A DNA stretch of 64,000 nt from a virus (IMGVR_UViG_3300047369_000650:96001-160000), one strand, 5' to 3'; positions 1 to 64,000 are shown, numbered from the stretch's first letter. Notes: a model not told the origin generated them from the sequence alone. A program made the numbers and translations.

Positions 1-13
1 ACCGCCGGAGCCA
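1..13 (+). tRNA. 3' end of a tRNA cut by the window edge (possibly tRNA-Asn)
   Basis: ...AC CGCCGGA G CCA reads as T-stem end, acceptor 3' strand, G73 discriminator and encoded CCA. It lies 5 nt before the next tRNA. Identity is inferred only from A72/G73. Confidence 0.5.
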
Positions 14-18
14 AATTA

Positions 19-94
19 GGGTCTGTAGCTTAGTGGTTAAAGCTGCCCGCTCATAACGGGTAGATCGTAGGTTCAAATCCTACCGGACCCACCA
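19..94 (+). tRNA. tRNA with CAT anticodon (Ile2/lysidine-type or elongator Met)
   Basis: 76-nt cloverleaf: acceptor GGGTCTG/CGGACCC, anticodon arm GCCCG-CTCATAA-CGGGT, T-arm GTAGG-TTCAAAT-CCTAC, encoded CCA. Paired G1-C72, so not an initiator. Confidence 0.95.
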
Positions 95-115
95 TATATA
101 ATGAGGAGAAGTGAA

Positions 116-205
116 TTGGAACTTTTATATACTATAGCAATTATAATTGGTGTTTTTCAAGATGGGAGCCCATTCTCACTTTGTTTAACAAATTGTATCG
201 GATAG
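116..205 (+). CDS. putative 29-aa hydrophobic peptide (not in ORF track)
   Basis: GAGGAG at 103-108 lies 7 nt before TTG; reads MELLYTIAIIIGVFQDGSPFSLCLTNCIG*. Confidence 0.4.
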   Translation: MELLYTIAIIIGVFQDGSPFSLCLTNCIG

Positions 206-378
206 GCGCAGGGGAAAGCCTAGCAATTTCGCTAAACGTACCCACTAAAAACCCTATTCACGTTAAACGCTCGAGCGGTGTTTAGGTTGGTATACGATCT
301 GGTACCAGGAAACCCAGACGGTTGTTGCATACGTTAAATGCAAATAGAAAGGGGGGCTCTGCAGTAAGCTCCCCTTTT
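203..378 (+). ncRNA. candidate structured non-coding RNA downstream of tRNA cluster
   Basis: GC-richer non-coding stretch with several inverted repeats (TAGGC/GCCTA, AACGT/ACGTT, TCTGG/CCAGA, TTGCAT/ATGCAA), ending in a terminator. Confidence 0.4.
348..378 (+). terminator. rho-independent terminator
   Basis: AAAGGGGGGCT-ctgcagta-AGCTCCCCTTTT, 11-bp stem with one G-U pair, followed by T-run. Confidence 0.75.
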
Positions 379-380
379 GA

Positions 381-388
381 TATAAATA
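381..388 (+). promoter_or_regulatory. T4-type late promoter (gp55)
   Basis: TATAAATA upstream of AGGAG and ATG 414. Confidence 0.75.
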
Positions 389-413
389 TTAATGTCTAAA
401 AGGAGATATTAAT

Positions 414-719
414 ATGAATATGAAAGATGTTGCGGATCTACAAAAATATGCTGTAATGCAAGCATCTATGTATAGACCGCCTGTAGATCAATACCCAAAC
501 TCGGAAAATATTAAACCGCCTATGAAAAAAGACAAAGTGCGTGTTATAGAGCAAATGGATCGGTCTCCGGTTGCATATGATAGCACAAAAGATTTCCATA
601 AAAAATTAGATGAGCTTATGTCGCAAAGACAAAACGCTGAAATAATTAAATATAAAAAGGACGGATCTATAGATCCCGCCATGGTTGATGTAGGGCAACT
701 ATTAAATATAAGTGTTTAA
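414..719 (+). CDS. hypothetical protein (late)
   Basis: 101-aa ORF with AGGAG RBS and late promoter. Confidence 0.75.
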   Translation: MNMKDVADLQKYAVMQASMYRPPVDQYPNSENIKPPMKKDKVRVIEQMDRSPVAYDSTKDFHKKLDELMSQRQNAEIIKYKKDGSIDPAMVDVGQLLNISV

Positions 720-720
720 A

Positions 721-1494
721 TTATTTATTGTACCAATCTAAATCTGGATTTACAATACTAACAGATTTGCCTTTTATTGGTGCAATATTCATCGGAGATT
801 TCTTAACGCTTCTTATAGACATCTCGAAAGTAAACTGGTAATTACCGCCACCTTTTGCTTGTACTCTCGCTCTATAACCTAGAGTTGCTGCTTGACTAAA
901 TCTAGGAACACCTTTAAATTTTAAAGGATTAGATGCACCAAGTAAATAGAATCCTGTAGTACCTACATTCATATAATATGTTTTCTTTTTATTGTAATAT
1001 TGTTCAATGTTTGTTGCAGGTATTTCAGCTTTAATTTCTTCAAATCTTTTTAACTCTTTTGCATAGATAGCTCGTTTATCAAGGTCTTTTATTTCATCTC
1101 TGAGTTCTGGTTTGTTTGAAAACTTATAAGGCTCATTTTTCCATTTTTTGTTAATAGCATCTAAAACACCATATCTCATAGCCAGATCACGAATAAATAT
1201 TTTTTCTTCTTCATTTGGTTTTGGTTCATCAAAATACCATTTACCATTTGCATATTTAATTACTAAAGATCCGCCAGAAGCTCCTGGGGATATTTTTAAT
1301 TCACACCCCGCTTCCTTACCTGCTCTTTGAATCATTAAATCTGGGATATCAGAACCAGCACCAGCCGGAGTAAATTTTTTCGGTACAATGCCCATAGGTT
1401 TTAAAACCTTTACCGCATTTATTTCATATTGAAACCCTTGTTGTGCAGTACTAGCCATTTCTGTAATATACCCTTTAAATGATTGCATAATCAT
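721..1494 (-). CDS. putative PD-(D/E)xK-family nuclease, late-expressed
   Basis: PDLMI...GCELK motif spacing; N-terminal FKGYITE; late promoter on the - strand. Confidence 0.5.
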   Translation of the reverse strand: MIMQSFKGYITEMASTAQQGFQYEINAVKVLKPMGIVPKKFTPAGAGSDIPDLMIQRAGKEAGCELKISPGASGGSLVIKYANGKWYFDEPKPNEEEKIFIRDLAMRYGVLDAINKKWKNEPYKFSNKPELRDEIKDLDKRAIYAKELKRFEEIKAEIPATNIEQYYNKKKTYYMNVGTTGFYLLGASNPLKFKGVPRFSQAATLGYRARVQAKGGGNYQFTFEMSIRSVKKSPMNIAPIKGKSVSIVNPDLDWYNK

Positions 1495-1520
1495 AGTCCT
1501 ATTAAAATGATGCTTTATGT

Positions 1521-1547
1521 TATTTATACTTTTATTTTTTATAAATA
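1521..1547. promoter_or_regulatory. divergent pair of late promoters
   Basis: TATTTATA 1521-1528 (TATAAATA on - strand) and TATAAATA 1540-1547 (+ strand). Confidence 0.8.
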
Positions 1548-1574
1548 CTTTCTATAGGAACATAGGAGCTAAAA

Positions 1575-2330
1575 ATGTTATCCAGATTATCATTTAAGGA
1601 AAGAAGTTTATTATTTGGTAGACTAGCAACTATAGCATATTTGCCTTTTGAAGATGCAAAAAGAGCTGCTAGACGATTAGGTTTTTCACAAACCACTTTT
1701 TATGATAGAGATGGAGCACAAGCATATAGATTTATGAGTAAATATGATATTGTTATTGCTTGTAGAGGCACTGAACCAACTCAATGGAATGATGTAAAAG
1801 CAGATTTAAAAGCAATTCCTGTTATGGCAGAAACTATAAGCAGAGTACATCAAGGATTTAAAGCCGAAGTTGACGATTTATGGCCAATGATTAAACCGCA
1901 TCTTGAAGTCAAAGTAAATGTAAGAAAAAAGCTATGGTTCTGCGGACATAGTTTAGGTGCTGCAATGACAACTATTATGGCTAGTAGAGCATTTCATGAT
2001 GAGAAGCTCGCAGATCCAGTTGAAGTTTATACATATGGCTCACCAAGAGTTGGTTGGAAAAAATATGTTAAGAGTCTAGGAATGATTCATCACCGATTCG
2101 TAAATAATAATGATGTAGTTACTCGTGTTCCTCTTTGGATTATGGGCTATAGACATCATGGTACTATGCACTATTTTAATAGACATGGAGATTATAGTAA
2201 AGCCACAGGTTGGAGACGAGTAAAAGATAGATTAATGGGAATGTGGATGGGCTTAAAGAAAGGTAAGATAGACAACATTGGTGATCATCCAATGGGTGCT
2301 TATATGCCATGTTTAGAAAAAATGCAGTAG
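1575..2330 (+). CDS. class 3 lipase / phospholipase (alpha/beta hydrolase)
   Basis: CRGTE, VHQGF, GHSLG nucleophile elbow, YTYGSPRVG, FVNNNDVVTRVP, C-terminal DH. Confidence 0.9.
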   Translation: MLSRLSFKERSLLFGRLATIAYLPFEDAKRAARRLGFSQTTFYDRDGAQAYRFMSKYDIVIACRGTEPTQWNDVKADLKAIPVMAETISRVHQGFKAEVDDLWPMIKPHLEVKVNVRKKLWFCGHSLGAAMTTIMASRAFHDEKLADPVEVYTYGSPRVGWKKYVKSLGMIHHRFVNNNDVVTRVPLWIMGYRHHGTMHYFNRHGDYSKATGWRRVKDRLMGMWMGLKKGKIDNIGDHPMGAYMPCLEKMQ

Positions 2331-2797
2331 GTGTTTTCTGTTTAAGTTTTCTTATAGCGTGTCAACCTATAGAAGAAACTTTAGATATATCCAAACCGGC
2401 TGAGCAATATATCGGTTTAGACGAATATAAAAACAGAAAACAATTAAAAGAATTAGTGGGAGTTGATCCTGTTCATACTGAATGGTGTGCAGCATTTGTA
2501 AATTTTGTTCTTGATATACAAGATATACCTGGTTCTGAATCAGTAAGTGATTATCCTCTCATGGCTAGATCATTTTTGACTTGGGGCGAAGAAGTTTTAG
2601 ATAAGCCCATAAAAGGAGATATTGTAATATTTCCAAGAGGCGGTAAACTATGGCAAGGTCATGTCGGATTCTTTATAAGAGAAGTTCAGTATGAAAATAG
2701 AACAAGATGGATTATACTAGGCGGAAATCAAGATAATACTGTAAGTTATGCAGAATTTAATCCTAAAAAAGCAATAGCAATTAGAAGAAAAAAGTAA
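2309..2797 (+). CDS. TIGR02594-like CHAP/NlpC-P60 peptidoglycan hydrolase with lipoprotein signal
   Basis: EWCAAFVNF (Cys), GDIVIF..GHVGFF (His), LGGNQ; lipobox-like FLIA-C. Confidence 0.8.
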   Translation: MFRKNAVGVFCLSFLIACQPIEETLDISKPAEQYIGLDEYKNRKQLKELVGVDPVHTEWCAAFVNFVLDIQDIPGSESVSDYPLMARSFLTWGEEVLDKPIKGDIVIFPRGGKLWQGHVGFFIREVQYENRTRWIILGGNQDNTVSYAEFNPKKAIAIRRKK

Positions 2798-2800
2798 ATT

Positions 2801-2834
2801 AGGGGTTTACTTTTCTTAAAAAATATATTAGAAT
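2801..2834 (+). promoter_or_regulatory. early promoter cassette
   Basis: AGGGG-TTTACT-17nt-TAGAAT. Confidence 0.7.
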
Positions 2835-2857
2835 AGTAAAATCTAATGGAGATAAAA

Positions 2858-3355
2858 ATGAAAAAAACTTTAACTGCAATGGTATTAGCTATGGCTGCAT
2901 CTGCATCATTAGCTGCTACAAAGAGTGCTGAAGTTTGGTATATAGAAAATGTTAATGTTCAGCAACAAACCCAAGAACCTGTACAAGAGTGTTCGATGCA
3001 ACAAGTACCAGTATATGGTACTGTTCATAATCAACATGCCACTGGTATTAATAATAATGTTCTTGCTGGAGCTATTATTGGTGGCTTAATTGGTGGGACA
3101 TCTAGAGGCAGTGACTCTGGTATTTTACCTGGAGTGATTGTTGGAGGCCTACTTGGTAGCACAACACCTGGTGCTCAGAAACAAAAAATAATTGGTTATA
3201 AGTCTCAACAAGTTTGTAATACTGTTTATCAACCAATAAATCAACAAGTGCAAACTCAGATTGTACACTGGAAACATGGAAATCAGCGTGGCTATTTTTA
3301 TAGTAACGAAAAGCACTATGTTGGTCAGACCGTAATGGTTGATGTTGGAATGTAA
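2858..3355 (+). CDS. exported glycine-zipper 2TM-like protein
   Basis: Signal peptide MKKTLTAMVLAMAASASLA; GAIIGGLIGG...GVIVGGLLG; GGAG RBS favours ATG 2858. Confidence 0.7.
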   Translation: MKKTLTAMVLAMAASASLAATKSAEVWYIENVNVQQQTQEPVQECSMQQVPVYGTVHNQHATGINNNVLAGAIIGGLIGGTSRGSDSGILPGVIVGGLLGSTTPGAQKQKIIGYKSQQVCNTVYQPINQQVQTQIVHWKHGNQRGYFYSNEKHYVGQTVMVDVGM

Positions 3356-3372
3356 ATTGGAAAGATTATATT

Positions 3373-3558
3373 ATGAGAAATTCAAATACACAGAATAGTT
3401 TTTCTGTAGATAATGATGGTCATATTCGACTGAAGACAAATCTATCACCTAAAGATTTAGGTATCCAAAGTGCAGATACATTTGTGGTTCTAATTGTAGA
3501 TGATGAAGCAATTTTAGTTAAAATGGAATTAGAACTAAAAGCTCATGTAAATGTTTAG
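3373..3558 (+). CDS. small protein, possible AbrB/SpoVT-like swapped hairpin
   Basis: VDNDGHIRL...LGIQSADTF...ILVK resembles the AbrB pattern. Confidence 0.45.
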   Translation: MRNSNTQNSFSVDNDGHIRLKTNLSPKDLGIQSADTFVVLIVDDEAILVKMELELKAHVNV

Positions 3559-4021
3559 TCAGAAAAAAATTGAAGAAATTGTTGACTTACTCATTACTCT
3601 AACGCCAGAAACAAAAATTTACTTTGGTTGTGATTCAGTAAGATACTTTAAAAAGAATAAACCCTATGCTCGTTATGCTACTGTGATGATTGTTCACAAG
3701 AATGGTAATAACGGATGTAGAATTTTCTCAGAGGTATCCTATGAAAGAGACTATGATCTAAAAAAAGATCGACCGAAAATGAGAATGATAAACGAAGCAA
3801 AGAAAGTATGCGAATTATATTTGCATATAATACCATTTATTGATGAATTTGATGTCGAGATACATTTAGATGTTAATACTGATCCTAAACATGGATCCTA
3901 TTGTGCAGTAAATGAGGCAGCTGGTTATGTTCTAGGTATGACTGGTATCGAGCCAAAATTAAAACCGCATGGCTTTGCTGCAAGTTACGGTGCTGATGGA
4001 GTTGCTCATGGAAGAGGATAA
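3551..4021 (+). CDS. RNase H-like protein, YkuK (DUF458) family
   Basis: YFGCDS, R..NE, EIHLDVN..G.S motifs. Confidence 0.75.
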   Translation: MFSQKKIEEIVDLLITLTPETKIYFGCDSVRYFKKNKPYARYATVMIVHKNGNNGCRIFSEVSYERDYDLKKDRPKMRMINEAKKVCELYLHIIPFIDEFDVEIHLDVNTDPKHGSYCAVNEAAGYVLGMTGIEPKLKPHGFAASYGADGVAHGRG

Positions 4022-4253
4022 TATAAGATCACCAAAACTAATTTTTCTAAAAGATATTCTTGAAACTAAAGTTCGTAAAGAACAAGAGTTAGCATACTAT
4101 CAAAAGAAATTGGAAGAACTTGAAGTAAAGATGGGTTATCTTCGACAAGATATAAATTTAACAAATACTATTATTAATATTATTGAAGAAGAACAAGTGA
4201 TTGATTTTAAAGAACAGATGGAAAAAAGATTACTTATAAAGGACCCTAAATGA
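4008..4253 (+). CDS. hypothetical coiled-coil protein
   Basis: Track ORF 3969-4253; ATG 4008 overlapping the upstream stop is the likelier start. Confidence 0.65.
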   Translation: MEEDNIRSPKLIFLKDILETKVRKEQELAYYQKKLEELEVKMGYLRQDINLTNTIINIIEEEQVIDFKEQMEKRLLIKDPK

Positions 4254-4552
4254 CTCAACCATCATATGCATTTAAAAAAGATTTACAGTTATTAATTCAA
4301 AGACATCGAATAGATGATCTTTGTGGAAAACCATCATATACAGTAACGGAATATATAATGAAACAAATTGAAGCTTATCAAAGAGAACACGTGCAGCCAA
4401 AAAACTGGTGGGGCGATATAAATAGTATTGCACCCTCACCAGTTTACGAAAAAGGCTACCCTTCTTACGAAGCGGTCAATATAGAAAAGCCTATCCAAGA
4501 AAGATACCACGAATATATGGGTCGAATGTTAAAGGAAGAAAAAGATGAGTGA
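4250..4552 (+). CDS. hypothetical protein
   Basis: ATGA-coupled 100-aa ORF. Confidence 0.7.
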   Translation: MTQPSYAFKKDLQLLIQRHRIDDLCGKPSYTVTEYIMKQIEAYQREHVQPKNWWGDINSIAPSPVYEKGYPSYEAVNIEKPIQERYHEYMGRMLKEEKDE

Positions 4553-4805
4553 TATATTTGATTTTGGTTTTACCGCCGTAGATGAAGATGAACTTCAGGC
4601 AGTACAACAAACACAAGCTTTGGCCAGTAGTGCAGAACAAGTAGCTACTACAACACAGGATAAACTTGATAAACTTTATAATGCTGTTATTCCTCTTTTA
4701 AATAATCTTAAGGCTAATCCAGAGAAGGAATATATTCTCTGGCCGAATCGGTTAGCAAAGGTAGAAGCCTTTGAAACACATCTAACAGATATATACAAAT
4801 CATAA
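4545..4805 (+). CDS. hypothetical protein typical of marine T4-like phages
   Basis: FDFGFTAVDEDEL...NLKANPEKEYILWPNR. Confidence 0.75.
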   Translation: MSDIFDFGFTAVDEDELQAVQQTQALASSAEQVATTTQDKLDKLYNAVIPLLNNLKANPEKEYILWPNRLAKVEAFETHLTDIYKS

Positions 4806-4842
4806 AAATCATAAGTTATTCTTTTTATTAGATTCTTTTTTC

Positions 4843-4880
4843 TTTACATTACACATAAAATATGCTATTTTGTAAGAGTA
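4843..4880 (+). promoter_or_regulatory. early promoter cassette
   Basis: TTTACA-17nt-TATTTT followed by GTAAGAGTA, shared with other copies. Confidence 0.65.
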
Positions 4881-4899
4881 GAAAGAAAGAGGATCTATA

Positions 4900-5544
4900 A
4901 TGCAAATCGTAATTACTTCAGACCAAAGAGAACTATTCCACAGTCTTAAAGCAAAAGACTGGAATCGTGAAGCTATTGCTGCTTATCTAAAGTATGAAAG
5001 TAAAAAGAAATCTGTAATTCGCAATAAAAGAATTACGCTTGGATCTGATTCTCAAAGATCAAAAACTTATAGTGCAGAATTTGCTTACCATAAAAAGTTT
5101 GGTTACGGTAAGCAATTCGAGACAATCAAAGATTGCCAAAAATATACTAATAAAATAACTAATTCAGCTACTTGGAAAAAACTAGTAAAAGAATCTAGGC
5201 ACGAACATCGCAGAAATGTTTCAGTAGAGACTCTTGGTGGCCATAGATTTGCTGGCATGTCTCACGGATATAAAATTCGTCTTAATACTACAGGTATGAA
5301 TGAGTATGTCATACTTCACGAATTAGCACATAGTGCAGGATACATGCACCATGATGTTGGATTCCGTATTTGTTTACTAAAGCTTGTATCACGTTTCTTA
5401 GGTAGAGAACAAGCTCAGGAATTAAAGAGCCAATTTAAAGCTCGTAAACTTAAAGTAACGATTAGTAATCATATTAAATCTCCAGAGCAGTGGCTCAAGA
5501 CATATGAAAGATTAGAAAGTGCTAGGGCTGCGAGAGCAGCCTAA
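4900..5544 (+). CDS. HExxH zinc-metalloprotease-like (SprT-like) protein
   Basis: VILHELAH followed by HDVGFR. Confidence 0.65.
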   Translation: MQIVITSDQRELFHSLKAKDWNREAIAAYLKYESKKKSVIRNKRITLGSDSQRSKTYSAEFAYHKKFGYGKQFETIKDCQKYTNKITNSATWKKLVKESRHEHRRNVSVETLGGHRFAGMSHGYKIRLNTTGMNEYVILHELAHSAGYMHHDVGFRICLLKLVSRFLGREQAQELKSQFKARKLKVTISNHIKSPEQWLKTYERLESARAARAA

Positions 5545-5581
5545 TACTTTTGGATATGGAAAAGATAATGAGTATAGGTAT

Positions 5582-5622
5582 GCATTTTAGGGGTTTACAA
5601 ATCATTAGAAATATGATATGTT
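5582..5622 (+). promoter_or_regulatory. early promoter cassette
   Basis: GCATTTTAGGGG-TTTACA(5594)-17nt-TATGTT(5617). Confidence 0.8.
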
Positions 5623-5647
5623 GTAACTATAATAAAAAGGAATAAAT

Positions 5648-6235
5648 ATGATTGACAATATGAATAAAATAATCTTAACCGACTGCGACGGTGTTCTTAT
5701 GAACTGGGAGTTTGCTTTTAATCTTTGGATGAAACATAAAGGTTATAATATCTCTCCAGAAAATGAACATGCCTATGATATGGGTCAACGTTATGGTTTA
5801 GATAGCCAGACTAAAAAATTAGTTGTTCAAACTTTTAATGAGTCTGCAGCTATTGGCTTTTTGCCACCACTACGTGATGCAATGTATTATGTAGATTTGC
5901 TCCATCGGAAACATGGTTATGTTTTTCATATGGTCACTTCTTTGTCATTAGATCCTTCAGCTCAAGCTCTTCGGATTGAAAATACTAAAAAGTTATTCGG
6001 AGAAACCGCTTTTACTAGTTTCTCTTTTGCAGACACTGGTGCAGATAAAGATGATGTACTAGAACCCTACAAAGGTAGTGGTTATCTTTGGTTAGAAGAT
6101 AAAACAGAAAATGCCGAACTTGGTGATCGGCTTGGATTAGAAAGTATCCTAATTGAACATGGTCACAATATGAATAATAAACAATTCCCTTTAATGAAAA
6201 ACTGGAGCGATCTGTATGAGTATATCACTGGCTGA
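5648..6235 (+). CDS. HAD-superfamily 5'(3')-nucleotidase-like phosphatase
   Basis: ILTDCDGVL (motif I), VTS (II), DK (III), WLEDK (IV). Confidence 0.8.
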   Translation: MIDNMNKIILTDCDGVLMNWEFAFNLWMKHKGYNISPENEHAYDMGQRYGLDSQTKKLVVQTFNESAAIGFLPPLRDAMYYVDLLHRKHGYVFHMVTSLSLDPSAQALRIENTKKLFGETAFTSFSFADTGADKDDVLEPYKGSGYLWLEDKTENAELGDRLGLESILIEHGHNMNNKQFPLMKNWSDLYEYITG

Positions 6236-6428
6236 ACTATTAAGACTAAGATCAGAATATGAAGACTTGGCAAGAAGTTTTGATATTGCTGAGGATAAAC
6301 GTCATGGAGTTATAAATAGCTTAGAGTGGTTTAAACGATATGGTAATCGTAAAAACAGATTTAGAAATGGTTATGACAGAGCAATAGAAATATGCAATGT
6401 CATGCTAAGAGAAATTAAAAGGGAATAG
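6216..6428 (+). CDS. hypothetical protein
   Basis: 70-aa ORF in operon context. Confidence 0.65.
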   Translation: MSISLAELLRLRSEYEDLARSFDIAEDKRHGVINSLEWFKRYGNRKNRFRNGYDRAIEICNVMLREIKRE

Positions 6429-6430
6429 GA

Positions 6431-8839
6431 ATGCCATCAAAGTCAGTCCTTATAGCACAAGCTTTTAGTAAAACGGGAGTCTTATCTACAGTTGTAGATT
6501 CGGCTCCTTCAGTTAATACTGGACAAGTAGATGTAGCTACATCAGCCGATTTACCTAATACAGGTAATGATGTAGGCGATCAAGCTTTTGTTCAGGAAAC
6601 TAATAGATTATACATATGGAGTGGTTCAGGTTGGTATAACATTGCATTAATTAATACTACTCCTACGTGGGATTCTAACGGTCAACCAGAAAGTTCTTAT
6701 GTGTTGGATGTTGATAGCCCACAAGATGCAACAGTTATTACTCTTGCTGCTAGTGACCCAGAAGGAATTCCGATAACCTATGAATATATTACGAGTGGTC
6801 AAATGGATAGTATTGCTACCGTATCTCAGGATTCCTCCGTGTTTACTATTACACCAAAAACAGAAGCTCAGGTGCCTGATGGTGGTACGGGATCCATTAC
6901 TTTTAGAGCATCTGATGGAGTTAATATTTTACCTCAAGTATCAAGTTTCACTCTTAATTTTAGTACAAGTATTGCAAATACCAAATATAACACGTTATTA
7001 GTTACAGTAACTGACACGTCGGATAACAATAACATTACTGATGCATCAGTTAATAACCATTTAATTACTGTAAATGGTGATGCTCATGCTGGTACGTTTA
7101 GCCCATATAGAAGTGGTGGATATTCTACTTACTTTGACGGCTCTGGCGATTATTTGACTGCAACAGGCACAGCTATAGGAACAGGAGATTTTACACTAGA
7201 GGCATGGATATATACTGCATCATTTTCAAACTACCGAACTATTTTTACAAATAGAGGTTCATCAAATTCCACTGGCAACTTTGTATTGGGTGTAGATTCA
7301 GCGGCTCAAGTTTATCTTTATAGCAATAACTTTTTAATTACTTCATCGAGTACATTATCGGCAAACACTTGGCACCATGTTGCACTCGTTCGTAATGGCA
7401 CTGGCTCAGGATCAACAGTTTTATATATTGATGGTTCTTCTGTTGGTTCTGCAGATGTCAGCAATAATTTTTCAGACACAGCCTATGATATTGGTGGAGA
7501 TACAGTCGATAGCTATCACTGGAACGGTTATATCTCAGACCTTAGAGTTAATATAGGTACAGCAATATATATCTCTGCCTTTACTCCACCAACTAAGAGA
7601 CTAACAGCTATAACAAATACTTCCCTGCTTACCTGTCACTTGCCATACATTGCTGATGGCTCAACTAATAATTACTCTATCACAGTAAACGGCAATGTTA
7701 CTACAAAACCATACTCACCTTACGACTACGACGAATACGATGCAGACGTTCACGGCGGGTCTGTGTACTTTGATGACACATTTGATTCTTTGCAGCTTCC
7801 AGGCAATATTAATTTAGGTGGTGATTTTACCGTAAGTGCTTGGATTTATATGCAAGGAACAAGTAAAGCGGTTATATTAGGATCTACCTACCCGCCTAAC
7901 TATCAGTTTTTTATTGATAGTAGTAATGTAATCGGTTTTCACGATAACACAACAACGGTAAATGGCACTGGAATAGTCCAAAGAGATAAATGGAATTATT
8001 GTGTTTGGTCAAGGTCTGGATCAAATATTAGTATGTATGTCAATGGTGAATCTAGGGGAACCGGAACTTCTAGTGCAACCTTTCAAATGAGATATGTAAG
8101 CAGTCTTGGTAACCAATATGATTTTTTTAATGGGTATATATCTGATCTGCAAATAAAAACAACTTCAACTTCGGCAGCTAATGCAGTTCCACCAACAGCA
8201 CCACTATCTTCATCTGGCACATCTCTACACATCAAAGGCACAGACGCTTCTATCATAGATAAATCTCAAGTTTCTAACCTAAAGCTTGTTGGTAATACTA
8301 CTGGATCAACTACTCAGGTTAAGTTTGCTAATACTAAGTCTATGTATTTTGATGGGAGTGGAGATTATATTGATACCAATAAAAATTTACAGGGAGATTT
8401 TGGTACAGGTGATTTTACTGTTGAAGGATGGTTTTACTTAAATGAGGCTATTGGTGCTGTCAGAGTTTTATTGGGTTCTGGTACAGGTGATGGCAATGAT
8501 GAGTTTATGCTGGTTCTTGAATCAAATGGTAAACTGACTTATGATTGGTTTAGCGTGTCGGATTATATTCAAAGCACCTCAACGATTACTGCATATACTT
8601 GGCATCATATAGCACTTACCAGATCAGGAACACAACTTGATCTTTGGTTAGACGGTACTAGTGTTGCTAGTAATTCAAGTCATTCATACAACTATAACGG
8701 AACATCTACTTTTAAAATCGGAATGTCAAGAGCTGGCGCCTTTTTTTGGAATGGATATATCCAAGATGTGCGAATTACAAATGGTCTAGCAAGATACACC
8801 GCAAACTTTACACCACCAACAGCTTCATTAGAAGGTTAA
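6431..8839 (+). CDS. virion structural / fibre protein with repeated LamG (concanavalin A-like lectin) domains
   Basis: Repeats of YFDGSGDY..GTGDFT(L/V)E.W..WHH(V/I)AL.R..(W)NGYI.D.R...FTPPT; directly upstream of gp13. Confidence 0.8.
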   Translation: MPSKSVLIAQAFSKTGVLSTVVDSAPSVNTGQVDVATSADLPNTGNDVGDQAFVQETNRLYIWSGSGWYNIALINTTPTWDSNGQPESSYVLDVDSPQDATVITLAASDPEGIPITYEYITSGQMDSIATVSQDSSVFTITPKTEAQVPDGGTGSITFRASDGVNILPQVSSFTLNFSTSIANTKYNTLLVTVTDTSDNNNITDASVNNHLITVNGDAHAGTFSPYRSGGYSTYFDGSGDYLTATGTAIGTGDFTLEAWIYTASFSNYRTIFTNRGSSNSTGNFVLGVDSAAQVYLYSNNFLITSSSTLSANTWHHVALVRNGTGSGSTVLYIDGSSVGSADVSNNFSDTAYDIGGDTVDSYHWNGYISDLRVNIGTAIYISAFTPPTKRLTAITNTSLLTCHLPYIADGSTNNYSITVNGNVTTKPYSPYDYDEYDADVHGGSVYFDDTFDSLQLPGNINLGGDFTVSAWIYMQGTSKAVILGSTYPPNYQFFIDSSNVIGFHDNTTTVNGTGIVQRDKWNYCVWSRSGSNISMYVNGESRGTGTSSATFQMRYVSSLGNQYDFFNGYISDLQIKTTSTSAANAVPPTAPLSSSGTSLHIKGTDASIIDKSQVSNLKLVGNTTGSTTQVKFANTKSMYFDGSGDYIDTNKNLQGDFGTGDFTVEGWFYLNEAIGAVRVLLGSGTGDGNDEFMLVLESNGKLTYDWFSVSDYIQSTSTITAYTWHHIALTRSGTQLDLWLDGTSVASNSSHSYNYNGTSTFKIGMSRAGAFFWNGYIQDVRITNGLARYTANFTPPTASLEG

Positions 8840-8862
8840 TTTCAAGTTCTAATAATTTTTTA

Positions 8863-8870
8863 TATAAATA
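8863..8870 (+). promoter_or_regulatory. late promoter
   Basis: TATAAATA before gp13. Confidence 0.85.
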
Positions 8871-8901
8871 GTAGCAAATACTATTTTATAGGAAAGTTAT
8901 A

Positions 8902-9657
8902 ATGGCTGCAGTTACCTCAAGAGATGAATTATCAGAGTATTGTTTAAGAAGACTTGGCGCTCCGGTTATCGACATTAATGTAGATCCAGATCAAATAGAA
9001 GATAGAATAGATGAAGCACTTGAGTTTTTTCAAGAGTTTCATTCTGATGCCACTGTTCGTACTTACTTTAAGCATCTTATAACAGCAGATGATGTAACCA
9101 ACGAATATATCACAATGCCTAATAACATAGACATTGTTTCTAAACTTTTTCCAGTATCAAGTTCAAGTAATAATAGCATTGATATGTTCAGTGTTAAGTA
9201 TCAAATGATGCTTAATGACATTACTGATTTACAGAATTTTGCAGGTGATCTTGCATACTATACTCAGCTACAGCAATATTTAACTTTAATTGATATGAAG
9301 TTAAATGGCTTGCCTCAAGTTCAGTTTTCGAGACATCAACGCAGATTATATATTTTTGGTGACTTTAAAGATAATGATATAAAAGCTGGTGACTATATTG
9401 TAGCTGAGGTATATCAACTAATTGATCCAGAAACTCATACTAGTGTATATAATGATAAATTTATAAAAGCCTATACTACCGCTCTGATCAAGAGACAGTG
9501 GGGAGCTAATCTTATAAAATTTGAAGGTATGCAACTTCCAGGCGGCGTAATGCTAAATGGTAGACAAATTTTTGAGGATGCAATGCAGGACATTGAAAAG
9601 CTTGAAGAGAATATTCGTCTTGAGCACGAAATGCCAGCTGACTTTTTTGTAGGATAA
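8902..9657 (+). CDS. gp13: neck protein gp13
   Basis: YCLRRLGAPVIDINVDPDQIEDRI; KRQWGANLIKFEGMQLPGG; synteny. Confidence 0.93.
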   Translation: MAAVTSRDELSEYCLRRLGAPVIDINVDPDQIEDRIDEALEFFQEFHSDATVRTYFKHLITADDVTNEYITMPNNIDIVSKLFPVSSSSNNSIDMFSVKYQMMLNDITDLQNFAGDLAYYTQLQQYLTLIDMKLNGLPQVQFSRHQRRLYIFGDFKDNDIKAGDYIVAEVYQLIDPETHTSVYNDKFIKAYTTALIKRQWGANLIKFEGMQLPGGVMLNGRQIFEDAMQDIEKLEENIRLEHEMPADFFVG

Positions 9658-9660
9658 CAA

Positions 9661-10623
9661 ATGGCCTTAAATCACTATTTTAATCAAAAGGCTAAAAATG
9701 AACAGAGTCTCTATGAAGATATAATCATAGAAAGTCTAAAAATATATGGTCAAGATGTTTATTACTTACCTCGTGAGATAGTAAATGAAAATGATATTTT
9801 TGGCGAAGATGTTCCATCTAAATTTTCTTCTGCTCATAAGATAGAAATGTATATTGAAAATACTGAAGGCTTTGATGGAGAAGGTGATCTATTTACAAAG
9901 TTTGGTGTTGAGATAAGAGATGCTGCTACATTTATAGTTTCAAGAAAAAGATGGGCTAATGTAGTCGGTCAGATGAATAATCAAATAGAAAGTATTAGAC
10001 CAAGAGAAGGAGATTTAATTTATCTTACTCTGACTAATAAACTATTTGAAATTATGCATGTTGAACATGAGCAACCTTTTTATCAATTAAGTAATTTGCC
10101 CACATTTAAACTTAGATGCGAATTATTTACATATAGCGATGAGAGACTCAATACAAATATTGGAGCTATTGATGATATTGAAAAATTGGGTTACAATCTT
10201 CAGTTAAATATGGATCAAGGTGTCGATAGTATTAATTCAGCATTTTCATATGACTTTATGGAAGGCGAATTTGTACAACAAACTCAATCAAGTGGTAAAA
10301 TTCTATCTGCGGAAGTTCTTGAATACAATCAAGCAGAAAACTATATTGTTGTGTCACATATAAGTACAAGTGATGGTACTTATGGTACATTTGTGCCTGG
10401 CATTATTACCAATACGAGACTAAGAAATATCTCTGGTGCTCTTGCATTCTTAGGTGATTCAGAAAGATCAGTATCAAGAACACTTATTTCTATAGACGAA
10501 AATGTTTATGGAGATAGCAGCTTTGCTCAAAATGATATATTTGATACAACAGAAAACTCATTTGATTTGGACTTCTTAGATTTCTCTGAGAACAATCCAT
10601 TCGGCGATCCAGAGGATTTATAA
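9661..10623 (+). CDS. gp14: neck protein gp14
   Basis: IESLKIYGQDVYYLPR; FTKFGVEIRD; FSENNPFG. Confidence 0.93.
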   Translation: MALNHYFNQKAKNEQSLYEDIIIESLKIYGQDVYYLPREIVNENDIFGEDVPSKFSSAHKIEMYIENTEGFDGEGDLFTKFGVEIRDAATFIVSRKRWANVVGQMNNQIESIRPREGDLIYLTLTNKLFEIMHVEHEQPFYQLSNLPTFKLRCELFTYSDERLNTNIGAIDDIEKLGYNLQLNMDQGVDSINSAFSYDFMEGEFVQQTQSSGKILSAEVLEYNQAENYIVVSHISTSDGTYGTFVPGIITNTRLRNISGALAFLGDSERSVSRTLISIDENVYGDSSFAQNDIFDTTENSFDLDFLDFSENNPFGDPEDL

Positions 10624-11402
10624 TGTTTACATATTTTTATCATCAGAGAATTAGAAAATCAGTTGCTTTATTTGGTACTCTTTTTAATGACATTTATGTT
10701 ATTCGTAAAGATAAGACTGGTAAATCTATTAGTCAGATAAAAGTACCTTTAGCATACGCACCAAGAGAAAAATATCTTGAAAGAATTAGAACAAATCCTG
10801 ATTTACAAAATAATTCACAAATTGCTCTTAAACTTCCAAGAATGTCTTTTGAGATTACAAGTATTGGATATGATCCTGAAAGAAAACTTCCAAAATTAAA
10901 TAATTATCATAAAGGTGTCACTAATACAACACGTGATAAATTCTTTTCTCCAAGCCCGTATCAAATTACGTTTCAGTTAAATATATTTGCAAAGAATCAA
11001 GACGATGCTTTACAAGTAGTAGAGCAAATACTTCCATATTTTAATCCACAATATACTATTAGTATTAAACCATTTACTGATACACACTCAGATATTGTGG
11101 AAGATGTTCCTATTACAATTCAAGGTGTTAATTTTAGTGATGATTTTGAGGGTGCGCTTGAGAATAGAAGAACAATTATTTACACACTAGATTTTGGAAT
11201 GTCTGTTAACTTCTATGGTCCGATAGATGCTAAGAGCATTATTCGTCAGACAGATACTACTATTCATGATGCTATTGATTTTAGTATTACAACAGATCCT
11301 AAACTGCAAAGAATTACTACAACACCTAATCCACTATCTATTAATCCAGATAGTGATTATGGTTTTACCACAACAATATTAGAAGATTTTGATTCAGGTT
11401 AA
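10623..11402 (+). CDS. gp15: tail sheath stabiliser / tail terminator gp15
   Basis: FGTLFNDI, IKVPLAYAPREK, LPRMSFE, QILPYFNP. Confidence 0.93.
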   Translation: MFTYFYHQRIRKSVALFGTLFNDIYVIRKDKTGKSISQIKVPLAYAPREKYLERIRTNPDLQNNSQIALKLPRMSFEITSIGYDPERKLPKLNNYHKGVTNTTRDKFFSPSPYQITFQLNIFAKNQDDALQVVEQILPYFNPQYTISIKPFTDTHSDIVEDVPITIQGVNFSDDFEGALENRRTIIYTLDFGMSVNFYGPIDAKSIIRQTDTTIHDAIDFSITTDPKLQRITTTPNPLSINPDSDYGFTTTILEDFDSG

Positions 11403-11416
11403 ATCGGAGTAAATTT

Positions 11417-11794
11417 ATGAGTGATGAAAAACACGAAAATGTAGATGATGATTTTGAATATTCAAGAAGAACATACTACGATTTAATTGAAAAAGGTCAA
11501 GGCGCTCTTGAGGAGATGATGGAGGTTGCCAAGCAACTTGAACACCCAAGAGCATTTGAGGTGGTTTCTGGTATGATAAAAAATATATCAGATGTTAATG
11601 ATCGTCTTATGGATCTTCATAAAAAGAAAAAAGATTATAATAAAAAAGATATAGTCAAACCTGTTGATGGTACAACTAATAATAATCTTTTTGTTGGTTC
11701 TACAGTGGAACTACAACGTATGCTTCAAGATATGAATAAAGAACAAGATAACGTAATTGATATTACTGATAGATTAAATGATGAACCAAAATGA
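11417..11794 (+). CDS. gp16: terminase small subunit gp16
   Basis: EHPRAFEV, NNNLFVGSTVELQRML; upstream of gp17. Confidence 0.92.
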   Translation: MSDEKHENVDDDFEYSRRTYYDLIEKGQGALEEMMEVAKQLEHPRAFEVVSGMIKNISDVNDRLMDLHKKKKDYNKKDIVKPVDGTTNNNLFVGSTVELQRMLQDMNKEQDNVIDITDRLNDEPK

Positions 11795-13373
11795 ATCGTA
11801 CTTAGGTAACCCAAACGTAAAGCGTGATGGTGTTGTACAACAATGGACACAACAGGAAATAGCCGAGTATATGAAATGCTCTCAAGATGCTGGGTATTTT
11901 GCAAAAAAGTATTGTAAAATTATATCTCTTGATAAGGGTTTGGTGCCCTTCACCTTATATGCATATCAAGAAAAAATGTTTAAACATTTTAATGATAATA
12001 GATTTTCTATTGTTCTTGCTTGTCGACAATCGGGTAAATCTATCTCGTCTGTTGCTTACTTACTTTGGTTTGCTCTATTTCATCCAGAAAAAACTATTGC
12101 TGTAATGGCAAATAAAGGTGCTACTGCCAGAGAAATGCTGGGTAGAATTACTCTTATGCTTGAAAACTTACCATTCTTTTTACAGCCAGGATGTAAAGCA
12201 CTTAATAAAGGTTCTATAGAATTTAGCAATAATTCAAGAATAGTTGCAGCTGCCACATCTGGTTCTTCTATTCGTGGTATGTCTGTTAACTTACTATATC
12301 TCGACGAGTTTGCTTTTGTAGAAAGAGCAAATGAATTTTATACATCTACATATCCGGTTGTATCTTCTGGTAAAGATACCAAGGTTATTATTACCTCTAC
12401 AGCAAATGGTATCGGTAATGTATTTCACAAGATATGGGAAGGTGCTACGCAGGGTGTTAATGAGTATAAGTCATTTAGAGTAGATTGGTGGGATGTTCCA
12501 GGAAGAGATAAGGAATGGGCAAAGCAAACTATTGCTAATACATCTCAATTGCAGTTTGACCAAGAATTTGGTAATACATTCTTTGGAACCGGGGATACTC
12601 TCATTGGCGCAGAAACTTTATTATCTCTAAGGCGTAGAGATCCTATTCAGACTACTAAAGAAGGTGTTAAAATATATGAAAAGCCCATAAAGGGGCATCA
12701 GTATATTATGACTGTGGATGTCGCGAAGGGTAGAGGTCAAGATTATTCGACTTTTAATTTACTCGATGTGACTGCTAATCCGTTTAAACAGGTTGCTGTC
12801 TATCGCAACAATACTATCTCTCCATTACTCTACCCAAATATTATTTATAAATTTGCAGAAAGCTACAATCAAGCAATGGTAGTAATTGAATCAAATGATT
12901 CTGGTCAAGTTGTTTGTAATGGATTATATCATGAACTAGAATATGAAAACATGTTTGTTGAATCAACCGTGAAAGCAAATTCTCTTGGTCTACTTATGAC
13001 TAGAAAAGTTAAACGTATTGGTTGTTCTTCTTTTAAAGATTTATTAGAAAACCAAAAAATAGAAATAGTAGATGAAGATACTATACTTGAGATATCCACT
13101 TTTGTTGCAAAGGGTCAATCATATGAAGCATCTCAAGGTAATCACGATGACCTAGTTATGAACTTTATTATGTTTAGTTATTTTAGTGGAACAATATTCT
13201 TTAATGAAATAACAGACATTAATATTAAACAAATGATGTTTGAAGAAAGAATGCAAGAGATTGAAAATGATGTACTTCCATTTGGGTTTATAGATGATGG
13301 ATTAGATCAACAACCGCAATATGATCCAGATCGTGATGGATGGGCTGTAGAATATAGTCACGAAAACTTCTAA
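11778..13373 (+). CDS. gp17: terminase large subunit gp17
   Basis: RQSGKS Walker A, LYLDEFAF Walker B, nuclease D in TVDVAKGRGQDYS, HDDLVM. Confidence 0.97.
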   Translation: MMNQNESYLGNPNVKRDGVVQQWTQQEIAEYMKCSQDAGYFAKKYCKIISLDKGLVPFTLYAYQEKMFKHFNDNRFSIVLACRQSGKSISSVAYLLWFALFHPEKTIAVMANKGATAREMLGRITLMLENLPFFLQPGCKALNKGSIEFSNNSRIVAAATSGSSIRGMSVNLLYLDEFAFVERANEFYTSTYPVVSSGKDTKVIITSTANGIGNVFHKIWEGATQGVNEYKSFRVDWWDVPGRDKEWAKQTIANTSQLQFDQEFGNTFFGTGDTLIGAETLLSLRRRDPIQTTKEGVKIYEKPIKGHQYIMTVDVAKGRGQDYSTFNLLDVTANPFKQVAVYRNNTISPLLYPNIIYKFAESYNQAMVVIESNDSGQVVCNGLYHELEYENMFVESTVKANSLGLLMTRKVKRIGCSSFKDLLENQKIEIVDEDTILEISTFVAKGQSYEASQGNHDDLVMNFIMFSYFSGTIFFNEITDINIKQMMFEERMQEIENDVLPFGFIDDGLDQQPQYDPDRDGWAVEYSHENF

Positions 13374-13384
13374 ACTCTTTTTTA

Positions 13385-13392
13385 TATAAATA
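13385..13392 (+). promoter_or_regulatory. late promoter
   Basis: TATAAATA before gp18. Confidence 0.85.
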
Positions 13393-13461
13393 CTATTAAT
13401 TGAATATAACCGTATTATGAAATAGCTTATAATTTACCAAAATGGAAAAAAGGAAAGAGAC

Positions 13462-15492
13462 ATGGCTTTATATACAGCATCAGAGTCTCCGGCAATTATT
13501 ACTCGTGAAGTAGACCTTACTAACGGAGTCCCAAATGTACCAACATCGACAGGTGCATTTGTAGGTGACTTTCGCTGGGGTCCTGTAAATGAGCCGGTAC
13601 TCGTCAACAACGAAGCAACTCTTGCAAACAAATTTGGAAATCCTGATGCCGATAGAGCAATAGATTTCCTAAGTGCTTCAAGTTACTTACAATATTCAGA
13701 CGATCTTTATATCGTTAGAGCAATTACAACTTCAACAGCTACCGGTGGCGCACAGATTCCAGCAGTACTTACTTCAACCCTTGACGGAAATGGCGTTGTT
13801 ACTGCGGTTGCTGTAGCACCAAATGGTGGCTATACTTCAGAACCAACAGTTACAATTTCTACACCCGATTCAGGTGTAACTCCAACATTAACTGTTACAT
13901 ATGATTCCGCAAATGATGAAATTGATGCAATCACTGTATCAGGTTCAGGGTATAGATACGACACAGATCCAGTGTTTACTATTACTGGTGGTGGAAGAGA
14001 AACAGTTGCTGTTAACGCATATGATGCCACAAATACACCAGAAACTTTACCAGTAGTACAAAATGCTGATGGATGGGATACTGATAAAGCAGGTCATGCA
14101 GCTAATAATCATATTACTATTGCTAAGTGGCCAGGTGAACTAGGAAACTCTTTGAAAGTTTGCTATTGCGGCGCTAATGATTCAGACTTTGCCAACTGGA
14201 AATATACAACAACTAGTGGCACAGAAGTTAAATTAAATTCATATTTTGACGGCGCTCCTGGTACATCAAACTTTGCGCAAGAGCGAGGCGCTTCTAATGA
14301 TGAAGTTCACGTGATTGTTATTGATGAAGACGGAGAGTTTAGTGGGGTTCCTAACAGAGTTCTTGAAACTTTCTCATATTTGTCACTTGCTTCTAATGCA
14401 AAAACAACACAAGGTACGGGAAACTATGCTCCTGATGTAATTGCCAGAAGTTCAAATTACATTTGGATTGCAGCAATGCCAGCAGCACTTGGGTCTAATG
14501 CAGGAACTACAGCAGCAAATGGTAAAAACTATGCCGGATCTGGTGTATTAACACATTCAGTAAGTCTTGTAAATGGTTCAAATTCTGGTCCCCTCGGATC
14601 TGGAGAATATGATACAGGTTTTGCTACAGTAAATGATCCAAATGGAACTGCGGTTGATTTCTTAATTGCTCCAGGTATGAGTTCAGCTAGTGATCAGCAA
14701 ACTGTAGTTAATAATATGGTAGTTATTGCTGAAAATACTAGAAAAGACTGTGTTGTTGTTGCTTCTCCAAATAGAGCAGCAGTGGTTGGCAATGCTACAC
14801 CACGGGCATCTATTATTACAGCTCAAGATACTAATAACTTTACACGTAGTTCATATCTATTTGCAGACGCTAACTATCTTAAAGTATATGATAAATTTAA
14901 TGATAGCTATGTGTTTATTCCAGCTGCGGCATCTACAGCCGGTATTATGGCAGCTTCAGATAATAATCAAGCACCTTGGTTTTCACCAGCTGGTACAAGA
15001 AGAGGTCGTTACTTTGGTGTAACATCTCTATCATTTAATCCAGATAAATCAGATAGAGATGAGCTTTATAAAGCTGGATATAATCCGATTGCTAATCTAC
15101 CAGGTCAAGGGATTACACTATTTGGTGATAAAACTCACTTGTCAAGACCTTCAGCATTCGATAGAATTAATGTTCGTAGATTGTTTCTTACTCTTGAAAA
15201 AGCAATATCTTCAGCTGCTCAAAATATTCTCTTTGAATTCAATGATGAATTTACTAGAGCCGAGTTCGTAAATATTGTAGAACCAGTCCTTAGAAATGTT
15301 CAGGGCAGAAGAGGTATTACTGACTTTAAATTAGTATGCGATGAAACTAATAACACCGCAGAAATAATTGATACTAATCAATTTATAGCAAATATCTTCA
15401 TTAAGCCCGCAAGATCAATCAACTTCATTACTCTTAATTTTGTAGCTGTACGATCTGGCGTTTCTTTTGAAGAAGTCGTCGGCGCAGTATAA
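13462..15492 (+). CDS. gp18: tail sheath protein gp18
   Basis: SPAIITREVDLT, FRWGPV, PWFSPAG.RRG, SAFDRINVRRLF, IKPARSINFITLNF. Confidence 0.97.
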   Translation: MALYTASESPAIITREVDLTNGVPNVPTSTGAFVGDFRWGPVNEPVLVNNEATLANKFGNPDADRAIDFLSASSYLQYSDDLYIVRAITTSTATGGAQIPAVLTSTLDGNGVVTAVAVAPNGGYTSEPTVTISTPDSGVTPTLTVTYDSANDEIDAITVSGSGYRYDTDPVFTITGGGRETVAVNAYDATNTPETLPVVQNADGWDTDKAGHAANNHITIAKWPGELGNSLKVCYCGANDSDFANWKYTTTSGTEVKLNSYFDGAPGTSNFAQERGASNDEVHVIVIDEDGEFSGVPNRVLETFSYLSLASNAKTTQGTGNYAPDVIARSSNYIWIAAMPAALGSNAGTTAANGKNYAGSGVLTHSVSLVNGSNSGPLGSGEYDTGFATVNDPNGTAVDFLIAPGMSSASDQQTVVNNMVVIAENTRKDCVVVASPNRAAVVGNATPRASIITAQDTNNFTRSSYLFADANYLKVYDKFNDSYVFIPAAASTAGIMAASDNNQAPWFSPAGTRRGRYFGVTSLSFNPDKSDRDELYKAGYNPIANLPGQGITLFGDKTHLSRPSAFDRINVRRLFLTLEKAISSAAQNILFEFNDEFTRAEFVNIVEPVLRNVQGRRGITDFKLVCDETNNTAEIIDTNQFIANIFIKPARSINFITLNFVAVRSGVSFEEVVGAV

Positions 15493-15507
15493 TAGGGGTA
15501 CAAAAAA

Positions 15508-16050
15508 ATGGCAATTTTAGGCGTAAATGATTTTAAATCAAAACTTAAAGGTGGTGGGGCACGTCCTAACCTCTTTCAAGTAATACTTAGTTTCCCTGCT
15601 TATGTAGCGGGGGATGTTGAACTCGCATCATTCATGATCAAAGCAGCTCAAATGCCGGCTTCTGTTATGGGAACTATTCCTGTGGCATATAGAGGGCGTC
15701 AGTTGCAAATGGCTGGGGATAGAACTTTCGAACCTTGGGCAGTTACTGTTATCAATGATACTGATTTTAATATCAGAAAATCAATGGAACAGTGGATGAA
15801 TGGTATTAACCAACACCAAGCAAATACTGGTATCACTAATCCAGATGATTACCAAGTTGATGCAGCTGTACAACAGTTAGATAAAGATGGTTCTGTTCTC
15901 TATGAATATAGATTTAGAGGTATCTTTCCAACTGCTATTAGTGCAATTGATGTATCATATGAAAATGTGGATACAATTGAAGAGTTCGGCGTAGAATTTC
16001 AGATTCAGTATTGGGAGTCAATCGCTCCTGATGGATTTGTAACTTCTTAA
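15508..16050 (+). CDS. gp19: tail tube protein gp19
   Basis: GGARPNLF, YRGRQLQMAGDRTFEPW, QLDKDG. Confidence 0.96.
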   Translation: MAILGVNDFKSKLKGGGARPNLFQVILSFPAYVAGDVELASFMIKAAQMPASVMGTIPVAYRGRQLQMAGDRTFEPWAVTVINDTDFNIRKSMEQWMNGINQHQANTGITNPDDYQVDAAVQQLDKDGSVLYEYRFRGIFPTAISAIDVSYENVDTIEEFGVEFQIQYWESIAPDGFVTS

Positions 16051-16070
16051 AAGTTGAATAAATATAATTT

Positions 16071-16099
16071 GGTTAGGGGAGTTATTCCCCTAACCTTTA
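16071..16099 (+). terminator. hairpin terminator after gp19
   Basis: GGTTAGGGGA-gttat-TCCCCTAACC followed by TTTA. Confidence 0.75.
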
Positions 16100-16117
16100 T
16101 ATAGTTAAAGGATAGTT

Positions 16118-17635
16118 ATGGCAGATAATTCACTTAAACTCTTTGGATTTGAAATCAAAAGAGCCAATTCATCTGAAAAAGCCCAGCAGAAGATTAAATC
16201 AGTTGTACCAAAAGCTGATGATGACGGTGCTGGTTACATTACTGCATCTGGTAGTCACTTTGGTCAATACTTAGATATTGATGGAAGTGCTGCAAAAGAT
16301 AACTATCAGATGATAAGAAAATATCGTGGTGTAGCAGTACACCCCGAAGTTGACAATGCTATTGAAGACATTGTTAATGAATCAATAGTAGGAAGCGACG
16401 ATACTGATCCTATTAGCCTTACGCTTGAGGATGTTGATTTTCCAGAAAACATTAAAAAGCAAGTACAAGAAGAATTTACTAATATTTTGGGTATGTTAAA
16501 CTTTGAAGAAAATGGCCACGATATATTTAGAAGATGGTATGTTGATGGTAGAATATATCACCATTTAGTAGTTGACGAAAAGAATGAAAAAGCTGGCATT
16601 CAAGATATTCGTTTTATTGATGCTATGAAGATTCGTAAAATGAAGGAGGTAAAGAAGAAAAAAGATCCTCTTACTAATGCCGATATTATAGATAGCGTAA
16701 ACGAATATTATGTTTATCAAGAAAAACCAGGACAGCAGAAAGATGCAGTTAAGTTTACTCTTGATTCAATTAGTTATGTCACATCTGGTTTGCTTGATGA
16801 GACTCGAAAAAAAGTAGTATCTCATCTACACAAATCAATTAAACCGATTAACCAGTTAAGAATGATGGAAGACTCGCTTGTTATCTATAGACTTGCTAGA
16901 GCACCAGAAAGAAGAATTTTTTATATTGATGTAGGTAATCTTCCGAAGGGTAAAGCAGAAGAATATATGAAAAATATTATGACAAAGTATCGTAATAAAT
17001 TAGTATATGATGCTCAGAACGGAGAGTTAAGAGACGATCGCAAACATATGTCTATGTTGGAAGATTTTTGGTTACCTCGTAGAGAGGGCGGTAGAGGTAC
17101 TGAAATCTCTACTCTACCAGGAGGTGAAAATCTTGGTCAGATAGATGATATTGTTTATTTTCAAAAACGTGTATATAGATCACTCAATGTTCCTATTAGT
17201 AGATTAGAACAAGAAGCACAATTTTCTCTCGGTCGATCAAATGAAATATCAAGAGATGAAGTTAAATTTCAAAAATTTATTGATAGACTACGCAAAAAGT
17301 TTAGTCATCTATTCTTAAATATTTTAAAGAAACAGCTTATCTTAAAAAAGATTATTACCGATGCTGATTGGGATAATCATAAAATTAATTTTAAGATTGA
17401 CTATGCTAGAGATAATTATTTTGCGGAATCTAAAGAAAGTGAGATATTAAAAGAACGTATTCAAACTCTTGATATGATGCAACAGTATGTTGGAGAGTAC
17501 TATACTAAAGATTGGGTTATGAGAAATGTTCTAAAGTTTTCTGAAGAAGATATGAAAAATATGGAACAAGATGTAGAAGACGAAAATAAAGAAAAAGCGG
17601 ATGAGATAGATAATATTGAATCTGATAACGAATAG
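16118..17635 (+). CDS. gp20: portal protein gp20
   Basis: WYVDGRIY, IYRLARAPERRIFYIDVGNLPK, MLEDFWLPRREGGRGTEI. Confidence 0.97.
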   Translation: MADNSLKLFGFEIKRANSSEKAQQKIKSVVPKADDDGAGYITASGSHFGQYLDIDGSAAKDNYQMIRKYRGVAVHPEVDNAIEDIVNESIVGSDDTDPISLTLEDVDFPENIKKQVQEEFTNILGMLNFEENGHDIFRRWYVDGRIYHHLVVDEKNEKAGIQDIRFIDAMKIRKMKEVKKKKDPLTNADIIDSVNEYYVYQEKPGQQKDAVKFTLDSISYVTSGLLDETRKKVVSHLHKSIKPINQLRMMEDSLVIYRLARAPERRIFYIDVGNLPKGKAEEYMKNIMTKYRNKLVYDAQNGELRDDRKHMSMLEDFWLPRREGGRGTEISTLPGGENLGQIDDIVYFQKRVYRSLNVPISRLEQEAQFSLGRSNEISRDEVKFQKFIDRLRKKFSHLFLNILKKQLILKKIITDADWDNHKINFKIDYARDNYFAESKESEILKERIQTLDMMQQYVGEYYTKDWVMRNVLKFSEEDMKNMEQDVEDENKEKADEIDNIESDNE

Positions 17636-17650
17636 CTCGAAGTTTAAATA

Positions 17651-20600
17651 ATGTATGATTTAGTTTCCTATATCACGAACAAAGGGCAAAGAGGGACAAT
17701 AGATCCCTCTAGTTCCCCTGGCGTAATTGCTAGAACGATTGATTATGATACCGTTTGGGTTGAGTTTTCGGTCGACTTAGAAACTCCACCTAATCCAGAT
17801 TATATTCGTGGTTGGTTTTTTACCGATGAAACATTACCTGGTTATAGTTTTTTTCCTAATTCTTCAGCCATACAAACTGGAACTAATCCACCAGATAAAA
17901 AGTTATATACGTCTAATGTTCCAGTTAGACTATATCTTGATGAAGACACAATAATTGATCCTCAAGGAAATAGAGTATTAGATTTTAGATTAAGTACTGC
18001 AGTTGCTCAATCTGAAAGTTCTTTAAAAAATGGGCAGTGGATAGAAAGCACAGCCGCCGATATTATATTTACAATATATGCAAATGGTAATCCTGCGCAA
18101 GTATTTTTAGATGTGTTGCCAGTGGACGAATTTGAATCTGATTTTGGTTCACCAACAAATAGTCTTACTATAGATTCCGCATATATTAATGGAATGAGAG
18201 TTGACTCAGCTCATATTAGACATTTAGCATATGTGAATCTTATTGAAGGTGATTCTGCTCAATTTGAACATATTGCCACAAATACTTTGGCAGCTAACAC
18301 TCTTATCACAGATTTAGAAATTAATGGTCAGAAAATATATGGTGTTGGATCAGCACTTAGCGGTAATACATTAGATTTAGATTACGACGAGCCAACTGAT
18401 AGAGACAATAGTGTAGCAATTACTTCGTTACAATCTATACATAATTTTTTAGATGTCAATAATAGCGAAACCGGAAATTATTGGGCACTATATAACAATT
18501 TAAATGCATATACTGATACTATTAATAAAAATAATGCCATTTTTAGTATTGATGAAACTGGTGCTGTTGTAGCAAAATCTCTTGAAGTCAACCAGTATAT
18601 TTTAGATAGTGGCGGATTAAAATGGTCTAAAGATAGTAATGTAAAAATATACTATGATAGCGATGTTCAAGCTTGGAGAATAGAACCAGATTTATTTGGT
18701 TATGCAGACTCTGTAACACCAGGCGCTGATTCAGACTTATCTTTATCTTCAGATAATTTACTTTTAAATCTTTCTGGAAAAGATGGACAATTCTTATCTT
18801 ATGGAGAAGCATCTGAAGCATATTATTTAGATTATGCACTTAAAACTGGTAGATTTATATTTGACGATGATCAGTTAAATGAAGAAAAAGAGTTTATTCC
18901 AGACACTCAACTTGAGTCTATGGATTCTCAGGGTAAGTACAAATACTACGATCAGTTCAGTAATTTTTCTCACTATAATATAAGAGAATTTGATAGTGAT
19001 CCCGTTGAAAATTTTACCTTTCCTTTTAATGATTCAGACGCTCAAGTATTAAGATATGACGAAATCACTAATAGCATTTATAGTGATTTTGCACCAAGAA
19101 CATTTGCTGGTTTTATATCACCTAAAAGATATAACTCATATAATATAAAAGCAACATTTAGTTCTACTACAGCTACAGATTTTCCAATATTTCTAGTAGT
19201 AGCACAGCTAAAAATAAGAGGTAGAGAATATACTATTAGTGCTTTTAGGAGACCAAAAGGCATTCTTCAAGAGCATAGTGATTATTTAGAGCTTGACCAT
19301 ATTGCTGTAAACCCACCTTCATGGGGCTTAGTTTACAACTACGGACAATCAGATGAATATTACTTTGATTTTGATTGGGTGACAAGAGGAATGGCACCAG
19401 CACCAGTTACACCAACATTTGATGGGCAATCTACTAGCGATTGGGTTTCTGCTGGTCAGACAACTGTATGGGGATATAAAGATAATAATATATTATTTGT
19501 TGCAACAAATCAATTTGGTTCTACAGATATAGAAAATCCAGAATTAAAAACTGTAATTTTATTAAATATAGAAGAAGAAATAGCAGCGGGCAGTACATTT
19601 TTAGAGCCGTTTTTAAATGCAGAAACATCTTATGGATTTGGTACACAAAACCAGACTAATGCTGTTATAACAAACATTTTATTTACAACCGAAGATAACG
19701 ATAAAAATATATTTGATTTAAAAAATGATTTAATTTATACCTTTGTTTCAGATAGAGAAAAAGATGAATTTGGGGTTAATTCTTCTGGATATTATATTTT
19801 AGATAGTAGTGTCGGTGTTGATCAAGTAATGAATACTGGTAGACTATTTTATAATGATAGATCAAAAATACTATACTGGAAAGATCCAGATAATTCGTAT
19901 CAGCTTATAAAAGAAGTTGATTTAAGTGGCTTACCTCAAAGTTCTGCATATGTAGAAATGAGGGGAACCGGATTAAATAATAATTCTCCAGCATATCTTT
20001 ACATCGATAACGAAACAGAATATTTTGAGTTTAATCAAAATCCTATTTTATTAAAAGGTTATCATGGGCATGGTAGAGGATTAAATCTTACTACATTTGA
20101 TACTGTCGGCACAAAACTTTCTTCGACTACATTTGATACACACGGATCAGACTCAAATTCCACTTTACTTTCTGATGCAATTAATAATATGACTAATGGT
20201 CATATTGGTGCAATAACATCATATGATGCTTGGATAGCAAATGTAAATGATACTCTCAGAACTACTGCCTTCGACCAAGGATTAATGAAACTCTATAATG
20301 CACCAACAAGTCCTATTAGAAATCCGTATGCTGCAGTATTTCAGAAAACCGGTATTAATGGGACCGTAAAAGCACATGAAATAAGTAGTGATGATTCTTC
20401 AGCTTCTCTATATGCAGATTTAACATTTAGTATTACAAGAGGCACATTTCACACATATGGTCCAGAGCAGCCAAACTCTTTATCGTCTTGGAACGGTAAA
20501 AGAGAGGCTTGGATAGATGAAAATCATAATACTAAAATTAATAATACTCTTATGCTTACCGAAGGTAGATATAAAGGTATGGCATTTGAAGGAACATCTT

Positions 20601-23600
20601 TTACTGCTAGTGGTATTAATGAAGATAGTGCTAGAATTTATCTTACATCAGAAGAAGATTCTCAGAGAACAATGGTTCTTAAAGTTGGAGATAATCTTAG
20701 TGATAAGATAGCATTTGAAGTTCCTGATAATGATGGCGTATTACAAAACGGGTTTATAAATTTTCATAGAGGTAATTTACATATTGTATTTGATCAAACA
20801 CCACAACTAGGTGGCGATTTAGATGTACAACAGTTTAGAATGTATAGAGAAAATTTAAATAATGAAATGATTGATCTTGGTTATACTTTAGGTTACGGTA
20901 GTAATAGTATAGCAATTTCGGCACGGCAAAGTATATTTAATTTCTTAGACAATAATAATAACGAAGAAGATAATTTCTTTGGTATATTTTCCAATAAAAA
21001 TGCTAATTTAGAAGCCACAACTGTAGATGATGCTGTTTTTGCTGTTATGGAAGACGGGTCTATAAAATTTAATTTCGAAGATTCTTCGACTACCATAACA
21101 GAAATAGGGACTAGTACCGGAAGACAAGAGGGTTTAACAACCGATGACGTTCCGGAAGGACCATCAGGATTAAATCTATATTTTGATTCTGCTAGAATGT
21201 TTATAGCACTAAAGCACGAAAATACTAATAATAACTCTGTATATGATGCTGCCGGTGGCGGTATAGGTAATATTAATGTTAATCAAGCAACTAAAACAAT
21301 TGAATTTGAAGGTATTACTAATACAGATGGATTACCAGAAGGTGCTAATAATTTATACTTTACAGACGAAAGAGCACAAGATGCTGTTGGTAATATTATG
21401 TCTGGTGATGATGATATATTAGTTACTTATACTGATAATGGCGGCGCAGCGGGCACTATAGAAATAACATCGACACTTACGCAAGGATCGGTATTTGGAT
21501 TACAAACTAAGTATGAATTACAGGGCGATGGAACAGCATCTAATAATGGACAAATAAAATTAAATATTGATTCTAATGGGGTCTCAAGAACTGAAACTAT
21601 TACAGTTACTGGTCTTAATGGAATCAATATTGATGGTTCTGGTACAAACTCATTAGTAGTTGATGCAGGTTCTTTAGTTAAAACTTATTCAGTATCAAGC
21701 GGTGATGTAACGGGCGGATCTAAACTAATTCTCACTGAAACTGATGTTGATAATAATACGGTAGATGATCAGGTTAGCTTTTTAGGTGCCGATGGTATTT
21801 CAGTATCTCAAGCCTCTGATGCAATAACAATATCTGGAATTGATCTTCAAGCTGTAAGTACGATTACAGCAAATCAGACTGGTGGTAATAGTTTTATAAC
21901 TTTAAATGATTCTAGCCCTGTTGCTGGAATTACTACAACTAATTTAGGTGTTACTGGAGCAAACGGTATTGAAATTAGTGTTGATAGTAATGGTGCAGGT
22001 AATGCTACTTTGGGTATCAGTGCAGCCGCTCTTCAAATTACTTCTACGCTACAAGCTAATGCATCTGCTGCCGGTGTTGATACTAGAATTACTTTTACCG
22101 AAACAGATGCTGCATCAAATTCTACAGCACAATTTATAGAATTTACTGGTACTGGCGGTATAACAGTTTCGTCTATAGCACCAGCCGGTGTTCATGACGG
22201 AATAATAACAATTGGTGCGGATAGTATGCACCACCCAAATACTACATATATTGCCAAGTTTGCTGATCCGCCTGGTGTTACAGAGAATGAAGTTGATTTT
22301 AAATTAATACACCAAGGTCCAGATAGTGGCGAAGATACAACACTAAAGATTAAATCTGTCGATGGTATTTTAACAAGAGAATCTGATGGAGAACTTGTTA
22401 TTGGTGCAATAGTTCAGATTGAACAGATTAATAACGAGACAATTACATTTTCAACTGATGCAACTGATGCTGCAATTTCTCTTGGCACTACAACCGAGTT
22501 TACAACAAATAGTTCTACATCAGAAACAATTACAATTAATCATGGTGCTACAGGATCTGGCGCTGCCCAAACTTCTGCAAATAGTGGTCAAACTGTTATA
22601 CAGAATATTTCACTGGATAAATTTGGCCATGTACAATCAATTACTAATGGTACAGTTGTTGGTCAATATCTTATGGCTGCAACTGGTGTTAATGAAGCCA
22701 ATCTAAGATTTGATACTCAGGCTAATGGACAAAGTGGTTCTGCACAAGATGTAACCCTTAAGGGTGGTGGGGCTGTTGTAGTAAGGTACGTAAACTCAAC
22801 AGAAATAGAAATTGATGTAGATAGTTCACAGTTTGCGCTTGGTTCTATAGGTGGTCATACCGACGTAGATATTACTACGAACGCACCAACTAATGGTCAA
22901 GCTTTAAAATGGAATGGAACAAATTTTGTTCCTGGCGATGTTGCTGTTTCTCTTGCAATGGATGATCTTTCAGATGTTAGTACAGCGGGTATAACTAATG
23001 GTCAAGCTATAATTTATAATGGAACATCTTTTGTTGCAGGTGATGCAGGAGAGACATATACCGCAGGAACTGGACTTTCTCTTGATGTAAATAATGAATT
23101 TACTAATACCGCCCCTGATCAAACAGTATCTTTAACAGGTAGTGGAGCAACATCTGTCAGTGGAACATATCCTAGCTTTACTATTAGTAGCACAGATACG
23201 AACACTGACACAACATATTCAGCTGGTAACGGCATTAGTTTAAGCGGTACCACATTTAGTGTTGGTGCTGGTAGTGGATTAACTCAAACTACGGGCGGCT
23301 TAGGAATGTCTGGGTCTTACACTGGTAATTTCCTTCTTACTGGCGCCTTTACAGCAACTGGAGATATTACTGCATTCGGAACATCTGATAAAAGATTAAA
23401 GACTAATATTTCTGTAATTGATAATGCTTTAGATAAGATAAATAAAATTTCTGGATATACATTTAACTGGAATGAATTAGCGGAAGATAAAGATCAAACT
23501 CTTAGAGAGGCTGGAGTTTTAGCCCAAGAAGTTGAAGAAGTATTACCAGAAGTTACTACAACAAGAGAAGATGGGTATAAAGCTGTTAGATATGAAAAAC

Positions 23601-23671
23601 TGGTTCCATTATTAATTGAAGCAATTAAAGAACTTTCCGAAAAAGTTGAAAGACTTGAAAGGGAAAAATAA
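17651..23671 (+). CDS. 2006-aa tail fibre/spike protein with C-terminal peptidase S74 intramolecular chaperone
   Basis: SDKRLKTNI...GYTFNW...GVLAQEVEEVLPE...YEKLVPLLIEAIKEL; fibre repeats (EG..NLYF, NGQA(L/I).(W/Y)NGT.F); ILEI-like segment. Confidence 0.85.
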   Translation: MYDLVSYITNKGQRGTIDPSSSPGVIARTIDYDTVWVEFSVDLETPPNPDYIRGWFFTDETLPGYSFFPNSSAIQTGTNPPDKKLYTSNVPVRLYLDEDTIIDPQGNRVLDFRLSTAVAQSESSLKNGQWIESTAADIIFTIYANGNPAQVFLDVLPVDEFESDFGSPTNSLTIDSAYINGMRVDSAHIRHLAYVNLIEGDSAQFEHIATNTLAANTLITDLEINGQKIYGVGSALSGNTLDLDYDEPTDRDNSVAITSLQSIHNFLDVNNSETGNYWALYNNLNAYTDTINKNNAIFSIDETGAVVAKSLEVNQYILDSGGLKWSKDSNVKIYYDSDVQAWRIEPDLFGYADSVTPGADSDLSLSSDNLLLNLSGKDGQFLSYGEASEAYYLDYALKTGRFIFDDDQLNEEKEFIPDTQLESMDSQGKYKYYDQFSNFSHYNIREFDSDPVENFTFPFNDSDAQVLRYDEITNSIYSDFAPRTFAGFISPKRYNSYNIKATFSSTTATDFPIFLVVAQLKIRGREYTISAFRRPKGILQEHSDYLELDHIAVNPPSWGLVYNYGQSDEYYFDFDWVTRGMAPAPVTPTFDGQSTSDWVSAGQTTVWGYKDNNILFVATNQFGSTDIENPELKTVILLNIEEEIAAGSTFLEPFLNAETSYGFGTQNQTNAVITNILFTTEDNDKNIFDLKNDLIYTFVSDREKDEFGVNSSGYYILDSSVGVDQVMNTGRLFYNDRSKILYWKDPDNSYQLIKEVDLSGLPQSSAYVEMRGTGLNNNSPAYLYIDNETEYFEFNQNPILLKGYHGHGRGLNLTTFDTVGTKLSSTTFDTHGSDSNSTLLSDAINNMTNGHIGAITSYDAWIANVNDTLRTTAFDQGLMKLYNAPTSPIRNPYAAVFQKTGINGTVKAHEISSDDSSASLYADLTFSITRGTFHTYGPEQPNSLSSWNGKREAWIDENHNTKINNTLMLTEGRYKGMAFEGTSFTASGINEDSARIYLTSEEDSQRTMVLKVGDNLSDKIAFEVPDNDGVLQNGFINFHRGNLHIVFDQTPQLGGDLDVQQFRMYRENLNNEMIDLGYTLGYGSNSIAISARQSIFNFLDNNNNEEDNFFGIFSNKNANLEATTVDDAVFAVMEDGSIKFNFEDSSTTITEIGTSTGRQEGLTTDDVPEGPSGLNLYFDSARMFIALKHENTNNNSVYDAAGGGIGNINVNQATKTIEFEGITNTDGLPEGANNLYFTDERAQDAVGNIMSGDDDILVTYTDNGGAAGTIEITSTLTQGSVFGLQTKYELQGDGTASNNGQIKLNIDSNGVSRTETITVTGLNGINIDGSGTNSLVVDAGSLVKTYSVSSGDVTGGSKLILTETDVDNNTVDDQVSFLGADGISVSQASDAITISGIDLQAVSTITANQTGGNSFITLNDSSPVAGITTTNLGVTGANGIEISVDSNGAGNATLGISAAALQITSTLQANASAAGVDTRITFTETDAASNSTAQFIEFTGTGGITVSSIAPAGVHDGIITIGADSMHHPNTTYIAKFADPPGVTENEVDFKLIHQGPDSGEDTTLKIKSVDGILTRESDGELVIGAIVQIEQINNETITFSTDATDAAISLGTTTEFTTNSSTSETITINHGATGSGAAQTSANSGQTVIQNISLDKFGHVQSITNGTVVGQYLMAATGVNEANLRFDTQANGQSGSAQDVTLKGGGAVVVRYVNSTEIEIDVDSSQFALGSIGGHTDVDITTNAPTNGQALKWNGTNFVPGDVAVSLAMDDLSDVSTAGITNGQAIIYNGTSFVAGDAGETYTAGTGLSLDVNNEFTNTAPDQTVSLTGSGATSVSGTYPSFTISSTDTNTDTTYSAGNGISLSGTTFSVGAGSGLTQTTGGLGMSGSYTGNFLLTGAFTATGDITAFGTSDKRLKTNISVIDNALDKINKISGYTFNWNELAEDKDQTLREAGVLAQEVEEVLPEVTTTREDGYKAVRYEKLVPLLIEAIKELSEKVERLEREK

Positions 23672-24894
23672 TGCCATTTATACCAAACACCGGAGCTATA
23701 TCATTTAATAATAACATAGAAGATGTATTTGAAGATCAGTCAACTCCTGCAATGAGTTTATCAGAGTTTTATAGAAATGGAACTAATGTTCAAACAGCTA
23801 TATCCGCAACTAATGTTATAACTAATTCTGTAGTTACATCTGGAATCCCTACAAGCGGTCAAATTAGTTTTAGCGATTTTAGAAATCAAGGATTTAATAC
23901 TATACCGGTATCGGCAATATTTGATAGAAGTAATGTTACACTTGGTTCAAATGTTACTTTTACTGTACCAGCCAACGTCACCCAAATATCTGCTGTTTGT
24001 GTAGGCGCTGGAGGCGGCGGAGGAGGTAATTCATCTACTTCATTTACTGGAGCATCTGCAGGCGGTGGGGGCGGTACAGTCTATGGTAATATTTCAGTAT
24101 CTCCAGGTGATACTTTTACTGTAGTGGTCGGCGCGGGTGGTGCTGGCGGAACAAGTTCCGGAGCAGATGGGTCTGATGGTGGTGATACTTATATTCTTGA
24201 CTCGAGTGGTTCTACAAGACTAATTGCATATGGCGGTGAGGGCGGACTAACTGATGTAAACAATAACACTGCAGGTGGTGCCGGTGGTATGAGTGGCGGC
24301 TCTGATAAAACGGGCGGAGGTACTGGTGGCCGCGGCGGTTCTAGTTCAACAGCTATCCCACATAAATCTCCAGGTGGTGGTGGTGCAGGTGGTTATCAGA
24401 GTTCTGGTGGTCGTGGTTGGCATGCGGATGGATCCCCGTCGGCTGGTACTGGCTTTGCAGGTGGTGGTGGGGGTGGCTCAAGAACACAGTCAAGTTCTTC
24501 AAATAATGGGTTTCCAGAAGATTTTCAAGCTGGTGGCGCTACTGGAATATACGGTATGGGTGATGGTGGGCAAGCATTCATCAACTCACCGCTTGGTGTA
24601 CATGTGCAATACTCAAGACACGGAAGCAATTGGAAATCAGCAGCTTTCTTTGCTGGTCCGTTAGGACCATCAAGCGGTGCAGGTTCGATAACTCCACCAA
24701 CTTCTGGTTCAGCTAATCATCCATCATTTAGCGGTCAAGCTGCTTCACCTGGCGGTGGTGGTGCTGGTATTATTCAAAGTACTATTGGTCATGGACAAAA
24801 AGGCGGTGATGGGGCTGTAAGAATTGTTTGGGGCAATCAAAGTAATGGAGCAACAAGGCAATATCCCGATTATGATGATGTATTGGGAGATTAA
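23671..24894 (+). CDS. glycine-rich distal fibre/adhesin-like protein
   Basis: N-terminal ISF..I...SLSEFYR..IPTSGQISFSDF, then VCVGAGGGGG and glycine-rich loops to GGDGAVRIVW; stop/start-coupled to the S74 fibre. Confidence 0.7.
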   Translation: MPFIPNTGAISFNNNIEDVFEDQSTPAMSLSEFYRNGTNVQTAISATNVITNSVVTSGIPTSGQISFSDFRNQGFNTIPVSAIFDRSNVTLGSNVTFTVPANVTQISAVCVGAGGGGGGNSSTSFTGASAGGGGGTVYGNISVSPGDTFTVVVGAGGAGGTSSGADGSDGGDTYILDSSGSTRLIAYGGEGGLTDVNNNTAGGAGGMSGGSDKTGGGTGGRGGSSSTAIPHKSPGGGGAGGYQSSGGRGWHADGSPSAGTGFAGGGGGGSRTQSSSSNNGFPEDFQAGGATGIYGMGDGGQAFINSPLGVHVQYSRHGSNWKSAAFFAGPLGPSSGAGSITPPTSGSANHPSFSGQAASPGGGGAGIIQSTIGHGQKGGDGAVRIVWGNQSNGATRQYPDYDDVLGD

Positions 24895-24913
24895 AAGTCA
24901 AAAACTTAATTTA

Positions 24914-24921
24914 TATAAATA
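24914..24921 (+). promoter_or_regulatory. late promoter
   Basis: TATAAATA before head core genes. Confidence 0.85.
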
Positions 24922-24943
24922 ATCTAAAATATGGAGAATAATT

Positions 24944-25273
24944 ATGGATGATGAATTAAATAATGTTACAGATGTTTCAGACGAAAACATCGAAAGTCTT
25001 GAAGATATTGATACAGTAGATACATCTGCTGAAGAAGATACAAGTGATGAACCAGAAGTAGAACTAGATCCAATCGAAGCGATGATATCGTCTATTGAGG
25101 ATAAAGATTTTGTAAATTCTTCAAATATTTTTAATAATTTGGTTTCTGATAAATTAGCAGATGCAATTGATAATAAAAGAATTGAATTAGCTAATAGATT
25201 ATATAATAACGCACCTGAAGAAGTAGATGCAGAAGTAGATATGGAAGTAGAAGTAGAAGATGAAATCGTTTAA
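24944..25273 (+). CDS. prohead core protein (gp67-like)
   Basis: Very acidic; KLADAIDNKRIELA; position before gp21. Confidence 0.65.
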   Translation: MDDELNNVTDVSDENIESLEDIDTVDTSAEEDTSDEPEVELDPIEAMISSIEDKDFVNSSNIFNNLVSDKLADAIDNKRIELANRLYNNAPEEVDAEVDMEVEVEDEIV

Positions 25274-25454
25274 AACTTTAAAAGCCAGCTTAGATGAATC
25301 TAAGAAGATGAAAGTTAAAGGCATTGCAATTGAGATTGTAAAGGTCAAAAATAAGTTTCAGGCTAAAGTTGATGGTGACGTTTTAGATACTTATGCTTCG
25401 GAAAAAGAAGCTGAGAAAATGGCGAAAGAATTCGTCAAACAGTATAAAGGATAA
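25260..25454 (+). CDS. small prohead core protein (gp68-like position)
   Basis: MKSFKTLKASLDE N-terminus typical of processed head proteins; between gp67-like and gp21. Confidence 0.55.
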   Translation: MKSFKTLKASLDESKKMKVKGIAIEIVKVKNKFQAKVDGDVLDTYASEKEAEKMAKEFVKQYKG

Positions 25455-25458
25455 AACT

Positions 25459-26112
25459 ATGAAGCTTATTGCGGAATACAATGATCAAGAACTATCTTAT
25501 GTTACCGAAGAGGTAGATGAGAGTGGTAAGAAAAACTATGTGATCGAAGGTATCTTCGCACAAGCTGAAAGTAAGAATAGAAACGGCAGAATCTACCCTA
25601 GAGGTATTATGGAGTCTGCAGTTCATAAATTTGCGACTGAACAAGTTGCAACTAAGAGAGCGGTTGGAGAGTTAAATCATCCAGAAGGACCAACTGTTAA
25701 CTTAGATAAGGTTTCGCATCGCATTACCGAGATGACTTGGGAAGGTAATAATGTGATGGGGAAAGCGCTTATATTAGATACTCCAATGGGAAACATTGTA
25801 AAAGGTCTCCTCGATGGTGGTGTTCAACTAGGCGTTTCAACTCGTGGTATGGGAAGTCTTGAGAATCGTAATGGGACAATGTATGTAAAGGAAGACTTTA
25901 TGTTAAACACTGTCGACATTGTACAAGATCCATCTGCTCCAGAAGCTTTCGTTAATGGGATTATGGAAGGTGTAGAGTGGGTTTGGAACAATGGTGTTAT
26001 TCAACCTCAAGATATTGAAGAAATTGAGACTGAAATTAAAAAAGCTCCGCGTGCTGATATGCATTTAGTGCAGGAACGTGAGTTTAAGAATTTCCTCTCG
26101 TTGCTCAAATAA
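25459..26112 (+). CDS. gp21: prohead protease gp21
   Basis: IEGIFAQAE..NRNGRIYP, GELNHP, GVSTRGMGSL, DPSAPEAFV; ATG 25459. Confidence 0.96.
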   Translation: MKLIAEYNDQELSYVTEEVDESGKKNYVIEGIFAQAESKNRNGRIYPRGIMESAVHKFATEQVATKRAVGELNHPEGPTVNLDKVSHRITEMTWEGNNVMGKALILDTPMGNIVKGLLDGGVQLGVSTRGMGSLENRNGTMYVKEDFMLNTVDIVQDPSAPEAFVNGIMEGVEWVWNNGVIQPQDIEEIETEIKKAPRADMHLVQEREFKNFLSLLK

Positions 26113-26126
26113 AAGAGGAGTCAAAC

Positions 26127-27179
26127 ATGACTGATCAAATACAAGACCAGGAAGTTGAGCTCGATGAAGCAGCGGAAGTTGTGGACGAAGCTCATGATCC
26201 TAAAAATGCAGAAGCTCAATCAGTCGACAGTGTCGATAAAGCAGCTAAAGCAGTAACAAAACAGGCGCCAATTCCGAAAACAAAAGCGGGAATGGTTAAT
26301 GCTATGTACGGTAAGCTACAAGCAATGAAAAAAGCGGATCTTCAAGCGTCATATAAAACTATGATGGGCGAAGAAGTTGAAATCGAAGATGAGATTGTTG
26401 TCTCAGAACATAAAGAAGACCTTCAAGCACTTATTGCTAACGAAGAGGGTCTTGCGGAAGGTTTCAAAGAAAAAGCCGCTACAATTTTTGAAGCAGCTGT
26501 TAATTCAAAAGTGAATGAAGCAGTAGCTAAGAAAGAAGCTGAACTCGAAGCAACTATTGCTGAAAGAGTAACAGCCCTTGAAGAGCATTATGCAACAGAA
26601 ATTGAAGAAGGTCTCAACGAAACACGTGGAGAGCTTGTTGAGAAAATCGACAGCTATCTAAACTATGTAGTTGAAACTTGGATGGAAGAAAACAAATTGG
26701 CTGTAGAAGCTGGTTTGAGAACAGAGATTGCAGAAACATTCATGAACAATTTGAAAGACTTGTTTACTGAATCTTATATCGAAGTTCCAGAATCCAAAAT
26801 TGATCTTGTGGACGATTTGGTAGAGCAAGTTGAAGAGCTTGAAAGCCAATTGAATTCACAAACAGAGAAAAACATGGAAATGTCAGAATCTGTAAAATCA
26901 ATGAAAAAAGAAGTTTGCATTCGTGAAGCTTCTAAAGACCTAGCAGAAACACAAGTTGAAAAACTTAGAAGTCTTGCTGAAAGTGTTGACTTTACAACCG
27001 AAGAAGATTTTGCTTCAAAAATCTCTACACTTAAAGAATCATATTTTGCTCAGAAACCTGTAGAAACTACAGAAGCACCAGTAGAAATGGTTAATGAAAG
27101 TGTTGTAGAAGAAGAAGCTGATGAAACAGAAATTTCAAGCAACATGGATAAATATCTCTCAGCATTGAGAACATCTTAA
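26127..27179 (+). CDS. gp22: prohead core scaffold gp22
   Basis: FKEKAATIFEAAV, DSYLNYVVETWMEEN; between gp21 and gp23. Confidence 0.93.
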   Translation: MTDQIQDQEVELDEAAEVVDEAHDPKNAEAQSVDSVDKAAKAVTKQAPIPKTKAGMVNAMYGKLQAMKKADLQASYKTMMGEEVEIEDEIVVSEHKEDLQALIANEEGLAEGFKEKAATIFEAAVNSKVNEAVAKKEAELEATIAERVTALEEHYATEIEEGLNETRGELVEKIDSYLNYVVETWMEENKLAVEAGLRTEIAETFMNNLKDLFTESYIEVPESKIDLVDDLVEQVEELESQLNSQTEKNMEMSESVKSMKKEVCIREASKDLAETQVEKLRSLAESVDFTTEEDFASKISTLKESYFAQKPVETTEAPVEMVNESVVEEEADETEISSNMDKYLSALRTS

Positions 27180-27198
27180 TTTAAGGGGACAAAAGAAA

Positions 27199-28530
27199 AT
27201 GTCTAATACATATAAAAATCTCACAGAGAAATGGGCACCAGTGCTCAACGAAGAATCAGCAGGTAAAATCGATGATTCTTACAGAAAATCAGTAACAGCT
27301 GTAGTTCTTGAGAATCAAGAAAAAGCTCTTGCTGAGCAGCGTCAAGCAGAGCAAGGTTTCTTGTCAGAAAACGCTCCATCAAATAACACCGGTTCAGTAG
27401 GTAACTGGGATCCAATCCTTATCTCACTTGTACGTCGTGCAATGCCAAACATGATGGCTTATGATGTATGTGGTGTGCAGCCAATGACTGGACCAACAGG
27501 CTTGATCTTCGCAATGAAGTCACGCTATGGTGCAGGTGCAACAACCTCAACTGAAGCTCTATATAACGAAGCAAATACTGCTTGGGGCGGAGATTCAACA
27601 GGTGCTAACGGTTCAGCAGGTCCATCAGGTCTTTCTGGTGTAACTGATGCTGCAGCAGATGGTTCACTCGATAATGACCGTGTAGCTAACGGCTTTGCTG
27701 GTGGTATGCCATTAACAGATGGTGAAGCACTTGGTAATACATCATCTACTTTCAACGAAATGGGTTTCACCATTGAAAAAGCAACTGTGTCTGCAAAAAC
27801 ACGTGCGTTGAAAGCAGAGTATAGCCTAGAGCTAGCACAAGACTTGAAAGCAATTCATGGTCTTGATGCAGAATCAGAATTGGCAAATATCTTGTCAACA
27901 GAGATTCTTGCGGAAATCAACCGTGAAGTAATCCGTACAATTAACTCACAAGCTAAGACTGGTGCTGCTACAGCTCAAACCGCTCTTAATGGTGTGTTTG
28001 ATCTTGCAAACGATGCTGATGGCCGTTGGTCAGTAGAGAAGTTTAAAGGTCTTATGGTACAAATCGAGCGTGAAGCAAATACAATTGCTAAAGAAACTCG
28101 TAGAGGCCGCGGTAACTTCATCATCACATCATCAGACGTAGCATCATGCTTGTCTGCAACAGGTATGCTTGATTATGCTCCGGCATTAGCAACTAACCTA
28201 AATGTAGATGATACAGGTAATACTTTTGCTGGTGTTCTTAACGGACGCACAAAAGTATATATCGATCCATATGCAACAACCGATTATGTAACCGTAGGTT
28301 ATAAAGGTACTAATGCATATGACGCCGGTGTATTCTATTGCCCATATGTACCACTAACTATGGTACGTGCCGTAGGTGAGAATGACTTCCAGCCAAAAAT
28401 CGGGTTTAAAACTCGTTACGGCATGGTATCAAACCCATTCGTAGGTGCAAACCCAGCGAGCGGTCTTGCTGCAGCAAAAACCAATCAGTACTACAGAATC
28501 TTCCGTGTGGATAACATCCTTAACGCATAA
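27199..28530 (+). CDS. gp23: major capsid protein gp23
   Basis: VQPMTGPTGLIFAM, RALKAEYSLELAQDLKAIHGLDAE, FQPKIGFKTRYG. Confidence 0.98.
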   Translation: MSNTYKNLTEKWAPVLNEESAGKIDDSYRKSVTAVVLENQEKALAEQRQAEQGFLSENAPSNNTGSVGNWDPILISLVRRAMPNMMAYDVCGVQPMTGPTGLIFAMKSRYGAGATTSTEALYNEANTAWGGDSTGANGSAGPSGLSGVTDAAADGSLDNDRVANGFAGGMPLTDGEALGNTSSTFNEMGFTIEKATVSAKTRALKAEYSLELAQDLKAIHGLDAESELANILSTEILAEINREVIRTINSQAKTGAATAQTALNGVFDLANDADGRWSVEKFKGLMVQIEREANTIAKETRRGRGNFIITSSDVASCLSATGMLDYAPALATNLNVDDTGNTFAGVLNGRTKVYIDPYATTDYVTVGYKGTNAYDAGVFYCPYVPLTMVRAVGENDFQPKIGFKTRYGMVSNPFVGANPASGLAAAKTNQYYRIFRVDNILNA

Positions 28531-28546
28531 GATTTAAATATAAAAA

Positions 28547-28598
28547 AAGGGAGGGGTTCAACCCTCCCAACTAAGCTCCATTCGTGGGGCTTTTTTTT
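28547..28598. terminator. tandem hairpins / likely bidirectional terminator after gp23
   Basis: GGGAGGG-gttcaa-CCCTCCC, then AAGCTCCA-TTCG-TGGGGCTT with T-run; lies between convergent genes. Confidence 0.85.
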
Positions 28599-28947
28599 AT
28601 GCCATCTTATTAGACATTTTCTTTAACCATTGAAACATGATTTTATCTGCCCACTCAGGATTTTTATTTTTTAAGATTTCAAGAGGAGCACCCTCAGGGC
28701 CTTCTTTTTTGCGGGCTTCTACATATTCTTCAATAGTAAAGCTTTTAATTAATTCTTTTAGAAATTTAGCCTTGGTGAAAGGACCGTTATACTTAAACCG
28801 AGCTATGAATAATTCCATTGGCATACCTACACGTGATGGGTGACAGTTAGGAGCAACTTGATCCCAAGTGGGTTGACCTTCATAAGTACCAGTGTACTCA
28901 AGATAACCACCGTGAAAAGTAAATTTAGATTTATCAAACTTAGTCAT
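28597..28947 (-). CDS. hypothetical early protein
   Basis: 116-aa ORF with GGAGA RBS and own early promoter; FIARFKY..FLKELIKSFT.EEY. Confidence 0.8.
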   Translation of the reverse strand: MTKFDKSKFTFHGGYLEYTGTYEGQPTWDQVAPNCHPSRVGMPMELFIARFKYNGPFTKAKFLKELIKSFTIEEYVEARKKEGPEGAPLEILKNKNPEWADKIMFQWLKKMSNKMA

Positions 28948-28950
28948 ATC

Positions 28951-29019
28951 TTTCTCCGATTCTATTTACTCTTACAACATATACTAAAAAACATCACTTG
29001 TAAACCCCTAAAATGCACT
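28951..29019 (-). promoter_or_regulatory. early promoter cassette (near-identical to 51733-51795)
   Basis: GCATTTTAGGGG-TTTACA-17nt-TATGTT-GTAAGAGTAAATAGAATCGGAGA on the - strand. Confidence 0.85.
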
Positions 29020-29028
29020 TTTTTTCAA

Positions 29029-29036
29029 TATAAATA
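29029..29036 (+). promoter_or_regulatory. late promoter
   Basis: TATAAATA before gp3. Confidence 0.8.
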
Positions 29037-29060
29037 GATATAACTTCAACGGAGAGGCAT

Positions 29061-29558
29061 ATGGCAGACCTTACTGAAAATTTTAACTTTTTACAGGCTA
29101 GCAACTTTAAGGTTGTTATAGATAGAAAAAAGTATGGTAATTTAGAATTTTTTGCTCAAAGAGTTATCCACCCTGGAGTAACAGTTACTGCACCTATAGT
29201 ACCATTTAAACGTATTCAAAGTATTGCTGTTCCAGGAGATACAATCGGTGTTGATGATTTAGCATTTGATGTATTAGTAGATGAGAATATGACAAGCTAT
29301 ACTGAGGTTTATAATTGGTTAGAAAGTCTTGTAGTCACTCCGTCAAATAATAAAAATAAAATAATAGCAGATGACGAAAACGTTGTTGATATAACATTGT
29401 CTATACTAAGTAGTCATAATAATGTTGTTAAAAAAATTAGATATATAGACTGTGTAGTAACAAACATAGGAACACTATTATTAGAAGCATCTGGTACCGA
29501 AACTCCAGTTATTACCTTTCCGGTAAACTTTAAAATATCATACTTTGAATTAGTATAG
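29061..29558 (+). CDS. gp3: tail completion/tube terminator gp3
   Basis: NFLQASNFK, DENMTSYTEVYNW; conserved position before uvsY. Confidence 0.85.
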   Translation: MADLTENFNFLQASNFKVVIDRKKYGNLEFFAQRVIHPGVTVTAPIVPFKRIQSIAVPGDTIGVDDLAFDVLVDENMTSYTEVYNWLESLVVTPSNNKNKIIADDENVVDITLSILSSHNNVVKKIRYIDCVVTNIGTLLLEASGTETPVITFPVNFKISYFELV

Positions 29559-29586
29559 ATACTATTAATATTGAAATTTATTTATT

Positions 29587-30048
29587 ATGGAGATGCACTT
29601 GTTGAATCTTGAAGATATACTTAATGATTGGAAAAAAGACTGTATAATTGATGAAAGCCATTTGGATAAATCATCAATTGATATAGCAAAACTTCACGCA
29701 AAATATTTACAACTTCTTTCTATTTCTAAACTACAGCTAAAAAAGACTGAGTTAAAGCAGAAAATTTTACTCAAAGATAAGTGGTTATATTATAATGATA
29801 AAATGACCCAAGAGCAAATTGAAGAGAAAGGTTGGGAATACGATCCTTTTAACGGAATGAAAGTCATGAAAGGTGATATGAATCACTACTATGATTCCGA
29901 TATAGATATTCAAAAGAGTGAAGAAAGAGTAACTTATTATAAAACCTTAGTTGAAACACTACAAGAAATTGTAACCAATATTAATTGGAAACATCAGACT
30001 ATAGGTAATATCATAAAATGGAAACAATTTGAAGCTGGTGGTTTTTAG
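29587..30048 (+). CDS. uvsY: recombination mediator UvsY
   Basis: W.KD..ID, LHAKYL, IGNIIKWKQFEAG. Confidence 0.9.
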   Translation: MEMHLLNLEDILNDWKKDCIIDESHLDKSSIDIAKLHAKYLQLLSISKLQLKKTELKQKILLKDKWLYYNDKMTQEQIEEKGWEYDPFNGMKVMKGDMNHYYDSDIDIQKSEERVTYYKTLVETLQEIVTNINWKHQTIGNIIKWKQFEAGGF

Positions 30049-31556
30049 TGGATATAGTTAAAGTACAGAAGAAAGATCATGCTAATATGATTATTGGGTG
30101 CGATTGGGGTATTGCTCAAGAGCTATCTGATTATTTTTCTTTTTTTGTTCCTGGTTATAAATTTATGCCTCTATATAAAAATAAGGTATGGGATGGCAAG
30201 ATAAGATTATTTAATGTGAATAACTGCGAGTTATCATGTGGGCTTATATCTTATGTAAAAGATTTCTGTGAAAAAAGAAATTATCCGTTAGAATATGAAA
30301 AAAGTAAATACGGTTTACCCGAATCATATAATAAAATAGATCCTAATAAGATTATGGAATTTATAAAAAGTCTTGATCTAAAAAGTAAAGGCGAACCTAT
30401 ATCCATAAGAGATTACCAATTTAATGCTATCTGTGAAGGTCTACAAAGAAAAAGATCCATACTATTATCGCCTACGGGTTCGGGTAAATCTTTAATTCTA
30501 TATTGTTTGGCTAAGTATTGGCTTCAGATGCTTACAGATGGATTTAATTATCCTAGAGCAGGTAAGGTTTTAATCATTGTTCCTACAACATCTTTAGTTG
30601 AACAAATGTATGGAGACTTTGCAGATTATGGACAAAATCCTACTGGTATGCATAAAATCTATTCAGGTAAAGATAAAGAATTTGATAGTGCTATCTGTAT
30701 AAGCACATGGCAATCCATTTATAAAATGCCACCCGCTTGGTTTGATCAGTTTGGTATGATTTTAGGTGATGAGTGTCACGGTTTTAAATCCAAATCACTT
30801 ACTAATATTATGAATAAATGTAAACTAGCAGAATATCGCTATGGTACTACTGGCACACTTGATGGAACACAAACGCACCAATTGGTATTAGAGGGTCTTT
30901 TTGGAAAGGTAATGAAAGTTACTACGACTAGAACTTTACAAGATAATCAAACTCTTGCTGATTTAGAAATTCTTATGATTCAACTACAATATAGTGAAGA
31001 GATAAAAAAGCAAATGGTCGGTCTACAATATCAGGATGAAATAGACTACATTGTAAAATATGAACAAAGAAATAAATTTATAAGAAATCTTGCTCTGGAT
31101 CAAAAAGGTAATACTTTAGTTTTATTTCAGTTTGTGGAGAAGCACGGAAAGCCTCTTTTTGAGCTGATAAATAGTAAGGCTAAAGAAGGAAGAAAAGTAT
31201 TTTTTGTAAGTGGTGCTACAGAAACATCTGATAGGGAAGCTATTAGAAAAATAACAGAGGGTCAGAAAGATGCTATCATCGTCGCTAGTCTTGGTACTTT
31301 TAGTACTGGTATTAACATACGGAACTTGCATAATATCATATTTGCTTCTCCGTCAAAATCCCAGATCAAAGTTCTCCAGTCTATTGGGAGGGGATTACGG
31401 AAATCAGAGGATGGAACGACTACTAAACTCTATGATATATCAGATGATTTCCAACACAAATCAAGAAAAAACTATGCACTCCTTCACAGCGAAGAAAGAT
31501 TAAAGATTTATAAAAAAGAAAAGTTTAAATTTAAATTTTACAAGGTTTCAATATGA
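30048..31556 (+). CDS. uvsW: UvsW DNA helicase
   Basis: SPTGSGKS, GDECH, GTTGT, STGINIRNLHN, QSIGRGLR. Confidence 0.96.
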   Translation: MDIVKVQKKDHANMIIGCDWGIAQELSDYFSFFVPGYKFMPLYKNKVWDGKIRLFNVNNCELSCGLISYVKDFCEKRNYPLEYEKSKYGLPESYNKIDPNKIMEFIKSLDLKSKGEPISIRDYQFNAICEGLQRKRSILLSPTGSGKSLILYCLAKYWLQMLTDGFNYPRAGKVLIIVPTTSLVEQMYGDFADYGQNPTGMHKIYSGKDKEFDSAICISTWQSIYKMPPAWFDQFGMILGDECHGFKSKSLTNIMNKCKLAEYRYGTTGTLDGTQTHQLVLEGLFGKVMKVTTTRTLQDNQTLADLEILMIQLQYSEEIKKQMVGLQYQDEIDYIVKYEQRNKFIRNLALDQKGNTLVLFQFVEKHGKPLFELINSKAKEGRKVFFVSGATETSDREAIRKITEGQKDAIIVASLGTFSTGINIRNLHNIIFASPSKSQIKVLQSIGRGLRKSEDGTTTKLYDISDDFQHKSRKNYALLHSEERLKIYKKEKFKFKFYKVSI

Positions 31557-31975
31557 TCGATATAAACAATGTTAAACAATTAAAAATAGCAGACGGTTCT
31601 GAAATTATTTGTGAAATAATGGAAGAGCTTGAAGAAGATATCGTTGTAAGAGGTGCTTTTAGAATAGCCAGAGTAGATTTGGATAACGAAAGAAGTTATT
31701 ATATGTTTAAGCCATGGATGACTTATGTTGAAGAATCAGATCATTTTATAACAATTAATCTATATCATCTAATAGCAGCTACTGTACCATCTAAAGATAT
31801 TTTGGATCAGTATGAGAATGCTATAGAAAAAATCAGTGAAGCGGTATCAGAAAGAAATGATAGTCTTGATGAAATACCAGAAGAAGAAATAAAAGAAAAA
31901 TTAAGTTTAACAAATGATTCAGAAGTTGATAATGTGCTTAAGTTTAATTTTATTGATAAAACTAAGCTTCATTAG
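31553..31975 (+). CDS. conserved T4-like hypothetical protein (Sm-like fold possible)
   Basis: KQLKIADGSEIIC; position between uvsW and gp55. Confidence 0.65.
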   Translation: MIDINNVKQLKIADGSEIICEIMEELEEDIVVRGAFRIARVDLDNERSYYMFKPWMTYVEESDHFITINLYHLIAATVPSKDILDQYENAIEKISEAVSERNDSLDEIPEEEIKEKLSLTNDSEVDNVLKFNFIDKTKLH

Positions 31976-32005
31976 TATTCCCTATCCTCAACTAACTACT
32001 CTTTT

Positions 32006-32034
32006 ATTATATACTAGATTCGTGCAACTGTAAA
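32006..32034 (-). promoter_or_regulatory. consensus sigma70-type promoter on - strand (antisense to uvsW operon)
   Basis: TTTACA (32034-32029)-17nt-TATAAT (32011-32006). Confidence 0.65.
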
Positions 32035-32068
32035 CCAAAAAGTGATGCGATAACAATAAAAATAGTTG

Positions 32069-32097
32069 TTTACATCTATTGTTAATTAGTTTATAAT
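32069..32097 (+). promoter_or_regulatory. sigma70-type promoter of gp55
   Basis: TTTACA-17nt-TATAAT. Confidence 0.8.
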
Positions 32098-32120
32098 ATA
32101 TATGTAAAAGGTTTATATTT

Positions 32121-32723
32121 ATGGCAAAAGCAAAAAAAACAAAAAACATACACTACATTAATAATTCAGAATTTTCATTGGCTATCGTGGAATATGTAAA
32201 AGAAGTTACAATAGCTAAAGAAACCGAAGAAAAACTTCCAGTAGTACCTGACTATATTGCTCGTAGTTTTCTTCAGATAGCAGAAAATTTATCTCACAAG
32301 TCTAATTTTATTCGGTATACATATCGAGAAGAAATGGTTATGGACGCGGTAGAAAATTGTCTGAAAGCTATAGAAAATTATAATATTAATGCTACAACTA
32401 GAACAGGTAAGCCAAATGCCTTCGCTTATTTTACTCAGATTATTTGGTACGCTTTCTTGCGTAGAATTACTAAAGAAAAGAAACAGCAAGAGATTAAAGA
32501 AAAATATTTAGCACAATCTGGGATTGATGCTTTTCTTGTTACAGAACTTGGTACTGATGATGCATCATCTCAAGTAGCTAACCACTTTATTGATACACTT
32601 AAAGATAGAATTGATAAAGTAAAAGCTTATGATACAGAAATTAAAACTTTTTCAAAAGAAACAAAAAATAGAAAGAAAAGAGCCGTTAACGTAGATTCAG
32701 ATCTATCTGACTTTTTGGAATAA
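32121..32723 (+). CDS. gp55: late transcription sigma factor gp55
   Basis: HYINN.EF, NFIRYTYREEMVMDAVENC, NAFAYFTQI; C-terminal clamp motif LSDFLE. Confidence 0.95.
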   Translation: MAKAKKTKNIHYINNSEFSLAIVEYVKEVTIAKETEEKLPVVPDYIARSFLQIAENLSHKSNFIRYTYREEMVMDAVENCLKAIENYNINATTRTGKPNAFAYFTQIIWYAFLRRITKEKKQQEIKEKYLAQSGIDAFLVTELGTDDASSQVANHFIDTLKDRIDKVKAYDTEIKTFSKETKNRKKRAVNVDSDLSDFLE

Positions 32724-32729
32724 TATATA

Positions 32730-33791
32730 ATGAAAATAGCAGTATTGAATGATACTCACTGTGGTATCAGAAACAGCTCTGATGTGTTTTTAAATAACGC
32801 AGCAGATTTTTATGAAAACATCTTTTTCCCGTATTGTAAAGAACATGATATTAAGCAAATTATTCATCTTGGTGATTATTATGATAATCGTAAGTTTATT
32901 AATTTCAGAGCTTTAAATCACAACCGTAAACATTTTCTGTCACACCTTCGTGACTATGGGATGTCTATGGACATTATACCTGGTAACCATGATACCTACT
33001 ATAAGAATACAAATGATTTAAATAGTCTAAAAGAACTCTTAGGTCATTTTATGAACGAAATTAATATTATTATGGAACCTCGTGTTCTGGAATATGATTC
33101 TCTTAAGATAGCAATGTTACCTTGGATCACTCAAGAAAATCACGATAAGTCTATGGAGTTTATTAAGAACTGTAAAGCAGACTGGTTAGGTGGTCATCTT
33201 GAATTAAGTGGATTTGAGATGATGAGAGGCATAGAAAATAAACATGGTATGGATCATAAACTTTTCTCACGTTTTGAGAAAGTTTTATCTGGACATTTTC
33301 ACACTAAATCAGTAAAAGATAATATTACATATCTAGGCACGCAGATGGAATTCTTTTGGTCTGATGCTCATGATAATAAACATTTCCACGTAATAGATAC
33401 AGAGACTCGTGAAATGGAAGCGATTAGAAATCCATACACACTATATGAAAAGATTGTGTATGATGATTCCAGACAAAGTTATTCAGACTTTAATGTGGAC
33501 CATTTAGATCATAAATTTGTAAAAATAGTTGTAATTAATAAGTCTGACCTCTTTACATTTGATCGTTTAGTTGATAGAATACAGAATAGAAAGATTCATG
33601 AACTAAAGATTGCAGAAAACTTTAATGAGTTTATTGGAGAGAATGTCGAAGATGAAAGTATATCAATGGAAGATACTGAAATTCTATTAGATAGTTATGT
33701 TGATGCAGTTGACACGGATCTGGATAAAGATAAAATAAAAGTAAATATGAGGAAACTTCTTACAGAAGCACAATCAATGGAAATAGTTTAG
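32730..33791 (+). CDS. gp47: recombination endonuclease gp47 (Mre11/SbcD-like)
   Basis: LNDTHCG, HLGDYYD, GNHD, GHLE, SGHFH. Confidence 0.95.
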   Translation: MKIAVLNDTHCGIRNSSDVFLNNAADFYENIFFPYCKEHDIKQIIHLGDYYDNRKFINFRALNHNRKHFLSHLRDYGMSMDIIPGNHDTYYKNTNDLNSLKELLGHFMNEINIIMEPRVLEYDSLKIAMLPWITQENHDKSMEFIKNCKADWLGGHLELSGFEMMRGIENKHGMDHKLFSRFEKVLSGHFHTKSVKDNITYLGTQMEFFWSDAHDNKHFHVIDTETREMEAIRNPYTLYEKIVYDDSRQSYSDFNVDHLDHKFVKIVVINKSDLFTFDRLVDRIQNRKIHELKIAENFNEFIGENVEDESISMEDTEILLDSYVDAVDTDLDKDKIKVNMRKLLTEAQSMEIV

Positions 33792-33907
33792 TGCCCAAAC
33801 AAGAAAGAATACACTGCCTATCTAAGAAATGGGAAAAAGCTTATAAGAAAGCAGCCAAGAAAAAAGATAGACAGAAATCTAAGAAACAAATAAGGCAAAA
33901 AGAATGA
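33791..33907 (+). CDS. 38-aa lysine-rich peptide (not in ORF track)
   Basis: GTG overlaps the gp47 stop; TGA overlaps the gp46 ATG; MPKQERIHCLSKKWEKAYKKAAKKKDRQKSKKQIRQKE. Confidence 0.55.
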   Translation: MPKQERIHCLSKKWEKAYKKAAKKKDRQKSKKQIRQKE

Positions 33908-35622
33908 TTATTTTTAAATCTATTCGATATAAAAACTTTTTATCGACTGGTAATAATTGGACAACTATTAGTCTTAACAGAACAAAATCAACTCTTATAG
34001 TAGGTCAAAACGGTGCAGGAAAGTCAACTATTCTTGATGCACTTTCTTTTGCGCTATTTGGTAAGCCGCATCGTAATATTAATAAACCTCAGTTAGTTAA
34101 TACTATTAATAATAAAGATAGTATTGTAGAGGTTGAATTTATTATAGGTAAAGCACTCTTCAAGGTTGTTCGTGGTATAAAGCCACAAATATTTGAAATA
34201 TGGAAAAACGGCGTGATGATTAATCAATCTTCTCATGCCAAAGAGTACCAGAAGGTCCTTGAGCAAAATATTATTAAGCTAAATCATAAAAGCTTTCATC
34301 AAATTGTTGTGCTAGGTTCTTCATCTTTTATTCCTTTTATGCAACTACCAGCACAGCATAGAAGAGATGTTATCGAGGATCTTCTGGACATTAATGTGTT
34401 TTCAAAGATGAATACTTTGATAAAAGAAAAGAATAGCACACTAAAAGAAAAGCTGAAAGATAATGCATATCAGCTTGACATTCTAAAGAATAAACTAGAG
34501 TCTCAAAGAAAATATATTAGAGATATTACACAGATTAATGAGGATGAGATTAGTGATAAAAAGAAAAAAATCTCAGAGGTCGAAAGTGAAATCAAGCAAT
34601 TACATAATAGTAATGCCGAATGTAGCGCTTTTAATGAAGCAAATGCCGAAGAGGTATCAAAGCAACTCAAAGAAGCAAATAATAAAAAACAAATCATTTT
34701 ACAAGATAAGGCCAGTGCCACATCAGAAATTAAAACAATCGTTGGCGATTCTAAATTTTATGAACAGAATGACACCTGTCCGACCTGTTCACAAGAAATC
34801 GAACCAGATTTTAAAAAGAGGAAAATACACGAATGTAAGCAAAAAGCACTACAAACTAAAGAAACCCTTGAAAGAATACAATCGGAAGCTAATGATGTAG
34901 CAACTTTAATAGATGTGTGGAACAACAAAGCTGAAGAAGTTAAAGATAATAATAATTTAATTAATACCAATAATAAACTTATAAGCTCGCATCAAAAACA
35001 TATCGATGGTTTAAATTTAGATATACAGAGACTTAGCTCCAGAGAAGGTGATATAGGAGAAGCTAACGAAGAACTTCATACTATGAATGAAGAAAGAAAC
35101 GAGTTAATGGAGCACAAATTAACTCTTAATGAAGAATATTCATATAATACTGTTATGGCTGAAATGTTAAAAGATACGGGTATTAAAACAAAAGTTATTA
35201 AACAATACATTCCCGTAATTAATAAATTAGTAAATCAATATCTTCAAGTTCTTGATTTCTTTGTGCACTTTAATTTAGATGAAAGCTTTCAAGAAACTAT
35301 TAGATCACGTCATAGAGATGCCTTCTCATATGATTCTTTCTCAGAAGGAGAGAAGCAAAGAATTGATCTGGCTCTATTGTTTACTTGGCGCATGATTGCT
35401 AAGATGAAAAATTCTGTAGCCACTAATTTACTCATATTAGATGAAACCTTTGATTCATCTTTGGATCATGACGGTGTTGATAATCTAATGAAAATTTTAC
35501 ATACTCTTGATGATAATACAAATGTGTTCGTAATCTCTCATAAAGGAGAAATACTTGATGGAAAATTTGAAGAAAAGCTGGAGTTTAAGAAAGAAAAAAA
35601 CTTTAGTAAGATGGTGGCATAA
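33904..35622 (+). CDS. gp46: recombination ATPase gp46 (Rad50/SbcC-like)
   Basis: GQNGAGKST, CPTC zinc hook, FSEGEKQR signature, LILDE, ISH. Confidence 0.96.
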   Translation: MIIFKSIRYKNFLSTGNNWTTISLNRTKSTLIVGQNGAGKSTILDALSFALFGKPHRNINKPQLVNTINNKDSIVEVEFIIGKALFKVVRGIKPQIFEIWKNGVMINQSSHAKEYQKVLEQNIIKLNHKSFHQIVVLGSSSFIPFMQLPAQHRRDVIEDLLDINVFSKMNTLIKEKNSTLKEKLKDNAYQLDILKNKLESQRKYIRDITQINEDEISDKKKKISEVESEIKQLHNSNAECSAFNEANAEEVSKQLKEANNKKQIILQDKASATSEIKTIVGDSKFYEQNDTCPTCSQEIEPDFKKRKIHECKQKALQTKETLERIQSEANDVATLIDVWNNKAEEVKDNNNLINTNNKLISSHQKHIDGLNLDIQRLSSREGDIGEANEELHTMNEERNELMEHKLTLNEEYSYNTVMAEMLKDTGIKTKVIKQYIPVINKLVNQYLQVLDFFVHFNLDESFQETIRSRHRDAFSYDSFSEGEKQRIDLALLFTWRMIAKMKNSVATNLLILDETFDSSLDHDGVDNLMKILHTLDDNTNVFVISHKGEILDGKFEEKLEFKKEKNFSKMVA

Positions 35623-36815
35623 TGCCTAATATCAAAATAACAACAGAACCTACAGGTAGAAGCCCAGAAAATAAATATTTCTTTGGCTCTAAAACAAAAT
35701 ATCTTGATCTTGATCGACCCAAGTATAATAAAATAGGTAATGAAGAAGATTATAAAGTAATGCATATGCGTATGGATCTAATGGATTATTCGCATAATCT
35801 TGTTTTTTATGCTGCTGGAATGTGCTTTCGTGTAGAGACTAATGATGATAGACACGCACAGTTTGTTCGTAATATGTTTCCAGTAGTAGATAATCCTTTA
35901 CAATATACTGCTGATTGGACAATTATTCATAATACTGAAATGGTGGTAGATAACCCATATATTTATGTCCATTTAGATGAATGTGTTATGTTAATTGGTG
36001 GTACTACATTTCTTGGTGAAATTAAAAAAGGCGTGTTTAGTATTATAAGTTTTGAATTACCAGTAAACGGTACTTTACCTATGCATTGTAGTGCTTTTAC
36101 TTATGATAATACAACTAATCTAATGTTTGGATTAAGCGGTACAGGTAAGACCACATTAAGTAGTGATCCCGACTATAAATTAATTAGTGATGATGAAGTT
36201 TATTGGGCTCAAGATGGTATTCGCATGGTAGAAACGGGTTGCTATGCTAAGAGTGAAGGCCTTAGCCCAGAGACACATCCTACAATCTTTTATGCAGTTG
36301 AAGATGCTAGAAATAAAGACTGTCTGGTAGTAGAAAATCCAGGTGTTCCAAATGCCAGATTAAGTTATCCAATCACTTCGGTTGAGAATGCATATCATGG
36401 AAATAAAAATTTTACTCATCCAGATAATATATTTTTCTTAACTATGGATGTAACTGGAAAGTTTCCAGCGGTAAGTAAAATTACAAACGGTACTATTAGG
36501 AGATTCTTTGAGACTGGTTATACAAGCCAGATGCCAGGAACTGAAGCCGGTACTAATGAAATTAAGAAAATATTTAGCCCCTGTTATGGTTCGCCGTTCA
36601 TGCCTAGAAAGGTAAGTGAATATAGTGATCTTCTAATGCAGAAGATACACGCAAATAACTGTAATGTATATTTAATAAACACTGGAATGGATAAATCTGG
36701 CAATAGACACGGTCTTGATTTTACTCGGCAGTGTGTAAAATCTGCTATAAAAACCGGAACTATAGCGGACGATAGTAAAGTTTGTTTAGAAATATTAGAA
36801 GAATTAATAAACTAA
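35622..36815 (+). CDS. pckA: ATP-dependent phosphoenolpyruvate carboxykinase (shortened, 397 aa)
   Basis: TGRSP, GEIKK, MHCSA, FGLSGTGKTTLS, DDE, GCYAK, NARLSYP, GYTS..PGTE, FSPCYG.PF. Confidence 0.9.
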   Translation: MPNIKITTEPTGRSPENKYFFGSKTKYLDLDRPKYNKIGNEEDYKVMHMRMDLMDYSHNLVFYAAGMCFRVETNDDRHAQFVRNMFPVVDNPLQYTADWTIIHNTEMVVDNPYIYVHLDECVMLIGGTTFLGEIKKGVFSIISFELPVNGTLPMHCSAFTYDNTTNLMFGLSGTGKTTLSSDPDYKLISDDEVYWAQDGIRMVETGCYAKSEGLSPETHPTIFYAVEDARNKDCLVVENPGVPNARLSYPITSVENAYHGNKNFTHPDNIFFLTMDVTGKFPAVSKITNGTIRRFFETGYTSQMPGTEAGTNEIKKIFSPCYGSPFMPRKVSEYSDLLMQKIHANNCNVYLINTGMDKSGNRHGLDFTRQCVKSAIKTGTIADDSKVCLEILEELIN

Positions 36816-36819
36816 TATG

Positions 36820-36848
36820 TTTACAACATTAACAATATATGATATAAT
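36820..36848 (+). promoter_or_regulatory. sigma70-type promoter of gp45
   Basis: TTTACA-17nt-TATAAT. Confidence 0.8.
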
Positions 36849-36882
36849 TAACTATATTTTATGAAACGGAGAAATAGATATA

Positions 36883-37557
36883 ATGGAACTTAGTGACTCT
36901 ACACTTTCAATTTTAAAGAATTATGCTTCGGTAAATTCTAATCTAGTTATTAATGAAGGTAGTACGCTTCAGACTATTTCTGAAGCAAAGAATATTCTTT
37001 CAAAAGCAGAGATTAAGGAAAGTTTTCCAAAAACATTTGGAGTTTATGATCTAAATGAATTTCTAGGTGTTTTAGGTTTAGTTGACTCGCCTCGTCTTAA
37101 CTTTGAAGAAAATTATGTTATCATTGGTGATTCTACTGGTAGATCAAAAGTAAAGTATTTTTATTCTGATACCGAAATGCTTACAACACCATCTAAAGAA
37201 GTGAAGATGCCGGATACTGATGTAAGATTTACTCTTGATGGAGATACTCTTGGTAAAGTTAAGCGAGCAGCTTCAGCTCTTGGACACAGTGAACTTCATG
37301 TCTCACCTAGCGGATCTGCAGTAAGTTTAACTGTTACATCTTCCGAAAATTCTACAGCAAATAGTTTCTCTATTGATGTGGAAGGTAGTTCATCCAGTGA
37401 TAAATACAACTTTGTCTTTAATATTTCTAATTTAAAGATTGACCAAGGAGATTATGAAGTAGAGATTTCTTCAAAATTAATTTCAAAATTTACCAAATCA
37501 GGAAGTGATCTTATGTATTGGATCGCTCTTGAAAAGACATCAACATACGGAGAATAA
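36883..37557 (+). CDS. gp45: sliding clamp gp45
   Basis: LSILKNYASVNSNL, FGVYDLNEFL, YWIALE. Confidence 0.94.
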   Translation: MELSDSTLSILKNYASVNSNLVINEGSTLQTISEAKNILSKAEIKESFPKTFGVYDLNEFLGVLGLVDSPRLNFEENYVIIGDSTGRSKVKYFYSDTEMLTTPSKEVKMPDTDVRFTLDGDTLGKVKRAASALGHSELHVSPSGSAVSLTVTSSENSTANSFSIDVEGSSSSDKYNFVFNISNLKIDQGDYEVEISSKLISKFTKSGSDLMYWIALEKTSTYGE

Positions 37558-37560
37558 TAA

Positions 37561-37761
37561 ATGTCTGATAATGAAGATACAAAACGTGCAATGGAATTAC
37601 TAAACCAAGTTTCTCGTAGCTCTATTGCTATTATTGATACTATTACTCAGAGAGGTGGTTTTCGAGGTGAAGAACTTTCCACTATCGGAAACTTACGTGA
37701 TCAATGCACACAAGGTGTTCAAATCGTAGAAAGCTGGAAGCAAGAACAAGCTGAAGATTAA
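37561..37761 (+). CDS. hypothetical protein
   Basis: 66-aa ORF between gp45 and gp44. Confidence 0.7.
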   Translation: MSDNEDTKRAMELLNQVSRSSIAIIDTITQRGGFRGEELSTIGNLRDQCTQGVQIVESWKQEQAED

Positions 37762-37783
37762 TTCTTAAGGATAAAACTATATT

Positions 37784-38722
37784 ATGAATAATGATTTTTT
37801 ATGGGTGGAAAAATACCGCCCAGCGACTATTGAAGATACTATCCTAACACCTAATCTAAAAACAATTTTTAAGAATATTATCAAGACCGGAGAGCTGCCA
37901 AATATGCTCTTTTCTGGTACTGCCGGTCTTGGTAAGACAACCGTAGCCAAAGCGTTATGTAACGAATTGGATCTTGATTATATTTTGGTTAACGGTTCAG
38001 AAGAAGGTAATATTGATACTCTTAGAACTAAGATTAAACAATTTGCATCTTCTGTCTCCCTGCAAGGTGGGTATAAAGTAGTTATTCTTGATGAGGCTGA
38101 TTACTTAAATCCCCAGAGCACCCAACCCGCCTTGCGGGGTTTTATAGAAGAATTTTCTAATAACTGTAGATTTATTCTTACCTGTAATTTTAAAAATAGA
38201 ATTATTGAACCACTTCATTCACGGTGTTCTGTGTATGAATTCAATACTTCTAAAAAAGATATGGCACCACTAGCTGCTCAAATGATGGCTAGACTTCAGA
38301 ATATTCTTAAATCTGAGAATGTAGAATTTGAGAATAAAGTTCTTGCTGAACTTATTATGAAATATGGCCCAGACTGGCGGCGTATTTTAAATGAAGCGCA
38401 AAGATATTCTATTGGTGGTAAGATTGACTCTGGTATTCTTGTTAATATTGGAGACCAATCTTTTAAGAGTCTTATGGATTTTCTAAAAGCAAAAGATTTT
38501 AAGAAAATGCGTTCATGGGTTGTAAATAATATTGATACCGATGCATCTTCTATCTTTAGAGGAATCTATGATAGAATGTCTGATTCTGTAAAACCACAAT
38601 CTATTCCTCAAGTCGTTCTCATTCTAGCCGACTATCAGTATAAGAATGCATTTGTAGCAGATCACGAACTTAATGTTGTGGCTTGTATGACAGAACTTAT
38701 GGCAAATGTGGAGTTTCAATGA
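37784..38722 (+). CDS. gp44: clamp loader large subunit gp44
   Basis: LWVEKYRP, GTAGLGKTT, ILDEAD, LHSRC. Confidence 0.96.
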   Translation: MNNDFLWVEKYRPATIEDTILTPNLKTIFKNIIKTGELPNMLFSGTAGLGKTTVAKALCNELDLDYILVNGSEEGNIDTLRTKIKQFASSVSLQGGYKVVILDEADYLNPQSTQPALRGFIEEFSNNCRFILTCNFKNRIIEPLHSRCSVYEFNTSKKDMAPLAAQMMARLQNILKSENVEFENKVLAELIMKYGPDWRRILNEAQRYSIGGKIDSGILVNIGDQSFKSLMDFLKAKDFKKMRSWVVNNIDTDASSIFRGIYDRMSDSVKPQSIPQVVLILADYQYKNAFVADHELNVVACMTELMANVEFQ

Positions 38723-38832
38723 ATATAGAAATTATAGTTTATAATATTATTTTTTGGTTTTCATATTATTGGATATGTTCTTTACCGGAACGTGTAATTC
38801 AAAAACAGATAGATGGGGCTAAAGATGTCTAA
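38719..38832 (+). CDS. 37-aa putative membrane peptide (not in ORF track)
   Basis: ATGA overlap with gp44 stop; overlaps the dexA start; MNIEIIVYNIIFWFSYYWICSLPERVIQKQIDGAKDV. Confidence 0.45.
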   Translation: MNIEIIVYNIIFWFSYYWICSLPERVIQKQIDGAKDV

Positions 38833-39418
38833 TTCAATTATTTTTGACTTTGAAACATTATCTACAAATAGATATAATTGTGTTGTAGTTTCGTTGGCTG
38901 CTCTTAAGTTTTCAGAAGATAATTTTACTTCTGGAAATGGGTATTCATTTAATGAACTAGTAGAATCTGCAAAGCTTATTAAATTTGATGTTCAAGATCA
39001 AGTAAAAAATCATAATCGGGTTATTGATAAGAAAACATTAGAATGGTGGAACGAGCAAGGTTCCGAAGCAAAGAAACAGTTAATTCCCTCCGATCGAGAT
39101 CAATCTATTACAGAACTTTATGATTTCTTTATTTCTACAATTGCTGATATGACCTTTAAAAGTAAAGTATATACAAGAGGTAATAATTTTGATCCTATTA
39201 TATTTGAAAATATTATGGATCAACTTCATAAACCTCATCCATATTCTTTTTGGCAACTACGAGATACTAGATCAATAATAGAAGGTCTGTCTTGGGGTAG
39301 CGGATTAAAAAATAGTTTTATGCCCGAAGGCTGCGATAACTTTATTCATCATGATCCAATTCACGATATAGCAGTAGACGTTATGAGAATGCAAACATTA
39401 GTAAGGGCTATATCATGA
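38825..39418 (+). CDS. dexA: DexA-like DEDDh 3'-5' exonuclease
   Basis: IIFDFETL, W..Q, NNFD, LRDTRS, HDPIHD. Confidence 0.8.
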   Translation: MSNSIIFDFETLSTNRYNCVVVSLAALKFSEDNFTSGNGYSFNELVESAKLIKFDVQDQVKNHNRVIDKKTLEWWNEQGSEAKKQLIPSDRDQSITELYDFFISTIADMTFKSKVYTRGNNFDPIIFENIMDQLHKPHPYSFWQLRDTRSIIEGLSWGSGLKNSFMPEGCDNFIHHDPIHDIAVDVMRMQTLVRAIS

Positions 39419-39795
39419 ATCATTTTGATTATTTAAATAGTATTAACTATTCTAAAGAAAATATTATGCACGATAATCTTGATGAGAAAGCATATAATTC
39501 TTTTATGGTTAATCGTGGTTTATCTTATTTCAATGATACAGTTATCTATGCAAATGAGATGAATAGATATGCTCATATAGATTCTAAGTTACAATATGAT
39601 TTTCTCAGAACTCTAATTAGAAAACGTAAAAGATTTTCAAAGTGGACAAAGGAAGATAAAAATTCAGATATTGACTTAATAAAAGAATATTATGGCTATT
39701 CTAAAGAAAAAGCATTTCAAGTTTTGCCATTATTATCTAAAGAACAACTTACGTTTATTAGTAAAAAGTTAAGTAAGGGTGGTAGAAAACCCTAA
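39415..39795 (+). CDS. gp62: clamp loader small subunit gp62
   Basis: YNSFMVNRGLS, ANEMN, IKEYYGYS.EKA. Confidence 0.92.
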   Translation: MNHFDYLNSINYSKENIMHDNLDEKAYNSFMVNRGLSYFNDTVIYANEMNRYAHIDSKLQYDFLRTLIRKRKRFSKWTKEDKNSDIDLIKEYYGYSKEKAFQVLPLLSKEQLTFISKKLSKGGRKP

Positions 39796-39806
39796 AAGTT
39801 ATATAT

Positions 39807-39814
39807 TATAAATA
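39807..39814 (+). promoter_or_regulatory. late promoter before regA
   Basis: TATAAATA. Confidence 0.65.
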
Positions 39815-39876
39815 GTTTTATCATGAAAAGAATCATGTATTATAACTATAATAATAAATTTACGTGAGTTGAAGAT

Positions 39877-40293
39877 ATGAATGAAGTCAATAATGAGTTA
39901 GTGAAATGGACCCCAGAAACTATGTTAGAAGTTTCTCTTAATGAACCTGATGATTTTTTAAAGGTTAGAGAAACACTTACACGCATCGGCGTTGCATCTC
40001 GAAAAGAAAAGAAATTATTTCAGTCTTGCCATATATTACATAAGCAAGGCAGATATTTTATAGTTCATTTTAAAGAACTGTTTTTATTAGATGGTAAAAA
40101 ATCTAATTTAGAAGAAGGCGATGTTGCTCGTAGAAATACAATCGCCACTCTTATGTCTGATTGGGGCTTGGTTACAATCCAAGATGAAAGTAAAGCGCAG
40201 CCTTTATCACCCTTAAGACAAATTAAAATCATTCCGTTTAAAGATAAACAGGAATGGGAACTATGTCCAAAATATAATATTGGACGTAAATAG
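39877..40293 (+). CDS. regA: translational repressor RegA
   Basis: DDFLKVRETLTRIGVAS, QSCHILHKQGRYFIVHFKELF, PKYNIG. Confidence 0.96.
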   Translation: MNEVNNELVKWTPETMLEVSLNEPDDFLKVRETLTRIGVASRKEKKLFQSCHILHKQGRYFIVHFKELFLLDGKKSNLEEGDVARRNTIATLMSDWGLVTIQDESKAQPLSPLRQIKIIPFKDKQEWELCPKYNIGRK

Positions 40294-40328
40294 AATAGCA
40301 GCTATTCACTAGAGTAATAGCTCATCAT

Positions 40329-40396
40329 TATAAATAATAGTGGATGCAGTTTTACTGGTCCACTATTAATTCTTGCTTGACAAAAAGGAGAAAACA
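40329..40396 (+). promoter_or_regulatory. late promoter plus structured hsp20 leader (ROSE-like thermometer candidate)
   Basis: TATAAATA 40329-40336; hairpin AATAGTGGA/TCCACTATT; CTTGCTT can pair with the AAGGAG SD with a bulged G. Confidence 0.55.
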
Positions 40397-40867
40397 ATGA
40401 CAGGCATACAAACACTTTTTCCACGTTCATCTTTTGTTGGCTTTGACCATCTGTTTAACGAGTTAGAATATACAGCTAAACATTCAAAAGATCATTATCC
40501 TCCACATAATATTATTAAAACTGATGAGAATGATTATCTTATTGAACTTGCTGTTGCGGGATTTTCTAAAGATGAACTATCTGTTGAGGTTAAAGATAGA
40601 ACTTTAACGGTAGTGGGAGAACACGTCTCAAGGGGTCGTGAGTTTATTCACCGTGGAATTTCCACAAAGAAATTTAAACGCACATTCCGGCTGTCTGAGC
40701 ACGTACAAGTGCACGGAGCAGATATTCAAGACGGCATACTTGCAATCGAACTGAAGTATGTTGTCCCAGAAAATCAGCGTCCTCGTAAAATCAATATTGG
40801 TAAAAACGAGGAAAACAATGACACAAGCAATACTAACAGCCCACAGTTACTCAACGAGGGCAATTGA
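40397..40867 (+). CDS. small heat shock protein Hsp20 (IbpA-like)
   Basis: YPPHNIIK, IELAVAGF, HRGISTKKF.R.F.L, DGIL.I.L. Confidence 0.93.
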   Translation: MTGIQTLFPRSSFVGFDHLFNELEYTAKHSKDHYPPHNIIKTDENDYLIELAVAGFSKDELSVEVKDRTLTVVGEHVSRGREFIHRGISTKKFKRTFRLSEHVQVHGADIQDGILAIELKYVVPENQRPRKINIGKNEENNDTSNTNSPQLLNEGN

Positions 40868-41072
40868 ATCCATTATAGAAGCGTTTAGAACTTTTAAACA
40901 TCATCGTTCAGAACGTAAAGTTATTAAAGCAACAGAAAGAGAATTAGGCAAATTATCGGATTATGATTTAGCAGATATTGGTCTTACACGTGGTGACATT
41001 TATACTGTTGCCCGCCGTAAATCAACTATCGAAAACGCTAGAACTAATAACAATCTAAGAGGTTGGGTCTAA
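40818..41072 (+). CDS. DUF1127 (YjiS-like) small protein
   Basis: RELGKLSDYDLADIGLTRGDI; GAGG RBS inside hsp20; ATG 40818. Confidence 0.85.
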   Translation: MTQAILTAHSYSTRAIESIIEAFRTFKHHRSERKVIKATERELGKLSDYDLADIGLTRGDIYTVARRKSTIENARTNNNLRGWV

Positions 41073-41248
41073 TGACAGCTTTAGTAGCAAACTATGTCTT
41101 CTCACCCTTGTCGGGTTTGTGGTCTTCATTCGATCGGTTTACGCAGACGATTGGATACTCCAGAGCGGCAGCGGAGCTCGCAAGAATGGGGCTTCACGAG
41201 GAGTCTCGGAAGTGCATGATGGAAATACAAAAATTACATGATAATTAG
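41072..41248 (+). CDS. hypothetical protein
   Basis: TAATG-coupled; GYSRAAAELARMG. Confidence 0.65.
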   Translation: MTALVANYVFSPLSGLWSSFDRFTQTIGYSRAAAELARMGLHEESRKCMMEIQKLHDN

Positions 41249-41255
41249 TAATCCA

Positions 41256-41290
41256 TATAAATAAGCACAGAGGGCGGGAGATCGCCCTCT
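41256..41290 (+). promoter_or_regulatory. late promoter followed by leader hairpin
   Basis: TATAAATA 41256-41263; AGAGGGCG-ggagat-CGCCCTCT. Confidence 0.65.
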
Positions 41291-41324
41291 TAGTCACACA
41301 CAACACACAAAATAGGAGATGTAA

Positions 41325-41525
41325 ATGATTTTTACATACAAACAATTTATGGACCATAATAAAACTTTCTATGAAGAAATGGTCGACTTAAAAGTAGCCG
41401 GATGGGATACTTTTAGCAAAGCAGCAAATGCTTACACTTTTAACTTTTATAAAGATCAACTTAAAGCTATGGACGAAGCTGTTCATAAGCTTGCAACAGA
41501 TATGAAGGGTTACGTCAATGACTAA
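41325..41525 (+). CDS. hypothetical protein
   Basis: AGGAG RBS, 66 aa. Confidence 0.7.
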   Translation: MIFTYKQFMDHNKTFYEEMVDLKVAGWDTFSKAANAYTFNFYKDQLKAMDEAVHKLATDMKGYVND

Positions 41526-41739
41526 TAAGAACCCATTTGAAATTAGAGCAGACATGCTCAAACTAGCAAAAGATTACATGGATCAGCAGTATAGTATGAA
41601 TGTACAGCTGATGAATGATATGTACGAACAAGGCAAGAAAAACTACGAAGAAGTACAAGAAGCATATAAAATGTATTCTATGGATGATTTAATGAATAAA
41701 GCAAAAGAAATGTATTCTTTTGTATCAGATAAAAAATAG
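41518..41739 (+). CDS. conserved phage hypothetical protein
   Basis: NPFEIRADMLKLAKDY...AKEMYSFVS. Confidence 0.75.
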   Translation: MTNKNPFEIRADMLKLAKDYMDQQYSMNVQLMNDMYEQGKKNYEEVQEAYKMYSMDDLMNKAKEMYSFVSDKK

Positions 41740-41747
41740 GGAAAAAT

Positions 41748-42803
41748 ATGAAAAAATTTTTAGTTTTTATTACTGCAGCCATGATGGCTACTACTGTCTT
41801 TGCGGCAGATAAAGTAAAAGTCGGATTTATTTATGTTGGACCAACCGGGGATCATGGTTGGACATATAGACATGATATCGGTCGTCAACAGGTAGAAAAC
41901 GAATTTGGTGACCGTGTTGAAACCACATTTGTTGAAAGTGTTCCAGAAGGAGCTGATGCTGAACGTGTATTAACACAAATGGCAATGCAAGGAGCTGACA
42001 TTATCTTTGCTACATCTTTCGGTTATATGGATCCAGTAATGAACGTGGCTGAAAAATTTCCAGATGTAAAATTTGAACACGCAACTGGTTATAAAATGTC
42101 CGATAATGTTGCTAACTACGGATTACGTTTATATCAAGCTAGGCATGTTCAAGGCGTTATTGCAGGTATGATGACAAAAACCAATAAGATTTGTTATGTC
42201 GCCTCGTTCCCAATTCCAGAAGTTATGCGTGAAATTAATACATATTATTTAGGTGCAAAGAAGTATAATCCTGATGTAGAGATTGCTATTACATGGGTAT
42301 ACACGTGGTATGATCCAGGTAAAGAAAAAGATGCTGCAGTAGCTATGATTCAACAGGGTTGTGATGTATTAGCACAGCATACGGATTCCCCCGCGCCTTT
42401 ACAGGCAGCACAAGAAGCCGGTATTGTAGGATTTGGCCAAGCATCAGATCAAGCTAAGTTTGCGCCAAAAGCACAGTTGACGGCATCTATTGATAACTGG
42501 GGCCCATATTATATCGCTAAAGTAGGTCAAGTACTTGATGGTACATGGACATCAGGTGATTATTTTGGTACTATGGACGAAGGTGCAGTTCAAATGGCAC
42601 CGTTTGCAAATATGCCACCTATGATAGCTGAAGAAGCTCAACGTATTAAGAATGCTATTTCTAGCGGAGAACTTCATGGTTTCACTGGTCCGATTAATAA
42701 GCAAGATGGAACACCATTCTTAGCAGAAGGTGAAGTTGCAACTCGTGCTCAACTAGATACAATGATGTTCTATGTTGAAGGTATTGACGCAAAGATGCCT
42801 TAA
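41748..42803 (+). CDS. BMP-family (PnrA-like) periplasmic ABC substrate-binding protein
   Basis: Signal peptide; KVGFIYVGP.GDHGWTY.H, IFATSFGYMD, FEHATGYK, WYDPGKE, QHTDSPAP. Confidence 0.92.
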   Translation: MKKFLVFITAAMMATTVFAADKVKVGFIYVGPTGDHGWTYRHDIGRQQVENEFGDRVETTFVESVPEGADAERVLTQMAMQGADIIFATSFGYMDPVMNVAEKFPDVKFEHATGYKMSDNVANYGLRLYQARHVQGVIAGMMTKTNKICYVASFPIPEVMREINTYYLGAKKYNPDVEIAITWVYTWYDPGKEKDAAVAMIQQGCDVLAQHTDSPAPLQAAQEAGIVGFGQASDQAKFAPKAQLTASIDNWGPYYIAKVGQVLDGTWTSGDYFGTMDEGAVQMAPFANMPPMIAEEAQRIKNAISSGELHGFTGPINKQDGTPFLAEGEVATRAQLDTMMFYVEGIDAKMP

Positions 42804-42882
42804 TCGGTGCCCGATTGGATAATACTAGCAGGGCTATCTCTAACTTTGACGGCCCTGTTTCTCATTTTTGATAGGAAAAACG

Positions 42883-43173
42883 ATGATTAGTTTTATTTAC
42901 AGTAGTTGGAATGTGGTGATGGATCACAATCTCAATCCATTAAGTAATATTCCGGATTTAAATACACGACATATGATTATGCAAGTATTAGCATGGATGT
43001 GGTGTATTGTATTTGGTATTCTTGTAGGAAGTATGTGGGCAGGTCTTTATAGTATGATAGCACATTCATTGTTGTTAGGTGCTATTGCTATTACTGTGGC
43101 TACATTTGAAATGGCCAAACGTAAGCCATACGGTTTTTACAGCGGCAGGGGTCCTGGTGGCGAGCACGAATAA
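42883..43173 (+). CDS. hypothetical membrane protein
   Basis: WNVVMDHNLNPLSNIPD..RHMIMQVLAWMWCIVF; two hydrophobic helices. Confidence 0.75.
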   Translation: MISFIYSSWNVVMDHNLNPLSNIPDLNTRHMIMQVLAWMWCIVFGILVGSMWAGLYSMIAHSLLLGAIAITVATFEMAKRKPYGFYSGRGPGGEHE

Positions 43174-43181
43174 TAACTCAT

Positions 43182-43361
43182 ATGCATATAATAAGAAATA
43201 AAGAAGGCGATATTATTGCACTATCTTCAAAAAAGGAAGATGCTATTAATATTGCCGATAAAAAAATGGATAAAGCTGATTATATTTTGGAAGAAATATT
43301 AGACAGCATACAACTTAGAGAAATTTACAGAGTTTATTACGGAAAAATAAATAATGACTGA
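43182..43361 (+). CDS. 59-aa hypothetical protein (not in ORF track)
   Basis: MHIIRNKEGDIIALSSKKEDAINIAD...; stop overlaps the next start. Confidence 0.6.
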   Translation: MHIIRNKEGDIIALSSKKEDAINIADKKMDKADYILEEILDSIQLREIYRVYYGKINND

Positions 43362-43560
43362 TGAAGAAGTAAGAGCTGCAGCTCAGAAAGAAGCGGAAAA
43401 AACATTTGCTGATTTTATGCTTTGGAGTAAAAGAACCACATATGCTGCAATTGCAATGCTTTTAATTGTAGCATCATGTAACTTTGGGGTAGAGGACGAC
43501 ACCTATCCTGCCTATAACGGCGAACAATATAATCCGTCCAATCTTAATGTAAAGAAATAA
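43354..43560 (+). CDS. aa3-type cytochrome c oxidase subunit IV-like protein
   Basis: EAEKTFADFMLWSKRTTYAAIAMLLIVASCN resembles the alphaproteobacterial CtaH/COX4_pro_2 pattern (E.TF..F..W + TM + N). Confidence 0.6.
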   Translation: MTDEEVRAAAQKEAEKTFADFMLWSKRTTYAAIAMLLIVASCNFGVEDDTYPAYNGEQYNPSNLNVKK

Positions 43561-43574
43561 AGATAGGAAAATCT

Positions 43575-43991
43575 ATGAAGAATCTAATTATAGCAAGTAT
43601 TATGGCACTTCTCACTACTTCAGTATTTGCTGAAGATATAACAATTGAAATGTTAAATAAACGTGAAGATGGCGCTAAGATGGTATATTCTCAAGACATT
43701 GCACGTATTGATGTAGGAGATACAATTACTTGGGTACCGACACAAAAAGGACATAATGTAGAATTTATTGCAGGTCCTGATGGATGGAAAGCGCCAAAAA
43801 AATCAAAACTTAGCAAAGAAGTTTCTATTACTTTTGACACACCAGGAGTGTATCTATATCAATGTTCACCACATAAAACAATGGGTATGATTGCTATTGT
43901 GGTAGTAGGCGATGGAGACAATGATATCTCAAAGGCTAAAGTAAAAGGTAAGTCAAAAAAAGTATTTAAGGCTTTATTGGCTGAACTATAA
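43575..43991 (+). CDS. pseudoazurin (type-1 blue copper protein)
   Basis: Signal peptide; MLNK...MVY, GHNVE, GVYLYQCSPHKTMGM (His, Cys, His, Met ligands). Confidence 0.92.
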   Translation: MKNLIIASIMALLTTSVFAEDITIEMLNKREDGAKMVYSQDIARIDVGDTITWVPTQKGHNVEFIAGPDGWKAPKKSKLSKEVSITFDTPGVYLYQCSPHKTMGMIAIVVVGDGDNDISKAKVKGKSKKVFKALLAEL

Positions 43992-44398
43992 TGATTAAAA
44001 AACTAGTTAACAAAATCCCAGAGTTTTGTATGACTCATTGGTTACTTAGAATACCTCTTATTGTTGTATTTTTGCAGCAAGGGCTTTCTAAGTGGCCTAT
44101 TGATGTAAATGATTCTCCAGTAGAATTAACACTATTAGTTTGGACATTCGTTGTACTAGGCGAGCTAGGTGGTGCCATCGGTCTTATTGTTGGTGGTATA
44201 TTAGATTATATTAAAAAACTAAAAGAGTTTGGTGATATTATTACACGTTTCTCCGGTATTACTATGGCAAGTATTATGACTGGAGTTATTTGGACTGGAG
44301 AACCCGAAAGCTTTACTGATGTGTTATTATATGATAATCTTCATGTATTACTATGGGTAGGCTGTATGTACTTTGCCCTTAGAGGTAATCGTTCGTGA
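43991..44398 (+). CDS. DoxX-family membrane protein
   Basis: WLLRIPL..FLQQGLSK, GELGGAIGLIVG, TRFSG. Confidence 0.75.
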   Translation: MIKKLVNKIPEFCMTHWLLRIPLIVVFLQQGLSKWPIDVNDSPVELTLLVWTFVVLGELGGAIGLIVGGILDYIKKLKEFGDIITRFSGITMASIMTGVIWTGEPESFTDVLLYDNLHVLLWVGCMYFALRGNRS

Positions 44399-44660
44399 AT
44401 CCACAAAAGCGTACTGTTTACATTATGCTATGGACTTGTGTTATATTTCACTTTGTGATTATACCTATCTGGATGTGGAGTCTAGGGTTATAGTAAGATA
44501 TAAAAGATTTATTAAATGGTACCGTGTTCTTAGAAAAGACGGTAATACCATGGGCGTATGTAATGTAGGTCCATGGTATAGTCGTTATAGTAAGCTCAAT
44601 TGTATATGCTGGGCTTGGGCTAATTCTGGTACGCACACTATAGATGGTAAAAATTTATAG
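44373..44660 (+). CDS. hypothetical protein (true start probably near 44475-44499)
   Basis: Only the C-terminal half (FIKWYRVLRK...WAWANSGTHT) looks protein-like; the 5' part overlaps other ORFs. Confidence 0.4.
   Translation: MPLEVIVRESTKAYCLHYAMDLCYISLCDYTYLDVESRVIVRYKRFIKWYRVLRKDGNTMGVCNVGPWYSRYSKLNCICWAWANSGTHTIDGKNL
44395..44493 (+). CDS. 32-aa single-TM peptide (not in ORF track)
   Basis: GTGA overlap with DoxX stop; MNPQKRTVYIMLWTCVIFHFVIIPIWMWSLGL. Confidence 0.5.
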   Translation: MNPQKRTVYIMLWTCVIFHFVIIPIWMWSLGL

Positions 44661-44689
44661 TTTACAAACATCTCATAATATGTTATAAT
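44661..44689 (+). promoter_or_regulatory. sigma70-type promoter of gp43
   Basis: TTTACA-17nt-TATAAT. Confidence 0.8.
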
Positions 44690-44712
44690 AATTCCAACTG
44701 GAGGTTATTAAT

Positions 44713-47295
44713 TTGAATTCATTCTACACTTCTGTGAACCGTTATGGTAATTCTATTCTTTATCGTGGATATTCCCCTAATGGTTCGCCAATTAATCAAC
44801 GTTATAAATTTAAACCAAAATTCTGGGTAGCATCTAAGGATCCAACAGAGATAAAATCCTTTGATGGTGGCAACATAAGCCCTATAGAATTTGAAAATAT
44901 GCGTGAAGCTAAAGAGTTTCTTGAACAATATTCAGAAATGGATGGCGTAAAGATATATGGCACACGTAATTATATACATCAGTTTATTACAGATAAGTTT
45001 CCTGATGATATTAAATTTAATCCGAGTAGTATAAATGTAGTAAACTTTGATATAGAGGTTGCCTCAGATGATGGGTTTCCAACTCCAGATGCTGCAGCAT
45101 ATCCAATTATATCTATTGCTCTTAAATCCAGTAAATCTTCGATATATCAAGTGTGGGGTTTAGATGACTATGATCCATCTAAAACAGAAATCAATTTAGA
45201 TGGTGGTCAGATACAGTATCATCAGTTTGACTCTGAACCAGCAATGATGGCTTCGTTTCTAACTTACTGGACTAAAAATTATCCTGATATTATTACTGGC
45301 TGGAATACTAGATTCTTTGATGTTCCTTATCTTGTTAATCGTATTAAAATTATTGGTACGGAAGAAGCCGCTAACAAGTTATCTCCATGGAAACTTGTTA
45401 ATGAAAGAAATACTACAATCATGGGTCGACCTCAGGTTAACCATGAGATTGTTGGTATTCAACAAGCAGATTATCTTGAACTATTTAAAAAGTTTGGATA
45501 TTCATATGGAACACAAGAATCATATAAACTAGATCATGTGGCCCATACTGTTCTTGGAGAAAAGAAACTTTCCTATGAAGAACATGGTAATCTCTATACA
45601 TTATACAAACAAGATCATCAGAAGTTTATTGACTATAATATCAGAGATGTTCAGCTAATTGATAAGATGGATGCTAAGATGGGTCTTATTAACTTAGCAA
45701 TGACTATGGCATATAGAGCAGGTACTAATCTTTCCGAGACATTTGGTACAACATCTATCTGGGAATCAATTCTCTATCGTAGATTACTCTCAAAGAATAT
45801 TGTGTCACCAGTAGAGCAGATTCAGAGAGTTGCTTATGAAAATAATTCTAATCCAAATATTATCGAGGGTGGCTATGTAAAAGATCCTCAAGTTGGTGCA
45901 CACGACTGGGTAGTATCATTTGATTTAAATTCTCTGTATCCAAATATTATTGTTCAGTCTAACATATCTCCAGAGACTATTATTCGTAACAAAACATGGA
46001 GAACATTTCAGCAAGGTGTTGATCACTATTTAAACGGAACAGATAAAGCTGATAGTGAATATTCTATCTGCGCAAGTGGAGTGCCTTTCTCGAGAGAAAA
46101 GCAAGGGGTAATTCCAGAACTCATTGTTGATTACTATTCAGAAAGAAGTGTTATCAAGAAAAAGATGTTGGATGCTAAGTCACAATATGAAAAGACAAAA
46201 TCATCATATCTTGAAGCAGAAATCAATCAGCTAGAAAATAACCAGATGTCAATTAAGATTTTACTTAATTCTCTTTATGGTGCTCTTGCAAATAAACATT
46301 TTAAATACTTTGATAATGCCCTAGCCGAGAGTGTAACACTTACTGGTCAGCTTTCTATTAAATGGGCAGAGCGTGCTATTAATCAAGAGATGAATAAAAT
46401 TCTTAAGACTGATGATTTTGATTATGTTATTGCTATTGATACAGATTCAGTTTATATTAATTTCGGTCCTCTTGTAACCAAATTAAAACCAAAAGATCCT
46501 GTAAAGGCTATTGACAAACTATGTCAAGATCATTTTGAAAAGATTATTGCTAAAGCATATGATGGTTTATATCATAGGCTTAATGGCTATACTCCACGCA
46601 TGGAAATGGGTAGAGAAGTTATTGCTGATCGTGGTATATGGACTGCAAAAAAACGCTATATACTTAACGTACACAATAACGAAGGTGTTCAATATGCAGA
46701 ACCTAAACTAAAAATGATGGGTATCGAGGCTATTAAATCATCAACTCCTGAAGTAGTCCGAGATAAGTTTAAAGAAATATTTAAGGTTATTATTACTAGT
46801 ACTGAAGCAGAAACTCGTAGATATATTAATGACTTTAAAGCAAAATTTAAATCTCTACCACCTGAAGCTGTTGCATTTCCACGTGGAGTTTCTGATATTA
46901 GTAAGTTTTCACATAAGAAGAATATCTATTGTAATTCTAATAATTCTAAACAATGGTCATCGGGTAGTCAGACAGCAACAATAAAAACAACGCCTATTCA
47001 TGTTCGTGGTGCTCTTTTGTATAATCATCATGTTAAAGATAAGGCGCTAGATAAGAAGTACATTATGATACAAAACGGAGAAAAGATTAAATTTACATAT
47101 ATGAAGCTTCCGAATCCTATTCGTGAAAATGTAATTTCTTTTCCGGATTACTTACCCGAAGAATTAAATCTGCATAAATATGTAGACTATGAGATGCAAT
47201 TTGAAAAAACTTTTATTGAACCGCTTAATCCTATTCTTGAAGCCGTTGGTTGGTCTGTCAAGGATGTGCAAACACTGGAGGACTTTTTTGGATGA
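44713..47295 (+). CDS. gp43: family B DNA polymerase gp43
   Basis: FDIEV exonuclease, SFDLNSLYP, KILLNSLYG, IDTDS; C-terminal TLEDFFG clamp motif; TTG start after GAGG. Confidence 0.98.
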   Translation: MNSFYTSVNRYGNSILYRGYSPNGSPINQRYKFKPKFWVASKDPTEIKSFDGGNISPIEFENMREAKEFLEQYSEMDGVKIYGTRNYIHQFITDKFPDDIKFNPSSINVVNFDIEVASDDGFPTPDAAAYPIISIALKSSKSSIYQVWGLDDYDPSKTEINLDGGQIQYHQFDSEPAMMASFLTYWTKNYPDIITGWNTRFFDVPYLVNRIKIIGTEEAANKLSPWKLVNERNTTIMGRPQVNHEIVGIQQADYLELFKKFGYSYGTQESYKLDHVAHTVLGEKKLSYEEHGNLYTLYKQDHQKFIDYNIRDVQLIDKMDAKMGLINLAMTMAYRAGTNLSETFGTTSIWESILYRRLLSKNIVSPVEQIQRVAYENNSNPNIIEGGYVKDPQVGAHDWVVSFDLNSLYPNIIVQSNISPETIIRNKTWRTFQQGVDHYLNGTDKADSEYSICASGVPFSREKQGVIPELIVDYYSERSVIKKKMLDAKSQYEKTKSSYLEAEINQLENNQMSIKILLNSLYGALANKHFKYFDNALAESVTLTGQLSIKWAERAINQEMNKILKTDDFDYVIAIDTDSVYINFGPLVTKLKPKDPVKAIDKLCQDHFEKIIAKAYDGLYHRLNGYTPRMEMGREVIADRGIWTAKKRYILNVHNNEGVQYAEPKLKMMGIEAIKSSTPEVVRDKFKEIFKVIITSTEAETRRYINDFKAKFKSLPPEAVAFPRGVSDISKFSHKKNIYCNSNNSKQWSSGSQTATIKTTPIHVRGALLYNHHVKDKALDKKYIMIQNGEKIKFTYMKLPNPIRENVISFPDYLPEELNLHKYVDYEMQFEKTFIEPLNPILEAVGWSVKDVQTLEDFFG

Positions 47296-48002
47296 ATTAT
47301 ATATTTGACGTAGACGGTACTTTAACACCAAGCCGTATGCGGATAGATAAAGAATTTAAGGAATTCTTTTTAGAATTTATAAAGAAAAATAATGTTTATC
47401 TTGCTACAGGATCAGATTATATAAAAACAGTAGAACAACTTGGAACAGAAATCTGTGAGAGTGTTACTAAGTGTTATAACTGTTGTGGTAACAGCGTTTG
47501 GCAAAACGGAGAAGAAATATTTAGATCCGATTGGACGCTGTCGCACGAATTAGATAAATGGTTAAAAAAAGAACTAAAGAAAAGTAAATTTGATATAAGA
47601 ACTGGTAATCATATTGAGCAAAGACCCGGCTTGGTAAATTTTAGCATTGTCGGTAGAAATGCCTCCTTTGAAGAAAGATTTATCTACACTCAATGGGATG
47701 AACAGGTAGAAGAAAGAAAAACAATTGCTAGAGAATTTAATCAACAGTTTGCATATTACAAAGCTCAAGTAGCAGGTGAGACAGGTCTTGATATTATGCC
47801 TATAGGATATGATAAAAGACAAATTGCCGATGATATTGAAGGTCCAATAATATTCTTTGGTGATAAAATGGCTCATGGTGGTAACGATTATCCATTAGCT
47901 GAAGTAATACAGTATAGAGAAAATTCTTGGAATTATGAAGTAAAGTCTTGGAAAGACACCCATAAAATATTAATTAGTTTATCATATAATGGTTTACAAT
48001 AA
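47292..48002 (+). CDS. HAD-IIB phosphomannomutase (PMM-like)
   Basis: FDVDGTLTP.R, ATGSD, IEQRPGLVNFSIVGRNA, FFGDKM..GGNDY. Confidence 0.85.
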   Translation: MNYIFDVDGTLTPSRMRIDKEFKEFFLEFIKKNNVYLATGSDYIKTVEQLGTEICESVTKCYNCCGNSVWQNGEEIFRSDWTLSHELDKWLKKELKKSKFDIRTGNHIEQRPGLVNFSIVGRNASFEERFIYTQWDEQVEERKTIAREFNQQFAYYKAQVAGETGLDIMPIGYDKRQIADDIEGPIIFFGDKMAHGGNDYPLAEVIQYRENSWNYEVKSWKDTHKILISLSYNGLQ

Positions 48003-48021
48003 GTAAAATATAGTGTATAAT
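47993..48021 (+). promoter_or_regulatory. sigma70-type promoter
   Basis: TTTACA-17nt-TATAAT. Confidence 0.75.
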
Positions 48022-48042
48022 AATACTATAGAGGAGAAAAAA

Positions 48043-48402
48043 ATGAAAGCTGGTAAAGTATGGGGAACAACTGAACTGATTGAAGCTAATGGCGCTTTAG
48101 AATTTCATCGTATTGAAATGGAAGAAGGTGGTGTATGCTCTAAGCACTTACATCGCTATAAGTGGAATGGTTTTTATGTAGAATCTGGAAAGATGCTTAT
48201 TCGTACATGGCAACGTGATTACGATTTAGTTGATGTTACTATTCTTGATGAAGGCGATTATCATAAAGTTAAACCTGGTCTTTATCATCAATTTGAGTGT
48301 CTTCAAGAAGGTGTGGCTTACGAGCTATATTGGGCAGAGTTTAATCATAATGATATTGAACGTGAAAGTGTAGGATATCATATGGATGATGTAGATGACT
48401 GA
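48043..48402 (+). CDS. cupin, sugar isomerase-like (mannose-6-P isomerase type II / D-lyxose isomerase-like)
   Basis: KVWG, SKHLH..K.NGFYVESG, VKPGLYHQF. Confidence 0.7.
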   Translation: MKAGKVWGTTELIEANGALEFHRIEMEEGGVCSKHLHRYKWNGFYVESGKMLIRTWQRDYDLVDVTILDEGDYHKVKPGLYHQFECLQEGVAYELYWAEFNHNDIERESVGYHMDDVDD

Positions 48403-48559
48403 TTCTTTTTCTGATGTAACAAGAGTAGAAGTTATTGATAATAATGGTCGATCATATACTAAAAATTGGGTAGATAGTGTAGAAATACAACTTCAAGATG
48501 ACGGAAAAACTCTTAAATTATTTGTACACTATGATGATGAGGAGATATCAGATGACTGA
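48395..48559 (+). CDS. 54-aa hypothetical phage protein (not in ORF track)
   Basis: VTRVEVIDNNGRSY...LQDDGKTLKLF; overlaps flanking stop/start. Confidence 0.7.
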   Translation: MTDSFSDVTRVEVIDNNGRSYTKNWVDSVEIQLQDDGKTLKLFVHYDDEEISDD

Positions 48560-48839
48560 GTATGTAGTATTAACAGCAATTCAACAATTTAGAACACGTT
48601 ATGTGGTTCCAGTAGAAGATATGGAAGACTGTGATCCTGAAACATTTATTAAAGATTCTGTTACTTTTGGCGAAGTAAAAGAGTTTAGCCAATTAGATTT
48701 AAAAGAAAATATAATCGATGTTCAAATATATGATGAGAATAATCTTTTAGATTTATTCGACAAAGATAATGATTATCTTTCTGGATGGACTAAAGAACAA
48801 AAAATAAAATGGATTAGAAATTGGGAAGAAGGTCTATGA
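48552..48839 (+). CDS. hypothetical protein
   Basis: GGAG RBS before ATG 48552; FRTRYVVP...EFSQ..L.E.I. Confidence 0.7.
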   Translation: MTEYVVLTAIQQFRTRYVVPVEDMEDCDPETFIKDSVTFGEVKEFSQLDLKENIIDVQIYDENNLLDLFDKDNDYLSGWTKEQKIKWIRNWEEGL

Positions 48840-49249
48840 GAGTAGGATTAACTGCTAGCACATTTGATTTATTGCATGCAGGTCACATAATGATGTTAAG
48901 AGAAGCTAAGTCACAATGTGATTGGCTTATTGCTGCTTTACAAGTAGATCCTAGCTATGATCGAAAAGAAAAAAATTCTCCTATTCAAACTATTGTTGAG
49001 AGACAAGCACAGCTTGAAGCAGTAAAATATGTTGATGAAGTTATTATATATTGTACAGAGGCAGATCTACTTGATATAATTAATATGTATCCAATTAATG
49101 TTAGAATACTAGGTGAAGAATATAGAACACAAAATTTTACAGGTAAAGATGAATGCCGTAATAGAGGCATTGACTTGTATTTTAATAAGCGTGATCATAG
49201 ATTTAGTTCAAGTGGATTAAGAAATCGTGTTTGTGACAATCATAAATAA
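48836..49249 (+). CDS. cytidylyltransferase (TagD / HIGH-motif nucleotidyltransferase)
   Basis: STFDLLHAGH, ER..QLEAVKYVDEV, RDHRFSSS. Confidence 0.88.
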   Translation: MRVGLTASTFDLLHAGHIMMLREAKSQCDWLIAALQVDPSYDRKEKNSPIQTIVERQAQLEAVKYVDEVIIYCTEADLLDIINMYPINVRILGEEYRTQNFTGKDECRNRGIDLYFNKRDHRFSSSGLRNRVCDNHK

Positions 49250-49252
49250 TAC

Positions 49253-49281
49253 TTTACAAATTGATCAAAATAGGATATAAT
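49253..49281 (+). promoter_or_regulatory. sigma70-type promoter
   Basis: TTTACA-17nt-TATAAT. Confidence 0.7.
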
Positions 49282-49287
49282 ATAAAA

Positions 49288-49581
49288 ATGATTTATGAAG
49301 AAAAAATTATTCAGTGGCACTATGATAGAAATCTTATTGAAGGTTCTACAGATAAAGATCAGTATATGAAACTTATTCAAGAAATGGGTGAACTATCAGA
49401 TAATATCTGTAAGGGTAAAGATATTAGAGATGACTGCGGAGATATTATGGTTGTTCTTATTAATATCATGGAAAGAAATAATATCAGTCTTGAAGAATGT
49501 CTTGAAGTAGCCTATAACGATATTAAGGACCGTAAAGGTAAGATGGTAGATGGTGTCTTCGTAAAAGAAGGTGATAGTTAA
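49288..49581 (+). CDS. MazG-like NTP pyrophosphohydrolase
   Basis: KLIQEMGEL...DDCGDIMVVL...AYNDIKDRKG. Confidence 0.85.
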   Translation: MIYEEKIIQWHYDRNLIEGSTDKDQYMKLIQEMGELSDNICKGKDIRDDCGDIMVVLINIMERNNISLEECLEVAYNDIKDRKGKMVDGVFVKEGDS

Positions 49582-50516
49582 TGCAACCAAAATATCCAAT
49601 TTATATTATCTCTAAGGGTAGAGCCGACTCACGGCTTACCTCTAAAACTCTTGATGAGATTAGAGTACCATATAAAATTGTTATTGAAGAAAGTGAGTTT
49701 GATGATTATAATAAAGGCATTTCAGCCGATAAGATTCTAACTCTACCGCCCGGATTTAGAGAAAATCCAAAGTATGCAATTCCAGATAATAAAGGTAGAA
49801 TCGGCGGTTCTATTCCAGCACGCAACTTTGTCTGGGATCATTCTATTAAAGAAGGTCATGAGCGTCATTGGATTATGGATGATAATATCAAACATTTCTA
49901 TAGACTGCATAAAAACCAAAAGACTAAAGTGACATCTGGTACAGTAATTAGATTGTGTGAAGACTTTACAGATCGCTATAAAAATGTTAAAATGTCTGGT
50001 ATGAACTATCAGTATTTTGCTCCAGCTTCTCAGAAGAAAAGACCATACACACTTAATACTAGAATTTATTCCTGTATTTTATTATCTAATGATATTAAAC
50101 ATAGATGGCGTGGTAAATATAATGAAGATACCGATCTGAGTTTAAATATTCTAAAAGATGATTGGTGTACAATTCTATTTAATGCCTTCTTGTGTGGTAA
50201 GATTACAACTCTTGTTATGGGTGGTGGTAATACAGATAATGTGTATGTGGATGGAGATAATCGTTTACAATTTGCACAAGCACTTGTAGAACAACATCCA
50301 GACTTGGTTAAAGTTGTTCAAAGATATAATAGATGGCATCACCACGTTGATTATAGCCCATTTAAAAAGAATAAACTTATTTATCGTGATGACTATGTAA
50401 TTAAAAGTGGTACTAATGAGTATGGTATGAAATTACATGCATTAACTATGGATCAATATAAAAAAGCAACAACAGAATTTGGAAATGCGGAGAACCCTTA
50501 TTATGAGCAAACCTAA
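49581..50516 (+). CDS. GT-A glycosyltransferase, TAGT/GREB1-like (copy 1)
   Basis: YPIYIISKGR, ARNFVWD, WIMDDNI, WRGKYNEDTDLSL, L.FNAF. Confidence 0.8.
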   Translation: MQPKYPIYIISKGRADSRLTSKTLDEIRVPYKIVIEESEFDDYNKGISADKILTLPPGFRENPKYAIPDNKGRIGGSIPARNFVWDHSIKEGHERHWIMDDNIKHFYRLHKNQKTKVTSGTVIRLCEDFTDRYKNVKMSGMNYQYFAPASQKKRPYTLNTRIYSCILLSNDIKHRWRGKYNEDTDLSLNILKDDWCTILFNAFLCGKITTLVMGGGNTDNVYVDGDNRLQFAQALVEQHPDLVKVVQRYNRWHHHVDYSPFKKNKLIYRDDYVIKSGTNEYGMKLHALTMDQYKKATTEFGNAENPYYEQT

Positions 50517-50784
50517 AGGCGCTAACTTATTTGTATTAGATGGACAAGAAGATGATCTTGACCCTATGGGCTGGGATGACATGCCAGAATTTGAACAAGA
50601 AAATCGTGAAGATTATGCTGCTATTGTGATGCGATTTAGAACAGAAGAAGATTTAAAAGAATTTGCACAAAAGATTGGTCAACCAAATCTTACTAGAAAA
50701 TCACGTGGTACATTCTACCCTGCTGTTGATTTTAATGAAGCTAATCTTCTACGTTGGATGGATGAAGATCAAATACAGAGTTAA
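50503..50784 (+). CDS. hypothetical protein adjacent to TAGT
   Basis: DMPEFEQE...RFRTEEDLKEFAQKIGQ..T.K...YP. Confidence 0.7.
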   Translation: MSKPKGANLFVLDGQEDDLDPMGWDDMPEFEQENREDYAAIVMRFRTEEDLKEFAQKIGQPNLTRKSRGTFYPAVDFNEANLLRWMDEDQIQS

Positions 50785-50786
50785 TT

Positions 50787-51725
50787 ATGGAAGTTTCTGC
50801 AACATTCTTTAAATCTATATATGATAATAAAACTCATAAGAACATGAGTTTTTCTGGCTTTCCTCAGTTTGAGGAATTTCTATATAAACTATCTGAAAGA
50901 AAATTAGAAGATAAAAAAGCTGCTCAGCTCATATCACCAGCAACTTATATTAAAGATACTACAAGAGCAAATAAAAATGTAGTTGACTGGGCTGGATGGG
51001 CAGCTATGGATGTAGATGACCATGAGTTTAAAGGAGATTTAAAAGATGATCTTATTCGTATCTATGGTAAGTACTATTTTGTTTGCTATAGTACTGCTAG
51101 CAGCAGAGAAAGTTTACCAAAGTTTCGTTTGGTCTTCCCACTTACAGAAAGAGTTAGAGGAGATAATATCAGACATTTTTGGTACGCACTCAACACAGAA
51201 CTCCAAGCAATCGGCGATGCGCAAACTAAGGATCTATCACGAATGTATTATATCCCTGGTTCGTACTCTGGCGCTTTCAACTTTATTTTTACTAATACTG
51301 GCGGTAGTTATATAAACCCTCGAGAGTTAATGGCGAGTCATTCATATCAAGAAAAAAAGACCGGTACGTTCTTAGATAGATTACCAACAGAGATGCAAAA
51401 ATCTATCATAGAATATCGTAAGAATAAAATGGAGAATACTGGTGTTAGTTGGTCTAACTATGAAGATTGTCCATTCGTAAATAAAAATCTTATCAGAGAT
51501 TTTAAGAATATAGCATATGTTGATAATACTGGAAGATATGCTATGGTTTATAAGATTATGGTTTCAATAGCAAGTAGTGCAATTAAAAAAGAATATCCTA
51601 TAAACACATTTGAGATTGTAGAACTAATTAAGCAACTAGATGCCGATACAGCTAAGAGATATGAGAATAGACCTCTTAATGTAGAAGCGGATCGTGCTAT
51701 AGAATATGCATACAGAAATATTTAA
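50787..51725 (+). CDS. AEP/prim-pol-like protein with helical C-terminal domain
   Basis: ISPATY, MDVDD, YSTASS, KFRLVFPL, D..TKDLSRMYYIP. Confidence 0.65.
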   Translation: MEVSATFFKSIYDNKTHKNMSFSGFPQFEEFLYKLSERKLEDKKAAQLISPATYIKDTTRANKNVVDWAGWAAMDVDDHEFKGDLKDDLIRIYGKYYFVCYSTASSRESLPKFRLVFPLTERVRGDNIRHFWYALNTELQAIGDAQTKDLSRMYYIPGSYSGAFNFIFTNTGGSYINPRELMASHSYQEKKTGTFLDRLPTEMQKSIIEYRKNKMENTGVSWSNYEDCPFVNKNLIRDFKNIAYVDNTGRYAMVYKIMVSIASSAIKKEYPINTFEIVELIKQLDADTAKRYENRPLNVEADRAIEYAYRNI

Positions 51726-51732
51726 AAAAAAT

Positions 51733-51795
51733 CATTTTAGGGGTTTACAAGTGATATGTTTTATGTTATGTTGTAAGAGTAAATAGAATCGGAGA
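51733..51795 (+). promoter_or_regulatory. early promoter cassette
   Basis: CATTTTAGGGG-TTTACA(51744)-17nt-TATGTT(51767)-GTAAGAGTAAATAGAATCGGAGA. Confidence 0.85.
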
Positions 51796-51801
51796 CTTCT
51801 T

Positions 51802-52083
51802 ATGGCTTACTATACTTACACAAAAGATCCTATCGGTTGTTTTGTTGAGAAAGATACCGGCAATTACTTTGAGTATTCACTTAACGATGAACCTATTTCA
51901 GGTTTTTCCGAAGACTTTCCCCATAAAGTTTGGGTAGGTGGCGGCGGTGTATGCGGCATGACGGGTTATAGATTTGCTCATGTTAAAAAGACTGTTGCTG
52001 TGATCGTTGTAGACGAAGACGAGTTTGGTCTTCCCGTTACTGAAAAGTGGTATGTTAAAAATCATAACCAATATGCACTTTAG
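51802..52083 (+). CDS. hypothetical early protein
   Basis: Own early promoter and GGAG RBS. Confidence 0.75.
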   Translation: MAYYTYTKDPIGCFVEKDTGNYFEYSLNDEPISGFSEDFPHKVWVGGGGVCGMTGYRFAHVKKTVAVIVVDEDEFGLPVTEKWYVKNHNQYAL

Positions 52084-52115
52084 GGATTTACAAACTCCTA
52101 AAAATATGGTATGTT
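52081..52115 (+). promoter_or_regulatory. early promoter cassette
   Basis: TAGGGA-TTTACA(52087)-17nt-TATGTT(52110). Confidence 0.75.
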
Positions 52116-52147
52116 GATTATATAAAGAGAATCCGAAAGGAACTAAA

Positions 52148-52657
52148 ATGTTTAACGTTGCTACAAATCTTACAAAAGTTGGAACTTACCTCGGATATTT
52201 TACAATTCAAGAGCATACAACAAACGTAAATAATAATAAGCCTTCTCGTACTTATGAAAAGCTTGTATTTACAAAAGCCGATGGTATGGAGACTCGTGAT
52301 TTTAAAGCTATGGGTGATATTGTATACGGTATGTATGTTAACGGCAATCTTGTTAAGATTGGCAAAGCGGGTTCAACAAACGGTTGGGCTGGACGTATCG
52401 GTACCTACGGTGTTGATCCAAAAGGCGAAGCAACTAATCGTAAAATTATTACACATCTAAAAGAAGATTTTACATATGAAACACGTGTAGAAGTATATGG
52501 GATTTCAGTTCCTCGTATTCACTCAGAATATTTCTGCCCAGTAACGCGTGAAACAGTTTCTATTGAACTTCCACAGAACCATCAAGTAGAAACTCATTTA
52601 ACTATTGAAGCAGAAGCAGAAGGCGAAGATCTGATATTCTGCACACAGAAAGTTTAA
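52148..52657 (+). CDS. GIY-YIG nuclease resembling T4 endonuclease II (DenA)
   Basis: IVYGMYVNGNLVKIGK..RIGTY..TNRKII..LKE..VEVYG parallels DenA VIYAIAINDELVYIGK..RINYY..LKEG.KVEFYA. Confidence 0.6.
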   Translation: MFNVATNLTKVGTYLGYFTIQEHTTNVNNNKPSRTYEKLVFTKADGMETRDFKAMGDIVYGMYVNGNLVKIGKAGSTNGWAGRIGTYGVDPKGEATNRKIITHLKEDFTYETRVEVYGISVPRIHSEYFCPVTRETVSIELPQNHQVETHLTIEAEAEGEDLIFCTQKV

Positions 52658-52659
52658 TT

Positions 52660-53025
52660 ATGGCTAAAGTAGTATATGGTACAGATATATATGGAGATGA
52701 TGTAAAGCTTTATGATTATAAAGATACACCTTCATGCGAAATCTGTAATAATAAATTCAGAGGTGGCACCATTGATAAAAAAGGTAGTAGAAAAACCGAT
52801 TTGCTTACCGATGTTGAAAAGGCTATTAGAAATAAACAAAGACACAGCTATGGTCATTTGCGTAAAATTACAGTCGATAAAATCTTAATGGGTCACATGA
52901 AACAACCAAGACCATCTGGATTAAAACCTAATCAAGTCTTTGCGTGTGAATGTTGTTATAATGTACATATAAGTACGATAAGAATGTTAAAAGAAAAAGA
53001 ATTAAATACATTACCGGGTCTTTAA
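52660..53025 (+). CDS. Zn-binding hypothetical protein (HNH-like possible)
   Basis: CEIC ... ACECCYNVH. Confidence 0.55.
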   Translation: MAKVVYGTDIYGDDVKLYDYKDTPSCEICNNKFRGGTIDKKGSRKTDLLTDVEKAIRNKQRHSYGHLRKITVDKILMGHMKQPRPSGLKPNQVFACECCYNVHISTIRMLKEKELNTLPGL

Positions 53026-53052
53026 TTCCTAAAACAAATAAATGGTTAGGTG

Positions 53053-53889
53053 ATGAGTAAAGAAAAATTTTATAATTTTTTTAATGATTTCTATAAAGAA
53101 GAAATTATTAACGTTGTAAAGTATCCAATATATATTCCTTCTAAGGGAAGGCCTACCTGTGTCACAGCTAAAGTTTTAGAAGAAAGTGGGCTCAACTATT
53201 TAATTGTAGTTGAGCCTCAAGACTATGAACAATACTCTATTTATCATAAACATGATAAGATGATCTGCTTAGAAAAAGACAATCAAGGAATACCATATGT
53301 AAGAAACTTTTGTAAAGAACATTCTGATGCAAAATATCATTGGCAGTTTGATGATAATATAAGATCGTTTAAAGTAAGAAAAGATGATAAGAACATAAAA
53401 GAGGATCCATCTAAACTAATATCCATAATAGAAACTTTTACGAATCATTTTGAAAATATCGGCATATCTGGATTTTCTCATGATATTTTTGCTTGGACTA
53501 AAAAGTATCCTATAGATATAAACAAACAATGCTATAGTGGTGTTCTTGTTAATAATAATATTAATATAAAATGGAGAGATAATGTCGTAGAGGATACAGA
53601 TTATTCTTTACAAGTATTATCAAAAGAATATTGTACATTGCTATTTAATACGCTGTTAATAGTTAAAGAAGCCACAAAAAAAGGTAACGGTGGTAATGAT
53701 AATTCCGACAGTTGGCGACTAAATAGATCGTTAGGATTACAAAATTATTGGCCAGAAGCAAACTTTAAAATAACTCGAGAGTACGGTAGGGTTAAGATAA
53801 AACCTTCTCAAATATGGAAAAAGTTTACTCATATGCCTAAAGGTTCTAATATAGATTTTAATGATAATGATTTATCCGAATTTTTTTAG
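53053..53889 (+). CDS. GT-A glycosyltransferase, TAGT/GREB1-like (copy 2) with C-terminal clamp-type motif
   Basis: YPIYIPSKGR, VVEPQDYEQY, VRNFCKE, WQFDDNI, WR...EDTDYSL; ends DLSEFF. Confidence 0.8.
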   Translation: MSKEKFYNFFNDFYKEEIINVVKYPIYIPSKGRPTCVTAKVLEESGLNYLIVVEPQDYEQYSIYHKHDKMICLEKDNQGIPYVRNFCKEHSDAKYHWQFDDNIRSFKVRKDDKNIKEDPSKLISIIETFTNHFENIGISGFSHDIFAWTKKYPIDINKQCYSGVLVNNNINIKWRDNVVEDTDYSLQVLSKEYCTLLFNTLLIVKEATKKGNGGNDNSDSWRLNRSLGLQNYWPEANFKITREYGRVKIKPSQIWKKFTHMPKGSNIDFNDNDLSEFF

Positions 53890-53918
53890 TTTACAATACC
53901 TCTATAATAGTGTATAAT
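53890..53918 (+). promoter_or_regulatory. sigma70-type promoter
   Basis: TTTACA-17nt-TATAAT. Confidence 0.8.
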
Positions 53919-53941
53919 AGAGATATAAAGGAGAATAAAAT

Positions 53942-54898
53942 ATGTCACATATAACAGTAACTGGCGGCGCCGGTTTTATTGCTTACCATCTTATACAAAA
54001 GCTAGTTGACGAAGGTCATACTGTAACAGCATTTGATAACTTTAATGATTACTATGATGTTGATCTAAAAGAAGATAGAGCAAACAATTTAAAGAATCTT
54101 GGTGTTGAAGTGCACCGTCTTGATCTAAAATCAAAAGAACCTTTACGTTTTTTTCTTGCTGCTCATAAACCTGATGCCGTTATTCATTTAGCTGCATATG
54201 CAGGTGTACGACACTCGTTAGAAGAACCACAAACATATATTGATAATAATGTTACTGGTACTCAAAATCTAATCGAAGCTTGTGTGGATGCTAATGTTGA
54301 AAACGTAATATATGCATCAACATCATGTACTATGGCTGGTAATGAATTACCCTGGAAAGAAGATGAGAAATGTGGTTATCAATTAAATCCATATGGCTAT
54401 ACTAAATTTACTAATGAAGCACAGTTTATGTCTAGTTCAATTATCAGGACAGTTGGGCTCCGTTTCTTTACTGTTTACGGTCCTTGGGGTCGCCCTGATA
54501 TGGCACTCTTTGATTTTACTAAAAATATTGTTGCTGGTAAGGAAATTGAACTATTTAACTATGGCGATATGATTCGTGACTTTACATATGTTGATGATAT
54601 TGTAAACGGTATTGTTATTGTTTTAAATCAATCTTTATCTCAAACTGAAGAATTTAATGAAATATATAACATTGGTTGTGGAGAACAAGTAAAGCTAGTT
54701 GATTTCGTTGATCACATTGAAAATAATCTTGACCGTAAAGCTAAACGTAAACTTGTGCCAATACACCCAGCTGATACTCAAGCTACTTGGTCTGATACAA
54801 CTAAACTACAAAAACTTGGTTATAAACCTACAGTTTCAATTGCCGAAGGTGTGGAAAAATTTATTTCTTGGTATAAACTATATTATGGAGTAAACTAA
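53942..54898 (+). CDS. NAD-dependent epimerase, UDP-glucuronate 4-epimerase-like
   Basis: TGGAGFIA, HLAAYAGVRHSL, YGYTK, RFFTVYGPWGRPDMA, RDFTYVDDIV. Confidence 0.9.
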   Translation: MSHITVTGGAGFIAYHLIQKLVDEGHTVTAFDNFNDYYDVDLKEDRANNLKNLGVEVHRLDLKSKEPLRFFLAAHKPDAVIHLAAYAGVRHSLEEPQTYIDNNVTGTQNLIEACVDANVENVIYASTSCTMAGNELPWKEDEKCGYQLNPYGYTKFTNEAQFMSSSIIRTVGLRFFTVYGPWGRPDMALFDFTKNIVAGKEIELFNYGDMIRDFTYVDDIVNGIVIVLNQSLSQTEEFNEIYNIGCGEQVKLVDFVDHIENNLDRKAKRKLVPIHPADTQATWSDTTKLQKLGYKPTVSIAEGVEKFISWYKLYYGVN

Positions 54899-55023
54899 TG
54901 CTTTACAAAACCGTTGCATTATATTATAATATATCAGTAGAAGAATTAATTAATAGGCTTGTAAATAATGGCGAGCCTCTTATATGCAAATATTACAAGG
55001 AAGTTTATCCCGATGGGTTCTAA
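54898..55023 (+). CDS. 41-aa hypothetical peptide (not in ORF track)
   Basis: TAATG-coupled; contains a TTTACA-17-TATAAT promoter (54902-54930), so may be non-coding. Confidence 0.4.
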   Translation: MLYKTVALYYNISVEELINRLVNNGEPLICKYYKEVYPDGF

Positions 55024-55852
55024 ATTAAAGATTGCAATTGTTGGACATGGTTTTGTCGGTAAAGCTATTGATCACGGTTTTAATGATTATAACTGTACCA
55101 AAATCATCATTGATCCTAAATATGGAAATAGTGTCGATAGTATTAAATCACTAGATGTAGATGTTTCTTTTGTGGCTGTTCCAACCCCTATGGGTAAAGA
55201 TGGTGAGATTGATTCATCTATTGTGGTAGAAACTGTAAAAAAACTTAAACAACGGCGTAGTGGCATTATAGTAATTAAATCCACAGTAACACCTGATATT
55301 ATTAAATCTCTTACTAGAGGAGGTGGCACAAGTTCAAGAGTTGTCTATAACCCAGAATTCCTAACAGAAGTTAATGCTAATTCTGATTTTATAAATCCTG
55401 ATATGCATGTGTTTGGTGGACATAAAGAAACTACACTACGATTAGAAGAAATCTATAAAGAATATAGTTTATGCAAACCATGTCCAGCCTTTCATATGTC
55501 TGCTACAGAAGCCAGCTTTGTTAAGTATGGTCTTAACTGTTTTCTTGCTACCAAAGTTTTATGGTTTAATCAATTCTATGATGTGGTAGAAAAGTTTGGT
55601 GGAAATTTCGGTCATATAGTAAATGCTATTGGTACAGATCCACGTATTGGTACATCACATACTAGAGCGCCAGGCTTTGATGGTAAACGCGGCTATGGTG
55701 GTGCTTGTTTCCCAAAAGATACATCCGCATTTAATACTTTTTCAAACCAAGAGTTTAGCGTTTTAAACGAGGTTATTCGTGTAAATAATGAATATAGAAA
55801 AGAGTATGAAAAAGATTCTCGTGAGCTAGAGCAAAACGTAAGCTATGCTTGA
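55013..55852 (+). CDS. UDP-glucose/GDP-mannose 6-dehydrogenase family (C-terminal domain absent)
   Basis: IVGHGFVG, VPTP, IKSTV.P, YNPEFL, K...N.FLA.K, GYGGACFPKD (catalytic Cys). Confidence 0.9.
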   Translation: MGSKLKIAIVGHGFVGKAIDHGFNDYNCTKIIIDPKYGNSVDSIKSLDVDVSFVAVPTPMGKDGEIDSSIVVETVKKLKQRRSGIIVIKSTVTPDIIKSLTRGGGTSSRVVYNPEFLTEVNANSDFINPDMHVFGGHKETTLRLEEIYKEYSLCKPCPAFHMSATEASFVKYGLNCFLATKVLWFNQFYDVVEKFGGNFGHIVNAIGTDPRIGTSHTRAPGFDGKRGYGGACFPKDTSAFNTFSNQEFSVLNEVIRVNNEYRKEYEKDSRELEQNVSYA

Positions 55853-55994
55853 ATTATTAATATATGCTATTTGTATATATCTGATAATAATATTACTACA
55901 GATTTTATTTAAACCACTAATTGCAATATTAGTAATTTTTATTACACTATTTTTATTAGAAAAATATGATATTTTTTATATACATCTATTGTAA
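55845..55994 (+). CDS. 49-aa very hydrophobic 2-TM peptide (not in ORF track)
   Basis: ATG overlaps the upstream stop; MLELLIYAICIYLIIILLQILFKPLIAILVIFITLFLLEKYDIFYIHLL. Confidence 0.45.
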   Translation: MLELLIYAICIYLIIILLQILFKPLIAILVIFITLFLLEKYDIFYIHLL

Positions 55995-56007
55995 TTTGGT
56001 TTATAAT
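55979..56007 (+). promoter_or_regulatory. sigma70-type promoter of uvsX
   Basis: TATACA-17nt-TATAAT; near-copy of the gp55 promoter. Confidence 0.7.
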
Positions 56008-56039
56008 ATATAAATTAATACTATACAGAGGAGTATTGT

Positions 56040-57086
56040 ATGTCAATTATGGACAAACTCAAGAAGAATTCAAAACTATCCCACACATCGATTCTTTCTG
56101 AGTCTAAATTTTTTACTGAAAAAGATATGGTTCCAACAGATGTCCCTATGATTAATGTTGCACTATCTGGTTCGGTAGATGGTGGGTTAGCCCCAGGTCT
56201 TACAGTTCTTGCGGGACCTTCTAAACACTTTAAAACTTCCTTTGCCTTACTTATGGCAGCTGCCTATTTAAAGGCATATCCAGATGCAGTAATGCTATTC
56301 TATGATTCAGAGTTTGGATCACCTCAGAGTTATTTTGAACAATTCGGTGTTGATACATCTCGTGTTCTTCATACACCAATTACTAATGTTGAAGAATTAA
56401 AATTTGACTTAATTGGTCAACTAGAAGAATTAGATAGAAACGATAAAGTTGTAGTTGTTATTGATTCTATTGGTAACTTAGCATCAAAGAAAGAATTAGA
56501 AGACGCTAAGAATGAAAAGTCTGTAGCAGATATGTCTCGTGCAAAAGCACTTAAAGGCTTATTCCGTATGAGTACACCATATCTTGCTATGAAGAATATT
56601 CCACTTATTGCAGTAAATCATACATATCAAGAGATTGGTTTATTTCCTAAAGCTATTGTATCTGGCGGAACTGGTATATACTATAGTGCAGATAATATTT
56701 GGATTATTGGTCGCCAACAAGATAAGAAAGGTACCGAGATTCAAGGTTATCACTTTGTGATTAATGTGGAGAAATCACGATATGTTAAAGAAAAGTCAAA
56801 GATTCCTATTACTGTGTCTTGGGAAGGTGGTGTCAAGTCTTATTCTGGCTTGCTCGATTGTGCTCTTGCTGGTGGTTATGCTGTTAAGCCTTCCAATGGC
56901 TGGTATGCTACTGTTGATCAATCTTCTGGAGAAGTTGGACCTAAAGTTCGGTACGATGGAACTCTTGATAAGTCCTTCTGGGATCCGATCTTTGCTGAAA
57001 CGGATTTTAAAGATTTCCTAAAGAAGCAATATAGCATCGGTCATCAGTCTCTTGTTGAAATGGATGAAATTGTGGTTGAAGAGTAA
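56040..57086 (+). CDS. uvsX: RecA-like recombinase UvsX
   Basis: AGPSKHFKT, YDSEFG, IDSIGNLAS, VNHTY, SGGTG..YSAD. Confidence 0.96.
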   Translation: MSIMDKLKKNSKLSHTSILSESKFFTEKDMVPTDVPMINVALSGSVDGGLAPGLTVLAGPSKHFKTSFALLMAAAYLKAYPDAVMLFYDSEFGSPQSYFEQFGVDTSRVLHTPITNVEELKFDLIGQLEELDRNDKVVVVIDSIGNLASKKELEDAKNEKSVADMSRAKALKGLFRMSTPYLAMKNIPLIAVNHTYQEIGLFPKAIVSGGTGIYYSADNIWIIGRQQDKKGTEIQGYHFVINVEKSRYVKEKSKIPITVSWEGGVKSYSGLLDCALAGGYAVKPSNGWYATVDQSSGEVGPKVRYDGTLDKSFWDPIFAETDFKDFLKKQYSIGHQSLVEMDEIVVEE

Positions 57087-57400
57087 TGGGCAAGTATGTA
57101 GAAAATAAAGATTACGAACTAATATCAGATGAAAATATTAATGAAGTATGGAATGTTAGAATACTTGAAGGAGAGTTTAACGAGGTTGTAATTCGTTACG
57201 GTTCTATTCGTGTTGATGGTAAGACTCCAGAAAATGACGAAGAACTGGATTTACATTTTGACTTTGAAGTTATCTCAGCACCAGATGAAGACCTTACGGC
57301 AGAAGATATTGGTTTACAATTAGCTGCGGGTGATTTATTATATAGTATATTAGAATCTTCCATAGAAAACAAAGAAGAAATCCATTTAAAAGAGGTGTAA
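57086..57400 (+). CDS. hypothetical protein (T4 gp40 position)
   Basis: WNVRILEGEFNEVVIRYG; between uvsX and gp41. Confidence 0.65.
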   Translation: MGKYVENKDYELISDENINEVWNVRILEGEFNEVVIRYGSIRVDGKTPENDEELDLHFDFEVISAPDEDLTAEDIGLQLAAGDLLYSILESSIENKEEIHLKEV

Positions 57401-57402
57401 AT

Positions 57403-58779
57403 TTGAACACTAATATAGAACAAGTTGTTCTTAAAAATATTCTTACTAATGAAAAATATATGCGAAAGGTTCTTCCTTTCGTAAAACCCGATTACTTTGA
57501 AGGTGTCTATAAGATGCTATTTAAACAAGCAGGAATGTTTGTTGCAAAGTATAATAAACTTCCAACAGCGGAAGCATTTAAGATTGAAATTGATCAGGCT
57601 GATAACTATAATGACGAACAGTATAGACATGCTGTTGAAATTATTCCTAGTTTATTTGAAGAAGAAGCGTCTGATGAAACTTGGTTAAATGATACTACAG
57701 AAAAATGGTGTCAAGACCGTGCTTTATATAATGCTGTTATGGAATCAATCTCCATCATTGATGGCAAACATCAGAGTTTAACAAAAAATGCTTTACCGGA
57801 TATTCTCACGAAAGCGCTCGGCGTCTCGTTCGACCCCAACATCGGTCACGACTATATTGAAAACTTTGAAGAGCGATTTGAATTCTACCACCGTGACGAA
57901 GAAAGATTACCTTTCGATCTTGACTACTTTAACAAGATTACAAAGGGAGGTATTCCAAACAAAAGTCTTAATGTCTGTCTTGCTGGTACTGGTGTTGGTA
58001 AATCTTTATTTATGTGTCACTGTGCTGCTGCTAATCTAAATCAAGGTAAGAATGTTTTATATCTTACTATGGAGATGGCAGAAGAAAGAATAGCAGAACG
58101 AATTGATGCTAACTTACTTGATATACCAATTGATCAGCTAGAACATCTTAGTAAAGAGATGTTTGCAGAACGAGTCAGGGGTCTTTCATCTAAAACAAAT
58201 GGTAAACTTATTATTAAAGAATATCCGACTGGATCAGCTCACGCTGGTCACTTTCGTGCTTTATTAAATGAGTTAAAATTAAAGAAATCATTTGAACCTG
58301 ATATCATTTATATTGATTATTTGAATATCTGTTCTTCAAGTAGAATGAAAGGAATGGGTGGTGCAATTAACTCATACAACTACATTAAAGCAATTGCTGA
58401 AGAACTACGAGGTCTTGCGGTGGAGTTTGACTTACCGATCGTTACTGCAACGCAGACGACTAGGTCTGGTTATAGTAACTCGGATATTGGGCTTGAAGAT
58501 ACGTCCGAGTCTTTTGGATTACCCGCTACCGCAGACCTCATGTTCGCCCTTATCTCTACAGAAGAACTTGAGGGAATGGGACAACTCGCAGTCAAACAAT
58601 TAAAGAATAGATATAATGATCCTACATATAAGAAGCGGTTTGTGATTGGTATAGATAGATCAAAGATGAGATTATTTGATGCTCATGAAGGCGAGCAAAC
58701 ATTAATAGATGATACTCCAGTATTTGATAAAACAAATAATGGTATAAATGCAAAGAAATTTGAAGGTTTTAAATTATAA
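57403..58779 (+). CDS. gp41: replicative helicase gp41
   Basis: LAGTGVGKS, LEMAEERIAERIDAN, IDYLNIC, TATQTTRSG, QLKNRY. Confidence 0.96.
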   Translation: MNTNIEQVVLKNILTNEKYMRKVLPFVKPDYFEGVYKMLFKQAGMFVAKYNKLPTAEAFKIEIDQADNYNDEQYRHAVEIIPSLFEEEASDETWLNDTTEKWCQDRALYNAVMESISIIDGKHQSLTKNALPDILTKALGVSFDPNIGHDYIENFEERFEFYHRDEERLPFDLDYFNKITKGGIPNKSLNVCLAGTGVGKSLFMCHCAAANLNQGKNVLYLTMEMAEERIAERIDANLLDIPIDQLEHLSKEMFAERVRGLSSKTNGKLIIKEYPTGSAHAGHFRALLNELKLKKSFEPDIIYIDYLNICSSSRMKGMGGAINSYNYIKAIAEELRGLAVEFDLPIVTATQTTRSGYSNSDIGLEDTSESFGLPATADLMFALISTEELEGMGQLAVKQLKNRYNDPTYKKRFVIGIDRSKMRLFDAHEGEQTLIDDTPVFDKTNNGINAKKFEGFKL

Positions 58780-58790
58780 GGAATTAAATC

Positions 58791-59075
58791 ATGGCTAAAA
58801 GTAAAGGCGGAAAATCAAGTGGGAATGTTTCTCAGGGCATTCATTCAAATGTAAGTAAAACTATTCGTAAAGAAATGCGAAGAGATTACCTTAATTCACA
58901 GATGCGAGTATTAAATCAACAAAAGGCTTTACGTCAAGGTAAAGACATTGTTATGACAATTGAAAATCCAAATAAAGCAGAAACAAATAAACCTTTTATT
59001 CGTCAGAGAATTTCTGGTAAATCATACATTGATTATATGAAAAATAAAACCTATGTTATGAAAGAAGTACAATGA
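58791..59075 (+). CDS. basic hypothetical protein
   Basis: 94-aa ORF, TIENPNK.ETNKPFIR. Confidence 0.7.
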   Translation: MAKSKGGKSSGNVSQGIHSNVSKTIRKEMRRDYLNSQMRVLNQQKALRQGKDIVMTIENPNKAETNKPFIRQRISGKSYIDYMKNKTYVMKEVQ

Positions 59076-59245
59076 GCGAGAATACATACTATTGTACAAT
59101 GAAGGGGTTACTACCGGCATTTTTAGTTATAGTTTTTATTATTATCGGCATACCAATTCTTGCACTTATGGCTATGGTCGGGCTTGAAGAGTATGCTCGC
59201 TATTGTAATGTGAGCTGGTTGCCTTGTTTTGGTATTAGCCGATGA
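59072..59245 (+). CDS. 57-aa single-TM protein (not in ORF track)
   Basis: ATGA overlaps at both ends; YCTMKGLLPAFLVIVFIIIGIPILALMAMVGLEEYARYC. Confidence 0.65.
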   Translation: MSENTYYCTMKGLLPAFLVIVFIIIGIPILALMAMVGLEEYARYCNVSWLPCFGISR

Positions 59246-59478
59246 CTGATTATAATAATGATGAATTTAAAGCCTGCTACAATAAAGTTATAAATGCGGT
59301 AAATAGTATGGTAGAAAATAATAATGAACCTTTAATGATTGCAGCCGTTCTTACAACAACAGGATTAAGTTTATATCGGTCTTTATTACCCGAAGAGGAT
59401 TATGATAAAATGCTAGAAGTTATGGTTGAATTTAAAGATGATATTAATTCATATCAACATAGAGGATATTTAAATTGA
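59242..59478 (+). CDS. hypothetical protein
   Basis: 78-aa coupled ORF. Confidence 0.65.
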   Translation: MTDYNNDEFKACYNKVINAVNSMVENNNEPLMIAAVLTTTGLSLYRSLLPEEDYDKMLEVMVEFKDDINSYQHRGYLN

Positions 59479-60164
59479 AAGTTAGATTATTGGCATATAG
59501 CCAACCGATGAAACATGTGCACTCTGGAGAGCCAGGGATTATGGGTTTAGATAATATTCAAGATCTGATTGCATATTGCGCTAGAGTGTCAAATCCCGGC
59601 AACCAAGCCAATACTAAAACAACACCAAAGCTTTTATCATATTTAATTAAACATAAGCATTGGTCTCCATTTGAAATGGCTTCAGCCACAATGGAGATTG
59701 AGACTACAAGAGACATTGCTCGTCAGTTTCTTCGGCATAGATCATTTTCTTTCCAAGAATTTTCACAGAGATATGCAGATCCAAATGATATGGGAGAAGC
59801 ATTTGTTATTCGTGAAGCCAGACTTCAAGACGAAAAGAATCGGCAAAATAGTATAAAGAATGATGATACTGCTCTTGAAGCTTGGTGGCATGCACAACAG
59901 CAGTTTATGATTGATCATACTAAAAGAATTTACAAAGAAGCAAGAGAAAGGGGTATTGCAAAAGAACAAGCAAGAGCCATTTTACCAGAAGGTAATACGG
60001 TTTCTCGTTTATATGCGAATGGTACTATTAGATCATGGATTCATTATATTGAGCTACGTTCAGCAAACGGAACTCAACAAGAACATATGGATCTAGCAAT
60101 AGAAACTGCAAAAGCAATTGCTCAGATTTATCCTTCAGTAGAAAATTTTATTCAAGAGGAGTAG
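59475..60164 (+). CDS. thyX: flavin-dependent thymidylate synthase
   Basis: HWSPFE, RDIARQFLRHRSFSFQEFSQRY, R.ILP, SWIHYIELRS. Confidence 0.95.
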   Translation: MKVRLLAYSQPMKHVHSGEPGIMGLDNIQDLIAYCARVSNPGNQANTKTTPKLLSYLIKHKHWSPFEMASATMEIETTRDIARQFLRHRSFSFQEFSQRYADPNDMGEAFVIREARLQDEKNRQNSIKNDDTALEAWWHAQQQFMIDHTKRIYKEARERGIAKEQARAILPEGNTVSRLYANGTIRSWIHYIELRSANGTQQEHMDLAIETAKAIAQIYPSVENFIQEE

Positions 60165-60168
60165 ACCA

Positions 60169-60387
60169 ATGGGAAGAAAACTTTCAACTTATTATTCGGA
60201 TCACGGAAAGGGTTACTGTGAAATCCATTTTGATTTTAAAGAAGAATATGGTTATATAAAATACTTTGATAATAATGAAAAGTTATTTTTTACTGAAGAT
60301 TATAGAAATAAATCAATGCAATATATAGAAGATGCCGCCGAAAATTGGGCTCTCGGTATTAAACTTCTTGAATCAGAATATCATTGA
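60169..60387 (+). CDS. hypothetical protein
   Basis: GAGGAG RBS; IEDAAENWALG. Confidence 0.75.
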   Translation: MGRKLSTYYSDHGKGYCEIHFDFKEEYGYIKYFDNNEKLFFTEDYRNKSMQYIEDAAENWALGIKLLESEYH

Positions 60388-60392
60388 CACTT

Positions 60393-60560
60393 ATGGCATT
60401 TCAATCTAGTAAAGAAATTATTTGGCATATAACTTGTTCTAGCTGCAAATTTTACTTTACTCTTCCTACTATGGAAGAAAAATATATGATTGATAGAGGT
60501 CAGTTACACTGTCCTGGATGTGGAAAAAAGCAAGGCGTAAAGATAATAAAAAGCGATTAA
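60393..60560 (+). CDS. 55-aa zinc-ribbon protein (not in ORF track)
   Basis: WHITCSSC...LHCPGCG. Confidence 0.7.
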   Translation: MAFQSSKEIIWHITCSSCKFYFTLPTMEEKYMIDRGQLHCPGCGKKQGVKIIKSD

Positions 60561-60561
60561 T

Positions 60562-61233
60562 ATGCATAACACACATGGTTTTGAAGAAGAAGAAAATGAA
60601 CACGATGTCGTAGACAAAGTGTATAGTGATATAAAACCAAGAAAGCAACCCAGTAAATGGGTTGCTAATCTTAAAAATATGTCTGGTGAAAAATATAAAA
60701 TATCTGGTATGTTAGATAGTATAGAATATCAAGCTGCTGAATATATAGAATATCTTGAAAGTTTAGTGAATAAATATCATCTAGCAAATGATGCTTTTAC
60801 AGGAGGTTTACCAGTGGCATATAGAACTAGCGCAAACTTATTTGAATCCGGAGAATTTATAAGTCATGCGGGTTTAAAACTTAATTGGAAGCTTGAGTGC
60901 GATGCCATTAAACCTGAAGAGTGGCACGTACTTGCTAAGATGATAAAAGAATATGAACACCAGCCTTGGCAAAAAGCAGTAGGTATTCCAACTGGTGGTT
61001 GGGCCTTAGGTAATGCACTTGACAAATATTCTACTGGAAATCCTAATGATCCAATTCTTATTGCAGATGATGTATATACAACAGGAACAAGCTTTAAAGA
61101 ATTTGTACAAGCTTCATATTCAGATGTTGCAACTATACAATGGTGTGTATTTGCAAGACAGCCCACAATAGGCAAAGTAAAGGCTCTATTTACTATGCCA
61201 GATAAAGGTAGACACGGATCTATTTGGGAATAG
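60562..61233 (+). CDS. type I phosphoribosyltransferase (orotate PRTase-like) with ~90-aa N-terminal extension
   Basis: GEFISHAGLKL.WK.ECD, GIPTGG, LIADDVYTTGTS PRPP-binding loop. Confidence 0.75.
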   Translation: MHNTHGFEEEENEHDVVDKVYSDIKPRKQPSKWVANLKNMSGEKYKISGMLDSIEYQAAEYIEYLESLVNKYHLANDAFTGGLPVAYRTSANLFESGEFISHAGLKLNWKLECDAIKPEEWHVLAKMIKEYEHQPWQKAVGIPTGGWALGNALDKYSTGNPNDPILIADDVYTTGTSFKEFVQASYSDVATIQWCVFARQPTIGKVKALFTMPDKGRHGSIWE

Positions 61234-61243
61234 GAGATATATT

Positions 61244-61801
61244 ATGAAATATTATAGATTAGAACCATCAGTTAAAAAATCTGTTATTGAATGGCATTCA
61301 TTTAAGAGAAAAGATGCCGACGGTAATACAATTTTTCTCCGTAAAGAATTAGGCTGGAGATACGGAGCATGGTTAATTAGTGTACCAGAGACAGATGAAG
61401 AAATTAAAGAATATCTTTCTGATAAAGGAGATTATGAATCATTTCAGGAATATCTTGTAGACTATTATGGCGAAGATGATATGATTACAGAAGAAACCAA
61501 ATTAGAAGATTATCTGCTTCCTAAAATAGATGAAGACTTTGTTGACATTAGTGAAGATTATGAAGATGCAGAAATGTTAGAAACCTGGGATGGATGTTGG
61601 GAAGACTGGTCACTTATTGGAACCGAACTTGATGAAATATCAGAAGAACAGCAAGAACAATGGATAGAAGATGCTACAGCAGCGTATGATGAAGATTATG
61701 AAGATGGAGTAGAAGGATTAGGTTGGGAATTTATAGACTGCTTCTATGAAATGCATTGTCATCCAGAAATTACACCATGTGATAAAAATGGCAATACTTA
61801 A
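61244..61801 (+). CDS. acidic hypothetical protein
   Basis: AGGAG RBS, 185 aa. Confidence 0.75.
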   Translation: MKYYRLEPSVKKSVIEWHSFKRKDADGNTIFLRKELGWRYGAWLISVPETDEEIKEYLSDKGDYESFQEYLVDYYGEDDMITEETKLEDYLLPKIDEDFVDISEDYEDAEMLETWDGCWEDWSLIGTELDEISEEQQEQWIEDATAAYDEDYEDGVEGLGWEFIDCFYEMHCHPEITPCDKNGNT

Positions 61802-62294
61802 TGTTTTAAAGACTATAGGTCGTAATGAAGAAAGTGACGAATGTTATACTCCAATTAATCAAGTTAAACCTTTATTACAATATCTTGATAATAGTAAAAC
61901 ATATTATGAGCCAACATCTGGAATATCATCTAATATAGTAAAAGCTTTTACCGAAAATGGATATGATATGAAGTCCAGTAACGGTAAAGACTTTTTTGAG
62001 TGTACTGCAGATGATGTATATGATGGTATAGTAACTAACCCACCGTATAGTAAAAAAGATAAATTTATAAAACACTGCTATAATCTTAAAAAACCATTTG
62101 CTTTACTACTTCCCGTATCATCATTTCAAGGTGTAAGAAGGGGTAAACAGTTCATAGAGCACGGTATGTCCGCAATAGTTTATAATCACAGAGTTGATTT
62201 TACTGGTGGTGATAATCCGCATTTTGGCGTTGCATGGTTTGTGCATGGTTTTTTACCACCCAATCAAATATTTTGGGTCGATAATAAATTTTAA
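61788..62294 (+). CDS. putative amino (N6-A/N4-C) DNA methyltransferase
   Basis: SDECYTP, YEPTSG, DFF, IVTNPPYS. Confidence 0.7.
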   Translation: MAILNVLKTIGRNEESDECYTPINQVKPLLQYLDNSKTYYEPTSGISSNIVKAFTENGYDMKSSNGKDFFECTADDVYDGIVTNPPYSKKDKFIKHCYNLKKPFALLLPVSSFQGVRRGKQFIEHGMSAIVYNHRVDFTGGDNPHFGVAWFVHGFLPPNQIFWVDNKF

Positions 62295-62341
62295 AAAAAT
62301 GCATTTTAGGGGTTTACATTCTATCTGAAATATACTATATT
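62293..62341 (+). promoter_or_regulatory. early promoter cassette
   Basis: AAAAAAATGCATTTTAGGGG-TTTACA(62313)-17nt-TATATT(62336), then AGAATCGGA. Confidence 0.8.
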
Positions 62342-62375
62342 AGTAGTATAAAGAGAATCGGATAGGAGATATATT

Positions 62376-62759
62376 ATGGGTACTGCATCAATGATCGGAA
62401 TTTACAATGACGACGGTTCAGTTACTGCGACATACTGCCACTATGATGGCTACCTTTCTTATAATGGCCAGCTTTTAGTTAAGTCATACAACACTCCTGA
62501 AGCTGCAAAAGCAGTTGCAAATGCTGGCTATATTTCAGGCTTAACATCTGACCTTGATCACGATTTAAGAGCAGCGGTTCATAACGACGAACCAAAAGTT
62601 TATAACTCAGTAAAAACTTTTCTGGAGTGTGGCGATAAGCACGCAGGAGCTGATTATCTTTACTTGTTTGATGGAGAAGCGTGGTTTTATACCGACACAT
62701 ATACTCCTCGCAACAAGCGGAGCTTTGAAGAAGTTGAAATGAATTTGGAAACTGTATAA
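62376..62759 (+). CDS. hypothetical early protein
   Basis: MGT.S.IG...YCHYDGY...Y.YLFDGE.W. Confidence 0.75.
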   Translation: MGTASMIGIYNDDGSVTATYCHYDGYLSYNGQLLVKSYNTPEAAKAVANAGYISGLTSDLDHDLRAAVHNDEPKVYNSVKTFLECGDKHAGADYLYLFDGEAWFYTDTYTPRNKRSFEEVEMNLETV

Positions 62760-63316
62760 TGAAACTTCGTAATTTTATATCAGGTGTTCTTAATGGTATT
62801 ACTGCAACGGCTCTTATTGCCGTTGCGGCTACTCAACTATATGCTACCGAAAATAGCTGGAGTCGTAAAGAAATTGTTAGAATTACGCATAATGATGTTT
62901 ATTGTCTTCAACAAAATATTTTCTTTGAAGCAAGAAACCAAACCGTTGAGGGCCAAGTTGCAGTAGCTTGGGTTACACTTAATCGTCTTGATAATGATAT
63001 CTACCCTGATACAATTTGTGGTGTTGTAAAGCAAGCTAAACGTGATTCTTCTGGTAAAGTTATTCGTAATATGTGCCATTTTAGCTGGTACTGTGATGGA
63101 AAGTCTGATCGTATACCTACTAATAAAATATCACAAGCAGCCTGGAAACAAGCTGGTATTGTTGCTCAAGTTGTATTAATGGATAGAATGGCTGGATATA
63201 TATTTAAAGACCCTACATATGGTTCTATAATGTATCACTCAATTAAAGTATCTCCTTATTGGAGAACTGCATATGATCTTGTAACTAAGGTTGATGACCA
63301 TATTTTTTATAAATGA
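62759..63316 (+). CDS. SleB-like cell wall hydrolase (Hydrolase_2)
   Basis: CL..NIFFEARNQ...GQVAVAWVTLNR, YPDTICGVVKQ, FSWYCDGK; N-terminal TM/signal. Confidence 0.9.
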   Translation: MKLRNFISGVLNGITATALIAVAATQLYATENSWSRKEIVRITHNDVYCLQQNIFFEARNQTVEGQVAVAWVTLNRLDNDIYPDTICGVVKQAKRDSSGKVIRNMCHFSWYCDGKSDRIPTNKISQAAWKQAGIVAQVVLMDRMAGYIFKDPTYGSIMYHSIKVSPYWRTAYDLVTKVDDHIFYK

Positions 63317-63323
63317 GGAAAGA

Positions 63324-63608
63324 ATGAAAAATAAAATTGACTATCGTTTTGACGAAGAAAAATATATTACGGAATTTAAAGAGTATGTAGATGCTACCTA
63401 TAATCAGCACTATTCTCAAAATAAATTCCAATCAACTGAAGTAATTATGGATCGTGGTCATGGTACTGGTTTCTGTATGGGGAATGTAGATAAATATTCC
63501 AATAGATATGGTAAGAAAGGTACTGCAGCAGATGCTCGTAAGGACCTTATGAAAGTATTACACTATGCTCTATTACAACTATATGTGCATGACAATGAAC
63601 TTGGATAA
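63324..63608 (+). CDS. DUF3310-like conserved phage protein
   Basis: TYNQHY, GFCMGNVDKY..RYGKKG, DLMKVLHYA. Confidence 0.75.
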   Translation: MKNKIDYRFDEEKYITEFKEYVDATYNQHYSQNKFQSTEVIMDRGHGTGFCMGNVDKYSNRYGKKGTAADARKDLMKVLHYALLQLYVHDNELG

Positions 63609-63924
63609 TTACGCAGCTCAGATCTTTGATGATAATAAAAACATGATGGTACCTTGGTATCTCATGGCATCATATGCTTACTATAAAGAAGATGATCCTA
63701 TATTAAGTGATGCACTATTTGATGATATGGGTAAAAAACTCCTAGAAAACTGGGATAACATTACGCATTTGCATAAAGAATATATCACCAAAGATGAGCT
63801 AGTTGCTGGTAGCTTTTTAGGTAAATATCCTAGTAGAATACCCGACTCTTTAAGAGAATTAAGAAAAGTTGATCCTAATACTAAAATTGAAAAAAAAGAA
63901 GTGACATTGGAAGATTTTTTCTAA
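63589..63924 (+). CDS. stand-alone NAD-dependent ligase subdomain Ia-like protein with C-terminal clamp-type motif
   Basis: YAYYKEDDPILSDALFD; ends TLEDFF. Confidence 0.6.
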   Translation: MTMNLDNYAAQIFDDNKNMMVPWYLMASYAYYKEDDPILSDALFDDMGKKLLENWDNITHLHKEYITKDELVAGSFLGKYPSRIPDSLRELRKVDPNTKIEKKEVTLEDFF

Positions 63925-64000
63925 TATGAAACAAGAAATTTTTAAACATAATAGTACAAATTTTCTTCGTAATAAAAGAAGAAATGAACTTATTAGAAAG

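Follow-up and report, generated by a model that had tools for sequence, protein, structure and literature searches.

The window analysed here, a 64,000-nucleotide stretch of viral DNA, belongs to the genome of a common marine T4-like phage (contig 177.5 kb, rated 86% complete) and carries a block of sugar and DNA-modification genes between gp43 and uvsX, on the + strand at 47292–55852 (Table 1). All ten gene types that an earlier note on this DNA had placed between gp43 and uvsX are found there, including two TAGT-like GT-A enzymes, both full-length members of PF20691, and a DenA-like nuclease, the T4 EndoII fold being among the best PDB matches of the 169-aa protein.

Table 1. Features of the gp43–uvsX block and associated elements (window positions)
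Feature	Position	Strand	Matches and remarks
gp45 sliding clamp	36883..37557	+	phrog_223 1.4e-70; presumed docking site of tails
gp43 C-terminal tail L-E-D-F-F-G	47275..47292	+	reference clamp-docking tail
Phosphomannomutase-like HAD-IIB enzyme (PMM)	47292..48002	+	PF03332 2e-26; PDB PMM2-like 3e-30; DVDGT motif
Early-type promoter TTTACA-N17-TATAAT	47993..48021	+	5' of cupin
Small metal-site cupin, putative sugar(-phosphate) isomerase	48043..48402	+	Cupin_2 26 bits
54-aa ORF	48395..48559	+	phrog_10600 4e-6; conserved in near relatives
113-aa ORF	48498..48839	+	type A island (L035) has one too
CTP_transf_like nucleotidyltransferase	48821..49249	+	PF01467 2e-11; TIGR02199 4e-19; PDB 3elb 1.6e-19
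Early-type promoter	49253..49281	+	5' of MazG-TAGT1-o101
Small MazG-like NTP pyrophosphatase	49261..49581	+	phrog_1992 8e-39; phrog_715 2e-35
TAGT1, GT-A, catalytic domain only	49581..50516	+	PF20691 6e-43, profile 1-204/205
o101, 101-aa ORF, free-standing copy of long-TAGT N-terminal domain	50503..50784	+	predicted TAGT1 partner
AEP-like protein	50787..51725	+	phrog_9765 'DNA primase' 7e-52
93-aa ORF	51802..52083	+	phrog_23785 4e-21
GIY-YIG nuclease, 169 aa	52148..52657	+	Hpy188I / T4 EndoII (DenA) fold
121-aa Cys-rich ORF	52660..53025	+	swappable cassette with TAGT2; no family match
TAGT2, second GT-A	53050..53889	+	PF20691 2e-28; 36% identical to TAGT1
TAGT2 C-terminal tail L-S-E-F-F	53872..53886	+	gp43-like
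Early-type promoter	53890..53918	+	5' of epimerase; contains right border of GT cassette
Extended-SDR sugar-nucleotide 4-epimerase, UDP-GlcA-4-epimerase-like	53942..54898	+	PF01370 9e-53
Early-type promoter	54902..54930	+	5' of UGD-like gene
Two-domain UGD-like dehydrogenase	54968..55852	+	PF03721 + PF00984 only; catalytic GGACFPKD
Small NPPY N6-adenine DNA methylase-like gene	61746..62294	+	phrog_799 4e-30; NPPY motif

Promoters and gene organization

Exact copies of TTTACA-N17-TATAAT occur eight times in the window (0.15 expected), and five of them precede the genes for the polymerase, cupin, MazG, epimerase and UGD-like enzyme. A search of the window for the late promoter TATAAATA found none in or 3' of the block; the final copy lies at 41256, so that the block and the sequence after it are without a late promoter. 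The exact counts and the absence of TATAAATA from the block bear out the earlier claim that the block uses the promoters of the replication genes and not late ones. The ATG of the PMM gene overlaps the stop codon of gp43 (ATGA), and the MazG stop codon overlaps the TAGT1 start. The promoter pattern and the PMM–gp43 coupling suggest that early host-type promoters would co-transcribe the block with the replication genes.

Two glycosyltransferases and a clamp-type tail

Exactly two TAGT genes are found in the genome, each covering the whole PF20691 model. The characterised phage member of this family, the T2/T6 beta-glucosyl-HMC-alpha-GT, acts on DNA (PMC13216743, PMC13390438). TAGT1 has the invariant residues D100-D101-N102 and E182-D183 and is 45–48% identical to long TAGTs of Aeromonas phages Aeh1/65 and others. 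The adjacent o101 aligns to the N-terminus of the Aeh1 and GD1 TAGTs (96.6% by hhalign with residues 29–96 of Aeh1p093) and has counterparts fused N-terminally to the TAGT in P0195, P0200, P0256 and P0257; by these alignments it is the split-off N-terminal domain of the long TAGTs. Binding of o101 to TAGT1 is supported by modelling, in which the complex reached an ipSAE of 0.84 against 0.01 for the best control, with at least 69% of contacts common to runs and a partner pLDDT of at least 70; 58 of 80 complexes of solved structure attain this ipSAE mark, as do 2 of 110 mismatched pairs, and halves of split genes tend to pass it.

TAGT2 and the 121-aa ORF form a cassette (52657–53912), whose place is taken by a 393-aa GT-B in strains with 96–98% identical flanks. 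The second GT would thus be exchangeable, TAGT2 or GT-B, a pattern to be expected if selection acts on anti-restriction armour. TAGT2 ends in DLSEFF, similar to the TLEDFFG of gp43, while the allelic GT-B ends in HLENFMI, the T4-type alpha-GT of sibling L035 (PF11440, 1e-53) in SLDEFFG and the single TAGTs of siblings in IDDYW[EGK]. Genome-wide, a clamp-type tail is present in 4 of 474 ORFs (chance 0.03), namely gp43, the late sigma factor gp55 (phrog_234), TAGT2 and one 119-aa ORF, and is absent from TAGT1. The polymerase of cultured Paraglaciecola phage GD1 ends in SIDDFM and its TAGT in IEDFMC, indicating at the level of sequence that the two tails co-vary. T4 alpha-GT is described as binding gp45 in a passage of PMC13216743 that cites Sommer 2004, and the polymerase-like tail would likewise hold TAGT2 on the gp45 sliding clamp.

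Candidate donor-sugar genes

The cupin ORF opens with GTG at 48013, its likely start being the ATG at 48043, and belongs to viral cupin clusters. Since its Cupin_2 match is slightly below the cut-off and only some cluster members match the Lyx_isomer/MannoseP_isomer (lyxose / mannose-6-P isomerase) models, an isomerase role is one that we infer. The nucleotidyltransferase best matches RfaE domain II, TagD and ethanolamine-P cytidylyltransferase (ECT). Among 15 distinct complete pol..uvsX architectures, 7 with a GT and 8 without, the cupin occurs in 7/7 and 0/8, respectively, the nucleotidyltransferase in 7/7 and 1/8 (the sole exception adjoins a ThyA-like gene) and UGD in 7/7 and 3/8; epimerase plus UGD are also found in GT-free islands of the complete genome C48C1 and about 10 other loci. 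The uronic-acid donors proposed earlier need supplementing, the genes most tightly linked to a GT being those for the cupin and nucleotidyltransferase. We infer that these two form a second, non-uronic donor route, in which the cupin (isomerase), PMM (mutase) and TagD/RfaE-II-type nucleotidyltransferase would make another activated sugar; a hexose or heptose of manno configuration, or else a CDP-alcohol, is the most likely product. The small MazG is a candidate helper in pool cleaning.

UGD and UDP-GlcA-4-epimerase are the classical pair for UDP-GlcA/GalA. The phage epimerase matches 5u4q (1e-80), followed by 6zl6 (7e-43), 6kv9 and MoeE5, and we take 6zl6 and MoeE5 to be UDP-GlcA 4-epimerases; it contains YGYTK and has no dehydratase Asp-Glu pair (no TDE motif). 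Compared with the bacterial pair of ugd and UDP-glucuronate 4-epimerase, the adjacency of the two genes is the same, the catalytic Cys/Lys/Asn/Asp of UGD is retained, and the epimerase is closest to 5u4q, 6zl6 and MoeE5. Unlike bacterial ugd, the phage enzyme, which aligns to residues 84–303 of the 446-residue 4a7p chain, lacks the C-terminal UDP-binding domain (PF03720), as do the members of a large viral family of at least 120 clusters of 270–294 aa; its substrate is uncertain because this domain is missing. The UDP-GlcA/GalA supply suggested earlier thus stands as far as the pair of genes is concerned and is weakened by the absent domain. Uronic-acid supply by the block is plausible, and the two enzymes would yield a hexuronic-acid nucleotide sugar of the UDP-GlcA/GalA type.

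The occurrence of epimerase and UGD without an island GT, together with a further GT and a cytidyltransferase at other sites of C48C1, would also suit sugar-nucleotide genes, especially this pair, that are general auxiliaries of a separate virion or cell-surface glycan operon unrelated to the TAGTs. We consider this unlikely, as the cupin and nucleotidyltransferase accompany island GTs only, bar the one case noted above, no GT-bearing island is without UGD, in at least four divergent lineages and with both GT folds, and the donor genes and GTs have common early promoters and operons.

A hypervariable island between gp43 and uvsX

In sibling phages the same slot holds a gp42-like dCMP hydroxymethylase with a T4-type alpha-GT, as well as dCMP deaminase, EndoVII and four kinds of DNA methylase (C5, N4/N6, NPPY, Dam), and some islands add KdsA and KdsB. 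In the sibling ThyA-like gene the residue corresponding to N177 of E. coli is Asp, which marks the dCMP type. Orthologues of the NPPY methylase-like gene, which is 67% identical to L030:3996-4502 (tblastn), immediately precede TAGT in the islands of siblings. The gp43–uvsX gap is a hypervariable DNA-modification island, and the block is its variable cargo.

The AEP-like gene had been counted as part of the glycosylation system and is rejected as a member, being a core gene found in 68 of 68 related loci, even where pol-AEP-uvsX is accompanied by nothing else. Since it occurs without sugar genes and the contig contains no Toprim primase, it is a candidate primase of the lineage that is embedded in the island and stands outside the system. 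The GIY-YIG nuclease (AlphaFold pLDDT 93.5; Foldseek best R.Hpy188I 3oqg 7e-5, T4 EndoII/DenA 2wsh 1.6e-3) has the invariant residues Y60, K70-I71-G72, R83 and E148 and is a candidate helper that would attack unmodified DNA.

The acceptor

A family search found no PF00303, PF12851, PF13640, PF13759 or PF00145 member in the 177.5 kb contig. PF00303 is also absent from relatives' contigs reaching past both ends, among them a record of 43.7 kb beyond the 3' end and 10 kb of sequence ahead of the 5' end; as a positive control, the same PF00303 search recovers the siblings' divergent ThyA-like genes. With no hydroxymethylase, TET or C5-methylase in the contig, a hydroxymethyl-pyrimidine acceptor is without support, and the acceptor would come from neither a ThyA-type hydroxymethylase nor a C5-methylase plus TET recognisable by these searches. 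ThyX is ordinary and common to GT-free relatives.

It could be argued that the GTs nevertheless glycosylate 5-hydroxymethyl (or 5-hydroxy) pyrimidines, the maker enzyme lying in the unsampled ∼14% of the genome or being too divergent or non-homologous. The contig is incomplete, many ORFs have no family match, the small MazG beside TAGT1 recalls gp56, sibling type A islands use a gp42-like enzyme, and every chemically defined phage DNA glycosylation begins at such a base (PMC13326640). This explanation appears improbable, given that the relatives' extending contigs also lack the enzyme and that the control search does recover the lineage's own divergent copy. Furthermore, TAGT-type sibling islands are all without a ThyA-like (gp42-like) gene, whereas alpha-GT-type siblings keep one inside the island. 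Cultured phages with a TAGT of this clade are likewise devoid of gene 42. Of the nearest cultured homologues of TAGT1, some belong to phages that have neither gene 42 nor gene 56 (Aeh1, 65; PMC2993671) and others to phages with canonical ThyA only.

The missing acceptor-base pathway could also point to a protein or other non-DNA acceptor at the replication fork (replisome, clamp clients or DNA-bound proteins of host or phage), the DNA itself being canonical. Genomes of Aeh1-type phages have been judged unmodified (PMC2993671), GREB1 acts as an O-GlcNAc transferase on protein (PMC7968844), and a homologue in Vibrio phage 1.076.O sits between portal and head-morphogenesis genes. However, the clamp tail would place the enzyme on DNA, the slot otherwise holds DNA-acting enzymes (methylases, gp42-like, alpha-GT, nucleases), and the bona fide DNA alpha-GT of a sibling ends in this tail too and is accompanied by these donor genes, making such an acceptor improbable.

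Proposed system

The best reading of the block, which we hold with somewhat more confidence than doubt, is replication-coupled DNA glycosylation with its own sugar-nucleotide supply. Two DNA-type sugar transferases and enzymes for the phage's own activated sugars make an acidic-sugar coating of newly copied DNA probable. TAGT1 with o101 and clamp-held TAGT2 would transfer phage-made sugars to newly made DNA, either as two steps towards a disaccharide or as two marks. The DNA-glycosylation proposal of the earlier note is retained as regards a replication-coupled system with its own donors and abandoned as regards the AEP-like gene, a hydroxymethyl-pyrimidine acceptor being unsupported; it is strengthened by the polymerase-type tail of TAGT2 and by the siblings' gp42-like hydroxymethylase, alpha-GT and methylases in the same slot. 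If this is correct, phage-made sugars on replicating DNA would be anti-restriction armour.

Comparison with known systems

The block resembles the glucosyl-hmC system of T-even phages, which comprises gene 42, gene 56, alpha-GT and the T2/T6 beta-glucosyl-HMC-alpha-GT, itself a TAGT, in its GT family, PF20691, in having two GTs, the second swapped between GT-A and GT-B at a syntenic position, similar to T6 TAGT and T4 beta-GT (PMC13390438), in a GT that its tail would tie to the gp45 clamp, T4 alpha-GT being linked to it likewise, and in a nearby EndoII-like nuclease and MazG-type pyrophosphatase; siblings hold the full gp42-like plus alpha-GT set in the same slot. It differs in lacking a gene 42 homologue, in donors that would be phage-made rather than host UDP-glucose, and in a TAGT encoded by two genes, one for the catalytic part and a small one for the N-terminal domain, unaccompanied by an alpha-GT or beta-GT.

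Modification of DNA with hexuronic acid, Kdo and heptose by phage GTs has already been reported, the heptose case requiring a cytidylyltransferase (bioRxiv 10.1101/2023.12.21.572611). The metavirome MT/5mYOX(TET)/GT clusters of that study by Pyle et al., which place Hex, HexNAc, HexA, Kdo or heptose on 5hmC, share with this block GT-A enzymes, sequential GTs, a paired SDR epimerase, this type of chemistry and proximity to polymerase and clamp genes. Here, in contrast, C5-methylase, TET and ThyS are absent from the contig, the phage itself supplies UGD, PMM and the putative isomerase, and a GT has a clamp-type tail, a feature not described there. RB69 and DLP3, likewise T4-like phages, also make an NDP-sugar of their own (PMC13326640); their arabinosyl-5-hydroxycytosine clusters place an isomerase, HAD enzyme and nucleotidyltransferase for it next to DNA GTs and have two transferases, there for successive sugars, but start from a ThyA-homologue 5hodCMP synthase, absent here, and use other enzyme families (SIS isomerase, kinase) and another sugar. 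Among eukaryotes, the TAGT-domain relative GREB1 O-GlcNAcylates a protein (PMC7968844); the likeness of both phage GTs to it is taken from the earlier note, and a protein acceptor is hinted at here only by the missing DNA-acceptor pathway. New here are the recognition of the gp43–uvsX gap as a hypervariable DNA-modification island, the 101-aa ORF as a split TAGT domain, the UGD without a UDP-binding domain, the position of the AEP-like gene outside the system and, judging from C-terminal motifs, the clamp-type tail common to TAGT2, its allelic GT-B and the sibling alpha-GT.

The gp43–uvsX island

The interval between the DNA polymerase gene gp43 and uvsX probably encodes a system that is tethered to the sliding clamp and glycosylates phage DNA as it replicates, with sugars that are phage-made and probably acidic. 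Its source is a marine T4-like myovirus (177.5-kb IMG/VR contig, rated 86% complete) with a polymerase that shares 54% identity with its counterpart in Phage C48C1 (Kyanoviridae) and ∼45% with cyanophage polymerases. The phage type is recorded in seawater metagenomes from at least a dozen studies, and the window or near-identical DNA is found in seawater and viral metagenomes (14 runs contain 74% or more of its words). A megablast search with the block found no match among phage records.

Every gene between gp43 and uvsX lies on the plus strand, and the gene set that the earlier note had proposed for this interval was borne out by family, PHROG, PDB and fold matches. Its view that these genes use a TTTACA-N17-TATAAT promoter also held: the window has eight exact copies, where 0.15 would be expected, five of them before pol, cupin, MazG, epimerase and UGD, and no late promoter TATAAATA past position 41256. 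The start codon of the phosphomannomutase-like gene (PMM) overlaps the stop codon of gp43, which couples translation of the first sugar gene to that of the DNA polymerase. Contigs from RNA libraries include a ∼94% relative spanning PMM to AEP and epimerase–UGD, and short identical pieces on MazG, TAGT1, o101, TAGT2 and epimerase. These contigs, including a coverage gap over 52150–53830, were given no weight as evidence because such libraries can contain DNA and the contigs are uninformative on transcription.

Coordinates and features of the island, its surroundings and related loci (window positions unless another locus is named)
Feature	Locus	Position	Remarks
gp45 sliding clamp	window	36883–37557	
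gp43 DNA polymerase	window	44713–47295	
gp43 stop/PMM start	window	47292–47295	ATGA
PMM	window		eukaryotic-type, HAD-IIB; PF03332 2e-26, profile 2–215/221; DxDxT nucleophile motif as DVDGT
Cupin	window		119–129 aa; followed by two small ORFs, then nucleotidyltransferase
Nucleotidyltransferase	window		CTP_transf_like; nearest RfaE domain II, TagD, ethanolamine-phosphate cytidylyltransferase
TAGT1	window	49581–50516	PF20691 (cut-off 27.5): 147.6 bits, 6e-43, profile 1–204/205
o101	window	50503–50784	101-aa ORF
AEP-like gene	window	50787–51725	candidate primase
Strain-variable segment	window	52657–53912	121-aa ORF + TAGT2
TAGT2	window	53050–53889	PF20691 (cut-off 27.5): 100.1 bits, 2e-28, profile 1–205/205
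Extended SDR	window		GGAGFIA (GxxGxxG), ASTSC (S/T), YGYTK (YxxxK)
Further island ORFs	window		93-aa; 121-aa Cys-rich
uvsX	window	56040–57086	
ThyX	window	59475–60164	
NPPY methylase-like gene	window	61746–62294	6 kb downstream of island
119-aa ORF	window	63565–63924	phrog_19233
T4-like set	L035	4615–7186	
KdsA + KdsB	L020	6047–7472	
IMPDH/GMP-reductase family	L020	8343–9389	
Island with no GT	L036	11734–17700	
Two tandem long TAGTs	L073	8587–11275	Vibrio phage Kuja

Glycosyltransferases and their clamp-docking tails

The two TAGT-family glycosyltransferases of the island are 36% identical to each other. By sequence, TAGT1 gave no usable match in the PDB; residues D100-D101-N102 and E182-D183, invariant across 20 island TAGTs, are inferred to be catalytic in these GT-A enzymes.

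In T4, the C-terminal tail of gp43 docks the polymerase onto the gp45 clamp, and the C-terminus of the late sigma factor gp55 likewise binds the clamp. The T4 α-GT binds gp45 as well (PMC13216743). Here, gp43 ends in TLEDFFG (LEDFFG), TAGT2 in DLSEFF (LSEFF) and GT-B, the 393-aa glycosyltransferase that stands in for TAGT2 in strains with near-identical flanks, in HLENFMI; in siblings, α-GTs end in SLDEFFG or GLEEFF and single TAGTs in IDDYW[EGK]. When all ORFs of at least 50 aa in the whole contig were searched for L-[DESN]-[DESN]-F-[FMLIW] followed by at most one residue, four of 474 carried the pattern (0.03 expected by chance), namely gp43, gp55 (phrog_234), TAGT2 and a 119-aa ORF. Cultured Paraglaciecola phage GD1 has a polymerase ending in SIDDFM and a TAGT ending in IEDFMC; the TAGT tail therefore co-varies with the polymerase tail.

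TAGT2 is thus predicted, from its acidic/aromatic C-terminal tail, to be a client of the gp45 clamp, and the idea that glycosylation is replication-coupled, raised in the earlier note, gains sequence support from the polymerase-like tails on TAGT2 and the sibling GTs. These tails, the strongest new evidence in favour of DNA as the GT target, argue that the enzymes act on DNA, or at minimum at the fork, where we consider an acceptor other than DNA to be quite improbable. The 119-aa ORF, whose C-terminus VTLEDFF is the same tail as in gp43, is a candidate further clamp client and perhaps a gp33 analogue.

The small ORF o101 occurs in all TAGT-type islands and in no other island type among the loci mapped. 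A word-index search with it gave one uninformative match; an exhaustive profile search matched 2612 proteins and revealed fusions, in which the o101-type domain lies N-terminal to a TAGT in several proteins and once before another DXD glycosyltransferase. It also aligns with residues 29–96 of the 399-aa TAGT of phage Aeh1 (hhalign 96.6%) and with the N-terminus of the GD1 TAGT (95.4%). Modelled as a complex, TAGT1 and o101 scored 0.84, and the best control 0.01. Among 80 solved complexes 58 attained that level, as did 2 among 110 mismatched pairs, and split-gene halves often pass it. Model runs had at least 69% of contacts in common with a partner pLDDT of at least 70, and the modelled interface takes in MPEF and RW, which are invariant in o101. 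The modelling supports, but does not show, binding of o101 to TAGT1. Checked as a possible clamp adaptor, o101 was found to have a C-terminus (RWMDEDQIQS) unlike the polymerase tail; sibling o101 proteins start with MSTLLDFL, a loose likeness to it.

Sugar supply

The extended SDR has no Asp-Glu pair like that of 4,6-dehydratases, and its PDB matches are led by 5u4q (1e-80), followed by 6zl6 and MoeE5, both UDP-glucuronate 4-epimerases, and include 6kv9. Motifs and closest solved relatives together mark it as UDP-glucuronate-4-epimerase-like. The UDP-glucose-dehydrogenase-like protein (UGD) retains the NAD domain PF03721, the central domain PF00984, the catalytic GGACFPKD and the Lys/Asn helix; the C-terminal UDP/GDP-sugar-binding domain PF03720 is absent, the protein ending at the equivalent of residue ∼303 of the 446-residue 4a7p, where the UDP-sugar-binding domain starts in all solved UGDs. 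It is not a broken gene, since at least 120 of the closest clusters share this two-domain build (all 270–294 aa, no PF03720, from contigs as long as 196 kb). It is conceivable that such an enzyme acts on a sugar already on DNA. Short UGD-like genes are also present in Campylobacter phages, which substitute guanine in their DNA, and a gene of the IMPDH/GMP-reductase family (2e-71) lies within or near some islands (L020; upstream of pol in L036), once directly beside a 246-aa UGD-like gene.

Judged by their families, epimerase and UGD would yield a hexuronate donor, and the product of cupin, PMM and nucleotidyltransferase would be a CDP-alcohol or a donor of manno-hexose or heptose; sequence does not tell exactly which sugars these are. 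In several siblings the genes are ordered cupin–PMM–nucleotidyltransferase–UGD and overlap stop to start, an arrangement that can be read as the steps of a putative pathway: isomerase, mutase, activation and oxidation. The cupin was considered as a base hydroxylase and kept as a sugar enzyme, because islands with a gp42-like gene and an α-GT also carry it and need no further hydroxylase. Compared with T4 gp56-type dCTPases/dUTPases, which are all-α MazG-like NTP pyrophosphatases acting on a canonical dNTP, the 106-aa MazG-like protein matched at the level of the MazG-like fold family; another MazG is encoded elsewhere in the genome.

A hypervariable slot around a core gene

A search with the AEP-like protein gave 68 related loci, on all of which genes were mapped; the 29 complete pol–uvsX intervals fall into 15 architectures, and the slot is a hypervariable DNA-modification island. 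When sugar genes were set against TRANSFERASES, cupin, nucleotidyltransferase and UGD were present together in 7/7 GT-bearing architectures; among GT-free ones the cupin was found in 0/8, the nucleotidyltransferase in 1/8 (beside a ThyA-like gene) and UGD in 3/8 (always with the epimerase). These counts are of non-independent events, drawn from at least four divergent lineages (TAGT ∼48%, polymerase ∼60% identity) and two unrelated GT folds. In C48C1 and about ten other loci, epimerase–UGD is accompanied by nothing but a Dam methylase or small ORFs. The pair could then feed another glycan system of the genome, which, given that UGD accompanies the GTs in every GT-bearing architecture, we hold to be unlikely; this is compatible with the other readings, and our estimates are not meant to exhaust a single total. 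The 'DNA methyltransferase' of C48C1, considered as a hidden TAGT, has no similarity to one and is Dam-like instead.

In L035 and L045 the island holds cupin, nucleotidyltransferase, ThyA-like, dCMP deaminase, T4-type DNA α-GT (PF11440, 1e-53), epimerase, UGD and C5 methylase genes. The ThyA-like protein has Asp where Escherichia coli has N177, a mark of dCMP specificity (PMC13326640), and the T4-like set of both loci (MazG-like, dCMP-type ThyA homologue, dCMP deaminase, clamp-tailed α-GT), taken with their sugar and C5 methylase genes, suggests hmC with a decoration other than plain glucose. Other siblings carry o101, an N6-adenine methylase-like gene (NPPY, NPPF or DPPY), one TAGT, cupin, nucleotidyltransferase and UGD, sometimes PMM, and in some cases KdsA with KdsB or EndoVII. 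The NPPY gene (168–182 aa) is directly upstream of the TAGT in siblings and outside the island here. KdsA (PF00793, 8e-49) and KdsB (PF02348, 8e-21), directly 3′ of the TAGT in L020 and also present in L019, L026 and L029, are candidates for placing Kdo on DNA, by analogy with one metavirome GT reported to do so. In the L036 island, genes for a nucleotidyltransferase and a ThyA-like protein precede those for four unassigned proteins of 300–340 aa, one weakly PLP-enzyme-like; this island may serve non-sugar pyrimidine hypermodification.

The AEP-like protein (phrog_9765, 7e-52; MDVDD motif; no match by Pfam or PDB sequence) had been counted as part of the glycosylation system. It is present in every one of the 29 intervals, including those reduced to pol–AEP–uvsX (L053, L062, L063), and a Toprim-type (gp61-type) primase was not detected in the contig; it is therefore a core gene of the lineage (L001–L069) that stands outside the sugar system, and a candidate primase. 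An AEP primase may thus have taken the place of gp61 in these phages. The label DenA-like, given to the 169-aa GIY-YIG protein, is correct for the fold, since the model (pLDDT 93.5) matches R.Hpy188I (3oqg) and T4 EndoII/DenA (2wsh) with Foldseek probability 1.0; Y60, R83 and E148 are invariant.

Search for an acceptor-base enzyme

The earlier note had looked to the rest of the genome for a hydroxymethylase, TET or C5-methylase; none was found, relatives' extensions included. The whole contig has no match to the thymidylate-synthase family (PF00303), TET/JBP (PF12851), C5-methylases (PF00145) or two common families of 2OG-Fe(II) oxygenases, and tblastn with sibling ThyA-like, α-GT and C5-methylase genes found nothing in the genome. 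A Pfam scan of 20 more non-structural ORFs gave no oxygenase and no methylase. Contigs of relatives that continue beyond the two ends likewise held no acceptor enzyme or first GT; on the 3′ side they comprise contigs reaching ∼10 kb further and a 43.7-kb record, on the 5′ side they add 10 kb, and further records measure 59 and 82 kb. Since the same search recovers the siblings' divergent ThyA-like genes, the ThyA-family negative is meaningful; the TET/JBP negative, obtained everywhere, is weak because it lacks a positive control. A classical acceptor pathway hidden from these searches is improbable in our judgement. ThyX was considered as a disguised hydroxymethylase and rejected as a specific partner, because it is ordinary and common to GT-free relatives, its RHRSFSFQEFSQRY motif and the rest being identical in relatives with and without GTs.

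Aeh1 and GD1 have only a canonical ThyA (PPCH, PFNIA), and Aeh1 and 65 lack genes 42 and 56 (PMC2993671). With the same gap in the cultured carriers Aeh1, 65 and GD1, the TAGT1 clade as a whole lives without known acceptor pathways. Aeromonas phage phiAS5 and Vibrio phage henriette 12B8 are further cultured members of the group that carries this clade. We advance a broader proposal, tentatively and as a possibility that we do not expect to prevail: that a widespread TAGT clade (long, or a catalytic gene plus o101), tethered to the clamp in abundant marine T4-like phages, glycosylates DNA with acidic sugars on an acceptor that does not come from ThyA/TET-type C5 oxygenation. The acceptor would be a canonical base, a backbone position or a base from an enzyme class yet undiscovered, and the sugars (hexuronate; Kdo in siblings) would be made by the phage itself, through a pathway in which one enzyme is the UGD that lacks the UDP-binding domain.

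Comparison with known systems

Coating DNA with sugars is one of the main ways in which phages withstand restriction enzymes and CRISPR, and it also hampers sequencing and engineering. To our knowledge, all solved cases begin from a C5-oxygenated pyrimidine. The present phages combine DNA-type GTs, a predicted clamp link and their own acidic-sugar supply, yet have no known route to the starting base, which leaves two alternatives: new acceptor chemistry, or a TAGT family with a non-DNA job at the fork. The polymerase-like tail is a simple sequence marker by which DNA-directed enzymes could be told apart from the rest among the thousands of 'orphan' phage GTs.

The transfer of hexuronic acid, Kdo and heptose to 5hmC by phage GTs has already been reconstituted, with SDR epimerases as obligatory partners and a cytidylyltransferase required for heptose, and ∼65% of some 25,000 GT contigs in that work have no TET or ThyS neighbour (bioRxiv 10.1101/2023.12.21.572611); DNA glycosylation with uronic acids thus has a precedent in kind. 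RB69 and DLP3 produce NDP-arabinose themselves, next to their DNA GTs (PMC13326640), and a solitary TAGT is found in 288 of 753 GT-bearing phage genomes (PMC13216743). Kuja, an Ackermannviridae phage in which UGD is also present, has its tandem TAGTs 7 kb from a divergent ThyA homologue and is a cultured candidate for glycosylated 5hmU. New in this phage are clamp tails that copy the polymerase's and occur on GTs of three kinds, a TAGT divided between two genes, the family of two-domain UGDs, the genome-wide lack of an acceptor route, with controls, and the strain-level GT cassette. In strains whose flanks are 96–98% identical to the window, the segment with the 121-aa ORF and TAGT2 is swapped exactly for GT-B, which mirrors the exchange of T6 TAGT and T4 β-GT at one syntenic position (PMC13390438).
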